Below, piece by piece: positions 1 through 64,000 of a stretch of 64,000 nt of DNA. How positions within the stretch are numbered: the first letter of the stretch is position 1; every line of letters begins with the position of its first letter. The DNA comes from an uncultured bacterium (GTDB lineage: Bacteria > Hydrothermota > Tepidihabitantia > Tepidihabitantales > DTDR01): positions 599 to 64,598 of the forward strand of contig CALHQW010000024.1 in assembly GCA_938040315.1 (NCBI GenBank), in the 5' to 3' direction. The notes under the pieces were generated by a model. It did no database searches and was not told the DNA's origin. It saw only the letters and a list, made by a program, of their open reading frames with translations. The position numbers were made by a program, and so were the translations under genes.

Positions 1-811
1 TTGCTTCATCATATTTTCCTAAATTGCTATAAATATTTCCTAATCCAAAATAAAAATCAGGAGAAAATATTATTTTTAATTCTATTTCTAATTTCACCAA
101 TTTTTGAATTATTTCTTTAATTTTCTCATACTCAGGTTTCTTTATAAATCCAATACTATACTCAGAAAATTCTGTCAAAACTTGATTAACTTCCGCTTTT
201 TTCTCTTTTGGAATTTCAGGTGGAAGGTATGATTGTTTAATCAGTAAAATTATATCGTCTTTAAGTTTGATAAGATTATCTTCTAAGATTTTTTTTAATT
301 CCTCCGTCTTTCTCCAGTCATAAGATTGATAATGTAAGTCTTTAACATCGGATAAATGTTTATCTACATCTAATTTTGGATTTGGAATTCTATGAGTATC
401 AAATTTTGATTTTATTTTCTCATCAAGATAAAGATTTTTAACATCAATCTCCGCATTTTTATCTTTCAAAACTATGATAGGCTTTCTTTTTGCAAGTAGA
501 AGTCCATATTCCAAAACAACATTCGGTCTCAAGCCATCCAATATCACTATTCCCAAAACACATTTATCCAACAATTCCAAAAGTTTTTCAAGGTTACTTT
601 CTTGGGATTTAATTGCCTCAGATAAAGTTTTTACTTCAAAATAATTTCCTATTACTTCCTTAATAATATTTATTACATGCTCAATATAATCTACATATTT
701 CTTATCCGGATGCACCACTACACATATATGTCCTTTGCTTACTTCTAATAAAGGCTCTAACTCTTTGGGAATATAAACCTCTTTTTGGATTTTTATTCTT
801 TCTTCCTTCAT
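1..811 (-). CDS. TIR-like nucleotide-binding domain + TPR repeat protein (C-terminus runs off the window start)
   Basis: Minus-strand frame is open from ATG 809-811 to the window edge. It is absent from the ORF track because no stop lies in the window. My translation reads MKEERIKIQKEVYIPKELEPLLEVSKGHICVVVHPDKKYVDY...CVLGIVILDGLRPNVVLEYGLLLAKRKPIIVLKDKN, which resembles the bacterial TIR-like (COG4271 / CAP12-type) core. The distal part ...FYFGLGNIYSNLGKYDEA is a TPR signature. Confidence 0.55.
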   Translation of the reverse strand, partial: MKEERIKIQKEVYIPKELEPLLEVSKGHICVVVHPDKKYVDYIEHVINIIKEVIGNYFEVKTLSEAIKSQESNLEKLLELLDKCVLGIVILDGLRPNVVLEYGLLLAKRKPIIVLKDKNAEIDVKNLYLDEKIKSKFDTHRIPNPKLDVDKHLSDVKDLHYQSYDWRKTEELKKILEDNLIKLKDDIILLIKQSYLPPEIPKEKKAEVNQVLTEFSEYSIGFIKKPEYEKIKEIIQKLVKLEIELKIIFSPDFYFGLGNIYSNLGKYDEA

Positions 812-818
812 CTTTTAG

Positions 819-847
819 ACTATACAAAAAAAATTTTTTTCTGTCAA
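819..847 (-). promoter_or_regulatory. sigma70-like promoter TTGACA-17-TATAGT, with the -10 ending 7 nt before the ATG (leaderless geometry)
   Basis: The reverse complement of 812-847 reads TTGACAgaaaaaaattttttttgTATAGTctaaaagATG. There is no SD. Confidence 0.45.
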
Positions 848-907
848 TTAAAAAAAAGTGGTAACCTGAACCCCTACTTTTCCGTCATATATATAAAGGA
901 GTAAAAT

Positions 908-1132
908 ATGAAATTTTACCTAACAGATGAAGAGAAAAGAAAAATAAAAAACTTAGGCATCCTAAAAACAAGCCAAGCGGCCTACTTCCTTAACGTCGAT
1001 AGAAAAACTATCATCAGACTTATTAAAAAGGGCCTACTAAAAGCAAAACGCTCTAAAACCTATAAAAAAGGGATGTTCCTTATCAAAGGCGATAACTTAA
1101 TTAAATTTGTTGAAGAATTCTTGGAAGGTTAA
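908..1132 (+). CDS. excisionase-family / MerR-like helix-turn-helix DNA-binding protein
   Basis: 74 aa. The segment LKTSQAAYFLNVDRKTIIRLIKKGLLKAKR...IKGDNLIKFVEEFL matches the excisionase-type HTH pattern. SD AAGGAG lies upstream. Confidence 0.6.
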   Translation: MKFYLTDEEKRKIKNLGILKTSQAAYFLNVDRKTIIRLIKKGLLKAKRSKTYKKGMFLIKGDNLIKFVEEFLEG

Positions 1133-1221
1133 AAATGCTCCAAAAATGTCCCAAAAATGTCCCAATCTGCCCCAAAGTGTCCCAATCTGCCCCAAAGTGT
1201 CCCCAACTGCCACAAACTGTC
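1131..1221. repeat. array of about 9 helically phased 9-11-bp direct repeats (consensus CC(C)AAANTGTC), also readable as 20-bp units CCCAAAGTGTCCCAATCTGC; iteron- or arm-site-like
   Basis: Read directly from the sequence: AAAAATGCTC CAAAAATGTC CCAAAAATGTC CCAATCTGC CCCAAAGTGTC CCAATCTGC CCCAAAGTGTC CCCAACTGC CACAAACTGTC. Confidence 0.8.
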
Positions 1222-1261
1222 CGTTTACTTTCACTCCTAAAATCACTATATTTTTCTATGT

Positions 1262-1534
1262 ATGAATGATAAAAAAATAATAAAAATTGTATGTCGAGGT
1301 TTAAGGGTAAATGCTCCTATTAAAATGATTGTGGAACTTAAGCCTGTGGAATCTTTTGACTATAAAAATTGCGTTTCCGAAATGGATTTCTTCGCCGTTA
1401 ATCTTATACAACACGCCGATATATCACTATCCGTCAGATTAATAAGAGAATTACTGCAAAGATTACCAGCAATGTTTCCTCCTGATATAAATAAAATTAT
1501 TAACGAATTCGAAGATAAAGACAACAAAGTATGA
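1262..1534 (+). CDS. hypothetical protein (mobile-element ORF)
   Basis: 90-aa ORF, co-directional with the block. Its stop overlaps the next start (ATGA at 1531-1534). No family recognised. Confidence 0.4.
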   Translation: MNDKKIIKIVCRGLRVNAPIKMIVELKPVESFDYKNCVSEMDFFAVNLIQHADISLSVRLIRELLQRLPAMFPPDINKIINEFEDKDNKV

Positions 1535-1884
1535 CTTTGAGCACCTATGGAGCACCTATGACCTTGAGCACCTTTGATATTTATAATATGAAAAGAATAA
1601 CCAGAAGAGCCCTACCCTACCCTGATATCTCCATGCCTATTATTATTAAGAAAATTAAGAAGACCGCTATCTTAAAGATATTTTATAGTTCTATAAAAAT
1701 TAGTCCGAGTTATTTTGTTAAAAGGTTTCTTTCTCTTTTTATCAATGCTTTTCTTTCCCTTTTTAATAATAAGATAGAAAATAAGATTGTTATTGAAAAA
1801 TCAAGGAGTTTTAAGTTTTTAAGATTGGGCGGAAGTTTTTGGAAAGAAAAAAAGGAGTTAAACTATGCCATTAAAACCACCTGA
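1531..1884 (+). CDS. hypothetical protein, possibly membrane-associated
   Basis: 117-aa ORF. The N-terminus carries a duplicated MTLST(Y/F) peptide that comes from a DNA duplication. Composition is low-complexity. Confidence 0.3.
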   Translation: MTLSTYGAPMTLSTFDIYNMKRITRRALPYPDISMPIIIKKIKKTAILKIFYSSIKISPSYFVKRFLSLFINAFLSLFNNKIENKIVIEKSRSFKFLRLGGSFWKEKKELNYAIKTT

Positions 1885-2245
1885 TAGAAGAATAAATAAA
1901 TGGGATATCAAAGTAGATGCTGATGTAATCAAGCAGACAATCCTAAGACATAAAAATATAATGAAAACTTATTACACCGCTGCCGCTGAATACTTCTATG
2001 ATAAAGAAGTAAGAACAAAGGCAATCTTAGATGAAAACGGAGTTTTACCCTCTCTATATCCAATGTATTATAACTTCACAAGGGAAATCGGAAGAAAAAT
2101 CTATTATGTCGGACTTGGTGGCGCAACCCTTCTATCCGAAGCATTAATAATAAAAGCAAAATGGACCTCTCGCGGACTTGATGAAACTATCCTTAATTTA
2201 ATTCTCGTAAATGTTTTTGGTATTACTCCACCTGCTGGACCATAA
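1865..2245 (+). CDS. hypothetical 126-aa protein, paralog A of a tandem pair
   Basis: SD AAGGAG lies upstream. Shares the motifs YPxYYxxTREIxR, KWxxxGL and NVFG(I/L)xPP with the next ORF. Confidence 0.55.
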   Translation: MPLKPPDRRINKWDIKVDADVIKQTILRHKNIMKTYYTAAAEYFYDKEVRTKAILDENGVLPSLYPMYYNFTREIGRKIYYVGLGGATLLSEALIIKAKWTSRGLDETILNLILVNVFGITPPAGP

Positions 2246-2269
2246 ATTTAATTAAAAAGGAGGTTTAAA

Positions 2270-2650
2270 ATGGCAAGAGATGCTTATTATACAGTAAATA
2301 AGTATGCTAATAAGATGGCAGGTGCCCATTTAGGACCTGCCTTCTCTAATCAGCATACTTTAATGGTTGTAAATTATGCTACTTACTACGGCGAAATCTG
2401 CTCCCTTATCGACCAAACAAAAGATATCCTCCACGGACAAGGCATTAGAATATCCCAATATCCCTATTATTTAACCTACACAAGAGAAATATACCGACAT
2501 TGGAAAAGATACTCCGGCCGAACTTTATACGCAATAAGAGACGCAATAAGAGATAAATGGCAAGCCTGGGGACTCTCTCTTACTATAATGAAACTCATCG
2601 ACCAAAACGTCTTCGGACTTCCACCTACTACTCCACCTCTTACACCTTAA
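2270..2650 (+). CDS. hypothetical 126-aa protein, paralog B of a tandem pair
   Basis: SD AAGGAGG lies upstream. Same length and same conserved motifs as 1865-2245. Confidence 0.6.
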   Translation: MARDAYYTVNKYANKMAGAHLGPAFSNQHTLMVVNYATYYGEICSLIDQTKDILHGQGIRISQYPYYLTYTREIYRHWKRYSGRTLYAIRDAIRDKWQAWGLSLTIMKLIDQNVFGLPPTTPPLTP

Positions 2651-2669
2651 TTTAAAGGAGAAGTTAAAT

Positions 2670-2750
2670 GGGATGGGCCGAAAATTCCTTAATAGACGTA
2701 AAAACCCCTTCTCTACCTCTTACAAGGAAGCGGGATTTTCCGCCCATCCC
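2670..2750 (+). other. long-range stem-loop (15 of 16 bp), GGGATGGGCcGAAAAT / ATTTTCcGCCCATCCC, with a ~49-nt loop
   Basis: Arms at 2670-2685 and 2735-2750, read directly. The arms are GC-rich within an AT-rich block. The element overlaps a possible 46-aa ORF at 2668-2808 that has an AAAGGAG SD. Confidence 0.4.
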
Positions 2751-2804
2751 GCACAAGGTTAGGACCTTGGGACACCTTAAAATTTTTATTAAAAGGAGGA
2801 AAAA

Positions 2805-3224
2805 ATGAAAATACTAAAAATAAAAAAAGTAAATAATAAAAAATTATTTAAAGAAAAATTAAAATCTTCCCTATCCAAAAACTCTCAAAAAGACTTAAAA
2901 AATCTTATCGATAAATACTATAAAATAAAAACCCTCGCCGAACATCTCGAAGGACAAAGACAAGCATTAAGAACCTTAATTATCTATCTAATGGAAGAGA
3001 AAAATATAAAATCCCTTGATACCGGTAAATATCTATGCGAATTATACACAATGGAACAAACAAGACTCGATATCGAAGAGATGAAAAGAACCTTACCAAA
3101 AGAACAACTTGAACTATTCGAAATTAAATTACAAACAAAGGCATTAAGAGTAATACCAAAAAACGAAGAAGAAGCAGTAAAAGATGTTATTAATAAATAC
3201 CCAAAAATATTTAAAAGGGGATAA
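2805..3224 (+). CDS. hypothetical Lys/Glu-rich, probably coiled-coil protein
   Basis: 139-aa ORF with SD AAGGAGG upstream. No family recognised. Confidence 0.5.
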   Translation: MKILKIKKVNNKKLFKEKLKSSLSKNSQKDLKNLIDKYYKIKTLAEHLEGQRQALRTLIIYLMEEKNIKSLDTGKYLCELYTMEQTRLDIEEMKRTLPKEQLELFEIKLQTKALRVIPKNEEEAVKDVINKYPKIFKRG

Positions 3225-3227
3225 AAA

Positions 3228-3425
3228 ATGAAAACAAAAAATCTATCTTTTACCTGTTTTATAACCTACGACGAAACACCCGGCTTTCCCTGTATCTATG
3301 AATTGAAAACAAAATTAGTAAGAAACCAATTATTTGTTAATATCTCAATGTCCTTTGATGTTCCCTTTATAATCAAAAGAAGAATAACTGTCGGCTTTTC
3401 TGTTAAATTAGTGCGTGCAAAATAA
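3228..3425 (+). CDS. hypothetical protein
   Basis: 65-aa ORF with a weak SD (AAGGGG), co-directional with the block. Confidence 0.35.
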   Translation: MKTKNLSFTCFITYDETPGFPCIYELKTKLVRNQLFVNISMSFDVPFIIKRRITVGFSVKLVRAK

Positions 3426-3428
3426 TAT

Positions 3429-3605
3429 ATGATTTATAAATTCTTCATCTCCCTTTCTTTAATAATTGTCTTTCTTATTCTGAAATTAAAAGGAATAAAT
3501 TCAATAACCGATACAATAGCGATGGCGATTATTGTATTCTGGCTTGGCTGGGAGTTTTCTAAATATAACCGATATAAAAGAGATAAAATAAATAATGATA
3601 AATAA
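3429..3605 (+). CDS. holin-like small membrane protein (58 aa; below the ORF-track cutoff)
   Basis: My translation is MIYKFFISLSLIIVFLILKLKGINSITDTIAMAIIVFWLGWEFSKYNRYKRDKINNDK. It has two hydrophobic helices and a basic tail. Its end overlaps the start of the M15 peptidase gene. Confidence 0.4.
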   Translation: MIYKFFISLSLIIVFLILKLKGINSITDTIAMAIIVFWLGWEFSKYNRYKRDKINNDK

Positions 3606-3963
3606 TTGGGAATTAGTAAAGAAGTATTTTAAGAGGGAAGAGTTTATCTGTCCTTGTTGTGGCAAGGAAGAGATGGTTTTTGAGTTTATATTAAAATTAT
3701 ACAAAGCGCGCGAGATTGCAAAAGTTCCCTTTATAATTCTTTCTGGTTATCGTTGTAAAAAGCATAATCAAGAGGTTGGCGGAGTTATTAATTCTTATCA
3801 TCTAAAAGGAGAGGCTTCGGATATAAAATGCGAGGATCCCTTTACCCGTTATATGATGTTAAACTCCTTTTTTCAAGCAGGTTTATATGGAATAATAATA
3901 TACAAAAACTTTATCCATGTAGATAATCGCAAGAATCGTATTTTGCTTTTGAAGTGCTTTTGA
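3595..3963 (+). CDS. peptidase M15A (YcbK / D-Ala-D-Ala carboxypeptidase-like) endolysin
   Basis: The motifs FICPCCG...SGYRCKKHNQEVGGVINSYHLKGEASD...FIHVDNR match the zinc-binding M15_3 pattern. Confidence 0.8.
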   Translation: MINNWELVKKYFKREEFICPCCGKEEMVFEFILKLYKAREIAKVPFIILSGYRCKKHNQEVGGVINSYHLKGEASDIKCEDPFTRYMMLNSFFQAGLYGIIIYKNFIHVDNRKNRILLLKCF

Positions 3964-3978
3964 AATGCTTTTAAATTA

Positions 3979-4689
3979 ATGGATAGTCTAAGGCAGGTTA
4001 TCTCCAAATTTGAGTATGAGAATATGAAAAAAGAGTTTAGCCGGCATCTTGCTAATTTATATCGCCAAATGAGAAGAAAAGAAAGAAAAGTTTTTTATCA
4101 TATTGGTTATCGAAACATGGCTGAAGATGGCTTCTGTTATGAATTTTACAAAAACATTGCCTTTCACACAGACGTTCACAGAAACACCATTTCTAAATAT
4201 GTAAATTTTTTTATTGAAAATAAATTATTAGAAAGAAAAATAATGAAAGCAAAATATCGTTATCGTAAAGGTCTGGTTCTAACTAAATTAGGATTATGTT
4301 TTTATATTTTTATTAATAGACTAAATATTTATTTATATAACAAATTTAAAGAAAATAAAAATTATAAAGAGATAGATTTTTATGATTTTATATATAAATT
4401 TATATTAAATATTTTCTATTTATTTAATAATATCTTAGGTAGTATGCACAATGAGATGCCCAAGGTTAGCAATTTTGATAGTGGAAAATGTGGAAATTTA
4501 GGCTTGGAGGGTAGAGATTTAGTTTTCGGAGATCTAAATTTAGGTTTTAAGGAGTTAAAAAAGCCACCTTCTTATAATGAACATCAAAAAATATGGGAAA
4601 AAAAGCGCGAACAATTTATAAAGTTATACAGAGCGGGTTTCAAACTATCCGAGGATATTATAAAGGAGTATAAATTAGATAAACAATGA
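3979..4689 (+). CDS. hypothetical protein with a putative winged-helix DNA-binding region (regulator or replication-initiator-like)
   Basis: 236 aa. The segment NIAFHTDVHRNTISKYVNFFIENKLLERK is HTH-like. The C-terminal GNLG...GFKELKK tail is duplicated downstream. Confidence 0.4.
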   Translation: MDSLRQVISKFEYENMKKEFSRHLANLYRQMRRKERKVFYHIGYRNMAEDGFCYEFYKNIAFHTDVHRNTISKYVNFFIENKLLERKIMKAKYRYRKGLVLTKLGLCFYIFINRLNIYLYNKFKENKNYKEIDFYDFIYKFILNIFYLFNNILGSMHNEMPKVSNFDSGKCGNLGLEGRDLVFGDLNLGFKELKKPPSYNEHQKIWEKKREQFIKLYRAGFKLSEDIIKEYKLDKQ

Positions 4690-4740
4690 AGGTGCCGAAG
4701 GTCATACCTTGTGCTCAAGGTCCTAAATTTGCGTGTGAAG
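4490..4740. repeat. direct repeat copy 1 (X1 4490-4563 and Y1 4711-4740), upstream of the MNT-HEPN cassette
   Basis: GTGGAAATTTAGG...TTTCGGAGA..AAATTTAGGTTTTAAGGAGTTAAAAAAG and GCTCAAGGTCCTAAATTTGCGTG recur at 5538-5633. Confidence 0.75.
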
Positions 4741-4756
4741 GTCTAACCTTCTTGAC

Positions 4757-5122
4757 ATGAGAAAAAAAATGGTTAAAATTAGAGAAGAATGGAAGGACAA
4801 AATGGAAGAAAAAGTTGTGGAGATTATTAAAGAAGAACTTAAAAAAAGGGGAATTAAAATTATCAAAATTATTCTCTTTGGTTCAAGGGCAAGGGGCAAT
4901 TTTAAAGTTGATAGTGATTGGGACTTTTTTGTTATTATTGACAAAACATTAAATTTCAATGAAAAATGGGATATAATTGATGAAATCAAAATAAAATTAG
5001 CCCAAAAAGGAATTCTCAATGATATTATTTTAAAATCGCCAAAAGAAATAGAAGAGGCAAAGGATGATGTTGGTAGGATTACTTATTATGCTTTAAGAGA
5101 AGGGATACATTATGAGAAATGA
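4757..5122 (+). CDS. MNT-type nucleotidyltransferase (antitoxin of a HEPN/MNT module)
   Basis: The segment LFGSRARGNFKVDSDWDFFVI is the GSxxRG...DxD Pol-beta-type NTase motif. The gene overlaps the downstream HEPN gene. Confidence 0.8.
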   Translation: MRKKMVKIREEWKDKMEEKVVEIIKEELKKRGIKIIKIILFGSRARGNFKVDSDWDFFVIIDKTLNFNEKWDIIDEIKIKLAQKGILNDIILKSPKEIEEAKDDVGRITYYALREGIHYEK

Positions 5123-5516
5123 AAAAACTATAAAAAATTGGATTTTTTTAGCAAATGGAGATTTAAAAACTGCCCAAGATGAACTGAAATCGGAAGATCC
5201 TTTTACCAACTCAATATGTTTTCATGCTCAACAATGTGTTGAAAAATATCTTAAGGCTTATCTTACTTTAGTTGGTGAACCCTTTGGCAAGACCCATGAC
5301 ATCGCACTATTAATTGAATTGTGTAAAAAATACGATACTAAATTTGATGAACTATATCAATTAAAGGCTCATAAATTAAATAGGTATGCAGTGGAGTTAA
5401 GATATCCTGAAGATTTTTACATTCCAACAATTGAGGAGGCAAAAGAAAGTATTGAGATTGCCAAAAAAGTTAAGGAATTTGTGTTAAAAGAAATTGAAAA
5501 ATACGGCATTATATGA
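5112..5516 (+). CDS. HEPN domain protein (toxin of a HEPN/MNT module)
   Basis: 134 aa, helical. The segment LNRYAVELRYPED matches the HEPN pattern. Pairing with an upstream NTase is the canonical arrangement. Confidence 0.8.
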   Translation: MRNEKTIKNWIFLANGDLKTAQDELKSEDPFTNSICFHAQQCVEKYLKAYLTLVGEPFGKTHDIALLIELCKKYDTKFDELYQLKAHKLNRYAVELRYPEDFYIPTIEEAKESIEIAKKVKEFVLKEIEKYGII

Positions 5517-5656
5517 AAAAGGATATCCACAAAGGAGGTGGAAATTTAGGTTTCGGAGACAAAAATTTAGGTTTTAAGGAGTTAAAAAAGTCTTCTGATT
5601 TAGTTGCTCAAGATCCTAACCTTGCGTGCGATGTTAAATATAATGGACGAAGATAA
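5513..5656 (+). pseudogene. 47-aa ORF that is a shortened duplicate of the C-terminal tail region of the 3979-4689 product
   Basis: An ATGA start/stop overlap links it to HEPN. It translates as MKKDIHKGGGNLGFGDKNLGFKELKKSSDLVAQDPNLACDVKYNGRR, compared with ...GNLGLEGRDLVFGDLNLGFKELKKPPS in the longer copy. Confidence 0.3.
5538..5633. repeat. direct repeat copy 2 (X2 5538-5590 and Y2 5603-5633), downstream of the MNT-HEPN cassette
   Basis: Hand alignment to 4490-4563 and 4711-4740. Relative to copy 1, this copy lacks about 21 nt within X and the 147 nt that separate X1 from Y1, where only 12 nt separate X2 from Y2. Confidence 0.75.
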
Positions 5657-5682
5657 TTTATGGGATGAGAAAAAAATATTGA

Positions 5683-5952
5683 CATAAAATAAAAAAATGG
5701 CTTGCTTGTTGGGTTGAAGTTTTTAGCAATTATGCCTATGTTGCTGATTATAATGCTGGTCTCCAGATTTATGAGTTTTACGGCACCGGTATAAGTGAAG
5801 AGAAAGAAACAAGTAAGATAAAACCCCTTTCTTTTAAAGATAAAAAGACCTACGACCTAACTGGCAAAATTATAAAGGGAGAGAAACTGAAAAAAGGCAT
5901 CTACTTCCAAAAAACCGATAAAGGTATAAAAAAGATACTGATTTTAAAATAA
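5683..5952 (+). pseudogene. start-less 3' fragment of an LVIVD-repeat surface protein with a T9SS C-terminal sorting domain
   Basis: The frame is open from 5683 with no in-frame start. Translation: ..WVEVFSNYAYVADYNAGLQIYEFYGTGISEEKE...KKGIYFQKTDKGIKKILILK*. It contains an LVIVD motif and a CTD-like tail. Confidence 0.6.
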
Positions 5953-5957
5953 CTAAA

Positions 5958-7088
5958 TTAAAGAGAGAAGTTATAACCAAAATATAGTTTAAAAGAAAAT
6001 CCTTTGGCATTAAGTAATATCCCTTTATAATACTCTTGGATTATTAGAAAATCAAATTTTTTAATATTTATTCCTAAACCAAGTCCAATTTCATAAGAGA
6101 AATTTTCTAAATAAATATCTTTACTAACCGGCAAATAAAGAGTCAAAGAATTAATAATTGATAAAAAATTAAAGGGTTGGTAATTTAATTTAGAATAAAA
6201 TTTAAAGAATTCTTTTATTGCCCAAGAGAGACCGGGTTCAATTTTAAAATAATCTTTTATTTTATTCTCTAAACCGAAATTAATCTCTGTTGGCAAAGGA
6301 TTATTAACAAATCCCTTTGTCTCTTTTTCTTCTTTATTAAAGGAATAATAATTGCCCGCACTTATCTTGTTAAAATTTAAAGAATCAATTATTAAAGTAA
6401 TCTTGCCAATCCGATTATCTTTCTGCCAAAGAATTCTGTTTCCCAAATTTTCAATTATAATTTTAAAACCAAATTTTTCATTCCTTTTTCTTCCGAAAGC
6501 AATATCAAAACCAAAACCTCGACCACCAGAACTTTTTTGATAATTTATTTCATTATAAAAATTGAGGGAATTCTGGGTAGTCAAAAGATTTAAATAATTA
6601 TTTTCAGTTTTCAAATAATAATAGCCTTCTAAATAACTTATTCCCAAACCTAAGATCCAATCTCTTTTAAGAGAAAAATTAAAACTATTTTTTATTTGAC
6701 TAAAGGCAAAAACTTCTCCTTTGCTCTCTTTTGATTGATAAATCTGATTTAATCTATTACCAAAAAAAAGTAAATCAAAAATCTCTTTCTCAATCCTTCC
6801 TTTACTTCGGAAATTAAAAGAAATAGCCAAATTCCAAAAATGATAATAGAGAGATAAAAAAGATAAATTAACTTCACCAGACAATTTTAGACCCTCTTGG
6901 GGAATAATCTTCAAAATAGTTTCTTTATCCTTTTTATCTAAATATTTTCCATTATAATAATTATAATCTTTACCACTAAAAGCATTATTATAAAAATTGA
7001 GATTAACACCAAAAATCTGATAATAAACTTTATTTTCCGAAAATAAACTTATAAAATTAAAAAAAGTTAAAATTAAATAAATTGCCAT
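5958..7088 (-). CDS. predicted outer-membrane beta-barrel protein (family not recognised)
   Basis: 376 aa with a hydrophobic N-terminus, alternating aromatic/Gly beta-strand pattern, and a C-terminal ...YFGYNFSL. It lies 2 nt downstream of the lipoprotein gene. Confidence 0.5.
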   Translation of the reverse strand: MAIYLILTFFNFISLFSENKVYYQIFGVNLNFYNNAFSGKDYNYYNGKYLDKKDKETILKIIPQEGLKLSGEVNLSFLSLYYHFWNLAISFNFRSKGRIEKEIFDLLFFGNRLNQIYQSKESKGEVFAFSQIKNSFNFSLKRDWILGLGISYLEGYYYLKTENNYLNLLTTQNSLNFYNEINYQKSSGGRGFGFDIAFGRKRNEKFGFKIIIENLGNRILWQKDNRIGKITLIIDSLNFNKISAGNYYSFNKEEKETKGFVNNPLPTEINFGLENKIKDYFKIEPGLSWAIKEFFKFYSKLNYQPFNFLSIINSLTLYLPVSKDIYLENFSYEIGLGLGINIKKFDFLIIQEYYKGILLNAKGFSFKLYFGYNFSL

Positions 7089-7090
7089 AA

Positions 7091-9001
7091 TTATTTTTTA
7101 ATTGATTTTACTATCTCCTTTGTTTTTACTTTTAATATCGCATAAGTATTAAAACTTAAAAAATCATTAGGTCTTAAAAGAACGGTATCACTTTCTGGTA
7201 AATAAATCTTCAAAATAGTTTTCAATCCTTCTTTTTTAAAGATTTCTAACTCTCTTTCATTCATTTCTAAAACTATTTCACTTTCCTTTTCTTTTTCACA
7301 ATAACCCTTTTTTGAAACTATGCCACTTTGTAAAACAAAAGGAAGAACTACCGAATCTCCTCTTTCTGATTTTATAACTATTGAGCCATCAAAACCAATT
7401 GGAAAATGGTTGATAACTTCCACAACCAATTCGCCCCCTACTAAATTTTTATTAATCTTTTCTTTTTCGCTTTCTTTTAGATAAATTTCTTTCTCGTAAG
7501 CGATGAAGGTATCTTTACTAAAAGAAAATTTTAGTGGTATCTCAACCGAAGCATTCACTAAAATAAAATCTTTTTCTTCCAGTTCTCCTTTACCAATTAT
7601 TCTTCCCAAATAATTAAATTCCAAAACTTTCGGACCATTATTTATTAAATTAGTAATATCAATTTTTTCGTTTATTCTTTGGATAGGTTGACCATTTCTT
7701 GAAGGCAGTTCAATTTCTTTATAAAGAGAAGAGACTTCTTTATTACGGTTAACACTTTTACCAGTGAGAAAAAATTTAATCGGTACTTCTATATCATAAA
7801 TAAAATCTAAAAACATTTCTACCTTTTCAAATTTTATTCCCTTGGGATTTCCTAAGAGATCTAATATTAAAGAATCTTTTTTATTCAAAAAATAGAAGGG
7901 TGATAAAAAGGCACCATCAATTTTCTTAAACTTTAAATCTCTTAATAATCCACTAAAAGAAAGATAATCCTCTTTTCTAATATTGAAAAAATTCTCTGTA
8001 TCCTTAATTTGGGCATTAATTTCTATTGGCAAAAGAAACCCTTTCTTATCAATAGAATTTTGTTTAATAATTTTCCCTTCTAAGGAGATAGCAATCCTTT
8101 TATTTCCGTAGGGATTAATATCAAAATTATTTTCATAATTTATTTCTCCAATTTTGAGAGAGATTAATAGCGGAAAGGAAAATTGATTTATAAAATCTAA
8201 ATCCAAAAAACCTTCCTTTATTTCTCCATAATTTAAATCAAAATCAATTGATGGATTAAAATAGTGGGTAGAAGTATAATTTAAAACTGAATTTTTAAAT
8301 TTTAATTCGCCCTCAATTAATTTAATATTTGTGAATTTAAATATTAATTTTAAATAATCCCTTTTTCTTACTAATAAAGATTCATCAGTGGAAATCTCGT
8401 AAACCAATAAGAGATTAATCGGTGAAGAAAGAAATATATTCTCAATTATTTCCGACAACTCCTTCTGAGAATTTGGTTCTAAAATTCCGAGATTAAAGTT
8501 AAAATTACTTATATTAATTTTAAAGTATCTAAAATTTATTAATGAATGGTTTTCAATATTTAAAGCAAAAAAAGATCTTTCAATGAGACCATAATGAAAA
8601 TTATCTAAATTGATTACTTTCTCTAACTCCTTTTGTAAATTTATTGGTGGTAAAATGATAAAACTATCAGGAATGGTAACTCCCAAAATCTCTTCAATAT
8701 TAATGATTATTTCTTTAGAAAAGGTATCGCAAATTTCAAAATAATTAAAATAATAAGTATTATTAACTCGATCGCTACTAAAATTAATTTTTGTTATTGG
8801 AAAAAAGGTATCAAAACTATTTTGATAAAAGAAATTAAAGATTGAATCGGAATTAAAAGTAAAATAATGGGAATCTAAAAAAGAAAAGATGGTAAAATCT
8901 TTTTTTAATAAGGGAATTGTTATTTCGGTATCCCATTCCGGAAGTTTTGGTTTTTCTAAGCAAGCCAAAAAGAAGACTCCTAAAAAGAATAACTTTTTCA
9001 C
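7091..9001 (-). CDS. predicted lipoprotein, 636 aa, unknown function
   Basis: GTG start with AGGAGGTG SD. The signal MKKLFFLGVFFLAC carries a lipobox-like cysteine. Confidence 0.55.
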   Translation of the reverse strand: MKKLFFLGVFFLACLEKPKLPEWDTEITIPLLKKDFTIFSFLDSHYFTFNSDSIFNFFYQNSFDTFFPITKINFSSDRVNNTYYFNYFEICDTFSKEIIINIEEILGVTIPDSFIILPPINLQKELEKVINLDNFHYGLIERSFFALNIENHSLINFRYFKINISNFNFNLGILEPNSQKELSEIIENIFLSSPINLLLVYEISTDESLLVRKRDYLKLIFKFTNIKLIEGELKFKNSVLNYTSTHYFNPSIDFDLNYGEIKEGFLDLDFINQFSFPLLISLKIGEINYENNFDINPYGNKRIAISLEGKIIKQNSIDKKGFLLPIEINAQIKDTENFFNIRKEDYLSFSGLLRDLKFKKIDGAFLSPFYFLNKKDSLILDLLGNPKGIKFEKVEMFLDFIYDIEVPIKFFLTGKSVNRNKEVSSLYKEIELPSRNGQPIQRINEKIDITNLINNGPKVLEFNYLGRIIGKGELEEKDFILVNASVEIPLKFSFSKDTFIAYEKEIYLKESEKEKINKNLVGGELVVEVINHFPIGFDGSIVIKSERGDSVVLPFVLQSGIVSKKGYCEKEKESEIVLEMNERELEIFKKEGLKTILKIYLPESDTVLLRPNDFLSFNTYAILKVKTKEIVKSIKK

Positions 9002-9027
9002 ACCACACCTCCTTTATTTATAAAAAA

Positions 9028-9320
9028 AGGGCTACCGGTACCCTGGGTCCGTTCGTCTCGCCTCTAAAATATTATTAAGAGGTGGCATCCTCTATTTTTT
9101 GAACGGTTCACTCAGTAGTACCAGCGCCCTTTTTCTTCATCTCCTCCTCCCCTCTAAATTAACCGGGGGCCTAAAAATGAGGACTGGGCTATGAACTCAA
9201 AAGGGAGGTTAAATCTTAGACCCCCGAATCTTATTTGGGATGTAGTGCTGCCATCGGAACACCCAAACGCCTAAACTTTTATCCTTCCTCCGAAACCGAA
9301 AATTCGCACTACATCCCAAA
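9028..9320. ncRNA. GC-enriched, highly structured RNA-like element of unknown class (strand unresolved)
   Basis: Three long helices were read directly: 9029-9054 with 9101-9129, 9164-9174 with 9216-9226, and a perfect 15-bp helix 9234-9248 with 9306-9320. There is also a CCTCT/AGAGG/CCTCT alternative-pairing triplet at 9061-9093. The first helix is flanked by A7 and T5. Confidence 0.5.
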
Positions 9321-9646
9321 CAATGTGGTAAGGAGGTGAAAATGCGAGCAATCTTATCTTTTATTTTTTATCTTTACCCACTTTTCAAAGAACCTTTCTA
9401 TTTCTTTCTATAAAAGAAAGTTCAAAAACTATGCCAAAAGAAAAATTAAAAACTTTAAAAAAACATTGATTTTTAAAGGTTTTATTAAAGTCTCTATAAT
9501 TATCTAAAATAAAATTCTTCTATAAAAGTGCGACAAAATAAACTTAAGATAAACAATTGTTATTTAAATCACATAATTTCAATAATTTATAAAAAAATGT
9601 GACACTCTTTAATTTTTAAGATTTATATAAAATAAAGGTTTATATC

Positions 9647-9674
9647 TTGACTTTTATTTTAAATATATTATAAT
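9647..9674 (+). promoter_or_regulatory. sigma70-like promoter TTGACT-16-TATAAT, with the -10 ending 7 nt before the rimP ATG (leaderless geometry)
   Basis: Read directly. There is no SD between the -10 box and ATG 9682. Confidence 0.5.
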
Positions 9675-9681
9675 TATTTCT

Positions 9682-10149
9682 ATGGAAAAATTACCAGAAG
9701 AGGTTTATAATTTAATTTTTAAAACGGTGAATGAAAAGGGATTAGAACTTTATGATGTGGAATATGATGGAAAAAATTTGAGAGTTTATATTGATATGCC
9801 TGGTGGAGTAACAATTAATATCTGCGAAGAAGTATCTAATATATTATCATTAAAATTAGATGCTTTGGATTTAATACCCCATTCTTATATTTTAGAAGTC
9901 TCTTCTCCTGGTGTGGAAAGAAAGTTAAAAAATGCCACACATTTTAAAAAAGTGATTGGCAAAAAGATAATGGTCCAAAAAGATAATGACTACGTTTATG
10001 GTGAACTTTTAAATGCCGATGACCAACTAATTACTTTAAAAACTTTAGAAAGTTCTTATTTAAAACCAGGAGAAATTGTGAATATTAACTATTCAGAAAT
10101 AAAAAAAGCCGAAGTAAAAGTTACTACTAAGGAGTTATTTAAAAAATGA
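9682..10149 (+). CDS. rimP: ribosome maturation factor RimP
   Basis: 155 aa with the LEVSSPGVERKL motif. Lies upstream of nusA, which is the conserved order. Confidence 0.85.
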   Translation: MEKLPEEVYNLIFKTVNEKGLELYDVEYDGKNLRVYIDMPGGVTINICEEVSNILSLKLDALDLIPHSYILEVSSPGVERKLKNATHFKKVIGKKIMVQKDNDYVYGELLNADDQLITLKTLESSYLKPGEIVNINYSEIKKAEVKVTTKELFKK

Positions 10150-11423
10150 AAAGAGAAGAAATTTTAAATTATCTTAGTGAAATTGCCCGAAAAAGGAATG
10201 TTGATATATTATATGTTAATGAAGCCTTAAAAGAAAGTTTGATTACGGGACTTAAAAAAAGATATGGTTCCGATTCCGAACCGGAAGTAGAGATTGATTT
10301 AGAAAAAGGAGAAATTAGAATTTTTCTAAATAAAACTGTCGTAGAGTCAGTAATAAAATTAGGCAAGGAGATCTCTTTAGAGGAAGCCAAAACAATTAAT
10401 CCGGATGCAAAAATTGGAGATAAAATTAGGGTTCCTTTGCCACTCAATGAGGTTGGCCGTTCTACTATTCAAAAGGCTGCTGATGAGTTAATAAATCGGC
10501 TCCGTTCTGTTGAGAAGAATAAATTATACGAGGAATTCAAAAAAAAGGAAAAGGAGATTACTTCGGGCACCATTTATCAAGTTACCAAAGACCGGGTCAT
10601 TGTTAATTTAGGCGCGGTGGAAGGCTATTTTTTGCCGCAGGACTATTTAAAATCTGACCGATTAAGACCAGGAACAGTTATTAAAGCCTACGTAGTGAAA
10701 GTCGAAAAAACTCCCTTGGGACCAAGAGTTCATTTATCTCGAACTCATCAAGAATTTGTAAAAAAACTTTTAGCCAAGGAGGTTCCAGAAATTCAACAAA
10801 ATATAGTTCAAATTAAAGCCATTGCCCGGATTCCTGGTATCCGAACAAAAATCGCTGTTCATTCGGAGGACGAGAAAATTGATCCGGTGGGCGCCTGTGT
10901 TGGTTTCAAACGTTCAAGAATTGAAAATGTTCTAAAAGAACTTGGCGAAGAAAAAATTGATATTATCCAGTGGTCAAAGGATTTAAAAATTTTTGTTGCT
11001 CGGGCATTAAGTCCGGCAAAAGTAAAAGAAGTAATAAAAGAAAATGATAAATATATTGCTGTCGTTCCTGATAGTGATTATCCAATTGCTGTTGGGAAAA
11101 AGGGTAATAATGTTAATTTAGCCAGTCGAGTAACTGGTGCCAATATTGAAATTTTAAAATTGAGCGACTATTTAGATAGACAAATAAAAGAAAAAGCAAA
11201 AACTATCTTGTTAAAAGATTTAGACCTTTCTGATATTCTTTTAGAAAAATTAGCCGAAAACCAAATTATTAGGGCCTTTGACTTATTAACTGCTTCCGAA
11301 GAAAATATAAGTAAATTTATTAATTATGATATTGAGCAGGTAAAAAAATTAAAAAAGGATGTGGAAGAGAAGATAAAAGAAAAATTCTTTACCCACGAAA
11401 CCGAAGAGGAAAGTGGAAGTTAA
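10146..11423 (+). CDS. nusA: transcription termination/antitermination factor NusA
   Basis: S1/KH domain pattern (VKVEKTPLGPRVHLSRTH..., DPVGACVGFKRSRI). Conserved rimP-nusA-infB order. Confidence 0.95.
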   Translation: MKREEILNYLSEIARKRNVDILYVNEALKESLITGLKKRYGSDSEPEVEIDLEKGEIRIFLNKTVVESVIKLGKEISLEEAKTINPDAKIGDKIRVPLPLNEVGRSTIQKAADELINRLRSVEKNKLYEEFKKKEKEITSGTIYQVTKDRVIVNLGAVEGYFLPQDYLKSDRLRPGTVIKAYVVKVEKTPLGPRVHLSRTHQEFVKKLLAKEVPEIQQNIVQIKAIARIPGIRTKIAVHSEDEKIDPVGACVGFKRSRIENVLKELGEEKIDIIQWSKDLKIFVARALSPAKVKEVIKENDKYIAVVPDSDYPIAVGKKGNNVNLASRVTGANIEILKLSDYLDRQIKEKAKTILLKDLDLSDILLEKLAENQIIRAFDLLTASEENISKFINYDIEQVKKLKKDVEEKIKEKFFTHETEEESGS

Positions 11424-11427
11424 TTTT

Positions 11428-13470
11428 ATGAAAACCGATCGTTTGAAAGTAAATGAGGTCGCTAAAAGACTTAACCTTTCGCCTAAGGCGGTTGTTAATT
11501 TGTTAAAAGAATTGGGATTTAAAGAAAGGGGGTACACTTCTTTTGTCACCTTTGAAGAATACGAAGCAATAAAAAGAAAAATTAAAGAGGAAGAAAAATT
11601 ATATGTCGGTAAGATTGAAAAAAAAGAAGAATTAGAAAAAGAATCAAAGGAAGAAAAAAAATTTAAAGGAAGCGAAAGTAAAATTCAAAAGCCAAGTATC
11701 AAAGTTAAAAAGATTGAGAAAAAAAAGATAGCCTCGCCGGAGAAATTTAAAATTGAAGTTACCCCTTTTATGACTGTTTCTCAATTGGCAGCAGCCTTTG
11801 ATGTTTTACCCGCGGATATTATCAAAGTTTGCTTAAAATTGGGTTTAATCGCTACCATTAATCAACGATTAGATTTGGATACCATCTATTTACTTGCTGA
11901 TGAATTTAAAAAAGAGATTGTTGTAAAAGAAGAAGTACCGATTGAAAAAAAATTAACCGAAGTTGCTTTACAACCTCGACCACCAGTGGTCACGGTTATT
12001 GGTCATGTGGATCACGGAAAAACTACTTTATTAGATTACATTAGAAAAACCAAAATTGCGGAAAAGGAGGTTGGTAGAATAACTCAACATGTAGGCGTTT
12101 CCGTTGTAAATTACAAAAATGAAAAGATTATCTTTCTTGATACTCCTGGACACGAAGCCTTCACGGCGATGAGAGCCAGGGGAATTCAAGTAACAGACAT
12201 TGCCATTTTAGTAGTCGCTGCCAATGAAGGAGTAAAACCGCAAACAGAAGAAGCAATAAATCATGCTCGGGCAGCGGGCGTGCCAATTATTGTGGCAATT
12301 ACGAAAGTTGACTTACCCGATGCTAATCCCGAAAAAGTAAAAGCCCAGTTGGCTAACTATGGAATCCGCGTTGAAGGGTATGGTGGCGATGTGATTGCGG
12401 TAGAAACCTCGGCTTATACTGGTTATGGCATTGATGATCTATTAGATGCAATTCTTTTAGTTAGTCATATTGCCAATCTTAAAGCACCTTTTGAAGGTTT
12501 AGGCACAGGAGTAGTAATTGATAGCCGAATTGATAAAGGTAGAGGAATTATTGCTACTGTCTTAACTTATGAAGGAAGAATTGAAAGGGGAAATTTCTTT
12601 GTCTGTGGCGAAGTTTATGGTAAGGTAAGAGATATTTTTGATGTTTTACCCGATAAGTTTAAAAGAATTGAATTTAGTGACCCAGCCAATCCTTGTCAAA
12701 TTACTGGTTTTTCCGAAATTCCCGAACCCGGCGAAAAGTTTATGGTGGTGGAAAATGAAAAAATTGCTCGCGAATTAGCCCAAAGAAAAAAATTACAAAA
12801 ACAAACAGAAAAATTAAAATTACAAAAAAAATTAACCTTACAATCCATTCAAGAAAAAATTCAAAAAGGTGAGACAAAAGAATTAAAAATTGTTTTAAAA
12901 GCCGATGTGATGGGTTCTTTAGAAGCAATAAAACATGCTTTGGAAGAATTATCCTTAGAAGAAGTGAAAATTAAAATTATTCATGCGGGAATCGGTGCCA
13001 TTACAAAATCGGATGTATTATTAGCAGCGGCTTCGGAAGCAATTGTGGTTGGTTATCACGTATCTCCTTTAAACGATGCTCAAGAAATTGCTGACCGACA
13101 AAAAATTGAAATAAGAACTTATAAAATTATTTATCAAGCGATTGACGACATTCGGGCAGCCCTGTTGGGTCTTTTAGAAGAAGAGAAAAAGGAAGTATTG
13201 ATTGGTAAAGCAATTGTGAGAAAGGTATTTAATATAAAGGGAGTAGGCTTAGTAGCCGGTGCTTTTGTTTTAGAAGGCAAAATAATAAGGGATGGTATTG
13301 TTAAGGTTCTAAGAAACGATACCGAAATTTTTAAAGGTAAAATAACTTCTTTAAAAAGATTTAAAGAAGATGTAAAAGAAGTGGAGGCAAACTACGAATG
13401 TGGAATTGGCATTGGTGGGATTGAAGATCTACAAGAAGAAGATTTGTTGGAATGTTATATTGAAGAATAG
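11428..13470 (+). CDS. infB: translation initiation factor IF-2
   Basis: GTPase motifs GHVDHGKTTLLD, DTPGH and TKVD. The start could be ATG 11428 or GTG 11413. Confidence 0.95.
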   Translation: MKTDRLKVNEVAKRLNLSPKAVVNLLKELGFKERGYTSFVTFEEYEAIKRKIKEEEKLYVGKIEKKEELEKESKEEKKFKGSESKIQKPSIKVKKIEKKKIASPEKFKIEVTPFMTVSQLAAAFDVLPADIIKVCLKLGLIATINQRLDLDTIYLLADEFKKEIVVKEEVPIEKKLTEVALQPRPPVVTVIGHVDHGKTTLLDYIRKTKIAEKEVGRITQHVGVSVVNYKNEKIIFLDTPGHEAFTAMRARGIQVTDIAILVVAANEGVKPQTEEAINHARAAGVPIIVAITKVDLPDANPEKVKAQLANYGIRVEGYGGDVIAVETSAYTGYGIDDLLDAILLVSHIANLKAPFEGLGTGVVIDSRIDKGRGIIATVLTYEGRIERGNFFVCGEVYGKVRDIFDVLPDKFKRIEFSDPANPCQITGFSEIPEPGEKFMVVENEKIARELAQRKKLQKQTEKLKLQKKLTLQSIQEKIQKGETKELKIVLKADVMGSLEAIKHALEELSLEEVKIKIIHAGIGAITKSDVLLAAASEAIVVGYHVSPLNDAQEIADRQKIEIRTYKIIYQAIDDIRAALLGLLEEEKKEVLIGKAIVRKVFNIKGVGLVAGAFVLEGKIIRDGIVKVLRNDTEIFKGKITSLKRFKEDVKEVEANYECGIGIGGIEDLQEEDLLECYIEE

Positions 13471-13755
13471 ATGACCGTTGGTCTATTAATTATTGATTGT
13501 CTTTGTGGCAATGGTCAATCTTTGAAAGATAAAAGAAGATTTATTAATTCTTTGTTTGCCCGCTTAAAAAAGGAATTTAACATTTCAATATTAGAAATGG
13601 ATTACCAAGATTTATGGCAGCGTTCCAAATTAGCCATCTGTTTTATTAACAACTCAAATGAGGCTTCTTTAAAAACAAAAAGCAACTTACTAAAATTTTT
13701 AGAAAACTACCCTAACTTAACAATTTTAGACCATCAGTATCAAAAATTGTATTAG
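13471..13755 (+). CDS. DUF503 (YlxP-like) protein
   Basis: SLKDKRR...L...FN.S..E.DYQDLWQRS pattern. Its position directly after infB is conserved. Confidence 0.8.
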   Translation: MTVGLLIIDCLCGNGQSLKDKRRFINSLFARLKKEFNISILEMDYQDLWQRSKLAICFINNSNEASLKTKSNLLKFLENYPNLTILDHQYQKLY

Positions 13756-13757
13756 AG

Positions 13758-14156
13758 ATGTATTATACTTTAAAAATTACTACACCAAAAAGGATTGCTT
13801 TTGTTGATATAACCCCAAAAATTGAAGAGGTGATAAATAAAAGTGGCATAAATTCAGGAATCTGTTACCTTTATGTCCCCCATACGACTTGTGGAATCAC
13901 TATTAACGAAAATTACGATCCCTCAGTAATCAATGATATTAATAATATCCTATCTCGTTTGATTCCTAAAAATGGAGCCTATGAGCATACCGAAGGCAAT
14001 GCTGATGCTCATATCAAAACTTCTTTAATTAACTCCTTTGCTCTTCTCTTTTTTGAAAATAAAAAGATTGTTTTAGGTACTTGGCAAGGAGTTTTTCTTT
14101 GCGAATTTGATGGACCGAGAGAAAGAAAGGTTTATCTTAAAATTCTTCCTGATTAA
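13758..14156 (+). CDS. YjbQ/UPF0047 family protein (secondary thiamine-phosphate synthase-like)
   Basis: Motifs VPHTTCGITINEN, EGNADAHIKTSL and LGTWQGVFLCEFDGPRERK. Confidence 0.85.
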   Translation: MYYTLKITTPKRIAFVDITPKIEEVINKSGINSGICYLYVPHTTCGITINENYDPSVINDINNILSRLIPKNGAYEHTEGNADAHIKTSLINSFALLFFENKKIVLGTWQGVFLCEFDGPRERKVYLKILPD

Positions 14157-15079
14157 ATTTTCTCCCGGTAATAATTAAGCAATCTTATTAAAGTATCTTT
14201 GATTTCTAATTGAAATTCAAATTTTGTTAAATTTTTAAATTTGGTATTATCACCAGAAAGAAAAGGAATATCCCATTTTCTTTCTTTTTCTTTGGAAGAA
14301 ATTACTTTGATTTTCACATTAGTTTGATTTAATAAAAATTCTAAAGTCTCTTTTAATTTTATTGGCTTACCATTAGTGATATTATAAATCTCACCCTTTT
14401 TACCATAGATAAAAGCAAAGTAATAAGCCTCCACAATATCCTCAACAGGTAAATAATCTCTTTCTATTTCTAAATTACCAACTTCTAAAATTGGTGGAAT
14501 TTTACCTTTTTCTATCTCGGCAATTTTTTTACAACAATAAGGAAAAAAGAAATTCTCATTTTGACCAATTCCCGTATGACTGAAGGGTCTTAAAATTAAG
14601 GCATCCATATCATAAATTTTTACATAATGTTGAACAAGTTTTTCAGCAAAAAATTTACTTAAAGCATAAGGGCTTATCGGATTTAATTCGTCCTCCTCTT
14701 TTACCTTTTTCTTCTCTTTCAAAGGACCATAAACCTCAGCAGTAGAAATATAAATGAAGCGAGATTTAAGTTCTAACTCCTTTATTGCCCAGATAAGATT
14801 TAAAGTGCCTAAGGTATTTACTTCATAAGTTAAATACTCTTCTTTATAAGATAAGGCTACCGAAGTTTGCGCCGCCAAGTGAAAAATTCCCTCTGGTTTT
14901 AGTTTTTCTAATAGATTTTTAACATCTTCCCTTTTTCTAATATCTAAAAAAAAGAAATTTTCTTTTATCTGAACGGGCGAACTATAATAAGTACCATAAA
15001 CTTCATAACCTTTATTGATTAAAAAATTAAAAAGATACTTACCAACAAAACCCTCACTACCAGTAATTAAAATTTTCAT
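14153..15079 (-). CDS. NAD-dependent epimerase/dehydratase, GDP-4-keto-6-deoxy-mannose reductase-like
   Basis: TGSEGFVG Rossmann motif and YxxxK (YALSK). Adjacent to the gmd-like gene. Confidence 0.65.
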   Translation of the reverse strand: MKILITGSEGFVGKYLFNFLINKGYEVYGTYYSSPVQIKENFFFLDIRKREDVKNLLEKLKPEGIFHLAAQTSVALSYKEEYLTYEVNTLGTLNLIWAIKELELKSRFIYISTAEVYGPLKEKKKVKEEDELNPISPYALSKFFAEKLVQHYVKIYDMDALILRPFSHTGIGQNENFFFPYCCKKIAEIEKGKIPPILEVGNLEIERDYLPVEDIVEAYYFAFIYGKKGEIYNITNGKPIKLKETLEFLLNQTNVKIKVISSKEKERKWDIPFLSGDNTKFKNLTKFEFQLEIKDTLIRLLNYYREKI

Positions 15080-16033
15080 TTAGACTCTTTCTCGCCAATA
15101 ATTAAGTAAGTCTTCTAAAGTCTTTTCGATCGGTATTTCTGGTTGCCAACCACATTCTTCTTTTATCTTAGTGGCATCACCAATTAACAATTCCACATCA
15201 GAAGGTCTCAATCTCTTTTCATCTACCCTTACTTCTACTTCTACTCTACTTTTTTCAAGATAAAAGTCTAAAATCTCTTTTATTTTATAACCCTTTCCCG
15301 AAGCAATATTATAAACTTCACCAACCTTCCCTTTGGTCAATGCCAGATAATAGGCTTTCACCACATCCCTTACATCAGTGAAGTCGCGTACCGCTTGAAG
15401 ATTACCAACGTAAATAATCGGCTCTCTTTTTCCTTTTTCAATTTCGGCAATCTGTTTAGCAAAATTAGAAGTAACAAACACCTCTCCTCTTCTTGGTCCT
15501 TCATGATTGAAGGCTCTTGTTCTAATAATTTTTAGATGATAACTTTTATAGTATTGATAACCAAGTAAGTCTTGAGCCACCTTACTTACTCCATAAGGAC
15601 TTAAGGGCCTTAAAGGATTTGTCTCTTTAATCGGTATTTCATTTTCATAAACTAACCCATATTCTTCCGAAGAACCAGCAATATGAATTAGAGGGTCAAT
15701 TTTTAAATTTCTAACCGCTTCTAAAATATTTACTTGACTAACCACATTGGTAATAATTGTTTCCGAAGGACAAGACCAGGACATCGGCACATAACTTTGG
15801 GCGGCTAAATGAAAGATCATATCGGGCTGAATCTCTTTTATTAAATTATAGACCGCTGTTGCATCTTTTAAATCACATTCATAAAGGTTCAACTTATCTT
15901 TAATGGCGAGAATATTTTCCATTCGGCTTCGCCAACGATAAGTCCCATAAACTTCATAATTTTTTGATAAAAGATATTCTGCTAAATGACTACCAACAAA
16001 ACCAGTAATACCAGTAATCAAAACTCTCATCAA
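15080..16033 (-). CDS. gmd: GDP-mannose 4,6-dehydratase-like SDR
   Basis: Motifs GITGFVGSHLAE, HLAAQSYV, YGVSK and NHEGPRRGEVFVTSNFAKQIAEIEKG, compared with the Gmd pattern NHESPRRGETFVT. Confidence 0.7.
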   Translation of the reverse strand: MMRVLITGITGFVGSHLAEYLLSKNYEVYGTYRWRSRMENILAIKDKLNLYECDLKDATAVYNLIKEIQPDMIFHLAAQSYVPMSWSCPSETIITNVVSQVNILEAVRNLKIDPLIHIAGSSEEYGLVYENEIPIKETNPLRPLSPYGVSKVAQDLLGYQYYKSYHLKIIRTRAFNHEGPRRGEVFVTSNFAKQIAEIEKGKREPIIYVGNLQAVRDFTDVRDVVKAYYLALTKGKVGEVYNIASGKGYKIKEILDFYLEKSRVEVEVRVDEKRLRPSDVELLIGDATKIKEECGWQPEIPIEKTLEDLLNYWRERV

Positions 16034-16038
16034 TCCTC

Positions 16039-16227
16039 CTAAGCCTTTATCACCTTATTACTTTTAATACAACGAGTACAAACCCAGGCTTTTTTTACCT
16101 TCTCGCCCACTTTGATTTTTATTCTTTGGAGGTTGGGATTAAATCGTCTTTTAGTTACATTATGGGCATGGCTAATATTATGACCCACTACTGGGGTTTT
16201 TCCACAAACTTCACATCTTCTTCCCAT
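16039..16227 (-). CDS. rpmB: 50S ribosomal protein L28
   Basis: [10 protein letters not shown]...[20 protein letters not shown]. Confidence 0.9.
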
Positions 16228-17156
16228 AGTCTCTCCTTTTTAAATATTTTAATACTTTCTTCAATATCTCCTTTTATTCTCTCCTTTAATTTCTCAACAT
16301 TTTCAAATTTAAATTCGGGTCTTATCCTTTGGATAAGAAACACCTCTAATTCTTTATCTAAAATATCTTTCTTAAAATTTAAAATATGAACTTCAATACT
16401 CCGTTTTCCTTCACCAAAAGTTGGTTTTTCACCAATATTTAATACTCCTAAGTAAATTTTCTTTTCGCCTTCCATCTTCACTTTACAAGCATAAACTCCA
16501 TCCGCAGGAATCAATTTATTCTTTTCTATTAATTCCAAATTAGCGGTTGGGTAGCCAATTAAAACCCCTTTTCCACTTCCTTTAATTACTCTTCCTTTGA
16601 TTGAATATTCCCGACCCAAAAGAAGATTAGCAATTCTAATGTTTCCTAATATCAACTTTTCTCTAATAGTAGTACTTTTCACTTCAATACCTGTTTTTTT
16701 GATTGGTAAGATAACCTCAATAAGTATACCCTCTTTCTCGCAGAAATTTTTCAGAACTCGCACATCACCACTTCTTTCTTTGCCAAAACGAAAATCACTA
16801 CCAATGATAATTTTCTTTGGCAATAAATCTCTTTTTAATTTATTTAAAAATTCTAAGGCTTCCAAATTGGCAAAGGATTCATTAAAATTATATATAAAAA
16901 GGAAGTCTAAACCTAAACTTTCTAAAATTTCTATCTTTTCGGAAAGAGGAGTTAAAAGGAAATGGAAGTTTGGATTAAAAAATAAATAAGGTAAAGGTTC
17001 AAAGGTAACGAGCCCACAAAAAATCTTTAATTCCTCTTTACTTTTTATTAATTTCTCAATTATTATTTGATGGGCAAAATGAACTCCATCAAAACCACCA
17101 ATGGTAATAACACTGTTTTTAAACTCCTCGCCTACTTCTTCTCTAATTATCTTCAT
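16188..17156 (-). CDS. ribF: bifunctional riboflavin kinase / FAD synthetase
   Basis: [13 protein letters not shown] motif and a C-terminal riboflavin kinase region (GYPTANL...EVHILNF). Overlaps rpmB by 40 nt. Confidence 0.9.
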
Positions 17157-18015
17157 AAATCAATTTTAGAAACTTTATAAAATTATCTTCCTTCTCGCCA
17201 ATCACTAAAATTCTCTCATCGTTAGAAATTACTTTACAATAACCTAAATTATCATCTTCACAAAAGATTTTCTTTTCTTTTTTAAACTCTTCAATTGCCT
17301 TTTTATTATAAAAATATTCTTTGAACTTGTAAAGAGCATCTCTTATTGAAATTAGATTTTTTTCAATATTTCTATAAGAAAGTTCCCAAGTTTTCAAAGA
17401 GTCATTAATCTGCCACTTACCAATTCTAATCCTTTTTAAGCCGGCTAATGTGGCACCGCAACCAATTTTTCGACCAATATCTCTTGCTAAAGAGCGTAAA
17501 TAAAATCCTTTTCCTACCACTGCTTTTATTAAAAGGGTATCTCTAAAATAATCAATCAATTCGATTTGATAACATTCTACCGATCTTTTTTTAAGAATAA
17601 CCTCCTCTTTTTTTCTTGCTTTTAAATAACTGGGCTTTCCTTTTATCTTAATCGCTGAATATATTGGCGGTTCTTGATTAATTTTTCCAACAAAATTTTT
17701 TAAAATTTCTGAAAGTTCCTCTTTTCTCAATTTTGGCACTCTTTTTCTTTCAATAACTTCGCCAGTTATATCATTAGTATCGGTTTCTATTCCTAATTTA
17801 ATTACGCCAATATATTCTTTTTCATAATCCATTAAAAAACTACTTATTTTTGTTGCTTCATTAAATAATAATATAACAATTCCACAAGCCAAAGGATCTA
17901 AAGTTCCTGAATGACCAATTTTGAAATTATTACCAATCTGATTTTTTACAATTCTAATTAAATCATAAGAAGAAAGACCAACTTCTTTATCAACTAACAC
18001 TATTCCTTTCATCAT
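17143..18015 (-). CDS. truB: tRNA pseudouridine(55) synthase TruB
   Basis: KIGHSGTLDPLACGIV catalytic Asp motif. Confidence 0.9.
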   Translation of the reverse strand: MMKGIVLVDKEVGLSSYDLIRIVKNQIGNNFKIGHSGTLDPLACGIVILLFNEATKISSFLMDYEKEYIGVIKLGIETDTNDITGEVIERKRVPKLRKEELSEILKNFVGKINQEPPIYSAIKIKGKPSYLKARKKEEVILKKRSVECYQIELIDYFRDTLLIKAVVGKGFYLRSLARDIGRKIGCGATLAGLKRIRIGKWQINDSLKTWELSYRNIEKNLISIRDALYKFKEYFYNKKAIEEFKKEKKIFCEDDNLGYCKVISNDERILVIGEKEDNFIKFLKLIYEDN

Positions 18016-18349
18016 CTTCTAATTCTTTAAGCAATCTATCAATTTTTTCTTGTTTTCTTAATATCTCATCAACTTCAAACCTTAAATCGGGCAAATATTT
18101 CAAAACAATTTTACTTGCTAATCTTTCTTTTATATATCCTTTGCTCTCATTTAAAATTTTTTTTGCTTCTAATTCTTTCTTTTCATTTCCATAACAAGTA
18201 AAAAAAATAATCGCTCTTTTTAAATCCTTTGCCATTTCTACACCAGTAATTGTTATAAAACCAAGATGGGGATTATCAAACTCTTTTAAAATAATTTCGG
18301 CAATTGTCTCTTTTAAAAGTTCACTAACCCTTTTAACCCTTTCCTTCAT
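17990..18349 (-). CDS. rbfA: ribosome-binding factor A
   Basis: 119 aa. R...E.L...I..IL......P.LGFITITGVE pattern. Lies upstream of truB. Confidence 0.9.
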   Translation of the reverse strand: MKERVKRVSELLKETIAEIILKEFDNPHLGFITITGVEMAKDLKRAIIFFTCYGNEKKELEAKKILNESKGYIKERLASKIVLKYLPDLRFEVDEILRKQEKIDRLLKELEDDERNSVS

Positions 18350-18515
18350 TATATATAATAATTAAAAATTAAGATTTTGTAAATATTAAAGAGAGAAAAA
18401 GAGATTTAATTATAGGGTGGAGGAGTATATAAATAAAAACCTTTGAAAATTAATAACTTCTCTATATATATAGGGTTAACTCTATGACCATCTCCTATAT
18501 TTTAATATTATTAAT

Positions 18516-19469
18516 TTATCCACCGGACCATTTACCACATCTATCACCGTAAATATCAATAAGTTCATTATCACGATAGGTATGTATTATTTCGCAACGA
18601 TTAGCGCAACCGTTACATTCTATTGCTTTAGTATTAAATTCACAATTTGATATCCCAAAACCATAAAATCTACTTCCCCGACCATTGGTCTCTTCTTTTG
18701 CTAAGATTGCTGCGCCAATTGCTCCCATTACCAGAAAGTATTCGGGCACAATTATCTCTTCTTTTAATTCCTTTTTAAAGGCCTCTCTCACACCGACATT
18801 TGCTGCCACACCACCTTGAAAAAGGATTAATGGTTTTATATCTTTTCCTTTAGCAACCACATTTAAATAATTCCTAACAATTGCCTCACAAAGTCCGGCA
18901 ATAATACTTTCAATTGGAAATCCTAATTGGGCTTTATGAATCATATCGCTCTCTGCAAAAACCGTGCAACGACCGGCGATATTTACTTTTGTTTTTGCTT
19001 TCAATGCCAATTTACCAAATTCTTCAATTGGTATTCCTAATCTTTGGGCTTGATGGTCAAGAAAGGAACCAGTTCCTGCAGCACAGACCGTATTCATTGC
19101 AAAATCAACCGGAATTCCATTTCTTAATATAATAATCTTTGAGTCCTGTCCACCAATTTCAATTACTGTTTGGCAATTAGGATAAAAATGAGAAGCAGCG
19201 ATTGCGTGGGCAATAATTTCGTTTTTTACAATGTCAGCACCGATCATTACACCTGCCAATCTTCGACCACTACCAGTGGTGCCCACACCACCAAATTTTA
19301 CATTATTACCAACACGCTCTTTAAAAATTTTTATCAAATTTAAAACCGCTTCTATTGGTCTTCCTTTTGTTCTTAAATATTCATAAGTAATTACATTAAA
19401 ATTATCATCTAAAACAACACCTTTCGTTGATATTGAACCAACATCAATGCCAATATATACGGTTGCCAT
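18516..19469 (-). CDS. BadF/BadG/BcrA/BcrD-type ATPase (CoA-substrate-specific enzyme activase) with a Cys-rich C-terminal tail
   Basis: Motifs GIDVGSISTKGV, IGGQDSK, CAAGTGSFLD and AGRCTVFAESD. The C-terminus reads CNGCANRCE...GDRCGKW. Confidence 0.8.
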   Translation of the reverse strand: MATVYIGIDVGSISTKGVVLDDNFNVITYEYLRTKGRPIEAVLNLIKIFKERVGNNVKFGGVGTTGSGRRLAGVMIGADIVKNEIIAHAIAASHFYPNCQTVIEIGGQDSKIIILRNGIPVDFAMNTVCAAGTGSFLDHQAQRLGIPIEEFGKLALKAKTKVNIAGRCTVFAESDMIHKAQLGFPIESIIAGLCEAIVRNYLNVVAKGKDIKPLILFQGGVAANVGVREAFKKELKEEIIVPEYFLVMGAIGAAILAKEETNGRGSRFYGFGISNCEFNTKAIECNGCANRCEIIHTYRDNELIDIYGDRCGKWSGG

Positions 19470-20518
19470 TATTTCTTTCTCCTTTTTAATAGTTCTAAAA
19501 ATGCCTCAATCCTTGTTAGAAGACCGGTTTTAGAAGTGTGCTCATCAAAGGATAAAGAAAGAATTGGAACATTGTAATCTTCGCTAATTTTCTCTAAGGA
19601 ATGAAGGGCAATATTTTCGGGCATGCAAGTAAATGGAAAAATATGAATTATTCCATCTACACCTTTTTTTATAAAATTAACTGCTTCACCAATAGTATTT
19701 AAAGCCTCACCTCCTGGTGAGACTGATAAGTATTTTCTGGCATAATAATAAATTTTTAAAAACCCTGGCTCCATCTTTAAAAGATGTTTTAAACGACTAT
19801 AAAGACTTCTTTTTGACAATACCAAAACACCAAATTTAGAAAGTTCCTTTTCCAATTCTTGATTAGCAAAATCTTCTAATAAAAAATAGATTTCACCAAC
19901 TAAACCAACTCTTAATTTTATTCCATTATTTTTTAGCCATTTTTTTCTAAGTTCTTTTAATTCTTTATTTAAAATATTAATCTCTTTTATCTTTTTTACT
20001 CCTTCAATCTTTTTAAGATATTCTTTTTCAAATATTAAAGATTTTTGATAATCAATTGCCCTTATTACTCTTAGGGAGTTTTTAAAATTCTCACAAAGTT
20101 CACTTTTTTTTATCATTAAATATAATGCCTTTAAAACTTTGAGTGGTGAAACATTAAAAATCTGTGGCATCTTTTCAAAAACAAATTCATAAGGAGAATA
20201 TTGGGAGACGGAATAGAATTTAAATTGATAACCCAATTCTTTTAGAATTTTTTCTTGAAGATAAGAATAATAACCGAACCGACATTTTCGTGCACCAGTT
20301 GCCATAAATAAAGTATCCGCACCAATTTCTAATGCTTCAATAAAATTTCCTAGGGTAATTTTAAAAGGTAAACAGACCATCTCGGGTGAATATTTTACTC
20401 CCAATTCTAATGTTCTTTTTGTTAATGGTGGCGGTAGACAAACCTTTGCTCCTAAAGCAGTTAAAAAATCCTTTAAGGCAATTGAATGATAACCAATATA
20501 AGGAAAGGCTGCTTTCAT
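19469..20518 (-). CDS. acyl-CoA dehydratase activase-related protein (DUF2229-like)
   Basis: Co-operonic with the activase. Shares the C-terminal pattern FDEH(T/S)(S/G)K.G..TRIEAF.E with the next gene. Confidence 0.55.
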   Translation of the reverse strand: MKAAFPYIGYHSIALKDFLTALGAKVCLPPPLTKRTLELGVKYSPEMVCLPFKITLGNFIEALEIGADTLFMATGARKCRFGYYSYLQEKILKELGYQFKFYSVSQYSPYEFVFEKMPQIFNVSPLKVLKALYLMIKKSELCENFKNSLRVIRAIDYQKSLIFEKEYLKKIEGVKKIKEINILNKELKELRKKWLKNNGIKLRVGLVGEIYFLLEDFANQELEKELSKFGVLVLSKRSLYSRLKHLLKMEPGFLKIYYYARKYLSVSPGGEALNTIGEAVNFIKKGVDGIIHIFPFTCMPENIALHSLEKISEDYNVPILSLSFDEHTSKTGLLTRIEAFLELLKRRKK

Positions 20519-21393
20519 AAACTTTTCTTTTTCTTTATCATTTCACAAAAGGCCTCAATCCTTGTTATCATTCCCTCTTTTCCTGAATGTTCATCAAAAA
20601 TAATTGTCAAAAAAGGAATTTTCTTTTCCTTTGCTTCTTTTGCCATCATCTCACCAATTAAAGAATCTGGTCCGCAAGCAAAAGAAAAGAAGAAACATAT
20701 TCCATCAACTTTATCGGAGTAATATTTAAAAGCATTATACAACTCTCTTTCAAAGGCCCAACGAATATTTTTAGCAAAACCATCCTTTTTTCTTAAAATT
20801 TTCTCATCCAAATCATCTTTTAAATAAACTGAAAAGCCTTCTTTTTTAAATGTGCCAATCAAAATATCTTCAATTTCTTTATTATAGATATTATAGAAAT
20901 GGCTTAAGATCGCTACTTTTAATTTTTCATTATCAAAAGAAAGTTTTTTATTTTCTTTTTTTTCTTTTGCTTTTAAATAAGCGGATATAATTTTGAAAGG
21001 ATTTTTCTTAAATTTTAGACCTAAAAAAAATAGGGGTAAAAAGAAATTTCTTTTTATGGTTGGAGAGATTATTTTCTTTTTGCCGCAAAAATACCAAGCG
21101 ATTGTTGGCAATCCCATCATTTTTGGGCAGGTATAAAGTTTTTCATAAGGATAAATAATTTTCGGAATAAAAAGGTAGTCAACCTTATCTTTCAAATAAA
21201 GGAGATGACCACAAGCAATTTTTAATGGTAAACAAACCTCAGAAGAAGAATTTTTTACTCCCAAATCAATCAATTCCTTATTTGTTTCTGGTGATATAAG
21301 ATAATTAATACCGAGATATTTAAAGAAATTTATAAAGAAATTACCATAACGGTAATAGAGCAAGGCCCGAATAATGCCAATCCTTTTTTTCAT
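20515..21393 (-). CDS. acyl-CoA dehydratase activase-related protein (paralog of 19469-20518)
   Basis: Shared motifs (SSEVCLPLKI, FDEHSGKEGMITRIEAFCE). 4-nt overlap with the next gene. Confidence 0.55.
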   Translation of the reverse strand: MKKRIGIIRALLYYRYGNFFINFFKYLGINYLISPETNKELIDLGVKNSSSEVCLPLKIACGHLLYLKDKVDYLFIPKIIYPYEKLYTCPKMMGLPTIAWYFCGKKKIISPTIKRNFFLPLFFLGLKFKKNPFKIISAYLKAKEKKENKKLSFDNEKLKVAILSHFYNIYNKEIEDILIGTFKKEGFSVYLKDDLDEKILRKKDGFAKNIRWAFERELYNAFKYYSDKVDGICFFFSFACGPDSLIGEMMAKEAKEKKIPFLTIIFDEHSGKEGMITRIEAFCEMIKKKKSL

Positions 21394-21400
21394 TTAATAA

Positions 21401-21429
21401 ATTTTAAAAATAAAATTTTAAATAGTCAA
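21401..21429 (-). promoter_or_regulatory. sigma70-like promoter TTGACT-17-TAAAAT, with the -10 ending 7 nt before ATG 21393 (leaderless geometry)
   Basis: The reverse complement reads ATTGACTATTTAAAATTTTATTTTTAAAATTTATTAAATG. Confidence 0.45.
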
Positions 21430-21727
21430 TAATTTAATTAATCTCTATATCCAGCATATTAGGAAGTTGATAGCTAATAGGCGCCAAAAGATTATTATTA
21501 AAAAAGTTTGAAAGATTTATTTAAATCATCGTTGTAGAATCTATTTTAATCATGTTTGGAAGATGATTATTAAAAATATTGATATTAATAAACCCTATCT
21601 GTATATCGCCCCTCCTATTCTGTCTTGTTTTTTTATTTTTTTCTTTATTAGATATAAAAAACAACCTTGGAGTTACTACTTTTTTAAATAACTGAATATT
21701 ACTCTTTCTTAATTATATCTTAATATC

Positions 21728-22204
21728 TTACAAAATTTTTCCCAGCGGTAATTTAATTCCTCCTTGAAAATAAAAATATGTAGTTTGGGAAGTTCCGTTG
21801 GTTTTTAATAAATTTAAATTAAAACCACCTTCTAAATAACCCAGTATCAAAATAAACTCCTTATCTATTCCAATTCCACCTTTTAAATTAAAAGATTTTG
21901 AATGGTTAGAAAAATAGGAAAAACCAAAAGGAATATAAGGTTGGAAAATAATTGGTAAAGGAAACTTAACTATAATATCGCTTCCAATTCCCGTTCCCAG
22001 ATTTATTTTTATCTCGCTTAAATTCAAAAAAAGAAGATTAAGACGAGCATCTAAAAAAGAAACAAGTGGAAGAATCGCATCAACTTTTGCTGCTCCATAA
22101 GCATTATTACCTAAATCCTCAACTCCAACACCAACCCCTATGGTTAAAGAGAATAAACTATTAATCAATAAAAGAGTTATTATTAAAATAAATAACTTTC
22201 TCAT
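21728..22204 (-). CDS. small secreted / outer-membrane beta-barrel-like protein
   Basis: 158 aa with signal peptide MRKLFILIITLLLINSLFS and Gly/aromatic alternation. SD AAGGAGGAAAG. Confidence 0.5.
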   Translation of the reverse strand: MRKLFILIITLLLINSLFSLTIGVGVGVEDLGNNAYGAAKVDAILPLVSFLDARLNLLFLNLSEIKINLGTGIGSDIIVKFPLPIIFQPYIPFGFSYFSNHSKSFNLKGGIGIDKEFILILGYLEGGFNLNLLKTNGTSQTTYFYFQGGIKLPLGKIL

Positions 22205-22248
22205 CTTTCCTCCTTTAAAAAATTACTCTCACCATTTTTAATTATTAA

Positions 22249-22276
22249 ATTTTAAAAATAAAATTCAAATAGTCAA
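22249..22276 (-). promoter_or_regulatory. sigma70-like promoter TTGACT-16-TAAAAT (near-identical copy of the 21401-21429 block), followed here by an SD-containing leader
   Basis: The reverse complement reads ATTGACTATTTGAATTTTATTTTTAAAAT. Confidence 0.4.
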
Positions 22277-22293
22277 TTTACAAATAACACTAT

Positions 22294-22321
22294 TTGACAA
22301 ATCTAATCTTTTATATAAAAT
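22294..22321 (+). promoter_or_regulatory. sigma70-like promoter TTGACA-16-TAAAAT, with the -10 ending 7 nt before the mutM ATG (leaderless geometry)
   Basis: Read directly. No SD. Confidence 0.45.
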
Positions 22322-22328
22322 TATAAAA

Positions 22329-23159
22329 ATGCCAGAATTACCAGAAGTAGAAACAATAAAAAATGAATTAAAACCTTTTTTAATTAATAAAAGAATTATT
22401 GGTGTGAAATTAGAAAATAAGAAAATTATTGGTTATCCAAAACCTAAGGATTTCTTAAAGAAGATTATTAATAAAAAAATTCTCAATATTGATAGGAAAG
22501 GAAAGTATTTAATTTTAAAACTTTCAGAAAATTATAATCTAACTTTTCATCTGCGATTATCTGGTAGACTTATTTATGATGAAAATTTAGAAGACAAGGT
22601 AAAATATACTCGGATTAAATTTTTATTTAATAAAGGAACATTATCATTTTCGGAACCAAGATTATTAGGAAGAGTTTACCTTTATCCGGTAGACGAATTA
22701 CCAAAAAGTCTTTCTTCTTTAAATAATCTGGGCAAAGAACCATTAATGCCAGAATTTAATTTTCAATATTTAAAAACTAAAATTAAAAATCGTCATACCA
22801 ATATAAAAAGTCTGCTTTTAGACCAAAAAATTGCTTGTGGTGTCGGAAATATCTATTCTGATGAAGCCCTTTTTTGTGCAAAAATTCATCCAAAAAGAAA
22901 GGGTTCTTCTTTAAAGGATGAAGAAATAAAAAGGCTTGTTAAATGTCTTAAAAAGATTATTAAAATAGCGATAAATAAAAAAGGAACTTCAATAAGTGAT
23001 TATTTAAGACCGGATGGTAAAGTAGGTTCCTTTCAAAAGTATTTAAAAGTTTTTAGAAAAGAAGGAGAAAGGTGTATCAGATGCAATGGAAAAATTAGAA
23101 GAATAAAAATTAATAACCGTTCTTCTTATTTTTGTCCCAATTGTCAAAAGGAGGTTTAA
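22329..23159 (+). CDS. mutM: formamidopyrimidine-DNA glycosylase
   Basis: MPELPEVETI N-terminus and a C-terminal zinc finger CxxC...CxxC. Confidence 0.9.
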   Translation: MPELPEVETIKNELKPFLINKRIIGVKLENKKIIGYPKPKDFLKKIINKKILNIDRKGKYLILKLSENYNLTFHLRLSGRLIYDENLEDKVKYTRIKFLFNKGTLSFSEPRLLGRVYLYPVDELPKSLSSLNNLGKEPLMPEFNFQYLKTKIKNRHTNIKSLLLDQKIACGVGNIYSDEALFCAKIHPKRKGSSLKDEEIKRLVKCLKKIIKIAINKKGTSISDYLRPDGKVGSFQKYLKVFRKEGERCIRCNGKIRRIKINNRSSYFCPNCQKEV

Positions 23160-23160
23160 A

Positions 23161-24057
23161 ATGATTGCTTTAATTGTTCATGGTGGAGCAGGAAAAATTG
23201 AAGAAAAAGAAGAAGCAAGAAGAGGAATTGAAAAAACGCTAATCAAAGGCTGGGAGATTTTAGCAAAAAATGGAAAGGCAATTGATGCGGTCTGTACCGC
23301 AGTATGCGAATTAGAGGACAATCCTGTTTTTAATGCCGGAACCGGTTCGGTACTTAATCTTCTTTTTGAAGTAGAAATGGATGCTTCCATAATGACTAGT
23401 GAAGGCCATTTTGGTGCTTGTGGAGCAATAAAGAATATTAAAAATCCTATCCTCGTAGCAAGAAAAATAATGGAAGAAACTGACCATTTATTGTTGGTTG
23501 GCGAAGGAGCAAATATGTTTGCCAAAGCAATGGGGTTTTCTGAGTATAATCCCAAAACCGAAAAAGAAATAGAAAAATTAAAAAAACTTATTGAGAAAGG
23601 TGAAAATTTTTATTTTCCTAATTTTAAAAAACTTATTGAACTTTACAAAAATCTAAAAAAAGAAGAAAAATATGGCACAGTTGGTGCTTGTGCTTTAGAT
23701 TATTATGGAGTAATCGCCGTTGCCACTTCTACTGGTGGAATAAGAGGAAAATTACCAGGAAGAATTGGTGATAGTGCAATTATCGGAGCCGGAACTTACG
23801 CTACTCCTTTGGCCGGTGTATCAGCCACTGGCCATGGAGAAAGTATTGTAAAAAATTTTGTTGCCAAAGAGGTTTGTGAATTAGCAAAAAATTATGATAT
23901 TCAAACAGCTATCAATATTGTGATGGAAGAATTGAAAAAGAAAAATTGCTTATGCGGTGTGATTGGTTTAGATATAAAAGGCAATATCGGTCATGGTTAT
24001 ACCACTAAAGATATGGCTTGGGGATTTATAAAAGATGGAAAAATGATTGTTTTTTAA
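23161..24057 (+). CDS. isoaspartyl peptidase / L-asparaginase (Ntn hydrolase, asparaginase 2 family)
   Basis: Motifs HGGAG, NAGTGS, and [10 protein letters not shown], which contains the autoprocessing Thr. Confidence 0.85.
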
Positions 24058-24059
24058 AT

Positions 24060-25130
24060 ATGAAAATTAAATGGGAAGAGAAAATTAATATAATAAAAGA
24101 AAAATTGAAAGAGATTGATAAAAAATTTAGTGAAAAAGAAGTTATCAATAATCCCAAACTATTAGAGGAATTAGGGAAGGAATATAAAGAATTAAAAAAT
24201 ATCTTAGAAAAATATGAAAATTTTAAAAAGAAAAAAGAAGAATTAGAAGAGATAAATAAAATGAAAGAAAGTTGTGATAAAGAAATTTATAAATATCTTT
24301 TAGAAGAAGAAGAAAAGTTAAAAAAGAATATAAAAGAATTAGAAAAAGAATTCCTTTATTATTTTCTTCCTCAAGGAGAAGATTTAAAAAGAAACTGCAT
24401 AATTGAAATTCGACCGGCGGCTGGTGGCGAAGAGAGTTGCCTTTTTGCTATGGACCTTTTTAGGATGTATCAAAAATATTTAGATAAGAAAGGATTTAAA
24501 TACGAAATTTTATCTTTCCGGCCATCGGATTTAGGAGGAGCAAAAGAGATAATTTTTTTAGTAAATGGAGAAGGTGCATATAATTATCTCCGTTTTGAAC
24601 AAGGTGTTCATCGGGTTCAAAGAATTCCTGTTACTGAAGCCTCGGGAAGAATTCATACTTCCACGGTTACTGTTGCAGTATTAATGGAACCAAAGGAGGT
24701 AGAAATTAATATTAAAGAGGAGGATTTAAAAATTGAAGTCTTTCGTGCCAGTTCCAAAGGTGGTCAACATGTAAATGTTACTGATTCGGCAGTAAGAATA
24801 ACCCATTTACCAACAGGTATAGTAGTTAGTTGTCAAGATGAACGTTCCCAATATCAAAATCGACAAAAAGCACTAAAAATTCTTAAAGCCCGGCTATTAG
24901 CAGCCGAAAAGGCAAAACAGAAGGAAGAAATAGATAAAGAGAGAAAAAAACAGATTGGTACTGGTGAAAGGGCAGAAAAGATTAGAACTTATAACTTTCC
25001 ACAAAATCGAGTTACCGACCATCGAATCAATCTCACTCTTTATGAACTTGATAAAATTTTAGAAGGCGATTTAGATATTATTATTAATCAATTACAAGAA
25101 AAAGAAATTGAGAGAATTTTAAATGAATAA
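24060..25130 (+). CDS. prfA: peptide chain release factor 1
   Basis: GGQ motif (SKGGQHVN) and an RF1-type PVT tripeptide. The start is moved to ATG 24060, just after the upstream stop. Confidence 0.95.
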
Positions 25131-25941
25131 AGAATTATTGGTAATTAAAAAAAGATATAATTTAAAAGAAGAAGAATTTAATTTTATCCTTACCAGCGTA
25201 TTTGATAGAAAACTTTATCAAATCTATTTAAGTGAAAAATTACCAAAAAACAAAATTAAAAAAATTATCAATATTTGCGAAAGAAAAAAAACCGAAATTC
25301 CTCTTCCCTATCTTTTAAAAAAAGCCTATTTTTTAGATTTGGAATTATATATTGAAAAAGGAGTTTTTATCCCTCGGGCAGAAACAGAATTGCTTATTTC
25401 CTTATTAGAAAATTACAACCAAGAAAAGATAAAATATATTCTTGATATCGGAGTTGGAACTGGTAATTTGACAATTGCTCTTGCTCGATTATTTAAAAAA
25501 GCATTGGTTATTGGTACCGACATATCCAAAAAAGCATTAAAGGTAGCCACAAAAAATGTTGAAAAATATTCTCTCTCTAATCAAATTAAATTGTATCATG
25601 CTGACTTATTCTATTTTCCTAATTATCAGAAATATTTTAACCATTTTGATTTAATTGTCTCTAACCCTCCTTATATCAATGAAAAAGATTATAAAAATCT
25701 TCCCAAAGCAGTGAAAAATTATGAAGATAAAAGAGCTTTATATGGAGGCGAAGATGGTCTTTTAATAATCAAAAGAATTTTAAAGGAAGGAAAAATTTTT
25801 CTTTCTCCAAAAGGAAAAATTGTGTTAGAAATTGACAATAATCATCCAATAAAAATTTATGAATATGCCAAAGAATTATACTCTTCTTTTATTTTTGTTA
25901 ATTCTTTAACAAAAAAGATTAGATTTGCTATAATCTCTTAA
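25123..25941 (+). CDS. prmC: release factor glutamine N5-methyltransferase
   Basis: [11 protein letters not shown] motif and VSNPPYI. Follows prfA. Confidence 0.85.
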
Positions 25942-25942
25942 A

Positions 25943-26776
25943 ATGAAAGCTGGTTTAGTTATTAACTTAAAGAAACAGGAGATAAGAGAAATTACCAAGG
26001 AAATTATCAATTATCTTATTATTAATAATATCGAACCTTTATTTATAAAAGAAGAAAAAGAATATTTAGGATATAATAATTATGAAAATTTAGAAGAAAA
26101 TTTAAAAAAAATAGATTTCATTATTGCGCTGGGCGGAGATGGAACAATTTTAAGAACCTCCAAAATTTTAAAAGACATAGAAATACCAACAATTGGTATT
26201 AACTTAGGAAGTTTAGGATTTTTAACAACCTTTTCAAAAGAAGAAAGAATAGAGGCAATAGAAAATTTTTTAAAAAAAGAAGTAATTATTGAAAAAAGAA
26301 TGCTTATAAAAGTAAGTTTTAAAAGTGAGGATTTTTTTGTATTGAATGATGTGGTTATTAACATGGGAAGTTCTTTAAGGATGATTGAAGTAAAACTTTA
26401 TGTGAATAATGAATTTGTTAATAAATTTAATGGCGATGGAATTATTGTGGCAACTCCGACTGGTTCTACTGCTTATTCTTTAGCTTGTGGCGGACCAATT
26501 ATTCATCCTTGCTCTGAAGTTTTTGTAATAACACCAATTGCTCCTCATTTATTAACAAGCCGCCCCTTAATCTTACCGGGAGATTTTAAATTGAAACTTG
26601 TTTTGGGAGAGAAAAATCCGCCTGCCAATTTAGTATTAGATGGCCAAAAAACTTTTTTATTAAATTTGGGCGAGGAAATATTTTTAGAAAAAGCAAAAAA
26701 TTATTTTCTTTTAGTTAATAAAAAAGAAAGAACCTATTTTGATATTTTAAAGAAAAAATTAAAATGGGGATTTTAA
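25943..26776 (+). CDS. nadK: NAD kinase
   Basis: GGDGTILR and ATPTGSTAYSLACGGPI motifs. Confidence 0.9.
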   Translation: MKAGLVINLKKQEIREITKEIINYLIINNIEPLFIKEEKEYLGYNNYENLEENLKKIDFIIALGGDGTILRTSKILKDIEIPTIGINLGSLGFLTTFSKEERIEAIENFLKKEVIIEKRMLIKVSFKSEDFFVLNDVVINMGSSLRMIEVKLYVNNEFVNKFNGDGIIVATPTGSTAYSLACGGPIIHPCSEVFVITPIAPHLLTSRPLILPGDFKLKLVLGEKNPPANLVLDGQKTFLLNLGEEIFLEKAKNYFLLVNKKERTYFDILKKKLKWGF

Positions 26777-27294
26777 CAATTCCTAATATTTTAAGTCTCT
26801 CCCGCTTAATCTTCTTACCTTTGATTTTGCTCTTTTTATCTAAAAATTTACGTTCTCTCAGTTTAACTTTTATTTTTCTCTCTTGGCTCACTGATGCCTT
26901 TGATGGTTATCTCGCTCGCAAACTAAATCAAACCTCTGATTTAGGAAAAATCCTTGATCATCTGGTTGATAAAATTTGGGTAGGAACAATTTTGGTAACT
27001 TTAGTAATAACTAAGAATCTTGATTTTAAAATCGTAACTGCAATAATAATTCGTGATTTACTTATTACCGCTGGTTTTATTTTTTTGATGAAGAAAAAAA
27101 ATATCATTTCTAAATCTTCTATTTTAGGGAAAATGACCGGCTTTCTCTTTGCCCTTCTTATTTTAGCAACCCTTCTTAATCGCCCCAAAGAACTTTTAAT
27201 TATTACTTATTTAACTTGGATTTTTATTGTTTTATCTTTTTTAGATTATTTTATTTATTTTTTAAAAGTAAATGGAAACCAAAAAAATCAATAA
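26764..27294 (+). CDS. CDP-alcohol phosphatidyltransferase family protein
   Basis: DAFDGYLARKLNQTSDLGKILDHLVDK matches DGx2ARx8Gx3Dx3D. Multi-TM. Confidence 0.8.
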   Translation: MGILTIPNILSLSRLIFLPLILLFLSKNLRSLSLTFIFLSWLTDAFDGYLARKLNQTSDLGKILDHLVDKIWVGTILVTLVITKNLDFKIVTAIIIRDLLITAGFIFLMKKKNIISKSSILGKMTGFLFALLILATLLNRPKELLIITYLTWIFIVLSFLDYFIYFLKVNGNQKNQ

Positions 27295-27709
27295 GACCAT
27301 CTATTTCTTAAGGTTAGAAAAGGACGAAGAAGTTATTAATTCTTTGAAAAATTTCTTTAAAAAAGAAAGATTAAAAAGTGCTTCTTTTTATGGTATTGGA
27401 GCAGGAAAAGATTTTATAATTGGTTATTATGACTTAGGAAAAAAAGAATATCTTAAAAAAAAGATTAAAAAAGAGTGCGAAATCCTTTCATTAATTGGGA
27501 ATATCTCTTATTTAAAGAAAGAAATTTTTATTCATATCCATATTGTCATTTCTGATAAAAATTTTAAAATTTTTGGTGGCCATCTTTTTTCAGCAAAAGT
27601 TAGTGCTACCTTAGAGGTCTTTTTATTTTTAATGGATAAAAAATTAACAAGAAAACTCTTTCCTGATATCGGTTTAAATTTAATAACCTTTAAAAAATTT
27701 CACCAATAA
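27272..27709 (+). CDS. PPC/DUF296 domain protein
   Basis: SFYGIGA...GNIS...HIHIVISD...GGHL pattern, recalled from the PPC family. Confidence 0.6.
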   Translation: METKKINKTIYFLRLEKDEEVINSLKNFFKKERLKSASFYGIGAGKDFIIGYYDLGKKEYLKKKIKKECEILSLIGNISYLKKEIFIHIHIVISDKNFKIFGGHLFSAKVSATLEVFLFLMDKKLTRKLFPDIGLNLITFKKFHQ

Positions 27710-27914
27710 ATTCTAAAATATCCTCCTTTTTTAAATTTGTTGCCCGCCAAATTCTATCACCAGTAATCTTATAACAGAGCAGTTCCCAAACTCCTTTAGG
27801 AGAAAGAAAAAGGTAAAAAAGAAACTCTTTATCATCATCTACTCGGGTAAAAAACTTTTTTGTTTGGGAGGGTTTTAAAAATAAAGCTTTTTTAATTAAA
27901 TTTTGCATTTTCAC
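27690..27914 (-). CDS. hypothetical protein
   Basis: 74-aa ORF with SD GGAGGTG upstream. Convergent 20-nt overlap with the previous gene. Confidence 0.35.
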   Translation of the reverse strand: MKMQNLIKKALFLKPSQTKKFFTRVDDDKEFLFYLFLSPKGVWELLCYKITGDRIWRATNLKKEDILEFIGEIF

Positions 27915-27970
27915 CTCCTGCTTGCTTTATATAATATTTTAACAAAAATTTTTATATTTGTCAATAATAT

Positions 27971-27999
27971 TTGACTTTAAATTAATATTTTATTAAAAT
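27971..27999 (+). promoter_or_regulatory. sigma70-like promoter TTGACT-17-TAAAAT with an SD-containing leader
   Basis: Read directly upstream of 28017. Confidence 0.45.
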
Positions 28000-28016
28000 T
28001 TTTAAATGGAGGAAAT

Positions 28017-29318
28017 ATGAAACCAATAAGACAGATAAATCTTTTACCAGAAGAAATACCTGATAAGTGGTATAATATTTTACCCGTTTTACCCGAACCT
28101 TTACCACCACCAAAAGATCCAGAAAAAGGTGAATCTCGATTAAAAAATTTGCCAAAAATTTTAATTAATGAATGTTTAAAACAAGAAACTTCTCAAGAAG
28201 AATGGATACCGATTCCGGAAGAATTAAGGGAATTATACCTTCAAGCAGGCAGACCAAGACCTTTATTCCGAGCGATAAATTTAGAAAAAAGGCTTCAAAC
28301 TCCTGCGCAAATTTATTATAAAGCTGAGTTTTTTAGTCCAACCGGAAGCCATAAAGTAAATACTGCTCTCGCCCAATGTTATTATGCCAAAAAAGAGGGG
28401 TATAAAAGAGTGACAACTGAAACTGGTGCTGGACAATGGGGAACCGCTTTAGCTTACGGAGCTGCTTTATTAGGTTTAAAATGTACTATTTATTGGGTTA
28501 GAGCGGTGTATAAATGGAAAAAGGAAAGAAGAACTTTAATGCAGCTTCTCGGTGCCGAAGTTTATCCTTCACCCAGCCCAAAAACTGAGGTTGGCAAAAA
28601 ATTATATAAAAAGAATCCCAATCATCCAGGTTCCTTAGCAATCGCTATTTCTGAAGGGATAGAAGATGCTTTAAAAAATGAAGATACTATCTACTGTCTG
28701 GGTTCGGTATTAAATCATGTTCTTTTACACCAAACCATCATTGGCTTAGAGACAAAAAAACAATTAGAAAAAATTGGTGTAGAACCCGATATCATGGCTG
28801 CTTGTTTAGGGGGTGGTTCTAATTTCGGTGGTTTTACTTTACCTTTTATCGGTGAAGTATTAAAAAATAAAAAGAAAATTAGATTTGTTGCCTGCCAAAG
28901 TGAAGTAGCTCCTAATCTCTCAAAAGGAAAATATGAATACGATTTTGCCGATTATAGTGGTTTTACTCCTTTATTAAAAATGTATACTTTAGGCCATAGA
29001 ATAAAAATGAAACCAATCAAAGCTGATGGGTTAAGATATCATGCTGCGGCGCCAATTATTAGTTTTTTAAGGCATCGTAATTTAATTGAAACTGTTACTT
29101 ACCCAGCAGACGAAAAATATGTTTTTGAAAGAACTAAAATTTTTATTGAATGCGAGGGTTTTTTACCAGCTCCAGAATCTTCTTACGCAATTGCTTTTGC
29201 TATTGATGAAGCTTTAAAAGCAAAAGAAGAAGGAATGAAAAAAGTAATAGTAATAAATATTTCTGGACACGGATTTTTAGATTTGGTCGGTTATCGAGAA
29301 GTTTTAAAATTAAAATAA
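28017..29318 (+). CDS. TrpB-like PLP-dependent enzyme (TrpB2-type, stand-alone)
   Basis: 433 aa. SPTGSHKVNTA contains the PLP lysine. The long N-terminal extension is typical of TrpB2. No other trp genes are nearby. Confidence 0.85.
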   Translation: MKPIRQINLLPEEIPDKWYNILPVLPEPLPPPKDPEKGESRLKNLPKILINECLKQETSQEEWIPIPEELRELYLQAGRPRPLFRAINLEKRLQTPAQIYYKAEFFSPTGSHKVNTALAQCYYAKKEGYKRVTTETGAGQWGTALAYGAALLGLKCTIYWVRAVYKWKKERRTLMQLLGAEVYPSPSPKTEVGKKLYKKNPNHPGSLAIAISEGIEDALKNEDTIYCLGSVLNHVLLHQTIIGLETKKQLEKIGVEPDIMAACLGGGSNFGGFTLPFIGEVLKNKKKIRFVACQSEVAPNLSKGKYEYDFADYSGFTPLLKMYTLGHRIKMKPIKADGLRYHAAAPIISFLRHRNLIETVTYPADEKYVFERTKIFIECEGFLPAPESSYAIAFAIDEALKAKEEGMKKVIVINISGHGFLDLVGYREVLKLK

Positions 29319-29321
29319 TTA

Positions 29322-29350
29322 TTGACTTTTTAATTTTTTTAATTTATACT
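29322..29350 (+). promoter_or_regulatory. sigma70-like promoter TTGACT-17-TATACT
   Basis: Read directly upstream of pilB. The leader has SD GAGGAGGTG. Confidence 0.45.
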
Positions 29351-29387
29351 TAAACATAGAAAGTAAATATGGTGAGGAGGTGAAATT

Positions 29388-30956
29388 ATGGCACAGGAAG
29401 ATAATATCGGTTTTGAATTAGAACAAAAATATGGTGTGCCTTTTGTTGATTTAGCATCTTTCAAAATTGATGTGGAAGTAATGAAAATGTTTCCAGAAGA
29501 ATTTTTAAGGGCTCATAAATTTGTTCCCCTTTTTAAATCAGGAAACGCTTTGGTAGTAGCGATGGTTGATCCATCAAATATTTACTCTATTGATGAAATC
29601 CGGAGATTTTCAGGAATGGATGTTCAAGTTATGGTTTGTAAAGAATTAGATCTTTATCAAGTATTAAATGAATATTATGCCCAAACTCAACCACCCGATA
29701 TTCCTGATGAGCCAGAAGTGGAAACTATCGAACCTTTAGGAGAAGGAGAGGTAGCCGCAGAGCTTGATTTAACTCCTAAAAAACTGGAAGAACTAGCCTC
29801 AGAAGCGCCGGTAGTAAGATGGGTAAACCAATTAATTATTAGAGCAGTAAGAGAAAGGGCATCAGATATTCATATTGAGCCAACAAGAGAAGGTTTACAA
29901 GTAAGATTTAGAATTGACGGTGTTTTACATCCAGTTGTAGCACCTAAAAAGGCCTTGCAATTAGCAGTCGTCTCTCGTATTAAAATTATGTCAAGAATGA
30001 ACATCGCTGAAAAACGATTGCCGCAGGATGGTCGTTATGCGGCAATTGTGGATGGTCGGGAAATTGACTTCCGTGTTTCTACCTTTCCTACTACTTATGG
30101 CGAAAAAGTGGTAATGCGTATTTTGGACCGGGTAAGACTTTTATCCATGGATGAATTAGGACTTTTGCCAGAAAGGTTGCAAGTTTTGCGGGAAATGATT
30201 AGAAAACCCCATGGAGTCATCTTGGTAACTGGACCAACTGGTTCAGGAAAAACAACCACCCTTTATGCAATCCTGCAAGAAATCCGTGGAGCCGAAAAAA
30301 ATATTATTACTATTGAAGACCCGGTAGAGTATGATATTGATGGACTTTGCCAATCTCAAGTTAACGAACGGGCTGGTTATACTTATCTGGTAGGATTGAG
30401 ACATATTTTGCGTCAAGACCCAGATGTTATCTTTATTGGTGAGATTCGTGACCGGGATACCGCAACGGTTGCTATTCGGGCTGCTTTAACTGGTCAATTG
30501 GTTTTTTCAACCATCCACACTAATGACGCTCCAGGAACAATTAACCGTTTAATTGATATGGGAATTGAACCTTTCTTAGTGGCTTCAGCGATGGAGGGAG
30601 TTTTGGCACAAAGATTAGTTAGAAGAATCTGCCCCAAATGCAAAGAAGAGTATAAACCTTCGCCAAAGATTTTAGAAGAGTTAGAATTGCCAAAAGATAC
30701 TATTTTATATCGTGGACGAGGTTGCGAACACTGTCGTTATACTGGGTATTATGGAAGAATTGGAATATTTGAAGTTATGAAAGTTGATGAAAAAATGAGA
30801 GAATTAATAGTTACTCGACCTCCAACCAGCGCAGTAAGAATGTTGGCAAAAGAGAGTGGTATGGATACCCTTTGGGAAGATGGTATAAAGAAAGTTCTTA
30901 TGGGAATTACCACGGTAGAAGAAGTAATGAGAGAAGCAGAGAAAATTGTAATTTAA
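29388..30956 (+). CDS. pilB: type IV pilus / type II secretion ATPase (GspE/PilB family)
   Basis: T2SSE N-terminal domain, Walker A GPTGSGKTTT, Asp box, and a tetracysteine motif CPKC...CEHC. Confidence 0.9.
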   Translation: MAQEDNIGFELEQKYGVPFVDLASFKIDVEVMKMFPEEFLRAHKFVPLFKSGNALVVAMVDPSNIYSIDEIRRFSGMDVQVMVCKELDLYQVLNEYYAQTQPPDIPDEPEVETIEPLGEGEVAAELDLTPKKLEELASEAPVVRWVNQLIIRAVRERASDIHIEPTREGLQVRFRIDGVLHPVVAPKKALQLAVVSRIKIMSRMNIAEKRLPQDGRYAAIVDGREIDFRVSTFPTTYGEKVVMRILDRVRLLSMDELGLLPERLQVLREMIRKPHGVILVTGPTGSGKTTTLYAILQEIRGAEKNIITIEDPVEYDIDGLCQSQVNERAGYTYLVGLRHILRQDPDVIFIGEIRDRDTATVAIRAALTGQLVFSTIHTNDAPGTINRLIDMGIEPFLVASAMEGVLAQRLVRRICPKCKEEYKPSPKILEELELPKDTILYRGRGCEHCRYTGYYGRIGIFEVMKVDEKMRELIVTRPPTSAVRMLAKESGMDTLWEDGIKKVLMGITTVEEVMREAEKIVI

Positions 30957-30983
30957 TTAGAAAAATTAAAAAGGAGGTTTTTA

Positions 30984-32216
30984 ATGCCTTTATTTTCATA
31001 TAAAGTAAGAGACCGAGAAGGAAAAGTGTTAACGGGAACCGTTGAGGGAAGTGATGTTAATAGCGTAATTGAAAAACTTGATGCCTTAGGTTATATCCCT
31101 TTACAAGTTAAAGAGATTAAAAAAGCCACCGGTGGGGGTTTTTCTTTAGAAAATCTCCTCATGGGAAGGGTAAAGGCTATTGATTTGATAAATTTCACAC
31201 GCCAATTTGTTACTCTTCATAAAGCAGGTTTACCTATGCTTTCGGCGATTAGTGCTTTGCAGGCCCAAACTCGTTCGGCTGCTTTGGCTAAAGCCCTTGA
31301 TGGAATTAGAAAAGATTTAATGGGCGGAGCATCCTTATCTCAAGCAATGGCAAAATATCCAAGGATATTTAATGAGTTATATGTAAATTCTGTTTGGGCT
31401 GGCGAAACTGGTGGTGTTTTAGACGAAATTCTAAGTCGCTTAGCTGATCTGTTAGAACATGAAAGAAGGTTAAGAAGCGAAGTTATGTCAGCCTTACGTT
31501 ATCCAATAATTTTGCTTGTCGGTATGGTTGTTGCTGTTATTGTTCTTACCACTTTTGTTTTACCAAAATTTATTATGCTCTTAACAGGCTTAGGAACAAA
31601 TGTACCAACACCAACTAAAATTCTCATCGCTGTGGTTACTTTTATGAAAAATTATTGGTCAATTGGCTTTTTCTTTCTAATAATTTTGGGGCTTTTATTT
31701 TATATATTTATTAGAACAAAAGGCGGAAGGTTATGGTGGGATCGGGTGAAATTAAAAATACCGATTGCCGGTCCATTAATTTATCAAATGGTTCTTGCCC
31801 GTTTTGCTCGGATGTTTGAAACGTTGGATAGAACCGGTTTGCCAATTTTAAGAAGTTTAGCCTTAGTTTCAAAAACTGTGGGTAATGCCTATATTTCCCA
31901 ACATATTGACGTAATCGCAGAAAGTGTTCGCCGGGGAAGAGGAATTGCTGCGCCAATGAGAGAAAGTAATGTCTTTCCACCAATGGTTGTCCAAATGGTG
32001 GCTACGGGTGAAGAATCAGGTGCTTTAGATGACATGCTTAGACAAGTGGCTGATTACTATGATAACGAAGTGGAAAGAATAGCTAAAAATTTAACCGGTT
32101 TAATTGAACCAGTGTTAATTCTCATAATGGGAATTGGTGTGGTATTTATTATAATCGCTGTAATTATGCCTTACATGAATATTCTTACTTCCTTTGGACA
32201 ACAAGGAATGAGATAA
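30984..32216 (+). CDS. pilC: type IV pilus / T2SS platform protein (GspF/PilC family)
   Basis: 410 aa with two GspF repeats and TM segments. Follows pilB. Confidence 0.9.
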   Translation: MPLFSYKVRDREGKVLTGTVEGSDVNSVIEKLDALGYIPLQVKEIKKATGGGFSLENLLMGRVKAIDLINFTRQFVTLHKAGLPMLSAISALQAQTRSAALAKALDGIRKDLMGGASLSQAMAKYPRIFNELYVNSVWAGETGGVLDEILSRLADLLEHERRLRSEVMSALRYPIILLVGMVVAVIVLTTFVLPKFIMLLTGLGTNVPTPTKILIAVVTFMKNYWSIGFFFLIILGLLFYIFIRTKGGRLWWDRVKLKIPIAGPLIYQMVLARFARMFETLDRTGLPILRSLALVSKTVGNAYISQHIDVIAESVRRGRGIAAPMRESNVFPPMVVQMVATGEESGALDDMLRQVADYYDNEVERIAKNLTGLIEPVLILIMGIGVVFIIIAVIMPYMNILTSFGQQGMR

Positions 32217-32222
32217 ATTAAA

Positions 32223-35176
<2,954 letters not shown>

Positions 35177-35211
35177 TTATTATAATAAATTTTTTAAAAA
35201 AATCAATATTG

Positions 35212-36180
35212 TCAATGTTTTATTTTCTTTAAATGTTCTAAAAAAGTTTTGGAAAAAATATGGGTGTTGCCGTTTTTGGTAAAGAAATAATAATAAGTGG
35301 TCTTTTTAGGATTTAAAACCGCTACCAAAGATTTTTCCGAAGGACTACAAATTGGCGTCGGTGGCAAGCCTTTATGAAGATAGGTATTATAAGGAGAATT
35401 GATTTTTAAATCTTCCTTACTCAATATTTTCTTTCTTTCTTTTAAAAGATATTCAATCGTCGCGCAAGATTCTAAACGCATTCCTTTTTTTAAACGGTTT
35501 AAAAATACTGAGGCGATTATTGGTCTTTCCTCGTCAACCTTTGCTTCTTTCTCAACAATTGACGCTAAAATAATAACTATTGAATCAGATAAATTAGTTT
35601 TATACTTTTTCTTTAAATCCAAATAGATTTGCCAAAACCGACGACACATCTTCTTAAAAACAATTGCTGGCGAAGAATTGGTAAAAAATTCATAAGAATC
35701 AGGAAACAAAAAACCTTCGGCAGTTGGAAAAAGGATGTTATATTTTTTTAAAACATCCGGAGAGGTAGCATATTTAAGGAATTCTTCTTTAGGACATATT
35801 CCCTTCTTTTCTAAAATTTCTCCAATCTCTTTAATGGTTGAACCCTCCGGTATCGTAACAAAAACTGGTATAGAATATTTTCTTAATAATAATAAAAAGG
35901 TTTTAAACTCGGAAAAATTTTGAGGAAGTTGATAAAAACCATATTTTAATGATTTTTCTTTAAAAAAAATTTTGGTATAAAGAAAAAATAACCATTTCCT
36001 TTTTATTACACCCTTCTCTTTTAATAACTCACCAATCTCTTTTAAAGTTAAATTCTTAGGAATAAAAATCTTTATCTTTTCATTTATTTTCTCTTTAATA
36101 AAAAATTGATGATAAAAAATAAAAAGGCAGGTAAAAAAAATTAAAGAAATCTTTTCAATCTTCTTTCTTTCTTTCTTCAC
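35212..36180 (-). CDS. mltG: endolytic murein transglycosylase MltG (YceG-like)
   Basis: N-terminal TM segment. LASIVEKEA and SPYNTY..GLPPTPI motifs. Confidence 0.85.
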   Translation of the reverse strand: MKKERKKIEKISLIFFTCLFIFYHQFFIKEKINEKIKIFIPKNLTLKEIGELLKEKGVIKRKWLFFLYTKIFFKEKSLKYGFYQLPQNFSEFKTFLLLLRKYSIPVFVTIPEGSTIKEIGEILEKKGICPKEEFLKYATSPDVLKKYNILFPTAEGFLFPDSYEFFTNSSPAIVFKKMCRRFWQIYLDLKKKYKTNLSDSIVIILASIVEKEAKVDEERPIIASVFLNRLKKGMRLESCATIEYLLKERKKILSKEDLKINSPYNTYLHKGLPPTPICSPSEKSLVAVLNPKKTTYYYFFTKNGNTHIFSKTFLEHLKKIKH

Positions 36181-36601
36181 CTTTTAAATAACTTTCCAAA
36201 AGCAAAATGGCTGATAAAAGATTTATCTCTTTTTTTATACTCTCTTTCTTTTTTAAGAAAGTTTTTTTAAAATTTTCGGGAAAGATGATCTTTTTTGCCA
36301 AATCGGTTGTGTATCGTTCATCAAATAAAATTATCTCTTTATCAATTACTTTTTTTAGTTTCTCTTTAAATTTTTTTACCAATCTTCCCCTTTCGGTTTC
36401 CTCTCCTTTTAAACCTTTTGGATAGCCAATTATAATTTTAACAATCTCTTTTTCTTTCACAATCTGTAAAATTTTTTTAAGTAAATCTTCGGAACTATTA
36501 ATTTCTATTGTTTTATAACCATAAACGTATTTTTTCTCTTCATCTCCCAAAGCCAGTCCTACTCTTTTTAAACCGAAATCAATCGCCAAAATATTTTTCA
36601 T
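36155..36601 (-). CDS. ruvX: Holliday junction resolvase-like RuvX (YqgF)
   Basis: ILAIDFGLKRVGLALGD and DERYTT motifs. Confidence 0.85.
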   Translation of the reverse strand: MKNILAIDFGLKRVGLALGDEEKKYVYGYKTIEINSSEDLLKKILQIVKEKEIVKIIIGYPKGLKGEETERGRLVKKFKEKLKKVIDKEIILFDERYTTDLAKKIIFPENFKKTFLKKKESIKKEINLLSAILLLESYLKGEERKKED

Positions 36602-37086
36602 TAATCAAAACGAAAAATATTATACCTGACACTTGTTAAGAATGCCAAAAGTTCCCGAAAGAAACCAAAGAAAAGAATTTGCGAAACAAAGATTGATTTC
36701 TTATAAAGATAGATTAAATTGGGATTATTTTTATAAAAAATAAGAATTGTTTTTAATACCCCATGACATAACATCCAAGAAAAACTAATTCCTAAAAAAA
36801 GACCAAAAAGATAAGTAAAAATTCCTAAAGAAAAGGAAAAGAAGTTATTGATAATCCGAGCAAGAAAAAAGGCAAGAATTAAAAGAATGATAAAAGAAAA
36901 AAGATAAGAAAAGGGATTACCAGAAAATTTTTTAAAAATAATATTACTCAAATAACAAGTCAAAATAATTCCACCGGTTTCGTAAAAGATAAGACTTAAA
37001 TTATCTAAACTTCTTAAAAATTGAATACCACCAATAACAGTAAGAATCCCAATAGAAAGCCAATCAATAATATTTAAAGAAGACAA
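36601..37086 (-). CDS. CvpA-like integral membrane protein
   Basis: 161 aa with about 4 TM segments. The N-terminal NIIDWLSIGIL pattern is CvpA-like. Weak call. Confidence 0.35.
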   Translation of the reverse strand: MSSLNIIDWLSIGILTVIGGIQFLRSLDNLSLIFYETGGIILTCYLSNIIFKKFSGNPFSYLFSFIILLILAFFLARIINNFFSFSLGIFTYLFGLFLGISFSWMLCHGVLKTILIFYKNNPNLIYLYKKSIFVSQILFFGFFRELLAFLTSVRYNIFRFD

Positions 37087-37087
37087 A

Positions 37088-37339
37088 TTATAATTTCTCC
37101 CGCTTAAAAATCAAAAGCACCTTGGTAATTGTTCCTTGGTTATCTGAACCAGAGGCGGTTCCTACCAATTCCCAACCTTCTTCACCAAGTTTATTAATAT
37201 AATTTTCTACATTAGGAAACTCTTTAATTATTTGCTTATTATCATCTTCAATCTGCCATCTACCCAAAGCCAAAATGGGATGACTATGAACTTCTAAAAT
37301 TTTTAATTTATATTCCCATTTTTTCTTATTGGTACTCAT
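37088..37339 (-). CDS. DUF4177-like small protein
   Basis: WEYK...[10 protein letters not shown] pattern. Confidence 0.45.
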
Positions 37340-38174
37340 AAAACCCTCTCTTTGTCTTTCTTCCCAAAAATCCGGCGTTTACCATCTTTTTTAATAAAGG
37401 ACAAGGACGATATTTTGGATCACCTAAATCTTTTTCTAAAACTTCTAAGATTGCCAAAACCACATCTAAACCAATCAAATCCGCTAATGCCAAAGGACCA
37501 ATCGGATGGTTCATTCCCAATTTCATAATATTATCAATCGCTTCCTTATCAGCAATCCCTTCATAAAGACAATAAATTGCCTCATTAATCATTGGCATCA
37601 AAACCCGATTGGAAACAAAACCCGGTGAATCATTCACAACTACGGGCACTTTACCAAGTTTCTTTGCTAAATCAACTACTATCTCAACGGTTTTCTCATC
37701 GGTTCTTAAACCTTTTATTACTTCTACCAATGCCATCAAAGGAACTGGATTCATAAAATGCATGCCAATAAATTTTTCTGGTCGAGTAGTTACGCTTGCC
37801 AATTCCGTAATAGAAATTGTGGAAGTATTGGAAGCAAAAATTGTTTCTTTTTTACAAATTTTATCTAAATAAGAAAAAACTTTCTTTTTTTCTTCTTTAT
37901 CTTCAATAATCGCTTCAATAATTATGTCACAATCCTTTAACCCATCTTTATCCGTAGAAGTTTTAATTCTTTGCAAAGTTGCCTCTTTATCTTCCGACGC
38001 AATTTTTCCTTTCTCTAAAAATTTCTCTAAACTCTTTTTAATATTACTAAGCCCTTTTTCTAAAATTTCATTAGTCAAATCAACCATTATTACTTGATAA
38101 CCACTTTGGGCAAAAACTTGACAAATACCACTTCCCATCGTTCCCGCACCTAAAACACCAACTTTATTAACCAT
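37326..38174 (-). CDS. hbd: 3-hydroxybutyryl-CoA dehydrogenase
   Basis: [13 protein letters not shown] Rossmann motif, NTSTISIT, and PGFVSNR. Confidence 0.85.
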
Positions 38175-38615
38175 TTTAACCTCCTATTTATTTAAATTAA
38201 ATAAATTATAAATAAATTATAAAAGAAATAAATTAAAAGTCAAAAATAAATTTATAAAACATAACTAAAAATTGGCATCTCATACCAAAATTTTAAAACC
38301 AAAAATTTTTCTAAGTCTTTATATTTCAAGAACTTACCTTTAATCCACAGGAAAAATAGGGAACAGTCCCCTCTATTCTTCTTTCTTCGTCTTAAAAAAT
38401 ACTTTATTAATTATCTTCCAAAAGGAATTAATATACTTTTTCTTAACTACACTTTTATTCATCTTCCAAGGTATTTTATCATTCATTTTTATAAGTATTT
38501 TATTATATATTTTAAAAACCTTATTGACAATAATTTTTGAATAGGTTAGAATTATAAACCCTCAATGGTGTTTAAGTATTATGCTGTTATTATTTAGAAA
38601 GTGGCACTTTTATTT

Positions 38616-41600
38616 TTACATTAAAATAATTTTTATCTTCCTTTCTTCTTTGCCTTTTATCTTAATGATGTAAATTCCTTTTGGTATTTTCTCTTTCTTA
38701 AAGTTCCAATAGTAAATTCCTTCTTTATTAATCTTAATCTCTTTGATAACTGAACCAATAGAATTATAGATCTTGATTTCTTTTATATCGCTTCCCTTAT
38801 TTATCTGGAAACAAAGGACTTTTGTTGCTGGATTAGGATAAATTTTTATTCCGAAAGTCTCTTCTAATTTTTTAACCTCTTCTTCCATTATTGACTTCTT
38901 TAAAGTTGGTGAGGTTAAGATAAAGAGCGTATCAAATTGTGTGGTATATGCCCAGAATTCGTTAACATTACCACCTTTAAAGAGATAGATAATTCCGTCA
39001 TCGGAGCAGGTCATTGCTGCACCACTTTTTATCTTTCGGTTATAACGACCTCTCGGGACAGTATCTTTTACAACCCAGGAATCAGCAAAGACATCGTAAG
39101 AGACAAAATCTTGAGAATTACCTCCTTTAACAAGATAGACTTTATGGTTAAAATAAGCAAGGGCAGCACCCTTTGTTACTCGTTTGCCACTTGGTTTAAA
39201 AGTAACCGACCTTAATTCCTTCCATGAATCAGTAGCAGGATTATAAGAATAGAAATCATAAGTATTTCTACCTTTTACTAAATAGATTCTTCCATCACCG
39301 GCGGTTATAGCAGTGCCATCGCCACAGGTCTTCAAAGAGGGAACTCTTGGAACTTCTCGTTTCTTTGACCACCGATTGGTTAAAGGATTATATGCCCAAA
39401 ATTCATTGGTATTACTTCCTTTTGTTGCATAAATCATTTGAGTTGTTGGCTCATAGACCAAAGCAGTTCCTTTACCAAAGCCATAAACTCTTAAAGTTGG
39501 CGCCAATTTCGGAATTGTGCATAATTCAATCCAATTTCTACTTGTTAAATCAAAAGCATAAAATTCCTGTCCCCTACCGCCTTTTGTTACATAAAGCCGG
39601 TTATCAACTGGTGAATAGGTCATCGCACAACCATATTTTACTCTTCTTTTTTTGTGGGTATAAATTGAGGAGTCAGGTAAAGAAGGCATTGTATCCCAAG
39701 TATCTCTTTCCACATCGTAATACCAAAATTCATTAGTATTAGCACCTTTTAAGGCATAAACCCTTTTTTCACTTGGTACATAAGCGATTGCTCCCCATTT
39801 TACTCTTCGGTTATGAGAACCTCTAGGAATCGGCGCCAATTCGATCCATTTATTAACTTCAAATTTTAATGTTAAAGTATCGTTTTCTGGATAGATATCT
39901 TCACTTGTCCATAAAGAACAAAGAATGGTATAACGACCATAAGACAGATTGATTGGTAAAAAGGTTAAATTAATTGAATCACCCACATTTAAATTAGTAA
40001 TTACGGAATCAAAATAGATTAGGTTATTAAACTTATCAAATATTTTGGCATATCCCTTTAAGGTATCAGCATTTAAAGTTCCCAAATTCTTTACACGATA
40101 ATTTGGTCTCACTTCACCAATGAAGGTGCCTCTTTTTGGTGAGAATAACTTGGCAATACCGCAATCTTTGAAATAGCGATAAAAAGAGATTGCTAAACTA
40201 TCGGTTAGTCTATTACCTGGATAATTATGGGCAATTTTTCCTTCGCCATAAAGATATTCCAAACCAATATTACCCGTTGAATCTTCAATACCGACAGAAG
40301 CACTTCTTCCATAATTAAACCTTCTATCACCACAATTCACATCTAAATACTGGACAAGAATATTACCATTTTCTTGTAAGATAATTTCAAAGGTAATTCC
40401 TGCTTTTGGATTTTGATAATTCGTACCTTTTCTTCGCATGTTTTGATAGATAATAACTACTTTTCTTTCCGGCTTCTCACCAATTATCTTGTAAGAGATA
40501 CTGCCGCCACCAAAATCTCTTCCACAAATCAAATCATCCCAGTAAGCAAAAATGGCATTATTGGGACTGAGATAATAAGGAATTTGAGTATTATTTCCAG
40601 TGCCTTGCGGTCTTTCGCCAAAGGCAACAAAACCATCAACACCGATCCATAAGTAATTATAAGTAGTATCATAAAATTTAAAGTTGAAAGGCAAATTAAT
40701 TCCCACAACTGCATTATCTCCCTCGGTAATTAATCTAAATGTATTGGTTGTATCAATCCAACTAAATTGGGGACCACCAAAGGTATCGGAATCGATCCAG
40801 AAATGGCGATAAAATCCGTGGTCAGGTCCGCCAGTATAAAGGGGTGGTGCAATATAAATTATTTTGGTTGCGGTATCATTCGTAGGATTTAAATCACCAG
40901 GAACATGGGTGATAAATTTTACATAATACTTGCCACCTAATTGCGGTTGCCAGTAAGGTAAGAAAGTATCAAAAAGAATTTCGTTAGGTGCAAGAGAAGG
41001 AACAGTATGATAAGAATTATAAACAACATTCATTAAGGAATCATAAATTGTACAACTAACTGGTGCATTAGTAACTGTCCAAGAAGAAACATTTTGGATA
41101 ACTGCCATTGGTTGATAACTAATACCTTTTGGTCTTAATGATAATTCTCCTCTTGGTCGATAAACAAAATTAACTCGCCAATCAGGGAATGGTGGTAATA
41201 AATATTCTTGATAATTAATAACAACCCTAATCATCCAATCACCATTTGTCGTATCTTTCTTATAGAAAAGGGAATCGCCATCATCAACAAAATAGTATCT
41301 ATGAAGAGCAGAAATTGAACGAACCCTATCTCTTGCCAGTTTTGGCGTATTATCCATATCGTCAGTTTGGAGATAGAAGATATAAAAACCACCCGAATCA
41401 ATTGTTAATTGAATTGGCAATTGAAAACTATTCCAACCAGTAAAACCAGCAATTTCTGGACTTTCATAAAGCATTGTTCCTGGCGAAGAATCCGGACCGT
41501 CATCTTTTACAATTCTAATCCGAAAACGATTGGCATAACTTATTGTATCAATATTGAGATATAAATGAACCTCTTTAATTGTTGCTGGATACATTTCGGG

Positions 41601-44600
41601 AAGATACCTTACTCCCATTCCTTGGTCAAAGAGATAAAATGCGGTATCCCGATAAACAATACCATCATCATAATAATAAAGTTTTTCCCAATTGACATAA
41701 CAAGAATAGGTTATTGTATCATTAAAGGGATTTTCGTCACCACCAATTTGGGTAAAGAATTTTACTTGATAATGACCAGTATCCGGAACCCAACCGGTAA
41801 AATTAATAGTTAAGGTTTCACCACTATTAATAGGAGTTATAAAAGTATCACTATAAACAAAATTACCGAAGGTATCTTTAATGAGAGCGATGGTTGTGCA
41901 GGTAGGAATATTTTGAATTCCAATATTAGCAATCCTACAACTAACGGGAATTGGCTTAGGTAATTCAAAACTTCTTGGTGATATTCCAGAAAGGACAGTA
42001 GCATCATAATTATAAATAGTATCGCCATAAAGTCCAAAATCGTCAAGACACCAATAATAGATATCCTCTAAATTACCTTCAAAAACAAAAGCAATCTCAA
42101 CTTCACTCTTACCATCTGCCCAAGGCAGTCTAAAGGTGTCAATTGCTGGGCCAAAGTTTTCGGTATATTCCTTAATTAAATACCAAGCATCAAAAAGATT
42201 ATCCCGACCCATAATCTTGGCGGTATAATTATTTCCCCGCTTTCTAAAATTCATATTCACTTTAAGTAGAATATTTCTAAAAGCCTGGCAATTTATAACC
42301 GGCGAAATTAAAGAATCAGGAGAATCAGAGGTGAAGCGATAGAAAATTGCGGGATAGGGTGATGGATTTTGTGTCCAAGGTGCTTGACTACCAAGTTTCC
42401 GATGCCAATCATTTTCTGAGGTATCACCAGTGAAGTAGATCCGCCAACCAGTTGGTGGTGAGACAGTGCTCCAATTACTATTAAAGTCTTGGAAATAGAT
42501 TGCCATTCTGGTTGCTGGTAAAACTTTTACCGAATCAATTAAGACATCATTATAGTGATACATATCGTTAATCAAAGCGGTTGAACATTTTACATTATAA
42601 AAGCCGCGATAGGCTTGCCAAGCAGGAGAAAAAGTAATTATCCTTTCACTATCTGGTAAAAGTGCGGAAACATAAGTTTTTCGCCAGGTATCACCAATGG
42701 CAAAATAGATAGAACAGGAAACCGGTCGATTGCCGAAATTACGTACCTTTGCTTTCGGGAAAATAGTATTACCTTCATAAAGATAACCTTTGGGTTCTAA
42801 AATCTCAGTAACACCAATATCGTAAACATAAACTAATAAACTACTATCTTTTTTATCGTTACTATTATTATCATCCAAAACCAATTCGGTTGAACAGGAG
42901 ACTAAATAATTTCCTCTTATTGAAAGCCATTGGGGAGTAAAAGTAATTTCCCGAGTAGAATCGGGCTCTAATGAGAATACTTGAGCCGTTGCTTCGTAGA
43001 CATTACCAATTTTGAAACGAACATTAAAGGTTTCTATTAAATTTCCATAATTTTTAACAACCGCTCGCGGAAAAACAAATGTCGATTCTGGTAAGGAATC
43101 AACTGGTTCTAAAATATATTCCACACCAACATCATGAAGAGAAACTTGAATAACTGAATCTACTTTATCATTTATTTTATTTATATCATTATTAAGCATT
43201 GTTGAACAAGAAACCGTGTAAGTACCAGCGATTGCTGTCCAAGGTGGTGAAAATTGAATTATTGTGTCAACATTTGGTAATAAGGAATCAATCGTTAGAT
43301 AAGATAAATAAACCGTGCCGATTCTAAACATCACATCAAAATTTCTTTCTATTTCAGTTCCATTATTTCTAATAATTGCTCGCGGATTAACCACTGTGCC
43401 TGGTAAGATTCTACCAACTGGTTCCAAAATTTCTAAGGTCATTAAGTCATGGGAAATAACATAAAGTAAAGAATCTGCTTTATCATTTAAATTCTCCATA
43501 TCAGTGGCTAATTGAGTAGAACAACTAACTATATAACCACCACGAATTGTATTCCAACCCTGACTAAATTGATAATCTAAAGTCTCATTCGCTAATAATG
43601 TCACGGTATCAATAACTGTAAAAACATTGCCACCAACCGTGTCTATCTTAAAAATAACCGGAAAGGCTTCATCTACATTGCCAAAATTTATCAACCTTGC
43701 TTGCGGTATCGCTAAACTACCCTCTAATACCGTATCAACCGGCTGAATTATATACTCAACGCCAACATCATGATAAACAACAAATAAAGAGGAATCTTTA
43801 CGATCATTATTAGGATATAAATCATTTGCTAATAAAGTAGTACAACTAACTACATAACTACCACGAACCGCTTGCCAAACATCAAAACTAACCGTCAAAA
43901 CTGAATCAGGTAATAAACCAACCACCGAAACCGTATCCTCATAAACATTACCAATCCTAAATATCACATCAAAATCCTCCACCATATTGCCATAATTCCT
44001 CACCAAAGCCCGTGGTACCACCAAACTGCCATCTAATACCGTATCAATCGGCGAAATTATATACTCAACGCCAACATCATGAGCGATAACTATCAATGTT
44101 GATTCTTTTTTATTATTATCTGGATATAAGTCGTTTGTTAATAAAGTAGTACAAGAAACAGGATAAACACCTCTTACTGCTACCCAAGATGGGAAAAGAG
44201 GTTTAACAATTGAATCAGGTTGAAGATTCACAATATCTAAAGTTTCTTCATAGACATTACCAATTCTAAATATTGCTTTAAAACTTTCTGAAATATTACC
44301 GAAATTCTTTATCTGGGGAGAGGGTACTATAACAGTATTTTCTAAAACCGTATCAACTGGTTGAATAATATACTCAACTCCAATATCATGGGCAACAACA
44401 AACAATGGTTTTTTAATATAATCGTTAGTAGTATCTTGGTCCGTTGCCAACATTGTTGTACAAATTACTACATAATTTCCCCTAACCGCTTCCCAACTTT
44501 GACTGAAACTATATTCTAAGGTTTCATTAGGCGATAATAAAATAGTATCAATAACATTAAATATTGGCACAATACCTTCTATCCGGAATTGGATAGGAAA

Positions 44601-45092
44601 TTCTTCACTTATGTTTCCAAAATTCGCTACTTTCACTCTTGGAACAACTGTATCTCGCTCTGAGACAGTATCAGGAGGAATTATTATCTCTATAACACCA
44701 ACATCATGATAAACAACAAATAAAGAGGAATCTTTACGATCATTATTAGGATATAAATCATTTGCCAATAAAGTAGTACAACTAACTACATAACTACCAC
44801 GAATTGTATTCCAACCCTGACTAAATTGATAATCTAAAGTCTCATTCGCTAATAATGTCACGGTATCAATAACTGTAAAAACATTGCCACCAACCGTGTC
44901 TATCTTAAAAATAACTGGAAAGGTCTCGTCTACATTACCAAAATTTATCAGCCTTGCTTGCGGTATCACTAAACTACCCTCTAATACCGTATCAACCGGC
45001 TGAATTATATACTCAACGCCAACATCATGAATCTGAGAAAAAGATAAACTAAAAACAAACAAAGAAAATAAAATTAAAAAAATTTTTTTCAT
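38616..45092 (-). CDS. giant (2158 aa) secreted surface protein: about 10 CARDB-like ~110-aa repeats, a central domain, Kelch/beta-propeller-like repeats, and a T9SS C-terminal sorting domain
   Basis: Signal peptide MKKIFLILFSLFVFSLSFSQ. Repeats of the form HDVGVEYIxxPxDTV....P.A.V.NFGN. NEFW(A/Y)Y and Y(L/V)xKGGN repeats near the C-terminus. The tail reads IKIYPNPATKV...GIYIIKIKGKEERKIKIILM. Confidence 0.85.
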   Translation of the reverse strand: MKKIFLILFSLFVFSLSFSQIHDVGVEYIIQPVDTVLEGSLVIPQARLINFGNVDETFPVIFKIDTVGGNVFTVIDTVTLLANETLDYQFSQGWNTIRGSYVVSCTTLLANDLYPNNDRKDSSLFVVYHDVGVIEIIIPPDTVSERDTVVPRVKVANFGNISEEFPIQFRIEGIVPIFNVIDTILLSPNETLEYSFSQSWEAVRGNYVVICTTMLATDQDTTNDYIKKPLFVVAHDIGVEYIIQPVDTVLENTVIVPSPQIKNFGNISESFKAIFRIGNVYEETLDIVNLQPDSIVKPLFPSWVAVRGVYPVSCTTLLTNDLYPDNNKKESTLIVIAHDVGVEYIISPIDTVLDGSLVVPRALVRNYGNMVEDFDVIFRIGNVYEDTVSVVGLLPDSVLTVSFDVWQAVRGSYVVSCTTLLANDLYPNNDRKDSSLFVVYHDVGVEYIIQPVDTVLEGSLAIPQARLINFGNVDEAFPVIFKIDTVGGNVFTVIDTVTLLANETLDYQFSQGWNTIRGGYIVSCSTQLATDMENLNDKADSLLYVISHDLMTLEILEPVGRILPGTVVNPRAIIRNNGTEIERNFDVMFRIGTVYLSYLTIDSLLPNVDTIIQFSPPWTAIAGTYTVSCSTMLNNDINKINDKVDSVIQVSLHDVGVEYILEPVDSLPESTFVFPRAVVKNYGNLIETFNVRFKIGNVYEATAQVFSLEPDSTREITFTPQWLSIRGNYLVSCSTELVLDDNNSNDKKDSSLLVYVYDIGVTEILEPKGYLYEGNTIFPKAKVRNFGNRPVSCSIYFAIGDTWRKTYVSALLPDSERIITFSPAWQAYRGFYNVKCSTALINDMYHYNDVLIDSVKVLPATRMAIYFQDFNSNWSTVSPPTGWRIYFTGDTSENDWHRKLGSQAPWTQNPSPYPAIFYRFTSDSPDSLISPVINCQAFRNILLKVNMNFRKRGNNYTAKIMGRDNLFDAWYLIKEYTENFGPAIDTFRLPWADGKSEVEIAFVFEGNLEDIYYWCLDDFGLYGDTIYNYDATVLSGISPRSFELPKPIPVSCRIANIGIQNIPTCTTIALIKDTFGNFVYSDTFITPINSGETLTINFTGWVPDTGHYQVKFFTQIGGDENPFNDTITYSCYVNWEKLYYYDDGIVYRDTAFYLFDQGMGVRYLPEMYPATIKEVHLYLNIDTISYANRFRIRIVKDDGPDSSPGTMLYESPEIAGFTGWNSFQLPIQLTIDSGGFYIFYLQTDDMDNTPKLARDRVRSISALHRYYFVDDGDSLFYKKDTTNGDWMIRVVINYQEYLLPPFPDWRVNFVYRPRGELSLRPKGISYQPMAVIQNVSSWTVTNAPVSCTIYDSLMNVVYNSYHTVPSLAPNEILFDTFLPYWQPQLGGKYYVKFITHVPGDLNPTNDTATKIIYIAPPLYTGGPDHGFYRHFWIDSDTFGGPQFSWIDTTNTFRLITEGDNAVVGINLPFNFKFYDTTYNYLWIGVDGFVAFGERPQGTGNNTQIPYYLSPNNAIFAYWDDLICGRDFGGGSISYKIIGEKPERKVVIIYQNMRRKGTNYQNPKAGITFEIILQENGNILVQYLDVNCGDRRFNYGRSASVGIEDSTGNIGLEYLYGEGKIAHNYPGNRLTDSLAISFYRYFKDCGIAKLFSPKRGTFIGEVRPNYRVKNLGTLNADTLKGYAKIFDKFNNLIYFDSVITNLNVGDSINLTFLPINLSYGRYTILCSLWTSEDIYPENDTLTLKFEVNKWIELAPIPRGSHNRRVKWGAIAYVPSEKRVYALKGANTNEFWYYDVERDTWDTMPSLPDSSIYTHKKRRVKYGCAMTYSPVDNRLYVTKGGRGQEFYAFDLTSRNWIELCTIPKLAPTLRVYGFGKGTALVYEPTTQMIYATKGSNTNEFWAYNPLTNRWSKKREVPRVPSLKTCGDGTAITAGDGRIYLVKGRNTYDFYSYNPATDSWKELRSVTFKPSGKRVTKGAALAYFNHKVYLVKGGNSQDFVSYDVFADSWVVKDTVPRGRYNRKIKSGAAMTCSDDGIIYLFKGGNVNEFWAYTTQFDTLFILTSPTLKKSIMEEEVKKLEETFGIKIYPNPATKVLCFQINKGSDIKEIKIYNSIGSVIKEIKINKEGIYYWNFKKEKIPKGIYIIKIKGKEERKIKIILM
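43538..43866. repeat. near-identical internal ~330-bp repeat, copy A (inside the giant gene)
   Basis: Hand alignment. 43538-43772 vs 44797-45030 shows 7 mismatches in about 235 nt. 43764-43866 vs 44701-44803 shows 1 mismatch in about 103 nt. Confidence 0.85.
44701..45030. repeat. near-identical internal ~330-bp repeat, copy B (first CARDB unit), in cyclically shifted phase relative to copy A
   Basis: Same alignment as for copy A. Confidence 0.85.
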
Positions 45093-45155
45093 TATAACCT
45101 CCTTATTATTTTCATATCTTATTATAAATTAAAAGCATCTTTATGTCAATAAGAT

Positions 45156-46235
45156 TTATTGTAAAATTTTAAGTAAGGAATCTCTAACTATTTGAAACTC
45201 TTGAATTTCTTCTTTAGTTAATACTTTATACCGAGCGGTTTTTATTTTTAATGGATTAATATGTCTGCCATCTTTTATTATTTCAAAATGGAGATGAGGG
45301 CCAGTTGCTAATCCGGTTTGACCTACATAACCAATAATCTCACCCTGTTTTACTTTCTTTCCCTTTTTTATGTTTTTGCCAAATCTTGATAAATGCCCAT
45401 ATCTTGTTTTATAACCATTGGGATGAATAATTTCTATTAAATTTCCGTAGCCACCTTTATAACCGAGATAACTTATATAACCATCGCCTACGGCAGCAAC
45501 TGGCGTTCCTTTTGGTGCCACATAATCTATCCCTAAATGGGGACGAACAATCTTTAAAATCGGATGGAAACGGGCAAAAGAAAAATGGGAAGAGATATAA
45601 GAATACCTTAAGGGCGAACGTAAAAATCCCCTTTTTAAAGATTGGCCATTAAAATCATAAAAATAACCTTTATAATAAAAACCATAAAAATTACCAACTC
45701 TTCCATAATAGCGGACAGCAAAGATATTTCCGTAATCATAAGGAATTGTCTCATTATTGATATTTACTAAATAAACCTTTTCCAAATAACAAAACCACGA
45801 ATCACCTTTATGGGATTCAGTAAAAAAGTCAATATCCCATTCCAAAATTTCCGCAAAATTACTAACCAATTTTGGACTCTCACCAGAAGAGAGCATACTA
45901 AAATAAAGAGAATTTTCTATTTTACCCTTTATTACCCTCTTATTTCTAACAAGAAAATAAAAAGGCATTGCTAAATTCCAATAATTTTCTTTTTTGTAAA
46001 AATAATAGGTCTTAAAAATATCTTTCTTATAAATTATTAAAGTATCAGTAAAAACAAAAGTATCACCAATATTAATATTTTTTGTTAAATTAAGTAAAGA
46101 AAAAAAATTAAGAATTCTCGCCTTTAAATCCTTCTGATTAATCTTTTTTTCTAATATATAGGAGGGAACATCATTTTTTTTAACAACATAAATTTCATAG
46201 GTAAATAAAAAGGATAAGAAAAAAATTTTTAGCAC
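45156..46235 (-). CDS. M23 family metallopeptidase
   Basis: HLGIDY, GYGNLIEIIHPNGYKTRYGHLS and GPHLHFEI motifs. GTG start. Confidence 0.85.
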   Translation of the reverse strand: MLKIFFLSFLFTYEIYVVKKNDVPSYILEKKINQKDLKARILNFFSLLNLTKNINIGDTFVFTDTLIIYKKDIFKTYYFYKKENYWNLAMPFYFLVRNKRVIKGKIENSLYFSMLSSGESPKLVSNFAEILEWDIDFFTESHKGDSWFCYLEKVYLVNINNETIPYDYGNIFAVRYYGRVGNFYGFYYKGYFYDFNGQSLKRGFLRSPLRYSYISSHFSFARFHPILKIVRPHLGIDYVAPKGTPVAAVGDGYISYLGYKGGYGNLIEIIHPNGYKTRYGHLSRFGKNIKKGKKVKQGEIIGYVGQTGLATGPHLHFEIIKDGRHINPLKIKTARYKVLTKEEIQEFQIVRDSLLKILQ

Positions 46236-46276
46236 TTTAAAATTATATTGATTAAATTGATAAAATCAACAAATTT

Positions 46277-46347
46277 TTGCCGAGGCCGAGATGGAGGGAT
46301 TGCGGATGTTGAGGGGAAGGAGGGATGAAGAATCTCGGCCTCGGCAA
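46277..46347 (-). terminator. perfect 16-bp GC-rich inverted repeat (TTGCCGAGGCCGAGAT / ATCTCGGCCTCGGCAA) with a 39-nt loop, abutting the clpB stop codon
   Basis: Arms at 46277-46292 and 46332-46347, read directly. T-rich sequence follows on the plus strand only, so a terminator role for clpB is uncertain. Confidence 0.4.
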
Positions 46348-48903
46348 TTATTCTTTTTTAAATTTTATTTCACCATTTTCTAAATAAGCAATTATCCTTT
46401 TTGGTTTCTCATCAAGAAGTAATTTGGCTAAAGGATTTTCAATAAGTCTTTGGATTGTCCTTTTTAATGGTCGGGCTCCAAATTCTTTATCAAAACCTTC
46501 ATCAGCAATTTTATCTTTCACTTTTTCTTCGATCTCCAAATTTACTTCTATCTCTTTTAATCTCTTTTTAATTAAATTTAATTGAAGATCAACAATCTTT
46601 TTAATATCATTATAAGAAAGGGGATTAAAAATCACAATTTCATCAATCCGATTAAGGAATTCCGGACGAAAACTCCTTTTTAATAATGTTAATAACTCCT
46701 GTTTAGATACCATTCCCTCTCTAATTAGTTCGGTTCCTAAATTGGAGGTCATAATAATTATTGTATTTTTAAAATCAACACTTCTTCCTTGACCATCCGT
46801 AAGTCTTCCATCGTCTAAAATTTGTAAAAAAATATTAAAAACATCGGGATGGGCTTTCTCAATTTCATCAAAAAGAATAACTGAATAGGGTTTTTTCCTT
46901 ACCGCCTCAGTTAATTGACCACCTTCTTCATAACCAACATAACCTGGGGGCGCACCAATCAAACGAGAAACCGTGTGTTTTTCCATATATTCGGACATAT
47001 CAATCCTAATCATCGCATCCTCACTATCAAATAAAACCGCTGCCAAACTTCTTGCCAATTCAGTCTTTCCCACACCAGTAGGACCTAAGAAAAGAAAGGA
47101 ACCAATCGGCCTCTTTTCATCTTTCAAACCAACCCTTGCCCTTCTTATTGAATCACATACTAATCTCACTGCTTCATTTTGATTAACTAATCTTTGATGA
47201 ATATAATCTTCTAACTTCTTTAACTTCTCCTTTTCTGATTCTAAAAGTTTTGTTACTGGTATGCCAGTCCAGGAAGAAACTATTTCCGCAATATCTTCCT
47301 CAGTAACTAATTCTCTTAACAATCTCTTTCCATCCTTATCAAGTTCTTCAATCTCCTCTTCTAATTTTTTTAATTCCCTTTCTAATCTTGTTAATTTTCC
47401 ATATTTTAATTGGGCTGCCTGGTTCAAATCATAAACCCTTTCCGCTTTCTCAATTTCCTTTTTGGTCTCTTCAATTTCTTCTTTTATTTTATTAATTTTA
47501 TTAATAACTTCTCGTTCTTTTTGCCATTTACTTTCTAACGCTTCTTTTTCCTCTCTTAATCTTTTCAATTCTTCTTCAATTATCCTTATTCTCTCCTTTG
47601 CTTCTTTATCTTCTTCCGATTGGAGAGAAATCCTTTCCATATCCAATTGCCAAATCTTTCTTTCAATCTCATCAATTTTTTTTGGTTTGGAGGTGATCTC
47701 CATTTTTAATTTTGCTGCTGCTTCATCTATTAAATCAATTGCTTTGTCGGGCAAGAATCTATCAGAAATATATCTCTTTGATAAAACAGCTGCGGCCACT
47801 AATGCCGAATCGCTAATTTTTACTCCGTGATGAACCTCATACCTTTCTTTTAATCCTCTCAAAATTGAAATTGTCTCTTCCACCGAAGGTTCATTAACAA
47901 ATACTGGTTGGAATCTTCTTTCTAATGCCTTATCTTTTTCAATATATTTCCGATATTCTTGAACTGTTGTCGCACCAATACATCTCAATTCTCCTCGAGC
48001 AAGCATCGGTTTTAAAATGTTCGCAGCATCTATCGCTCCTTCTGCCGCACCAGCACCTACTACTGTATGAAGTTCATCAATAAAAAGAATAATTTTACCC
48101 TCTTGGGCTTTTATCTCTTTTAAAACTGCCTTTAAACGATTTTCAAATTCACCTCGATATTTTGTTCCCGCAATTAAGGCTCCCATATCTAAAGCAAAAA
48201 TCCTTGTATCTTTTAATTTTTCTGGCACATCCTTTTTCACAATCCTTTGGGCAAGTCCCTCAACAATTGCGGTCTTACCAACACCAGCATCACCAATTAA
48301 AACCGGATTATTCTTTGTCCTTCTTGATAGTATTTGAATAACCCTTCTAATCTCTTCATCCCGACCAATAACCGGATCAAGTTTTCCTTCTTTTGCCATT
48401 TCGGTTAAATCCCTACCAAATTTTAATAAGGCTTCGTAAGTCTCTTCCGCATCAGGCGAAGTTATTCTTTGATGACCCCTTATCTCTTTTAAACCACTTA
48501 AAAACAAATCAGTACTTAAATTATAATTGCGGAATAAATTTTTTAAGGAGGCATTATCAATTAAGGCAAGAAAAAGATGTTCACTTCCAGCATAATCATC
48601 TTTCATCTGTTTTGCCCATTCTAATGCCGAATCTAAAACCTTTTTTGTTTCATAACCCAGATACACATTATTAAAAGAACTTACGACCGGTTCCCTCTTT
48701 AAAAGATTTTCTACATCCTCTTTAAATCTTTCGGGATTTATTCCAATTTTTCCAAGAATTTTAAAAACAACTCCTTCTTTATCTTCTAATAAAGAAAAAA
48801 GAAGATGAAGGGGCTTTATTTCGGGATTTCTTTTCTCTTCCGCAAGATCTTTAGCCCGGATTATTGCTTCTTGAGCCTTCTGGGTAAATTTCTCTAATAA
48901 CAT
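46348..48903 (-). CDS. clpB: ATP-dependent chaperone ClpB
   Basis: 851 aa with two AAA+ modules ([30 protein letters not shown]) and a long coiled-coil middle domain. Confidence 0.95.
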
Positions 48904-48955
48904 TTTTAACCTCCAATTTATTAGATACCGAAAAGCAAAATTAAGATTTATAAAA

Positions 48956-50614
48956 TTATTTTAAACTTTTTAGTATCCTAATCCCCTCCTTAGCAACCTT
49001 TTTAACTTCCTCCTCTTCCTTAGAAAAGGGCCAAGGACGAATAATTTTTTTTAAAAGTGGCAGGGCCTCTTTATCTTTCAATTTTATTAAGGAATTAATA
49101 ACTTCAATCTTTACTGGCGATTCTTCAGAATTTATTGCTTTTCTTAAAATATTAATTGCCCTTTCACCACCGATTTCCGAAATTGCCCAAACTGCCTTTC
49201 TCTTTACAATTGTCTCTGGATCCTCAAGCATTTTCACCACTTCTTCAAAAACTTCATCAGCCCTTAATATTCCTAAAACTTCTAAAGCACTGCTTCGGAC
49301 AATCGCTGAATCATCTTTTAAAAGTTCTTCCATTATTTTGATAACCTCTCTTCTTTCTTCAATTGGTGGTAAAGAGACAATTTTACTGATTGCCAAAACC
49401 GAATGGTATCTAATAAGAGAACTCCGCTCTTTACAATTTTTTAACAAAATTTTAAGACTTTCTTTCTTTCTAATATCACCAAGAATTTCAATAATTTTTA
49501 TTTTCTTATCTTCTTCTTTAATTCTTGTTAATTCCTCAATTAAAATATTAACGCTCTTTTCGCCTAATTTAATCAATGCCTTTTTTGCTAAATCAACAAT
49601 CGTTGAGTTTGGTGAAGATAGTAAATTGAGAAGATAAGAACAGGTCTTTTCACTTTTAATATTGGCTAAAGCATTAACTGCGGCCATTTGGACAGTAATA
49701 TCTTTCTCATTAAAAAGATTTGCTAAACCTTCAATTGCCCTTTCATCACCAATTTTTCCTAAAATCTCACAGATACAGGTTTTCAAAACGATACTGGGAT
49801 TATTTAAAAGGGATAATAAAGGATATAAAACAATCTTACCTTCTTTTATCAATATCTCCATTGCCTTAAATCTTTTATTTAGGTCATCACTCATTAAGGC
49901 ATTGAGATAAGGCGAGATAAAGGCTTCGCCAATCATTGTTAATGCTTTAATGGCTGCTTCCCGAACAATTTCTGAATCATCGTATAAAGATAAATGGGCA
50001 AGTTCTTCGCCAGCCTTTTTATCACTGATCTTTCCTAAGGCTTCGCAAGCCGCGGCTCTTACCCAATGGTTTTCATCCTGCAATCTCTCTAAAAGTTGAG
50101 GAACCGCCTTGTTATCACCAATTTCTCCCAAAGCATTACAAGCACATACTCTTACCCAAAAATTTATATCATAAAGTAATGGAAAAATATCTTCCACCGC
50201 CTTTTTACTTTTCAAAACACCTAAGGCTTCGCAAGCCGAAGTTTTTATTAATGGGTCCTCATCTTTTAATAATTCAATTAAAGTATCCTCACTCTCCCTA
50301 GCATTTAATCTTGCTAATAATTGACAGAAGATTCTGATTGCTGGTTTTTCCAATTTTTTACTCTCCAAACTTTTAACCACCTCCTTCTCAACTTTTAACA
50401 TTTCTAAAATATAAGGAACTACTCCCCTACCAATTTTTAAAATCTCTTCAATAATCTTTTCTCTAATAACTGTATTTGCTTCGCTCGCTAAGGTTTCTAA
50501 CAATAAAAAAATTGCTTGCGGAGTTTTTAAAAATGCCAAATCTTCTATTGCCTTTAATCTTTTACTTATCTCCGGATGGGAAAGTTCTCGTTTCAGCCTC
50601 TCAATTTCATCCAT
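48956..50614 (-). CDS. HEAT-repeat (PBS lyase-like) protein
   Basis: 552 aa with recurring ...VR..A..ALG.IGD.RA...L units. Confidence 0.7.
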
Positions 50615-50674
50615 ACAAAAAGATAATCCAAAAATTTCTTTTTGTCAAATAGAAAAAAGAGGAATTTTTGTTAA

Positions 50675-50702
50675 TTGACAGAAAGGAAAATTTTTCTATA
50701 AT
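50675..50702 (+). promoter_or_regulatory. sigma70-like promoter TTGACA-16-TATAAT
   Basis: Read directly, 24 nt upstream of the purH ATG. No clear SD in the leader. Confidence 0.45.
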
Positions 50703-50726
50703 TCTCTTTAAGTTAATTAAGATAAA

Positions 50727-52238
50727 ATGGAAAAGATTGCGTTAATCAGTGTTTATGATAAAGAAGGGATAATTGATTTTGTAAAAGAACTTGTTTCTTT
50801 AAACTATCAGATTATTGCCACTTCCAAAACTTATGAAATCTTAAAGAAGGAGAATTTGCCAGTAATTGAAATTAGTGAATATACTGGTTTTAAAGAAATC
50901 TTAAAAGGAAGAGTAAAAACTTTACATCCCTTAATCTTTGGTGGCATTCTCTCTTTTGGTAAGGAGGAAGAGGGAATAAAACCAATATCTTTAGTTGTCT
51001 GTAATCTTTATCCTTTTGATAAATATATTTTAAGTAATTTAAAGGAAGAGGAGATGATTGAACTGATTGATATTGGTGGTGTTTCGCTTTTAAGGGCAGG
51101 AGCAAAGAATTATCAATATGTCACAACTATTTATGATAAAAAGGATTATCCAATTGTCATCTCAGAATTAAAGAAATATGGTGAAGTAAGTTTGGAATTA
51201 AAAAGAAAACTTGCCTATAAGGCATTTAATTATGTTAGTTATTATGATAGTATAATCTCGGAATATTTTAGAAAATTAATTAAAGAAGATATTTTTCAAG
51301 ATTATTTAATTTTGCCTTTAAAAAGGGATTTGAAATTGCGTTATGGTGAAAATCCTCACCAAATTGGCTTTTATTATAATAATCCCTTTATAAAAAAGAA
51401 TTTTACTTATCTTTGGGGAAAGGAGTTATCTTATAATAATCTTTTAGATATATATTCGGTTTATAATATTATTTTTGATTTTAATTTTTTAGAATTTAAA
51501 GATTATAAACTCTGTTGTATTATTAAACATAATACTCCTTGCGGTATTGCCTTAGGAGAGAGTATGAAGGAGGCTTTTGAAAAGGCTTTTTTGTCGGATC
51601 CAAAATCGGCATTTGGTGGAATTGTTGGCTTTAATTGGGAACTTGATAAAGAGACAGCAGAAAAAATTGTTGATACCATTTTTGTGGAAGTAGTTTGTGC
51701 TCCTTCTTTTAACGAAACCGCATTAGATATTCTAAAAAAGAAAAAGAATTTGAGGATTATTAAATTAGAGAAAGGTAATGAGGATTTTGAGATAAGAAAT
51801 TGTCTGAGTGGCTATCTATTACAAGAGAAAGATAAGAGGGTTATAGAAAAGAAGGACTTTAAACTGATGACCAAAAGGATGCCAAGCGAAAAAGAGTTAA
51901 GGGATGCCCTTTTTGCTTATTTTGCGGTCAAATATGTAAAATCAAATGGGATTGTGATTGTGAAAGATTTGATGACTGTTGGAATTGGTGCTGGACAGAC
52001 ATCCCGAGTTGATTCGGTAGAGATTGCTCTTAAAAAGAGCGAAGGAAGATGTGAAGGTGGAGTTTTGGCATCGGATGGTTTTTTCCCTTTTAGAGATTCT
52101 ATTGATATTTCTGCAAAATATGGTATTAAAGTAATCGTTGAACCTGGTGGTTCATTAAGAGACGAAGAAATTATAAAAGCTTGTGAAGAAAATAATATCT
52201 CACTTATCTTCACAAATATAAGACATTTTCGTCATTAA
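50727..52238 (+). CDS. purH: bifunctional AICAR transformylase / IMP cyclohydrolase
   Basis: ALISVYDKEG, GRVKTLHP, RYGENPHQ and the C-terminal FRH. Confidence 0.92.
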   Translation: MEKIALISVYDKEGIIDFVKELVSLNYQIIATSKTYEILKKENLPVIEISEYTGFKEILKGRVKTLHPLIFGGILSFGKEEEGIKPISLVVCNLYPFDKYILSNLKEEEMIELIDIGGVSLLRAGAKNYQYVTTIYDKKDYPIVISELKKYGEVSLELKRKLAYKAFNYVSYYDSIISEYFRKLIKEDIFQDYLILPLKRDLKLRYGENPHQIGFYYNNPFIKKNFTYLWGKELSYNNLLDIYSVYNIIFDFNFLEFKDYKLCCIIKHNTPCGIALGESMKEAFEKAFLSDPKSAFGGIVGFNWELDKETAEKIVDTIFVEVVCAPSFNETALDILKKKKNLRIIKLEKGNEDFEIRNCLSGYLLQEKDKRVIEKKDFKLMTKRMPSEKELRDALFAYFAVKYVKSNGIVIVKDLMTVGIGAGQTSRVDSVEIALKKSEGRCEGGVLASDGFFPFRDSIDISAKYGIKVIVEPGGSLRDEEIIKACEENNISLIFTNIRHFRH

Positions 52239-52462
52239 TTAAATACTAAATTAATTACTATACTATATCCTATACTGCCCCTATTATAATTAAAAAAATA
52301 TCTCTCCTATTTACTATAAAGAAAATAGAAAAATAAAAGATACCTTTTATTTATTTAATCTCCTTTAACACCTCCTTTTTAATCCTCATATTTTCTCCTA
52401 TATATATTAGACGGAAAAGAGCCCTAAAAGGTTACCAGAAATTTTTATAACTTTTTTAGTTA

Positions 52463-52490
52463 TTGAAAATATAATCTCTTTATATAAAAT
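52463..52490 (+). promoter_or_regulatory. sigma70-like promoter TTGAAA-16-TAAAAT, with the -10 ending 6 nt before ATG 52497 (leaderless geometry)
   Basis: Read directly. No SD. Confidence 0.4.
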
Positions 52491-52496
52491 TAGAAA

Positions 52497-53237
52497 ATGA
52501 AAGGAGTTGTCCTTGCTGGTGGCTTGGGAACAAGGTTATATCCATTAACAAAAGTTACTAATAAACATCTTTTACCAGTTTATAATGAACCAATGATTTT
52601 CTTTCCAATAAAAAAATTGGTATCTTGCGGAATTGAAGATATATTAATTGTTACTGGTGGAAATAATGCTGGTGATTTTTTAAGGTTATTAGGTAATGGT
52701 AAAGAGTTTGGTTTAAAGAGATTGCATTATACTTATCAAGAAGGCGAGACTGGTATTGCGGCTGCCTTATCTTTAGCAGAAGATTTTGCTGATGGTGATA
52801 AAATTGTTGTTATTCTGGGTGATAATATCTTTGAAGAGGATATTAAAGAATATGTTGAAAAATTTGAAAAACAGAAAAGGGGAGCAAAAATATTTTTAAA
52901 AGAGATAAATAATCCAGAAAGATTTGGTGTTCCTGTTTTTGATAAGAATAATAGAATAATAAGGATTGAAGAGAAACCAAAAATACCAAAATCTCCTTAT
53001 GCGGTTACTGGGATTTATATGTATGATAATCAAGTATTTGATATCATTAGAACTTTAAAACCCTCAAAGAGGGGTGAATTGGAGATTACTGATGTTAATA
53101 ATAGGTATATAGAAAAGGGAGAACTTACTTATGAAATCTTGAAAGGTTGGTGGGCAGATGCCGGAACATCTTTTGAATCTTATTATCGGGCAATTAGTTT
53201 GGTAAGGGAAAGATATCTCAAAGAAAAAAATGGATAA
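52497..53237 (+). CDS. sugar-phosphate nucleotidyltransferase (glucose-1-phosphate thymidylyltransferase-like, short form)
   Basis: The MKGVVLAGGLGTRLYPLT signature. Confidence 0.75.
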   Translation: MKGVVLAGGLGTRLYPLTKVTNKHLLPVYNEPMIFFPIKKLVSCGIEDILIVTGGNNAGDFLRLLGNGKEFGLKRLHYTYQEGETGIAAALSLAEDFADGDKIVVILGDNIFEEDIKEYVEKFEKQKRGAKIFLKEINNPERFGVPVFDKNNRIIRIEEKPKIPKSPYAVTGIYMYDNQVFDIIRTLKPSKRGELEITDVNNRYIEKGELTYEILKGWWADAGTSFESYYRAISLVRERYLKEKNG

Positions 53238-55686
53238 AAAAGAGGTCTATCTTTTAGATGGTCATTCACTTGTTTTTCGTTCCTATTATGCCTTTATTAG
53301 AAATCCTTTAAGAAACGCTCGGGGAGAAAATACTTCGGCTATCTTTGGTTTTGTTAATACTTTAAGAAAACTTTTAAAAGAAAGGAAGGTTGAATATATT
53401 GCCTGTGTCTTTGATTCGAAAGCACCAACTTTTAGACACAAGATATTTTTAGAATATAAAAAAATAAGACCAGAAGCACCAAGTGATTTGAGATACCAAA
53501 TTCCAATAATTAAAGAAATCTGTTCCGCTTACGGAATAAAAGTATTAGAAGTGGCTGGCTATGAAGCCGATGATGTCCTTTGCACATTAGCAAAAAAATT
53601 AAAAGATAGGGGATGTAAAGTTTATATTGTCGCTACTGATAAAGATTTGTTTCCCCTTGTTGATGAAGATATTATCATTTATGATACCTATAAAGAAATA
53701 TTTTATGACCGCGAGAAGATAAAAGAGAAATATGGTATTGAACCAGAAAGGATAACCGATTTTCTTATTTTAGTTGGTGATAAAATAGATAATATTCCAG
53801 GAGTAAAAGGAATTGGTGAAAAAACTGCTATTGAAATTTTAAAAAAATATGGCAATTTAGAAAGAGCATTAAAAGAAGATAGTAGATTAAAAGGAAAGGA
53901 AGAGGAGATTTTATTTTCTAAGAAATTGATTAGTTTAAAAGATGATGTGCCTATTCAATTTTCTTTGGAAGATTTAAAACTTAAAGAAAGGGATAATAAA
54001 AAACTTTTAGCAATTTTTAAAGATTTAGGTTTCAAAACTTTCCTTAGTGATTTTGAAGAGGAGAAAGTTGATATTGAAAAACAATTAAAAATTATTACTG
54101 ACTTAGAGCAACTTAAAAAAGAGGAAAATTTTGCCTTTCTCATAAGCGACAGAAAGATATATTTGGGAAACAACAAAGGTGTTTACGAAGGAAATTTAGA
54201 AAATCTAAGAGAGTTTTTTTTAACCGATAAAGAGAAAATTACTTATGATTTTAAAGAACAATATAAATACTTAGAAGAGTTAAATTTAAAAAATATCTTT
54301 GATATCAAAATTGCTGCCTATCTTTTAGAGCCAGAAAGAAAAAGATTTCTTTTAGAAGATTTAATTTTAAGTTATTTAAAATTTTTAAAAAAGAGTGTTT
54401 CGCCAAAAGAAGGGGTTTATTATATCTATTCAATTTATCAGCAACTTTTACCCGAATTATTAGTAAGAGATCTGGTAAAACTTTTTTATGATATTGAAAT
54501 GCCCCTAATTCCTTCTCTCTATCGGATGGAAAAAAGGGGAATAAAAATTGATATCCAATTTTTTAGAGAGTTAACAAAAGAATTAGAAAGAGAGATTTTT
54601 GCTTTACAGAAAGAGATTTATCAATTAGCAGGATTGGTATTTAATATCAATTCTCCCAAACAACTTGCGGAAGTTTTATTTGATAGATTAAAATTACCTA
54701 TTCCCAAAGGAAAAGAAAGATCAACCGCTTCCGAAGTATTAATTGAACTTATTTCTTATTCACCAATTATTGAAAAAATTCTTCGTTATCGGGAATTGAA
54801 TAAACTTTTAACTACCTATTTAAAACCCTTTCCGGAGATGTGTGATAAAAATTTGCGTCTTCATACCTATTTTGACCAAACAAAAACTGCTACTGGTCGG
54901 CTTGCTTCTCTTTCACCCAATCTCCAAAATATTCCTGTCCGTGGTGAATTGGGACAAAAAATTAGAAAGGGATTTATTTCGGAAAAGGGTTATCTTTTAA
55001 TCTCGGCTGATTATTCTCAAATTGAATTAAGAATTTTAGCCCATATTACTGAGGATGAAAATTTGATAAATATTTTCTTAGAAGATAAAGATATCCACAC
55101 AACAACGGCCGCAAAGATTTTTAAAGTAAAAGAAGAGGAAGTAAAAGAAGATATGAGAAGATTTGCCAAAATGGTTAATTATGGTCTTATTTATGGAATG
55201 AGTGATTATGGACTGGCCGAAAGTTTAAGACTAAAAAAGGAAGAGGCAAAAGAGTTTATGGAGAATTATTTAAATAGTTTTCCAAAAGTAAAAGAATGGC
55301 GAGAAGAGGTTATAAGAAAAGCAAAAGAAGAGGGCTATACAAAAACTATTTTGGGAAGGCCAAGATACTTTCCTGCCCTTTTATCACCTAACAAAACCCT
55401 TTATGAACAAGCAAAAAGACAGGCAATTAATGCACCTATTCAAGGAAGTGCCGCTGATATAATAAAAAAAGCAATAGTTGAGGTAGATAAAAAATTAATA
55501 GAAAATAGATTTAATATTGGCTTAATTTTAACAATCCATGATGAACTTTTATTTGAAATTGAAGAAGAAAGGATTGAAGAGGCAAAAGAGATTATTAAAG
55601 AGATAATGGAAAATATCTATCCTTTAAAGGTGCCATTAAAAGTAAATATTGGTGTTGGTAAAAATTGGCAAGAAGCCCATTCTTAA
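53230..55686 (+). CDS. polA: DNA polymerase I
   Basis: 5' nuclease N-terminus (LLDGHSLVFRSYYA), polymerase motifs DYSQIELR and QGSAADI, and HDELLFE. Confidence 0.95.
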   Translation: MDKKEVYLLDGHSLVFRSYYAFIRNPLRNARGENTSAIFGFVNTLRKLLKERKVEYIACVFDSKAPTFRHKIFLEYKKIRPEAPSDLRYQIPIIKEICSAYGIKVLEVAGYEADDVLCTLAKKLKDRGCKVYIVATDKDLFPLVDEDIIIYDTYKEIFYDREKIKEKYGIEPERITDFLILVGDKIDNIPGVKGIGEKTAIEILKKYGNLERALKEDSRLKGKEEEILFSKKLISLKDDVPIQFSLEDLKLKERDNKKLLAIFKDLGFKTFLSDFEEEKVDIEKQLKIITDLEQLKKEENFAFLISDRKIYLGNNKGVYEGNLENLREFFLTDKEKITYDFKEQYKYLEELNLKNIFDIKIAAYLLEPERKRFLLEDLILSYLKFLKKSVSPKEGVYYIYSIYQQLLPELLVRDLVKLFYDIEMPLIPSLYRMEKRGIKIDIQFFRELTKELEREIFALQKEIYQLAGLVFNINSPKQLAEVLFDRLKLPIPKGKERSTASEVLIELISYSPIIEKILRYRELNKLLTTYLKPFPEMCDKNLRLHTYFDQTKTATGRLASLSPNLQNIPVRGELGQKIRKGFISEKGYLLISADYSQIELRILAHITEDENLINIFLEDKDIHTTTAAKIFKVKEEEVKEDMRRFAKMVNYGLIYGMSDYGLAESLRLKKEEAKEFMENYLNSFPKVKEWREEVIRKAKEEGYTKTILGRPRYFPALLSPNKTLYEQAKRQAINAPIQGSAADIIKKAIVEVDKKLIENRFNIGLILTIHDELLFEIEEERIEEAKEIIKEIMENIYPLKVPLKVNIGVGKNWQEAHS

Positions 55687-55687
55687 A

Positions 55688-57697
55688 TTAAATTTTAACC
55701 ATCTTGCCACTAATTTTATATCCCTTTTCATTTATTAAAAGAAAATAAACCCCTTTTTTTAAATTTCTTATATTTTCTTTAATCAAATTACCTTTTAAAT
55801 CATATACTTTTAAAAGAAAAGAGGAATCTTCTTTTATATCAAATAAAAATTTATTTTCCTTTCTAAAAGGATTGGGAAGGGAGATAATTGGAGCATAATC
55901 TAAAATTTCAAAGAAAACAAATTCACTACTAAAACCTTTATTGCCATATTCATCAACCGGAATAATAAAAAGATAATATTTTCCTTTCTTTAAATGATAA
56001 AGATAATAATTGGTATCATTAAAAACTTTAAATTCTTTTAAATTCTTAAAAGTAATAATTTTTATCTCATCAATAAAAACTCCTAAACTGGTTATTGAAG
56101 AATCGGTCTTGTAACGAAATCTTAAATAATAATTTCCTTTTGGTAAAAAAATTCTTATTTTTTCAAAATAATCACTTTTTCCATAAAAGGAATCTAATTT
56201 GTGAAAGTTAATTTTGTCATAAGAATATTCTAAATAAAATATATCTCTTTTAATTCTATTAAAATAAGTCTCTTCGGTATTATAAAGGAGGTGACAAATT
56301 AACAAACCACCCTCTTCTAAATTTATTTTTTCTTTAGTAATTAAGTAATTATTCAATAAAAGACCTTCGCCCGAATAAAAAGCATTACCTTTTTTAGCAA
56401 ACCTATTTGATAGAGAAAATCCGTAATTTTCCCAAAGATTAAAATTCTCGCAAGAATCATAGAAGAGGGTATCAAACTGAGTAAAAAGATATAAATGATA
56501 ATCAATTTTTGATAAATCAAAAGAGCGAGAAAAATTTATAAAAATATTATTTCTTTCCTTTTTTATTTTTATCTCTTTTATTATCTCTGGTCTTACATCA
56601 TCTACAGAATAATACTCATTTAAAAATTCAAGCCATTTAACTTCTTTCTGAAAAGTTAATAAAGAATATTCTTTTATATATTTTTTAAAACCAAGATAAT
56701 GATAAGGGAAAAAGATTGCTAAACCTTCACCTTTTTTATAAAAATCAGTTTTTTTTAAACTAATAATTGAAGAAAATATTTCACCCTGATAATTTAGTTC
56801 TTTTAAAAGAGAGAAAAAATCAATGTGAGAAGATAAAGAATCTTCTCTTTCAAAAAAGGGATAATTTTGAACTTTATTTCTTATTTGAGAAATTATGTTT
56901 CTATTTTTTCCTTTTAAAAAAGAAAAAACTTTTTTATATTCCCTTTTTAATTTATTTAAATCAATTGCCGAAAAGATTCCTTCTTCTCCTCTATTCTTTA
57001 TATTTTTCAAATTATTCTCTGCCCAATCAATAGCCAGTTCTTTTATTTCTATCTTCTCCTTCTCTTCAATCTTTTTTATTAAACTTTTATAATCCCAAGC
57101 AGAAATTGGTAAAATACTCGGTGAACTAAAAAGATAATCACAATAATCAAATATCTCAAAAGCAATTTCGATCATTCCCATCAAACAGACATCAAAGCCA
57201 ACAATTTTTATTTTTTTATTAAGAATCTCCTTTGCTTTTTGAAGAAATTCTTTTAATCCACCATTAACAATTGAAAGAGAACCCTGATTTGTCTCATCAT
57301 ACAAAAAAGTTCGATTTAGACTTTGATACCACCCATTACCATGACCATAAAAAATTAAAAAATAATTTTCACTTTCGTAATTTTCTTTAACAAATCTTAA
57401 AAAATCACTAAAAAAATTTATATCCGCAACATTAACCTCCCCTAATTTTCTTTTCAATTCAATCTTTCCGTTATTTAATTCATAAATTTTGGGAAAAGGT
57501 GAGGTATCATAATAAGAATTATCTATTAAAATTATTGTCTTTACTTTCTTATTATATCCTAAATCAGTGAGTTTCATAATCTCCTTGTAACCGGCATTAG
57601 ATAAATCGTTATCACAAGCAAAATATAAAATAATTGTCCATTTTGTTTTTCCAAAAAGAAGATTTATTAAAATAAGAAATATAATTAATTTTCTCAT
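55688..57697 (-). CDS. clostripain-like (peptidase C11) cysteine protease with a T9SS C-terminal sorting domain
   Basis: The His-Gly and Cys dyad context (FYGHGNGW, GFDVCLMG). Signal peptide starts at M13 (MRKLIIFLILINLLFG). The tail reads KGVYFLLINEKGYKISGKMVKI. The start is moved from 57733 to 57697 because the upstream codons run through a terminator hairpin. Confidence 0.7.
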   Translation of the reverse strand: MRKLIIFLILINLLFGKTKWTIILYFACDNDLSNAGYKEIMKLTDLGYNKKVKTIILIDNSYYDTSPFPKIYELNNGKIELKRKLGEVNVADINFFSDFLRFVKENYESENYFLIFYGHGNGWYQSLNRTFLYDETNQGSLSIVNGGLKEFLQKAKEILNKKIKIVGFDVCLMGMIEIAFEIFDYCDYLFSSPSILPISAWDYKSLIKKIEEKEKIEIKELAIDWAENNLKNIKNRGEEGIFSAIDLNKLKREYKKVFSFLKGKNRNIISQIRNKVQNYPFFEREDSLSSHIDFFSLLKELNYQGEIFSSIISLKKTDFYKKGEGLAIFFPYHYLGFKKYIKEYSLLTFQKEVKWLEFLNEYYSVDDVRPEIIKEIKIKKERNNIFINFSRSFDLSKIDYHLYLFTQFDTLFYDSCENFNLWENYGFSLSNRFAKKGNAFYSGEGLLLNNYLITKEKINLEEGGLLICHLLYNTEETYFNRIKRDIFYLEYSYDKINFHKLDSFYGKSDYFEKIRIFLPKGNYYLRFRYKTDSSITSLGVFIDEIKIITFKNLKEFKVFNDTNYYLYHLKKGKYYLFIIPVDEYGNKGFSSEFVFFEILDYAPIISLPNPFRKENKFLFDIKEDSSFLLKVYDLKGNLIKENIRNLKKGVYFLLINEKGYKISGKMVKI

Positions 57698-57731
57698 AAA
57701 ATAAAAAAGGGGGTTGATTGGCTCAACCCCC
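57698..57731 (-). terminator. intrinsic terminator-like hairpin GGGGGTTGA-ttggc-TCAACCCCC followed on the minus strand by TTTTTTATTTT
   Basis: Stem at 57709-57717 / 57723-57731, read directly. The U-tract runs straight into ATG 57697. Confidence 0.6.
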
Positions 57732-57752
57732 AAAAGCCTTCCTTATTAAATA

Positions 57753-58781
57753 TTAAAAGGCAAAACTGAGACTTAACCGATGGGAACCGAGTAAATAATA
57801 ATGGTGACGATAACTATAATCAATTGCAAACTCTGCTCCATTCATCAAACTCGTCTTTATTCCTAAACCACCGGAAAGTCCTGTCATCCAATGGATTTGG
57901 TCCCGATATTCACTATCGGTATTTAAGATATAACCTGCTCTAATTGAAAACATCTTAGAAATTAGATATTCTAAACCGATATTAAAGGTTTCGTTAATAT
58001 CATTATAATGAACCAAATCGACACAGGAGGTTAGGCGAGAATTTTCATTATAAATCAAATCGGTGGCGATACCAAATCTAAAGGTTGTGGGAATGGGCAC
58101 TGGTGTAGAAACGTAAGAAATTGGAACTTCTTTTCCCGTCTTCTCATCTTTCTCAATTCTTTTTAGTCTTCCGCCAGTATAAGCAATTTCTGGACCATAA
58201 TTGTTAATTGCCACGCCAATTCTCAAATTATGAAAACCGGTATTAAAATGAAATCCAACATCAATAGCAAAAGAACTCGCTGACATATCCCATACCCTTT
58301 CTTGAATTCCCTTTAAACCGATACCAATTGATAATTTTTCAGTAAAATAGCGGGCAAAAGTAAAACCAACCGCCATTCCTGAAGCACCAAAACGTAAACC
58401 TGTGCTCTCATCCTCTCTTTGCGGAGTATACAAAGAATCAATTTTGGTTTCTAACATACTTCCCATTGTCAAAGCAATTACGGAAAAACCAAAATTACCA
58501 ACGGCACCCGCCGGAATAACCGCACTTAAATATTCGTGGGAAACATCAGCAATCCAATCAATATGGTTAAAGAAAAATACTCTTTTTGACAAAAGTGCTA
58601 AACCGCCAGGATTATAAAAAGTCGCAGTAGCGTCATCAGCAAGAGCAACAAAGGAAGAACCCATACCACTTGCCCGACCAACATCAACTTTTAACCAACT
58701 AGCCCCGGTTGTTCCTCTCTTGTCAAAAGCACCGAAGGCAATCGTGATAATCGAAATTAATATTAATAATTTAGTTCTCAT
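57753..58781 (-). CDS. PorV/PorQ-family outer-membrane protein (T9SS shuttle-like)
   Basis: GRASGMGSSFVALADDATATFYNPGGLA resembles the PorV/LptO N-terminal signature. 342-aa beta-barrel ending in F. Confidence 0.7.
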   Translation of the reverse strand: MRTKLLILISIITIAFGAFDKRGTTGASWLKVDVGRASGMGSSFVALADDATATFYNPGGLALLSKRVFFFNHIDWIADVSHEYLSAVIPAGAVGNFGFSVIALTMGSMLETKIDSLYTPQREDESTGLRFGASGMAVGFTFARYFTEKLSIGIGLKGIQERVWDMSASSFAIDVGFHFNTGFHNLRIGVAINNYGPEIAYTGGRLKRIEKDEKTGKEVPISYVSTPVPIPTTFRFGIATDLIYNENSRLTSCVDLVHYNDINETFNIGLEYLISKMFSIRAGYILNTDSEYRDQIHWMTGLSGGLGIKTSLMNGAEFAIDYSYRHHYYLLGSHRLSLSFAF

Positions 58782-58791
58782 CTTATCCTCC

Positions 58792-61728
58792 TTACATTAT
58801 AATAGCAAATTTACCAATCTGTTTACCATACTTAGAATCCACTTGGAAAATATAAACACCGCTGGCAACTTTTTGGTCATGTTGATTTAATAAATTCCAT
58901 TCAGCGGTTCCACCAAATTTATTATTCTTCGTTCCTTTTTCCGATGATTTATGTTCAATTATCTTCACCAAATCACCAGCCAGATTGAAAATTCTGATAG
59001 TACACTCATTCGGTAAATTCACAAACTGCAACTTTCTTGCCAATGTCGTCTTTTCCCATTTATTAGTAATAATGTAAGGATTAGGAACAACCTTCACATT
59101 CAGTTTTTGACCGGTTATATCAGTAAATTCCATTTCAGTTGTTGTTATCTTAAATTTATTATAAGAAGGTGCCGTTCCATAAGTTTTAGTAGAATAAATA
59201 TACCAAGTATCACCAGGTTGAATCATCTGTTTGATTTGAGGATTTATCGCACCACCTTTTCTAATTTGGACATAACCACCAGGCAAATAAATGAAAATTT
59301 CATTATCTCTTAAGGTATCAGAAGGTCGAGAAATTCTTCCGATTTGAAATGCCCAACAATTACCATAGTTATAATAGGTACCTTGATTAAATTTTGGATT
59401 GTATTCCACGCGCACACCATTAGTTAGGTCATAAACCTCTTCTAATGTCAAACCGCCTTCTGGTTTTCTTCCCCAAACAAGTCGGTAATCAGAACCACGA
59501 AATGCCCAAGCCGCCTCCGGACATTCTTTTCCTTTTAAGGATTCGGCAGAATAACTACCATTAACATTCTTAATCTCAAAAGAGGTAAATACTGGAAGGG
59601 ATTCTACCTTTCTACTTATATTCATTGTAAAGGTCATATTCATTCCATCAAAAGTGGGGAAATAGAATTTTTCAGTTTTACCTAAAGTATAAGGTAACTG
59701 ATAAGAGATGATTGTTTCCGTATAATTCGGATCAGTAATAATTGCCTGATAAATTGGCTGTTTATTTGCTGAATCGCATATTGGGTCAAGGAAGGTTAAA
59801 AGATATTCTTTATTTTTCGCTAAATAAGGAGCGCTAAAGAAAATATCAAATTTGAATTTATTATTTATGCTATCACCAACAAGCATTTTTATTTCTGAAG
59901 AGGGTGCTTTATAATTGGCTACTTCTCTTCTTGGTGTTACTTCCACTGCCTGGATTCCAGTTTCCAATATTAAAATTTCGCCACGCATTCTGTTATAATC
60001 AAAAGAGGTAACTGCGTAATAATAAGTCTGACCATTAATCACACTATCATCAATATAGTAATAGAAAGTTCCCTTATCATCTGCCCAGACAAAGATACTT
60101 TCTTGGTAGGTGGTATCTCGACCAATTATTTTTATAGTTCTAAAAGTATCGGCATACTTAATTCCATTCTTTAAATCACAAATTGCTTTCAGTTCCCATT
60201 CAATTCCATCAAGAGATTTATAGACCTTATAACCTTCAAAATCATATTCCCGATAAGTAGTATCTCCGGTTCTTTGAGCAATTTTATAATAGGGGTCAGC
60301 AATTTTTTCCATCCGATTATCCCAAGATAGAATTACTCGTTTATCCTGAGGTATTGCAGTTACCACTGGTGGAAAAGGTGGTCCGGGTAATAACCAGTTT
60401 TTATCATAACATCGCTGTGCCTCGGCACTGGCTCGGGCTAAATCCCAAGTATCTCTTTGATTATAAGGCTGGCCTTCTTCACCATATTTGGCTGCAATAA
60501 CTGCCACTACTAATGTGGCTATTGAATCAGGTGGTAAATTGAATGGACCGCTTGATTGTAAAAATCTCTTATCTCCTGGTGTTTCATCAATATAATCATA
60601 AGGTTTATATTCTCTTGTAGTATGGTCATAACCAGCAAGCACTAAATATTTTTCCACATCCGTCCTCGGATCATTTTCAATTGGCCATCTTTTACAACTG
60701 GTCATTCCTAATTGCTCAATTTCTGAAAAATCTCGCCAAGCAGGAATTCCATCTTCATCACCATCAATTAAATCCGGACGATTATTAACAATGTAGCCAC
60801 TATCCACTTCTTGAAAGTCAATTAATCCATCGCCATCATTATCAATACCATCCCATAAGGCAAAAGGACTTTGTAAAAAGTCATAAGCAACTGCTCCCGG
60901 CGTTCCTCTTTCCCATTTGGTACTTGGATTTTCCCGATTGTCAGAATCATAAATCCAAGCAAGATTATCAATAAATATTGAATCGGTTCTTCTTCGATTA
61001 TAAATGTATTTTCTTGGTCTTCTTGTCACTTCATCATAAACCATTGCCATCATATCATCATTATAGGCACCCACATCAGCATCCAAAACCACACCAATAT
61101 ACATATTTTTTAAAGTATCACCGGAGACATTTTTCACATCATATTTTAAGAAGAAGATATCCCTGTTAGATGGTAAATTCCAATGATAAGCGGTTAAATA
61201 AATATCAACACCAATCGGTTTGGTATCACCGGGTTTGTGTTGTGGAGCATGAGCATCAGAAAAACAACACCAAACATCCATTCCGGAAACGGTATCTTGA
61301 GGTGCCATTGGAAATTTATCTTTTGGCGGTGGCCATTTATCAGGAAAATAATAGATAGTATCCGCAGCATCAGCCGGAGTTCCCGTATATCGCGAATAAA
61401 TTTCGGGCCATAATTCGCTTGAACCAGAATTAGGATCATATCCACAAGAAACTAATGTCTCACCTTGAGGAGAAATTGCGCCAATCCAAATTCCCGCACC
61501 AAAGATATAGAAATTTCTCAAAGGTCTTGGCCAAGAACCACCAGCCTCGCCTGTGCCGACTGTTGCATCAAATCCAAATCTTCCATCATTATGAAGGGGA
61601 TATCGCCAACGATTATATTCAATCCATTTTTGAACAAAAACCTTTTTTGCAGGATTAGGAACCGCTGTTTTAGCAAAAACAAGAGTAATAGAAAATAAAA
61701 TTAAGATAATTAATAACTTCTTAAACAT
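58792..61728 (-). CDS. large secreted protein (978 aa from M12) with Asp-rich Ca-binding-like loops and a T9SS C-terminal sorting domain
   Basis: Start chosen at ATG 61726-61728 (MFKKLLIILILFSITLVFA), preceded by AAGGAGGAAAG. Contains DGIDNDGDGLID and DGDEDG. The tail reads VVPNPY...IRIFNLAGDLV...SGVYIFQV...KFAIIM. Confidence 0.7.
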   Translation of the reverse strand: MFKKLLIILILFSITLVFAKTAVPNPAKKVFVQKWIEYNRWRYPLHNDGRFGFDATVGTGEAGGSWPRPLRNFYIFGAGIWIGAISPQGETLVSCGYDPNSGSSELWPEIYSRYTGTPADAADTIYYFPDKWPPPKDKFPMAPQDTVSGMDVWCCFSDAHAPQHKPGDTKPIGVDIYLTAYHWNLPSNRDIFFLKYDVKNVSGDTLKNMYIGVVLDADVGAYNDDMMAMVYDEVTRRPRKYIYNRRRTDSIFIDNLAWIYDSDNRENPSTKWERGTPGAVAYDFLQSPFALWDGIDNDGDGLIDFQEVDSGYIVNNRPDLIDGDEDGIPAWRDFSEIEQLGMTSCKRWPIENDPRTDVEKYLVLAGYDHTTREYKPYDYIDETPGDKRFLQSSGPFNLPPDSIATLVVAVIAAKYGEEGQPYNQRDTWDLARASAEAQRCYDKNWLLPGPPFPPVVTAIPQDKRVILSWDNRMEKIADPYYKIAQRTGDTTYREYDFEGYKVYKSLDGIEWELKAICDLKNGIKYADTFRTIKIIGRDTTYQESIFVWADDKGTFYYYIDDSVINGQTYYYAVTSFDYNRMRGEILILETGIQAVEVTPRREVANYKAPSSEIKMLVGDSINNKFKFDIFFSAPYLAKNKEYLLTFLDPICDSANKQPIYQAIITDPNYTETIISYQLPYTLGKTEKFYFPTFDGMNMTFTMNISRKVESLPVFTSFEIKNVNGSYSAESLKGKECPEAAWAFRGSDYRLVWGRKPEGGLTLEEVYDLTNGVRVEYNPKFNQGTYYNYGNCWAFQIGRISRPSDTLRDNEIFIYLPGGYVQIRKGGAINPQIKQMIQPGDTWYIYSTKTYGTAPSYNKFKITTTEMEFTDITGQKLNVKVVPNPYIITNKWEKTTLARKLQFVNLPNECTIRIFNLAGDLVKIIEHKSSEKGTKNNKFGGTAEWNLLNQHDQKVASGVYIFQVDSKYGKQIGKFAIIM

Positions 61729-61738
61729 CTTTCCTCCT

Positions 61739-64000
61739 TTAAAATCCAAAACCAATTCCAACTCTTACTCTTCTGGGAGGACCAAAATTCGCCGGATTAT
61801 TTATGTAATCTTCTCTTGCTTTAATATAAGAGTCGTATCTTTCCTGTTGCGAAATCCAACCATCGTGATTATAATCTCTTGCTGGATGATAACCAGCATC
61901 ACCAGGAATTTGACCATAACTAAATTGACCGACAGTAAATACTTGACCATCCCAGTCAGGTGCACCAGTTGCTGGATAAACATTTGTCACATTCAAACGA
62001 TTAGTAACATTTAAAATATCACAGAAAATTGACAAATTCAAACCACTAATTTTAATATCTTTTGATAAACGGGCATCAATATTCCAAGTTGCTGGCATTC
62101 TTGCCGAATTTAAATCACCAATTCTTGTGCCTCTAATATCTGTTGGTGTGTATGGAAAACCGCTACCAAAATTGAAGATTGCTCCAACATCAAAATCTCT
62201 CAAAGGAATAAAAACAAAATCGCTTGGAAAAGAAAGACCTACATCTAAATTCACCACATGTCTTTGATCATAATCTAAGTAATAATCAATTTGGGTAAAA
62301 GGAATACCTCGATAGTTAAAAACATACCATTGCCAAGCCTCAGCGGCTGTTCCTTTCGCAATTTGGAAAGTATAAGCCAGTTTTCCATTCCAATAATTAG
62401 AAAGCCTCTTTTGAATACCAATCTCAAAACCAAAAACCCTTCCGTATTCCACATTGGTAATAATTGTATAACCCATCGGTAATGCGGGGACCGGTCTTGT
62501 ACCTACTAAGTCATAAATATCTTTATAGAAGAGGGTTAAATCAGCACCCCAGAAATCGCTCATCTGCCATTCTAAACCACTTTCATAGGCAATTGTTCTT
62601 TGGGCATTTAAATCAGGATTACCAACAATAATATTTCCCCTCTGGATAATATCAGCAAAGAGACTTTCATATAAATTGGTAAAGGTTGGCGATTGGAAGA
62701 AATGACCATAAGAAAATCTAAATTTCATTCTTTCGGTAACGGGAAAACTAATTCCCAATCTTGGTGAAATTTTATATTTTGGTTTTGCTTCGGTAGTTGT
62801 CGTATCTAAAACATTTGTTCCATCTTCACCATATTTCCGATATCTTGATTTGGGATGAAGCATATCAAATCGCAAACCTGCTCTCACCACTAAATCGCCA
62901 AAATCAGCACGGTCTTGAAGATAATAAGCCAAACTCCAAGGATATTTTTTATAAGCATCCCAGAAAGGATTAGATGACCAAGGTAAAGAATTCTCTAATA
63001 ACCACAAAGAATATAACTTTGCTTGAAAGCCAGTTTTTATTTCGTGAATTTTCTTGTAAACATATGTGAAATCTCCTTTGAAATCATAGGTCTTTGATTG
63101 ACGGTAATGCCAGAGCCGATAATCACCATAGCAAATAAATAACGGTACTCCCCAAGGATTATTATCAGAAACATTATATTCAGTCCACTTTGCTTCTTTA
63201 TCTTTCCAAAGTTTAAAAACTGCACTTTCTGGTGAAAGTCCTTCAGGATTTTTAAATACGTAGTCTTCGGATTTAAAACGATATAAATCCCATATACCCA
63301 GTTTTTCTAAGATATGGGATTTATCTCTTTTTTGATATTCTTTATCCCTCACTGTCTGCAATCGGTCATAATAGTGATATCCGGCTTTTAAGTCTAAAAT
63401 CATATTATCTTTCAGCAAAGTATTAAAATTAAGAGCCAATTGGTCGCCAAAACTTCTAATTGCTGCATAATGGTCAAGCCAATATTTCCACGCATTTGAC
63501 CAGGCTTGCCACTGATAACAAGCAGTATAATAGGAGAGCGATAATTTTGATTTGGGTAATTTATAAGATAGTTTAATATCGCCAGTATATTCATCTCTTG
63601 GTTTTTGAAGTTTATATTTTGTTGGACTAGCATCTTCGGTATGCATCAATTCGCCAGAGATAGCATAGCGTAATTTTTTAGTAAACAAAGGACCGCTTAA
63701 AGAGAATTGATAGAAATTATAACCAAAATCTAATGCTCTGGAGGGTAAGAAATCGTCAGAAGTATATCTTAAAACTCCGGCATGTCTCTCACCACCCTCT
63801 TTTTTAATAATTTGCACGACACCAGACATTGCTTCACCATATTCGGCATCAAATCCACCAGTAATAATTGAAACTTCGGAAACTGCTGCCGAAGGCGGTC
63901 GGTGATAGGCAATTTGATAAAAGGGATCAACTGCCGAAATTCCATCAACTAATGTTAAAACTTCGTCATATCTACCACCACGCACATGGGCAAATCCACC
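61739..64000 (-). CDS. TonB-dependent receptor (N-terminus off the window end)
   Basis: The frame is open to position 64000. Plug-like RGGRYDEVLTLVDGI, a long Tyr/Gly-rich barrel, and the C-terminal ...RVGIGFGF. Confidence 0.8.
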   Translation of the reverse strand, partial: GGFAHVRGGRYDEVLTLVDGISAVDPFYQIAYHRPPSAAVSEVSIITGGFDAEYGEAMSGVVQIIKKEGGERHAGVLRYTSDDFLPSRALDFGYNFYQFSLSGPLFTKKLRYAISGELMHTEDASPTKYKLQKPRDEYTGDIKLSYKLPKSKLSLSYYTACYQWQAWSNAWKYWLDHYAAIRSFGDQLALNFNTLLKDNMILDLKAGYHYYDRLQTVRDKEYQKRDKSHILEKLGIWDLYRFKSEDYVFKNPEGLSPESAVFKLWKDKEAKWTEYNVSDNNPWGVPLFICYGDYRLWHYRQSKTYDFKGDFTYVYKKIHEIKTGFQAKLYSLWLLENSLPWSSNPFWDAYKKYPWSLAYYLQDRADFGDLVVRAGLRFDMLHPKSRYRKYGEDGTNVLDTTTTEAKPKYKISPRLGISFPVTERMKFRFSYGHFFQSPTFTNLYESLFADIIQRGNIIVGNPDLNAQRTIAYESGLEWQMSDFWGADLTLFYKDIYDLVGTRPVPALPMGYTIITNVEYGRVFGFEIGIQKRLSNYWNGKLAYTFQIAKGTAAEAWQWYVFNYRGIPFTQIDYYLDYDQRHVVNLDVGLSFPSDFVFIPLRDFDVGAIFNFGSGFPYTPTDIRGTRIGDLNSARMPATWNIDARLSKDIKISGLNLSIFCDILNVTNRLNVTNVYPATGAPDWDGQVFTVGQFSYGQIPGDAGYHPARDYNHDGWISQQERYDSYIKAREDYINNPANFGPPRRVRVGIGFGF

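Follow-up and report, generated by a model that had tools for sequence, protein, structure and literature searches.

ThsI, the effector of Thoeris type VIII, and BcTpr, from the BcTir/Tpr system of Bacillus cereus, are members of one family. BcTpr consists of a glycosidase part (residues 1-189) followed by TPRs (190-415), and its N82A and E86A substitutions abolish both NAD+ depletion and defence; without its TIR partner, BcTpr gave no phage protection (doi 10.1101/2023.05.26.542521). ThsI has been described as "CMP hydrolase and TPR" (doi 10.64898/2025.12.03.692087, Table S2). In the TIR-STING NADase ElSTING, E86 is the catalytic glutamate and the E86A variant is catalytically dead (PMC12421889). 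Here we describe a gene at the start of a 64-kb stretch of DNA (the window, meaning the whole stretch analysed) from a candidate division WOR-3 bacterium. Judging from sequence comparisons, its family resembles the recently described anti-phage effector ThsI/BcTpr, yet appears to form an uncharacterised family of its own.

Translation of positions 1-811 showed that an ATG at 811 on the minus strand opens a frame of 270 stop-free codons down to window position 1, with the N-terminus MKEERIKIQKE. The ORF was missing from the ORF list because it runs past the window end. By our own estimate, the chance of 270 open codons is ~1e-10 in ~30% GC DNA, where ~8% of random codons are stops. Nineteen database proteins match the ORF, the top ones with 53-54% identity across 100% of the fragment (E = 2e-77), and the identity of homologues to the window protein ranges from 43 to 54%, most lying at ~50%. 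A sequence-only reading of this DNA had proposed such a minus-strand ORF without a stop in the window and had quoted two peptides from it, both of which are present in the translation: CVLGIVILDGLRPNVVLEYGLLLAKRKPIIVLKDKN corresponds to residues 84-119 and GLGNIYSNLGKYDEA to residues 256-270. Open translation and homologues together indicate that the ORF is a genuine gene, and a full length of ~395-450 aa is expected for its product. The features of the locus are as follows.

1-811, minus strand: 5' part (270 codons) of the TIR-like/TPR protein gene, from open translation and homologues; the stop codon lies beyond the window
819-847, minus strand: candidate sigma-70-like promoter TTGACA-17-TATAGT, 11/12 consensus positions, a consensus match only
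227-727, minus strand: conserved head domain, residues 29-195, a predicted TIR/NDT-like alpha/beta core with a conserved C-terminal extension (AF2, Foldseek, family profile)
503-538, minus strand: family-defining motif D92-G-L-R95-P-N97-V-V-L-E101-Y-G103, invariant in alignments A1 and A7 and at least 90% conserved in A5
350-358, minus strand: second conserved motif H152-L-S154, within NPKLDVDKHLSDVKDLH, nearly invariant
62-226, minus strand: helical linker from head to TPR array, residues 196-250, with AF2 helices at 202-220 and 228-245 and no Pfam match
1-61, minus strand: first TPR, beginning only, residues 251-270, TPR_1 model positions 2-20 of 34 (E = 5.5e-4)
848-851, no strand assigned: junction between low-depth, gene-bearing DNA and a high-depth small mobile element (~850-6013), from Logan contig depth and contig divergence

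The -10 box of the candidate promoter ends 7 nt ahead of the ATG at 811, so that the mRNA may be leaderless, and the promoter sits on the same low-depth contig as the gene. One Logan contig reaches 74 nt past the window start. Searches for exact copies of the proteins encoded by neighbouring window genes yielded either no record or a single 1.3-kb Logan contig, and the whole window contains no Rfam match and no tRNA.

AF2 models of the window protein (pLDDT 83) place the core strands of the head at residues 29-33, 59-63, 84-90 and 112-117, and the N-terminal ~195 residues are predicted to adopt a TIR/nucleoside-2-deoxyribosyltransferase-type fold. Foldseek searches of PDB and BFVD matched TIR-STING, plant TIRs, NDT, DNPH1, BcmB and a phage "CMP hydrolase" with E-values of 1e-4 to 1e-5, the named matches including SfSTING, RPPT, RPS4, L6 and the SPARTA TIR. 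None of the matches went to flavodoxins, the competing fold that the sequence-only reading had asked to be checked. The fold comparisons are modest (TM 0.4-0.7), and the fold by itself does not tell TIR from NDT-like enzymes. At the sequence level, PF10137 (CAP12/Pycsar TIR; E = 0.002 to 9e-4) is the Pfam family that matches the window protein best, with scores of 18.6 bits (270 aa) and 19.7 bits (196 aa) that lie below the 24.7-bit gathering cut-off. The relative P0027 exceeds this cut-off with 26.9 bits, and 27 of 49 short family members match PF10137 at E < 1e-3 (best 2.5e-7). The family HMM also detects a bona fide PF10137 protein (L035:697-1470; 135.9 bits), and the family profile matches the Brucella BtpA TIR (E = 0.002-0.003) as well as Cap12 (9lmq), where RDNVVFEFG pairs with RPNVvFEyG in a weak alignment (E = 0.095). 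PF05014 was matched weakly by 10-12 family members (best E = 2.9e-5), the window protein itself scoring 15.1 bits against a gathering cut-off of 28.8 bits. Neither NCBIfam nor PADLOC, another proposed check, gave a significant match on the fragment (best PADLOC E = 0.009). The earlier assignment of the head to TIR-like domains of the COG4271/PF10137 kind is therefore supported by the sub-threshold score, P0027 and the matching family members, and the profile scores suggest a divergent sister group of PF10137, not a clean member.

Conservation of the family-defining motif singles out two residues. N97 and E101 (codon GAA, 511-509) align with N72 and E76 of ThsI when the family is compared with the ThsI family alignment by hhalign; by our own numbering, these correspond to N82 and E86 of BcTpr. 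E101 also aligns with E86 of ElSTING/Cap12 (9lmq), though in a weak profile alignment (E = 0.095). The conserved glutamate for which an alignment check had been suggested is present, and N97/E101 represent a predicted catalytic/phosphate-binding pair. The BB-loop aromatics W34 and F39 of ElSTING serve to hold ribose and nicotinamide. In the same weak alignment (E = 0.095), W34 is paired with L63 and F39 occupies an insertion that is lacking in the family, whose consensus in this region reads "..L.e.IKSG.S". Because the BB-loop aromatics of TIR NADases have no counterpart in the aligned region, NAD+ is not assured as the substrate. ThsI may have a counterpart of the second motif, H152-L-S154, in its FDLNH motif, but D101/H104 of ThsI line up with it only when the hhalign alignment is extended under relaxed settings, without significance.

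Behind the motif region, residues 120-250 form part of the head and the helical linker in the AF2 model, and the window contains the first two-thirds of one TPR, whose truncation at the window edge keeps its score under the Pfam TPR_1 cut-off. All 12 longer homologues run on in register into TPR arrays (TPR_1 E down to 2e-53), and the long homologues of 395-577 aa all carry 3-8 canonical TPRs after the head. Thus, the fusion of head and TPRs proposed from the fragment is real in homologues. The repeats are of the canonical TPR_1/2/8/11 kinds, and TPR-S (PF20308) was matched weakly by 5 of 20 members (best 1.8e-5). Pfam scans found no NTPase domain in the window protein or in its 395-755-aa relatives, and on this ground the earlier idea of a STAND/Avs-like sensor was rejected.

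The reading that we favour, with somewhat less than even confidence, is that of a self-contained sensor-effector in which the TPR part controls an NAD+/nucleotide glycosidase. In the resting state, the TPR/linker part would hold the heads separate or shut. A phage protein or a small nucleotide would act as the trigger and bind to the TPR array, leading to assembly of the heads, upon which E101 would cut the N-glycosidic bond of NAD+ or a nucleotide, so that an essential metabolite would be depleted and the infection aborted. A defence role of the window gene, as the sequence-only reading had envisaged, is what we infer to be plausible.

Conservation analysis found the head domain in ~400 sequence clusters (407 by a family profile covering the span of residues 29-195). 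The family is scattered over Asgard, ANME-1, Methanosarcinales and Thermoplasmatota archaea and at least ten bacterial phyla, and the closest relatives of the bacterial window gene are archaeal proteins. Among the matches listed that exceed the domain length, the head is always N-terminal, whereas the tails are variable, being absent, 3-8 or more TPRs, or ~900 aa of uncharacterised sequence. A family form of ~1,100 aa has an uncharacterised tail, and stand-alone heads in Acidobacteriota are paired with a conserved unannotated ~117-aa protein. The fixed N-terminal head, the variable tails and the patchy distribution argue for a modular, conflict-like evolution.

In 27 GTDB loci, the family gene is usually solitary amid housekeeping genes such as EPSP synthase, tRNA synthetases, HisG, Hsp70, RNase PH and others. 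All-against-all BLAST of the 142 neighbours of these loci revealed a single recurrent partner, the ~117-aa ORF of the Acidobacteriota stand-alone forms, and Pfam and PADLOC revealed neither a recurring defence family nor a recurring metabolic operon partner among them. Consistent housekeeping contexts of homologs had been named beforehand as an argument against defence. The wider family agrees with part of this argument, since most neighbours are housekeeping genes and no defence partner recurs; among the close homologues, three of five contexts contain toxin-antitoxin (TA) or defence-type neighbours. The close homologue P0007 is flanked on one side by an HTH_17 gene and on the other by an ApeA-type HEPN gene, and a PF10137 TIR protein is encoded two genes upstream of P0001. 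The fixed position after gatE that the gene holds in two Methanosarcinales MAGs looks more like that of a resident cellular gene. A family profile scan of IMG/VR viral contigs and tblastn against PLSDB plasmids found no family member.

The mostly housekeeping neighbours, the conserved post-gatE position and the absence of family members from both collections would suit a resident cellular enzyme or regulator without an immune role that lies beside the mobile element by chance, either a TPR-scaffolded N-glycosidase in nucleotide/NAD turnover or a catalytically silent TIR-like adaptor. The lack of a significant PADLOC match would fit as well, as would the structural relatives NDT, DNPH1, MilB and BcmB, which are metabolic enzymes. 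We nevertheless consider such a role unlikely in view of the very patchy distribution with archaeal proteins as closest relatives of a bacterial gene, the highly variable tails behind an invariant catalytic motif, the lack of a recurring metabolic operon partner, the TA/defence-type genes in three of the five close contexts, and the syntenic site in related WOR-3 genomes, which lacks the gene.

Next to six members fused to TPRs and two truncated by their contigs, the co-oriented genes encode HisG, DsbA, a methyltransferase, EPSP synthase, ProRS, ferredoxin and a DUF1016-SNase protein; three more are ORFs that match no Pfam family, and none encodes a TIR. In addition, neither a ThsB-like TIR nor a second copy of the family turned up across 39 loci and the 64-kb window, which together with the co-oriented neighbours argues for self-containment. 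Given the dependence of BcTpr on its TIR partner, the like-built window protein may, by analogy, need a partner too. It would then be a two-gene effector similar to Thoeris type VIII, in which a separate TIR makes a cADPR-type signal, the TPRs bind this signal and the head degrades NAD+ or nucleotides, with the partner encoded downstream beyond the window, where the downstream flank of the gene falls. Module order and size equal those of BcTpr and ThsI, the Asn-x3-Glu motif is in register with ThsI, BcTpr alone is unprotective, and the P0001 locus carries its PF10137 TIR protein two genes upstream. We regard this arrangement as quite improbable, since the heads are distant (hhalign probability 40%, 16% identity), the ThsI tail is TPR-S (PF20308) in contrast to the canonical TPRs of the family, no ThsB-like TIR was found near any of more than 30 family loci by phmmer with four TIR queries and by Pfam scans of adjoining genes, and the gene upstream in the window is the divergent HTH_17 gene of the mobile element.

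In Logan contigs of the source metagenome, depth increases from ~6x to 30-660x at ~850, with 6.4x up to position 848 and 30-200x from ~850 at the junction itself, and contigs of the abundant element variant diverge left of 851. As this jump falls just upstream of the promoter, the shared part of the element does not include the window gene, and abundant copies of the element without the gene are found in the same metagenome. The sequence-only reading had placed the gene on a mobile element, a claim that we rejected as stated on the depth evidence (6x vs 30-660x). The gene abuts the HTH_17/excisionase end of the element, whose HTH_17 gene is upstream and divergent, and an MNT/HEPN toxin-antitoxin cassette lies across the element from it. 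Three related WOR-3 contigs are syntenic over 5958-16033 and lack all of 1-5957; from this comparison, the window gene appears to occupy a strain-variable block and to be accessory. No integrase was seen within 850-6013, and the true element may therefore reach further left, past the gene. That the gene is variable cargo or an addiction toxin of the element, stabilising it or fighting other elements instead of protecting the host, would agree with its position at the ~850 junction, with P0007 likewise following an HTH_17 gene, with the missing 1-5957 block in relatives and with such a leftward extension, but is very unlikely given that the abundant copies lack the gene and diverge at 851 (6x vs 30-660x), that no antitoxin-like partner adjoins it and that most family members lie away from mobile-element genes.

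If the self-contained sensor-effector is active, the family would add a partner-free TIR-like/TPR design to the NAD+/nucleotide-depleting immune effectors, and would extend this design to lineages in which hardly any defence system has been put to the test, namely WOR-3, ANME, Asgard archaea and Acidobacteriota. More tentatively, and in our view somewhat unlikely as a whole, the family could represent an undescribed clade of single-gene immune sensors that carry a PF10137/ThsI-related glycosidase head on canonical TPRs without a TIR signal generator and that have spread horizontally through uncultivated archaea (Asgard, ANME, Methanosarcinales) as well as at least ten bacterial phyla, with the two-gene form of Acidobacteriota and the ~1,100-aa form as sisters. 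Profile comparisons suggest that the head is placed between the PF10137 TIR NADases and the ThsI "CMP hydrolase" heads, so that knowing which substrate it uses and how it is activated would help to show how the two effector groups are related. Should the protein instead prove to be a housekeeping enzyme, its case would caution against calling a defence gene on no more than a TIR-like head joined to a TPR tail next to a TA module.

Compared with known systems, STAND/Avs sensors and the window family both combine an N-terminal effector with a C-terminal TPR array, in which the repeats would sense and the head would execute. In STAND/Avs proteins an NTPase is located between effector and repeats, whereas the family (proteins of 395-750 aa) has no P-loop NTPase or other intervening domain. 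The NDT, DNPH1 and MilB-BcmB CMP N-glycosidases (PF05014 and relatives) share the fold, with NDT-type Foldseek E-values of ~1e-4 and TM up to 0.68 normalised to the target, and their catalytic glutamate opens the same helix; in contrast to the window family, they are small stand-alone metabolic proteins without TPR tails.

The CAP12/Pycsar TIR NADases, compared here as TIR-STING (SfSTING, 7un8; ElSTING/Cap12, 9lmq) and PycTIR, are among the best PDB fold and sequence matches of the family. PF10137 TIRs and the family have in common an R-x-N-V-V-(F/L)-E-x-G motif, in which E101 falls on the catalytic E86, and both TIR-STING and the window protein would carry the head N-terminal to a regulatory C-terminal module. 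The window protein differs in that it stays under the Pfam gathering cut-off, does not conserve the BB-loop aromatics, and has a TPR array in place of a cyclic-nucleotide sensor (STING, SAVED or the cNMP-binding part of PycTIR); no cyclase gene lies near the window gene.

Instead of Avs or CBASS/Pycsar, which had been suggested earlier, the closest characterised analogue is ThsI/BcTpr, represented in our comparison by WP_045284274.1 from the E. coli plasmid NZ_CP147111.1 (L036:2776-3984). The relationship is distant: family and ThsI heads align with an hhalign probability of 40% (E = 2.9e-4) over 94 columns at 16% identity. A single-sequence hhalign of ThsI against the family aligned only a TPR, and the head match needed the ThsI family alignment. 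Moreover, the ThsI head has no PF10137 match, whereas that of the window family does; the ThsI tail is TPR-S/MAP3K_TRAF_bd (PF20308, E = 1.5e-17) as opposed to canonical TPR_1/2/8/11 repeats; and the ThsI gene adjoins a ThsB TIR gene, a partner not seen near the family in the 39 loci and the 64-kb window. Both have a ~190-aa N-terminal N-glycosidase/"CMP hydrolase" head followed by a TPR-type tail, ~400 aa in total, and an Asn-x3-Glu-x-Gly motif aligned in register after the third strand, possibly together with an "SG" loop and a "D..H" motif that appear in a relaxed, non-significant alignment only.

A minus-strand reading frame opens with an ATG at window position 811 and runs stop-free to position 1 (270 codons on translation), and both peptides quoted in the sequence-only reading lie in its product, at residues 84–119 and 256–270. 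It is missing from the ORF track simply because that track leaves out frames running past the end of the sequence. Judged from its database protein matches, this ORF is a real gene: 19 proteins match it, the best with 53–54% identity over 100% of the fragment (E = 2e-77 to 5e-75). Proteins from Methanosarcinales (archaeal) MAGs are among the closest relatives of this bacterial protein. The best promoter match ahead of the gene is:

847–819, minus strand: promoter-like site, TTGACA, 17 nt, TATAGT, 11 of 12 consensus positions (consensus match only)

Its −10 box stops 7 nt short of the ATG, a gap suggesting that the mRNA may be leaderless or nearly so, and no Shine-Dalgarno sequence is visible at 811–847.

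Complete close homologues measure 395–452 aa, apart from one of 577 aa, and can be aligned across the whole window fragment, after which they run on into 3–8 canonical TPRs (TPR_1, E down to 2e-53) and a short conserved tail at the end. This bears out the proposed TIR-like/TPR fusion, of which the window protein itself holds just the first 19 positions of TPR 1. The suggested likeness to Avs/STAND proteins found no support, as Pfam detects no NTPase domain anywhere in the window protein or its relatives.

On its own, the window protein matches PF10137 (CAP12/Pycsar TIR) at 18.6 bits, below the 24.7-bit cut-off, and nucleoside 2-deoxyribosyltransferase (NDT) more weakly still. One relative exceeds the PF10137 cut-off, the family HMM picks up a bona fide PF10137 protein, and among 49 short family members PF10137 is matched at E < 1e-3 in 27, PF05014 (NDT) in 12 and TIR in one. 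In the PDB, a TPR-free family profile matched the TIR domain of Brucella BtpA (E = 0.002–0.003) and also Cap12 9lmq, with RDNVVFEFG aligned on RPNVvFEyG. AlphaFold models of the head (pLDDT 83, pTM 0.8) have a four-stranded parallel alpha/beta core in which E101 begins the helix after strand 3. Foldseek matched the head to TIR-STING, plant TIRs, the SPARTA TIR, NDT, DNPH1 and BcmB in the PDB and to a phage “CMP/hydroxymethyl-CMP hydrolase” in BFVD. Some small GTPases and GFAT isomerase domains followed further down, and nothing of flavodoxin or other generic Rossmann type ranked above the TIR/NDT group. The head thus belongs to the TIR/NDT superfamily, nearest to PF10137, as the TIR-like call had it. 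In the homologue alignment D92, G93, L94, R95, N97, V98, E101 and G103 are invariant, and H152 and S154 nearly so. The expected catalytic-type Glu is present as E101, aligned on a Glu of Cap12 9lmq that is E86 when counted along the chain; ElSTING E86A has served as a catalytically dead control (PMC12421889). In the Cap12 9lmq alignment, which is weak, the family does not keep the aromatic BB-loop residues of TIR NADases.

A search of 1.84 billion representative proteins with the family profile returned 407 clusters at E ≤ 1e-3, 95 of them at E ≤ 1e-30. Among the matches listed, the head is N-terminal in every one longer than the domain itself, and the tails fall into these classes:

170–200 aa: no tail
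about 400–750 aa: TPR arrays
1,060–1,100 aa: ~900 residues without a Pfam match

The longest class includes L027:9992–13300, from a Promethearchaeota MAG (an Asgard archaeon), and the proteins P0027, P0028, P0049, P0072, P0075 and P0082. Hosts in GTDB genomes are archaeal (ANME-1, Asgard, Thermoplasmatota) and bacterial (Nitrospirota, Syntrophaceae, Chloroflexota, Acidobacteriota, Omnitrophota, Planctomycetota, Marinimicrobia); no members were found in IMG/VR or among PLSDB plasmids. In three MAG loci (L011:9872–11035, L030:9989–10487 and L031:9821–10371) the family copy is broken across two frames, as might arise by frameshift, by pseudogenisation or through misassembly.

Housekeeping proteins of the window have exact matches in 90%-identity clusters in which the remaining members bear the name candidate division WOR-3. 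Three related WOR-3 contigs share the gene order of window 5958–16033 at 54–89% amino-acid identity and carry none of the genes of window 1–5957, neither the TIR-like gene nor the small element nor the toxin-antitoxin pair, which places the window gene in a strain-variable block. In one of these contigs (L037), genes for a GTPase and a HEAT-repeat protein come after the 376-aa gene. Elsewhere, one close homologue lies between an HTH_17 gene and an ApeA-type HEPN gene, another has a PF10137 protein two genes away, and a further one is surrounded by small orphan ORFs. In two Methanosarcinales MAGs the family gene is kept directly after gatE. Housekeeping families predominate among the 142 ORFs surveyed around 27 family loci, where each Pfam family occurs three times at most and very few ORFs match PADLOC models. 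Next to six TPR-fused members and two truncated by contig ends, the genes read in the same direction encode HisG, DsbA, a methyltransferase, a DUF1016-SNase protein, a ferredoxin, EPSP synthase and ProRS; the other three are ORFs without a Pfam match. The expected defence surroundings are thus borne out only beside some close homologues, with their HEPN and PF10137 genes, against housekeeping neighbours over the 27 loci as a whole. A cellular enzyme with no immune role would suit the latter better than the former, and we consider it unlikely, if the most serious rival; a defence role is plausible on our analysis, argued by analogy and with mixed evidence from context.

An effector that depends on a partner, as in Thoeris, would share its build with known examples, but neither a ThsB-like TIR nor a second family copy was present in any family locus searched, and we regard this reading as rather improbable. 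Only one partner is conserved, an unannotated ~117-aa ORF beside stand-alone genes (170–190 aa) in nine Acidobacteriota loci:

L012:10453–10803
L014:3796–4155
L015:6998–7351
L017:10495–10842
L018:10561–10950
L019:10486–10836
L020:10450–10812
L025:3381–3737
L030:10481–10903

This ORF, which has no Pfam match and carries the conserved motifs REYSxxExxGK and ESDExGPY, overlaps the TIR-like gene's stop codon, or directly adjoins it, in most of the nine, and together the two may form a two-gene version of the system.

Window 850–6013 behaves as a small mobile element; no integrase was seen within it. Logan contigs of the source metagenome laid on the window gave these depths:

1–848: window gene and promoter, about 6x
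about 850–4770: small element core, 30–660x
4770–5560: MNT/HEPN pair, about 6x
right of 6014: flanking chromosome, 2–4x

The element carries:

908–1132: HTH_17/excisionase-like gene, core
1139–1209: four iteron-like repeats of ~20 nt, core
1865–2245 and 2270–2650: two paralogous 126-aa genes
3595–3963: M15 endolysin-like peptidase gene, core
3979–4689: 236-aa orphan gene, core, highest depth
4757–5122 and 5112–5516: MNT/HEPN pair, low-depth cassette

An ORF at 1531–1884 begins with a 27-nt tandem duplication (1530–1576), and exactly 27 nt are missing there from the abundant variant of the element. The MNT/HEPN cassette (4510–5660) looks like an insertion particular to the window copy: it lies between direct repeats (4510–4563 and 5537–5590; 89% identity over 54 nt) and between the copies of another duplicated piece (4716–4741 and 5609–5633), and a small ORF at 5513–5656 encodes a second copy of the C-terminal end of the 236-aa protein. 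Left of 851, contigs of the abundant variant diverge from the window. The core far outnumbers its flanks in copies, and the TIR-like gene is absent from those copies. The window gene adjoins the element outside its shared core, either as variable edge cargo or as plain flanking chromosome. Its placement on a mobile element is therefore unsupported, and a role as cargo of the element or as an addiction toxin is very unlikely despite the adjacency.

The established features are a head of TIR/NDT fold whose Asn-x3-Glu motif is intact and, in the homologues, a TPR tail; there is neither an NTPase nor a recurrent partner, and the gene is accessory in WOR-3. We tentatively favour a TPR-controlled NAD+/nucleotide glycosidase head that arrests the infected cell. 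The TPR/linker part would govern assembly or opening of the heads; upon a trigger, E101 would cleave NAD+ or a nucleotide at its N-glycosidic bond, and this cleavage would lead to arrest. Either could be the substrate: PF10137 relatives and BcTpr use NAD+, the annotation of the ThsI head is CMP hydrolase, and the window family does not keep the BB-loop aromatics.

BcTpr of Bacillus cereus joins a glycosidase head (1–189) to a TPR tail (190–415), cleaves NAD+, makes a cADPR isomer, loses activity and defence in the N82A and E86A mutants, and depends on the neighbouring BcTir for protection (doi 10.1101/2023.05.26.542521, preprint). ThsI, the “CMP hydrolase and TPR” effector of Thoeris type VIII, was named in a systematic TIR survey and responds to canonical cADPR (doi 10.64898/2025.12.03.692087, preprint). 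Both have the build of the window family, head then TPR tail. We recovered a ThsI example from an E. coli IncP plasmid, where ThsB is its neighbour, and built a head alignment from it. On this plasmid (L036, NZ_CP147111.1, record 1143–4339) the type VIII ThsI-ThsB pair is accompanied by another TIR gene and one of DUF4231/SLATT type (type VII-like), an arrangement likewise in the survey (doi 10.64898/2025.12.03.692087). Profile-profile comparison of the ThsI head with the window family (probability 40%, E = 2.9e-4, 16% identity) aligns N97 and E101 exactly with ThsI N72 and E76; a “D..H” motif also lines up, non-significantly, in a relaxed alignment. Given ten extra N-terminal residues in the family consensus, we infer that ThsI N72/E76 are BcTpr N82/E86. 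However, ThsI has a TPR-S tail (E = 1.5e-17) and no PF10137 match in its head, the window family being the reverse on both counts, and for the latter, unlike ThsI, the loci searched showed no TIR partner. These differences place the window family outside the ThsI family, and it is marginal in PF10137. A glycosidase-type head joined to TPRs is already known in kind from BcTpr and ThsI, and the window family is a lineage of its own assembled from equivalent functional parts.

Follow-up and report, generated by a model that had tools for sequence, protein, structure and literature searches.

A probable stand-alone structured RNA gene, divergent from rimP-nusA-infB, in uncultivated WOR-3 bacteria

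In a very AT-rich spacer between two divergent operons of an uncultured bacterium of candidate division WOR-3 lies a GC-richer block that folds into long helices, which raises the question of whether it is a leader of the lipoprotein operon that follows, a region acting on the divergent rimP-nusA-infB genes, or an RNA gene of its own. The first-pass annotation of the stretch analyzed here (64,000 nt, hereafter the window) had placed the block at 9006-9338, left its strand open and proposed either a riboswitch- or attenuator-like leader or a stand-alone RNA. The GC enrichment was borne out: 100-nt windows over 9000-9349 contain 42-49% GC, compared with 15-25% in the flanking spacer and 31% in the whole window. 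The proposed boundaries proved too narrow, as conserved sequence runs upstream to approximately 9410 and promoter elements extend to 9436 (Table 1). We consider it probable, though by no means settled, that the block is the core of a stand-alone, highly structured ncRNA gene on the minus strand (approximately 9410-9022), which belongs to an uncatalogued family of some WOR-3 lineages; of the two readings offered earlier, it is the stand-alone RNA that the evidence favors. The family has so far been seen only in some uncultivated WOR-3 bacteria and is absent from Rfam.

Table 1. Features of the RNA locus and of the genes that follow it (window positions)
Feature	Position	Strand	Description or basis
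Whole predicted RNA, small form	9022-9410	minus	approximately 390 nt; from conservation and promoter position, 5' end predicted
Distal site	9598-9604	minus	TGTCACA, candidate activator (enhancer) site, 168 nt upstream of the -24 TGG
Proximal site	9529-9535	minus	TGTCGCA, candidate activator (enhancer) site, 99 nt upstream of the -24 TGG
Sigma-54-type -24/-12 promoter	9422-9436	minus	TGGCATAGTTTTTGA; TGGCAT-N6-TGA, GG and GA 10 nt apart
Conserved 5' module	9372-9394	minus	GGUUCUUUGAAAAGUGGGUAAAG; alignments, nhmmer
5' strand of long-range helix	9321-9348	minus	CUCGCAUUUUCACCUCCUUACCACAUUG, with the "anti-SD" CACCUCCUU at 9330-9338
Helix C hairpin	9234-9320	minus	perfect 15 bp, arms 9306-9320 and 9234-9248; variable apical part 9249-9305
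Helix B domain	9165-9225	minus	arms 9214-9225 and 9165-9177
Helix B loop	9203-9208; 9178-9199	minus	CCUCCC; inner hairpin UGAG...CUCA with UAGCCCA
3' strand of long-range helix	9141-9154	minus	purine tract GAGGGGAGGAGGAG; closes helix C and the helix B domain
Helix A	9028-9130	minus	long irregular hairpin (outer stem, CUG/CAG, CCGUUC/GAACGG, AUGCC/GGCG, apical loop)
U7 tract	9022-9028	minus	with the GGGC/GCCC base of helix A, an intrinsic-terminator-like 3' end
Downstream genes	5958-9014	minus	outside the RNA family
SD of 636-aa gene	9006-9014	minus	
636-aa lipoprotein gene	7091-9001	minus	
376-aa outer-membrane-type gene	5958-7088	minus	

The closest relative genome is the WOR-3 MAG L001, with a NusA 91% identical to that of the window. 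L001 was the one useful locus obtained from a NusA-based scan of a genome collection, which also returned 79 alphaproteobacterial loci that we used as negative controls; a metagenome scan with a 23-nt core pattern, too strict for large forms, added three more copies from the same clade. Seven other distinct sequences of the small form share the synteny of the window. Moreover, nhmmer searches revealed large forms of 650-740 nt (L095/L096, L098, L099/L101, L102, and L103/L104; E-values of 3e-10 to 5e-21) in other WOR-3 lineages, whose NusA is only 52-55% identical and in which the RNA occupies the same place: both size classes are always found upstream of, and divergent from, rimP-nusA-infB. 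Reciprocally, a profile of the large forms matched the window at 9211-9008 on the minus strand (E = 1.7e-11) as well as the 5' module region of small forms (e.g., 3619-3691 in L083), with no further match in the 1.22 Mb of loci searched. The large-form core had no match among viral contigs, and the RNA was not found near nusA in the other WOR-3 lineages L093/L094 and L097. Between the window and L087, identity reaches 76% in the RNA, 78.5% in nusA DNA and 69.5% in the lipoprotein gene, compared with 48% in the rest of the spacer; between the size classes, the flanking proteins are 25-28% identical while the RNA blocks are nearly identical.

Compared with dinucleotide shuffles, the fold of the block has a z of -5.85 on the minus strand (-122.5 kcal/mol) and of -4.76 on the plus strand (-107.6 kcal/mol). 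In all 12 full-length sequences, the minus-sense fold is better than that of the opposite strand by 5-31 kcal/mol, and the G.U pairs of helices A, B and C agree with the minus strand. The RNA is therefore assigned to this strand, and hence the plus-strand promoter-like pair at 8997-9024, once considered for it, is irrelevant. Helices A, B and C were found where the first-pass annotation had drawn them, and they are retained through compensatory changes in the seven other distinct small-form sequences and in five larger homologues. Among the small forms (n = 8), standard pairs make up 98% of the pair cells, and both partners have changed in 11 pairs; most of these double changes come from the L087/L089/L091 group, and many of the compensatory changes are shared by descent. 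None of 500 shuffles matched this pairing, and slid controls were 43-53% paired. The large forms contain 112 pairs, 14 of them compensatory. The sequence diversity consists of two deep clades plus L103. Compensatory changes across the homologous intergenic regions go beyond the controls, and the earlier idea of a structured RNA of a class outside Rfam was right. At least 6-9 conserved helices are present in the RNA across the 390-740 nt forms.

Folded alone, helix A adopts the same architecture in 12 of 12 homologues, with seven pairs double-changed in small forms and more changes in large forms; MAFFT places its bulge in differing registers, and the middle of the helix was compared by hand. 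The AGAGG/CCTCT "switch" formerly seen within it did not hold up, since the large forms possess another apical hairpin and L103 lacks the motif. Conservation across the family is highest in the helix B domain. Within small forms its changes are of the C-G/U.G and U.G/U-A types, and between the size classes U-A is replaced by G-C and the inner stem UGAG/CUCA by CUUGGG/CCCAAG. The CCTCCC/GGGAGG pseudoknot suggested for its loop is likewise not supported by the homologues L099 and L103, in which the partner tract is missing. In helix C, four pairs are double-changed in small forms (97% of cells paired), and the arms in L095, L098, L099 and L102 have entirely different sequences that are still complementary; compared with L095, helix C of L098 and of L099 has many compensated changes, though no downstream gene pair is present there.

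Further upstream, the 5' module occurs in one copy in the small form and in two in the large forms, and nhmmer aligns the small-form copy to the second copy of the large ones. The CUCGCAUUUUCACCUCCUUACCACAUUG segment is invariant in all AT-rich lineages and reads UUUCCUUUACC in L103. RNAalifold pairs its CCUCCU with GGAGGA of the purine tract in a long-range helix, whose equivalent in L095 is formed by AUCACCUCCU with AGGAGGUGAU. The CCUCC/purine pairing was not seen in L103, in which the outer long-range helix is GGCCUGCCGGC/GCCGGCAGGCC, the counterpart of UCAUCGGGUA/UACUCGAUGA in L095. The long-range helix and several extra hairpins are also kept by compensatory changes. What had been taken for an anti-SD is one strand of an internal helix, invariant in the AT-rich lineages even where there is no SD, and not conserved in L103. 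The 9-nt inverted repeat described as bracketing the block is indeed present; its 9006-9014 copy, however, is the SD of the 636-aa gene, and since this copy is missing in homologues without the downstream gene, it is not part of the element.

A sigma-54-type element was found at the homologous position in 13 of 13 sequences. The sigma-54 consensus is TGGCAC-N5-TTGC with an exact GG/GC spacing, and the element is near-consensus in the five large forms; within the window clade the -12 part is weak, with TGA or TGT in five sequences and TGC in two. In homologues the same element reads TGGCACGGTAAATGC, TGGCACGGTCTATGC, TGGCACATAATGTGC, TGGCACAAGGTGTGC and TGGCACAGCCGGTGC; the -24 and -12 blocks are invariant and the N5 between them varies. 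Even a relaxed pattern occurs only five times on both strands of the window. The proximal site lies 98-102 nt upstream of the promoter in 12 of 12 AT-rich sequences, and its TGTCGCA 7-mer has just two occurrences in the window when both strands are counted. In every lineage a distal (T/G/C/A)GTC(G/A)CA site precedes the proximal one by 66-70 nt; in L103 the two are 86 and 152 nt from the promoter. These distances fall within the approximately 80-200 nt expected of sigma-54 activator sites. Transcription would start at the -24/-12 promoter, activated by a protein that would bind the two conserved TGTC(G/A)CA sites approximately 100 and 168 nt upstream. A motif search for GAFTGA or an RpoN box found none in the window or the fetched loci, and our literature search found nothing on WOR-3 ncRNAs or on sigma-54 in WOR-3. 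A sigma-70 promoter considered for the RNA (TTGAAA...TAAGAT), with a spacer ranging from 18 to 28 nt across relatives, was rejected. At the other end, a terminator scan gave a match at 9044-9028 on the minus strand, where a GC-rich stem runs directly into a U-run, as in an intrinsic terminator. All AT-rich homologues have such a run, of 4-7 U, whereas L103 has none. The transcript would thus end at helix A and its U-tract.

Among the alternatives to a stand-alone RNA, the one that survives best, although we regard it as rather unlikely, is that the RNA acts in cis as the 5' leader of the lipoprotein/DUF5723 operon, whether as a riboswitch, an attenuator or a protein-binding leader. Helix A and its U-tract would then terminate transcription conditionally, the SD would be sequestered by the 5' CACCUCCUU, and those copies that no gene follows would be relics or have acquired another role. 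The two proteins of the window are orthologous to those of L095 (the 636-aa protein to a 674-aa protein, 25% identity, E = 9e-63; the 376-aa protein to the DUF5723 protein, 28%, E = 9e-33), and a lipoprotein or DUF5723 gene follows the RNA in the window clade, in L095/L096 and in L103/L104. An ancestral cis role may thus have existed, as such a gene directly follows, on the same strand, in three of the five deep lineages. The U-tract and the SD are only 7 nt apart in the window and 12 nt apart in L095, which leaves no room for a separate operon promoter; where the gene pair follows directly, the operon would probably be expressed by read-through of a leaky terminator. In read-through transcripts the 5' CACCUCCUU could pair with either the internal purine tract or the operon SD, the calculated energies of the CUCGCAUUUUCACCUCCUUACCACAUUG segment being about equally good (-19 to -22 kcal/mol with the tract, -17 to -23 kcal/mol with the SD), and in L081 an A to G change in the SD preserves a U.G pair.

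However, L098 and L099/L101 keep the full RNA with its promoter, upstream sites, terminator and compensated substitutions, and have no gene to regulate. The lipoprotein/DUF5723 pair is missing in both; the gene that comes next is in convergent orientation and encodes an M50 peptidase in L098 and a transglutaminase-domain protein in L099/L101, and only small, non-conserved mechanical ORFs lie in between. The CCUCC segment of small forms could engage either the purine tract or the SD, but L103 lacks the motif despite the DUF5723 gene there, and L098 and L099 have no SD. Anti-SD/SD pairing is possible only in read-through transcripts of the lineages that keep the gene. Moreover, the AGAGG/CCUCU switch is not conserved, no conserved terminator/antiterminator alternative was seen, neither a riboswitch nor a T-box of Rfam matched, and a multi-domain RNA of 650-740 nt is far larger than known riboswitches. 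The riboswitch or attenuator leader of the 636-aa gene envisaged by the first-pass annotation is at odds with the family. The RNA would rather act independently, most likely by providing a folded scaffold to a protein or to another RNA, and would not be a ligand-sensing leader.

What such a stand-alone RNA might do is suggested by its fixed partnership with rimP-nusA-infB together with the CCUCC motifs that it displays, one of them in the CUCGCAUUUUCACCUCCUUACCACAUUG segment and a second in the universally conserved loop of helix B. Given this, we speculate that the RNA represents a new large WOR-3 class with a complex fold, activated through sigma-54 and working with the translation or 30S-assembly machinery, a proposal that we put forward only tentatively and consider doubtful as it stands. 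One of these motifs, (A)UCACCUCCUUA, is presumably a copy of the 3' tail of E. coli 16S rRNA; mimicry of this tail as a universal feature is weakened by L103, which has UUUCCUUUACC. If the link to translation were true, the RNA could serve as a decoy or scaffold, its target being a factor or those mRNA sequences that usually contact the 16S tail. A member of such a new class could also be a ribozyme or an RNP core. The natural 390-nt version would represent the minimal functional core.

Another possibility, improbable in our view, is that the block mainly controls the divergent rimP-nusA-infB genes, as DNA or through a divergent transcript affecting the rimP promoter, or forms a regulatory region shared with them. 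The divergent position is kept in every carrier lineage, down to 52-55% NusA identity, and the distal TGTCACA site lies approximately 40 nt from the rimP -35 box. Since this synteny is kept in every case, the context does not separate a link to rimP from a link to the lipoprotein operon or from simple inheritance. The compensatory changes and the G.U asymmetry, however, reveal selection on RNA structure rather than on DNA sites; the RNA body lies 270-650 nt from rimP without overlapping it, rimP possesses its own near-consensus promoter (TTGACT-16-TATAAT), and other WOR-3 lineages have rimP without the element.

We also consider it very improbable that the block is a known housekeeping or large RNA (RNase P RNA, tmRNA, 6S, SRP RNA, OLE, GOLLD, ROOL, HEARO, or raiA) so divergent that the covariance models miss it, even though such RNAs typically have a comparable length (390-740 nt here) and stand out as GC-rich islands when the genome is AT-rich. 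Rfam 15, which covers RNase P, tmRNA, 6S, SRP, OLE, GOLLD, ROOL, HEARO and raiA as well as T-box, cobalamin and other riboswitches and the rimP leader, gave no match at the gathering score in the 64-kb window, and permissive searches of 1-kb slices (8800-9800 at E-values of at most 10, L095 and L099 at E-values of at most 5) returned only miRNA/sRNA noise far below threshold; no known family was recognized in the small form or in two large forms. ARAGORN detected no tRNA or tmRNA in the window. The RNA has neither a tRNA-like end nor P4-type conserved strands, and AUAGGGCAGG and AAGUCC in L095 are short chance resemblances to RNase P sequence. The two-fold size gap between sister lineages, the 3' terminator hairpin, the sigma-54-type promoter and the absence of the RNA near nusA in L093/L094 and L097 do not fit a known family either.

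Least credible of all is that the block is no functional RNA and represents a gene in decay, a gene for a small protein, or what is left of a mobile element between inverted repeats. Gene callers did put 66-71 aa ORFs over the block in three public contigs and the 9-nt repeat does bracket it, but these ORFs vary in strand, frame and length among close relatives (plus strand: 17, 27, 66, and 68 aa; minus strand: 8-71 aa), and a search of 5.8 billion proteins yields just two members of their "protein family". The indels are not multiples of three, the window contains one copy of the element and viral contigs contain none, and one arm of the repeat is the SD of the next gene. No ORF over the element is conserved, the candidates spanning 7-71 codons with frame shifts between close relatives: the plus-strand mini-ORF at 9343-9414 is shifted by a 5-nt indel in L001, the plus-strand ORF starting from ATGAACTCAAAAGGG takes each of the four plus-strand lengths in different relatives, and the minus-strand ORFs from GGAGAUG and GGAUGCC keep neither length nor frame. 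A mis-called antisense ORF used as a protein-database query returned nothing new, and a MITE or repeat element was rejected as well, BLAST of the element against the window finding only itself.

Among known RNAs, those most comparable are OLE and other large bacterial ncRNAs with functions unknown or recently discovered, such as GOLLD, ROOL, raiA and the GC-rich intergenic candidates of the Breaker laboratory (PMC11109978). Like these, the WOR-3 RNA is a large, multi-helix, lineage-restricted RNA, conserved by covariation, that forms a GC-rich island in AT-rich intergenic DNA and exceeds a typical riboswitch in size and complexity. It differs in that it matches none of them in sequence or structure, comes from another phylum (WOR-3), has a sigma-54-type promoter with upstream sites, and comes in two natural size classes at a fixed position divergent from rimP-nusA-infB. 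Sigma-54-dependent sRNAs include GlmY, Vibrio Qrr1-5 and Pseudomonas NrsZ, which are base-pairing or decoy sRNAs of 100-230 nt with simple structures. The WOR-3 RNA shares with them a -24/-12-type promoter, candidate activator sites approximately 100 nt or more upstream and an intrinsic-terminator-like end, but differs in its length (390-740 nt) and number of conserved helices, and its sigma-54 dependence is read from sequence only. It likewise resembles riboswitch and attenuator leaders, and trans-acting sRNAs derived from leaders, in that the window-clade RNA is directly upstream of an operon, with a terminator-like hairpin closely preceding the SD and a CCUCC segment that could mask it; it differs from them by persisting without the downstream gene in two lineages, by showing no conserved terminator/antiterminator alternative and by a size 2-4 times that of known riboswitch leaders. 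The rimP leader (Rfam RF01770) resides in the intergenic region upstream of rimP-nusA-infB, as does the WOR-3 RNA, which is, however, on the opposite strand, is not matched by that model, and has rimP's own promoter downstream of it.

To our knowledge, it is rare for a large and well-conserved bacterial RNA to have no known function, and earlier examples turned out to be ribozymes, RNP scaffolds or RNA cages. The RNA described here comes from a phylum with no cultured members. Parts of it have been called as hypothetical proteins, and the public annotation is hereby corrected. Its 650-740 nt and approximately 390-nt versions form a natural deletion series that shows which domains are dispensable, while the sigma-54-type promoter with its two conserved upstream sites makes both an inducing condition and an activator testable. 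Finally, its neighborhood, comprising genes for 30S maturation and translation initiation and often an outer-membrane lipoprotein/DUF5723 operon, offers two concrete hypotheses for its function.

The GC-rich block between the divergent lipoprotein and rimP operons is genuine: it is a conserved gene for a structured RNA, lies on the minus strand and belongs to a new family of candidate division WOR-3. Its surroundings fit the original description: in the 680-nt spacer that separates the 636-aa lipoprotein ORF from rimP, positions 9000-9349 reach 42-49% GC, against 15-22% in most of the spacer and 31% over the whole window, and the three helices reported there, A, B and C, all lie at the positions first given. 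The element is single-copy in the 64-kb window. The proposed Rfam scan matched no family: Rfam 15 gave no hit at gathering score in all 64 kb, and only noise on 8800-9800 with E allowed up to 10. ARAGORN found no tRNA or tmRNA in the window, and the searchable literature holds no description of this RNA.

Structural support comes from an alignment (A3) of eight small-form sequences, in which standard pairs fill 98% of pair cells and 11 pairs have changed on both sides, a number reached by none of 500 column shuffles; when the 3' partners are slid by 1-3 columns, pairing falls to 43-53%. The covariation test suggested by the first-pass annotation hence came out in favor of the fold. Four of the double changes lie in helix C (GUAGUGC/GCACUAC to GCGAUGC/GCAUCGC), the apical part of which varies freely in sequence and length, and seven in the outer stem of helix A, which forms the same long irregular hairpin in 12/12 sequences with five outer-stem variants. 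Helix B shows only C-G/U.G and U.G/U-A changes among small forms; between size classes, U-A is replaced by G-C and the inner stem UGAG/CUCA by CUUGGG/CCCAAG. For four large forms, RNAalifold returned 112 pairs, 14 with compensatory changes. The AGAGG/CCUCU switch proposed within helix A and the CCUCCC/GGGAGG pseudoknot are not conserved among homologues. The strand, previously left undecided, is minus: several kept pairs are G.U or U.G (e.g., columns 133/185 and 231/327), which would be A.C mismatches on the opposite strand, and the minus sense folds 5-31 kcal/mol better in 12/12 full-length homologues. In the window, folding energies are -122.5 kcal/mol (minus; z = -5.85) and -107.6 kcal/mol (plus; z = -4.76) relative to dinucleotide shuffles. 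The plus-strand promoter suggested earlier is therefore irrelevant.

Features of the RNA family and its neighborhood (parts of the window RNA in order along the RNA)
Feature	Locus	Position	Strand	Sequence or remark
Conserved 5' module	window	9394-9372	minus	GGUUCUUUGAAAAGUGGGUAAAG
Segment	window	9348-9321	minus	CUCGCAUUUUCACCUCCUUACC
Helix C	window	9320-9234	minus	
Helix B	window	9225-9165	minus	loop with CCUCCC and inner hairpin containing UAGCCCA
Purine tract	window	9154-9141	minus	
Helix A	window	9130-9028	minus	then U7 (9028-9022)
Long-range helix	window			CCUCCU/GGAGGA
Long-range helix	L095			UCAUCGGGUA/UACUCGAUGA + AUCACCUCCU/AGGAGGUGAU
Long-range helix	L103			GGCCUGCCGGC/GCCGGCAGGCC
-24/-12 element	window	9436-9422	minus	TGGCATAGTTTTTGA
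-24/-12 element	L095			TGGCACGGTAAATGC
-24/-12 element	L098			TGGCACGGTCTATGC
-24/-12 element	L099			TGGCACATAATGTGC
-24/-12 element	L102			TGGCACAAGGTGTGC
-24/-12 element	L103			TGGCACAGCCGGTGC
Large-form RNA	L095/L096	6300-7072		
Large-form RNA	L098	4265-5049		
Large-form RNA	L099/L101	4367-5153		
Large-form RNA	L102			cut by contig end
Large-form RNA	L103/L104	~2425-3075		WOR-3 JGI_Cruoil_03_51_56
Mis-called ORF	L087	3605-3805	minus	
Mis-called ORF	L089	3602-3808	minus	
Mis-called ORF	L084	3862-4077	plus	
Lipoprotein gene (636 aa)	window	7091-9001	minus	GTG start
rimP	window	9682-10149	plus	nusA, infB next

A NusA-based scan identified the WOR-3 MAG L001 as the nearest genome (NusA 91% identical), with the same element at the same position. 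A search of 5.8 billion proteins yielded only eight relatives of the 636-aa protein (57-100% identity), and their contigs all keep the order rimP-nusA-infB, element, lipoprotein gene, 376-aa gene; three further copies from this clade came from metagenomes scanned with a core pattern, for a total of eight distinct small-form sequences. Between the window and the homologous locus L087, DNA identity is 76% for the RNA, 78.5% for nusA, 80% for rimP, 69.5% for the lipoprotein gene and 48% for the remaining spacer. NusA identity drops from 86-95% in this clade directly to at most 55% in other WOR-3. On contigs fetched for several such distant NusA relatives, nhmmer profiles located 650-740-nt homologues (E 3e-10 to 5e-21), every one upstream of rimP and on the opposite strand to it; two other WOR-3 lineages (L093/L094 and L097) had no copy near nusA. 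Reciprocally, the large-form profile matched the window at 9211-9008, minus (E = 1.7e-11), with no further match in the 1.22 Mb of loci fetched. Conservation in related genomes, named earlier as a check, is thus seen in both size classes. P0013, a NusA 91% identical to that of the window, carries the NCBI label 'Candidatus Micrarchaeia archaeon', almost certainly because a WOR-3 contig was mis-binned.

In the large forms there is also a 5' hairpin domain bearing the GUUCUUU module a second time, an apex on helix C that is conserved, a hairpin insertion (GCGGACAC...GUGUCCGC) and one extra hairpin ahead of helix A; a long-range helix closes the domain of helices C and B. L098 carries a small hairpin twice, AUCCGCCUUAGGCGGAC and AUCCGCCUCAGGCGGAC (~4470-4490 and 4245-4265, read on minus), one copy inserted into the RNA, where the long-range helix strand and GACUCGAUG flank it, the other just past the terminator; a very small repeat or a terminator for the convergent gene would be possible explanations.

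A sigma-54-type -24/-12 element with exact GG-N10-G(C/A/T) spacing is found in every homologue, ~90 nt upstream of the segment complementary to the lipoprotein Shine-Dalgarno sequence (anti-SD); its -24 and -12 blocks are invariant, and the five bases in between vary. Searching both strands of the window with a relaxed pattern gave only five matches. The element predicts an RNA start near 9410, and the gene is larger than first reported. Sigma-54 promoters are expected to have activator (enhancer) sites in such an upstream layout, and 12/12 AT-rich sequences carry TGTCGCA 98-102 nt before the -24 TGG (window 9535-9529) and, 66-70 nt further upstream, (T/G/C/A)GTC(G/A)CA (window 9604-9598); in L103, the one homologue outside the AT-rich group, the sites lie at 86 and 152 nt. 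In the whole window there are only two TGTCGCA 7-mers. We infer that an activator would bind these candidate TGTC(G/A)CA sites. The stretch between them (9540-9597) contains ATTATTGAAATTATGTGATTTAAATAA, a block that the small-form clade conserves and that L095 and L098 match more loosely with a TTGAT-containing sequence; it might be a bending-protein site. At the other end, helix A and its U-tract were flagged as terminator-like; the U-run is present in all AT-rich homologues and absent in L103. Since the SD follows the U-tract at a distance of only 7 nt in the window, the lipoprotein operon is most likely expressed by read-through.

Protein-coding alternatives can be dismissed, as no reading frame over the element is conserved among the relatives compared: the plus-strand mini-ORF 9343-9414 changes frame in L001, an antisense ORF annotated with 66 and 68 aa in L087 and L089 shrinks to 27 aa (window) and 17 aa (L001), and minus-strand ORFs from GGAGAUG or GGAUGCC can be as short as 7 and as long as 71 codons. 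Public gene calls of 66-71-aa 'hypothetical proteins' on the RNA (P0009, P0010) conserve neither frame nor length; apparently, the GC-rich RNA gene misled the annotation there.

A riboswitch- or attenuator-like leader of the 636-aa gene was the other reading offered at first. In L095, the RNA does precede a 674-aa gene and a DUF5723 gene, orthologous to the window's 636-aa (25% identity, E = 9e-63) and 376-aa (28%, E = 9e-33) proteins, and in L103 a 640-aa DUF5723 protein gene. The gene pair is absent from L098 and L099/L101, where a convergent gene comes next, for an M50 peptidase in L098 and a transglutaminase-domain protein in L099/L101, and no real ORF intervenes. These RNAs nevertheless retain every domain, the promoter and the terminator, and the helix C arms of L098 and L099 show many compensated substitutions relative to L095. 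Hence, selection acts where there is no gene to regulate. This weighs most heavily against a pure leader or riboswitch and favors the stand-alone RNA that the first-pass annotation had offered as an alternative. The anti-SD segment (CACCUCCUU, 9338-9330, minus) is the 5' strand of an internal helix. It never varies among the AT-rich lineages, even those without a downstream SD, and is replaced by UUUCCUUUACC in L103. In small forms, its possible pairings with the internal purine tract (-19 to -22 kcal/mol) and with the lipoprotein SD (-17 to -23 kcal/mol) are about equally good. SD masking in read-through transcripts is possible, though not a family feature. As for the downstream proteins, the literature mentions DUF5723 members solely in lists of outer-membrane and vesicle proteins. 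L103 encodes a single protein (459-2381, minus) matching DUF5723 in C-terminal residues 444-592, unlike L095 (3010-6315, minus) and the window, where the lipoprotein and DUF5723-type genes are separate; the 376-aa protein of the window scores below Pfam detection.

Elsewhere in the window, a near-consensus sigma-70 promoter, TTGACT-16-TATAAT (9647-9674, plus), ends 8 nt before the rimP start and is kept in L001. Its -35 box lies only ~40 nt from the distal TGTCACA site, so one regulator might contact both divergent promoters. At 4757-5516 (plus), a nucleotidyltransferase gene (Polbeta/NTP_transf_2, 121 aa) overlaps a HEPN gene (134 aa) by 10 nt, the usual layout of MNT-HEPN toxin-antitoxin modules. 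A series of small co-directional ORFs without Pfam matches (1262-4689, plus) resembles what is left of a phage or mobile element; it includes an M15 peptidase (3595-3963, plus) and two 126-aa paralogues in tandem (1865-2245 and 2270-2650) that share the ending ...NVFG.(T/P)PP..., and GC content rises to 45% in an island at 2601-2775.

The window RNA resembles rare large bacterial ncRNAs such as OLE, GOLLD, ROOL and raiA in kind, and sigma-54-dependent sRNAs in regulation, but is a member of neither group. Sequence comparison supports putative sigma-54/activator control of the RNA gene, and a stand-alone function of this WOR-3 RNA appears well supported by the homologues that persist without the downstream pair.
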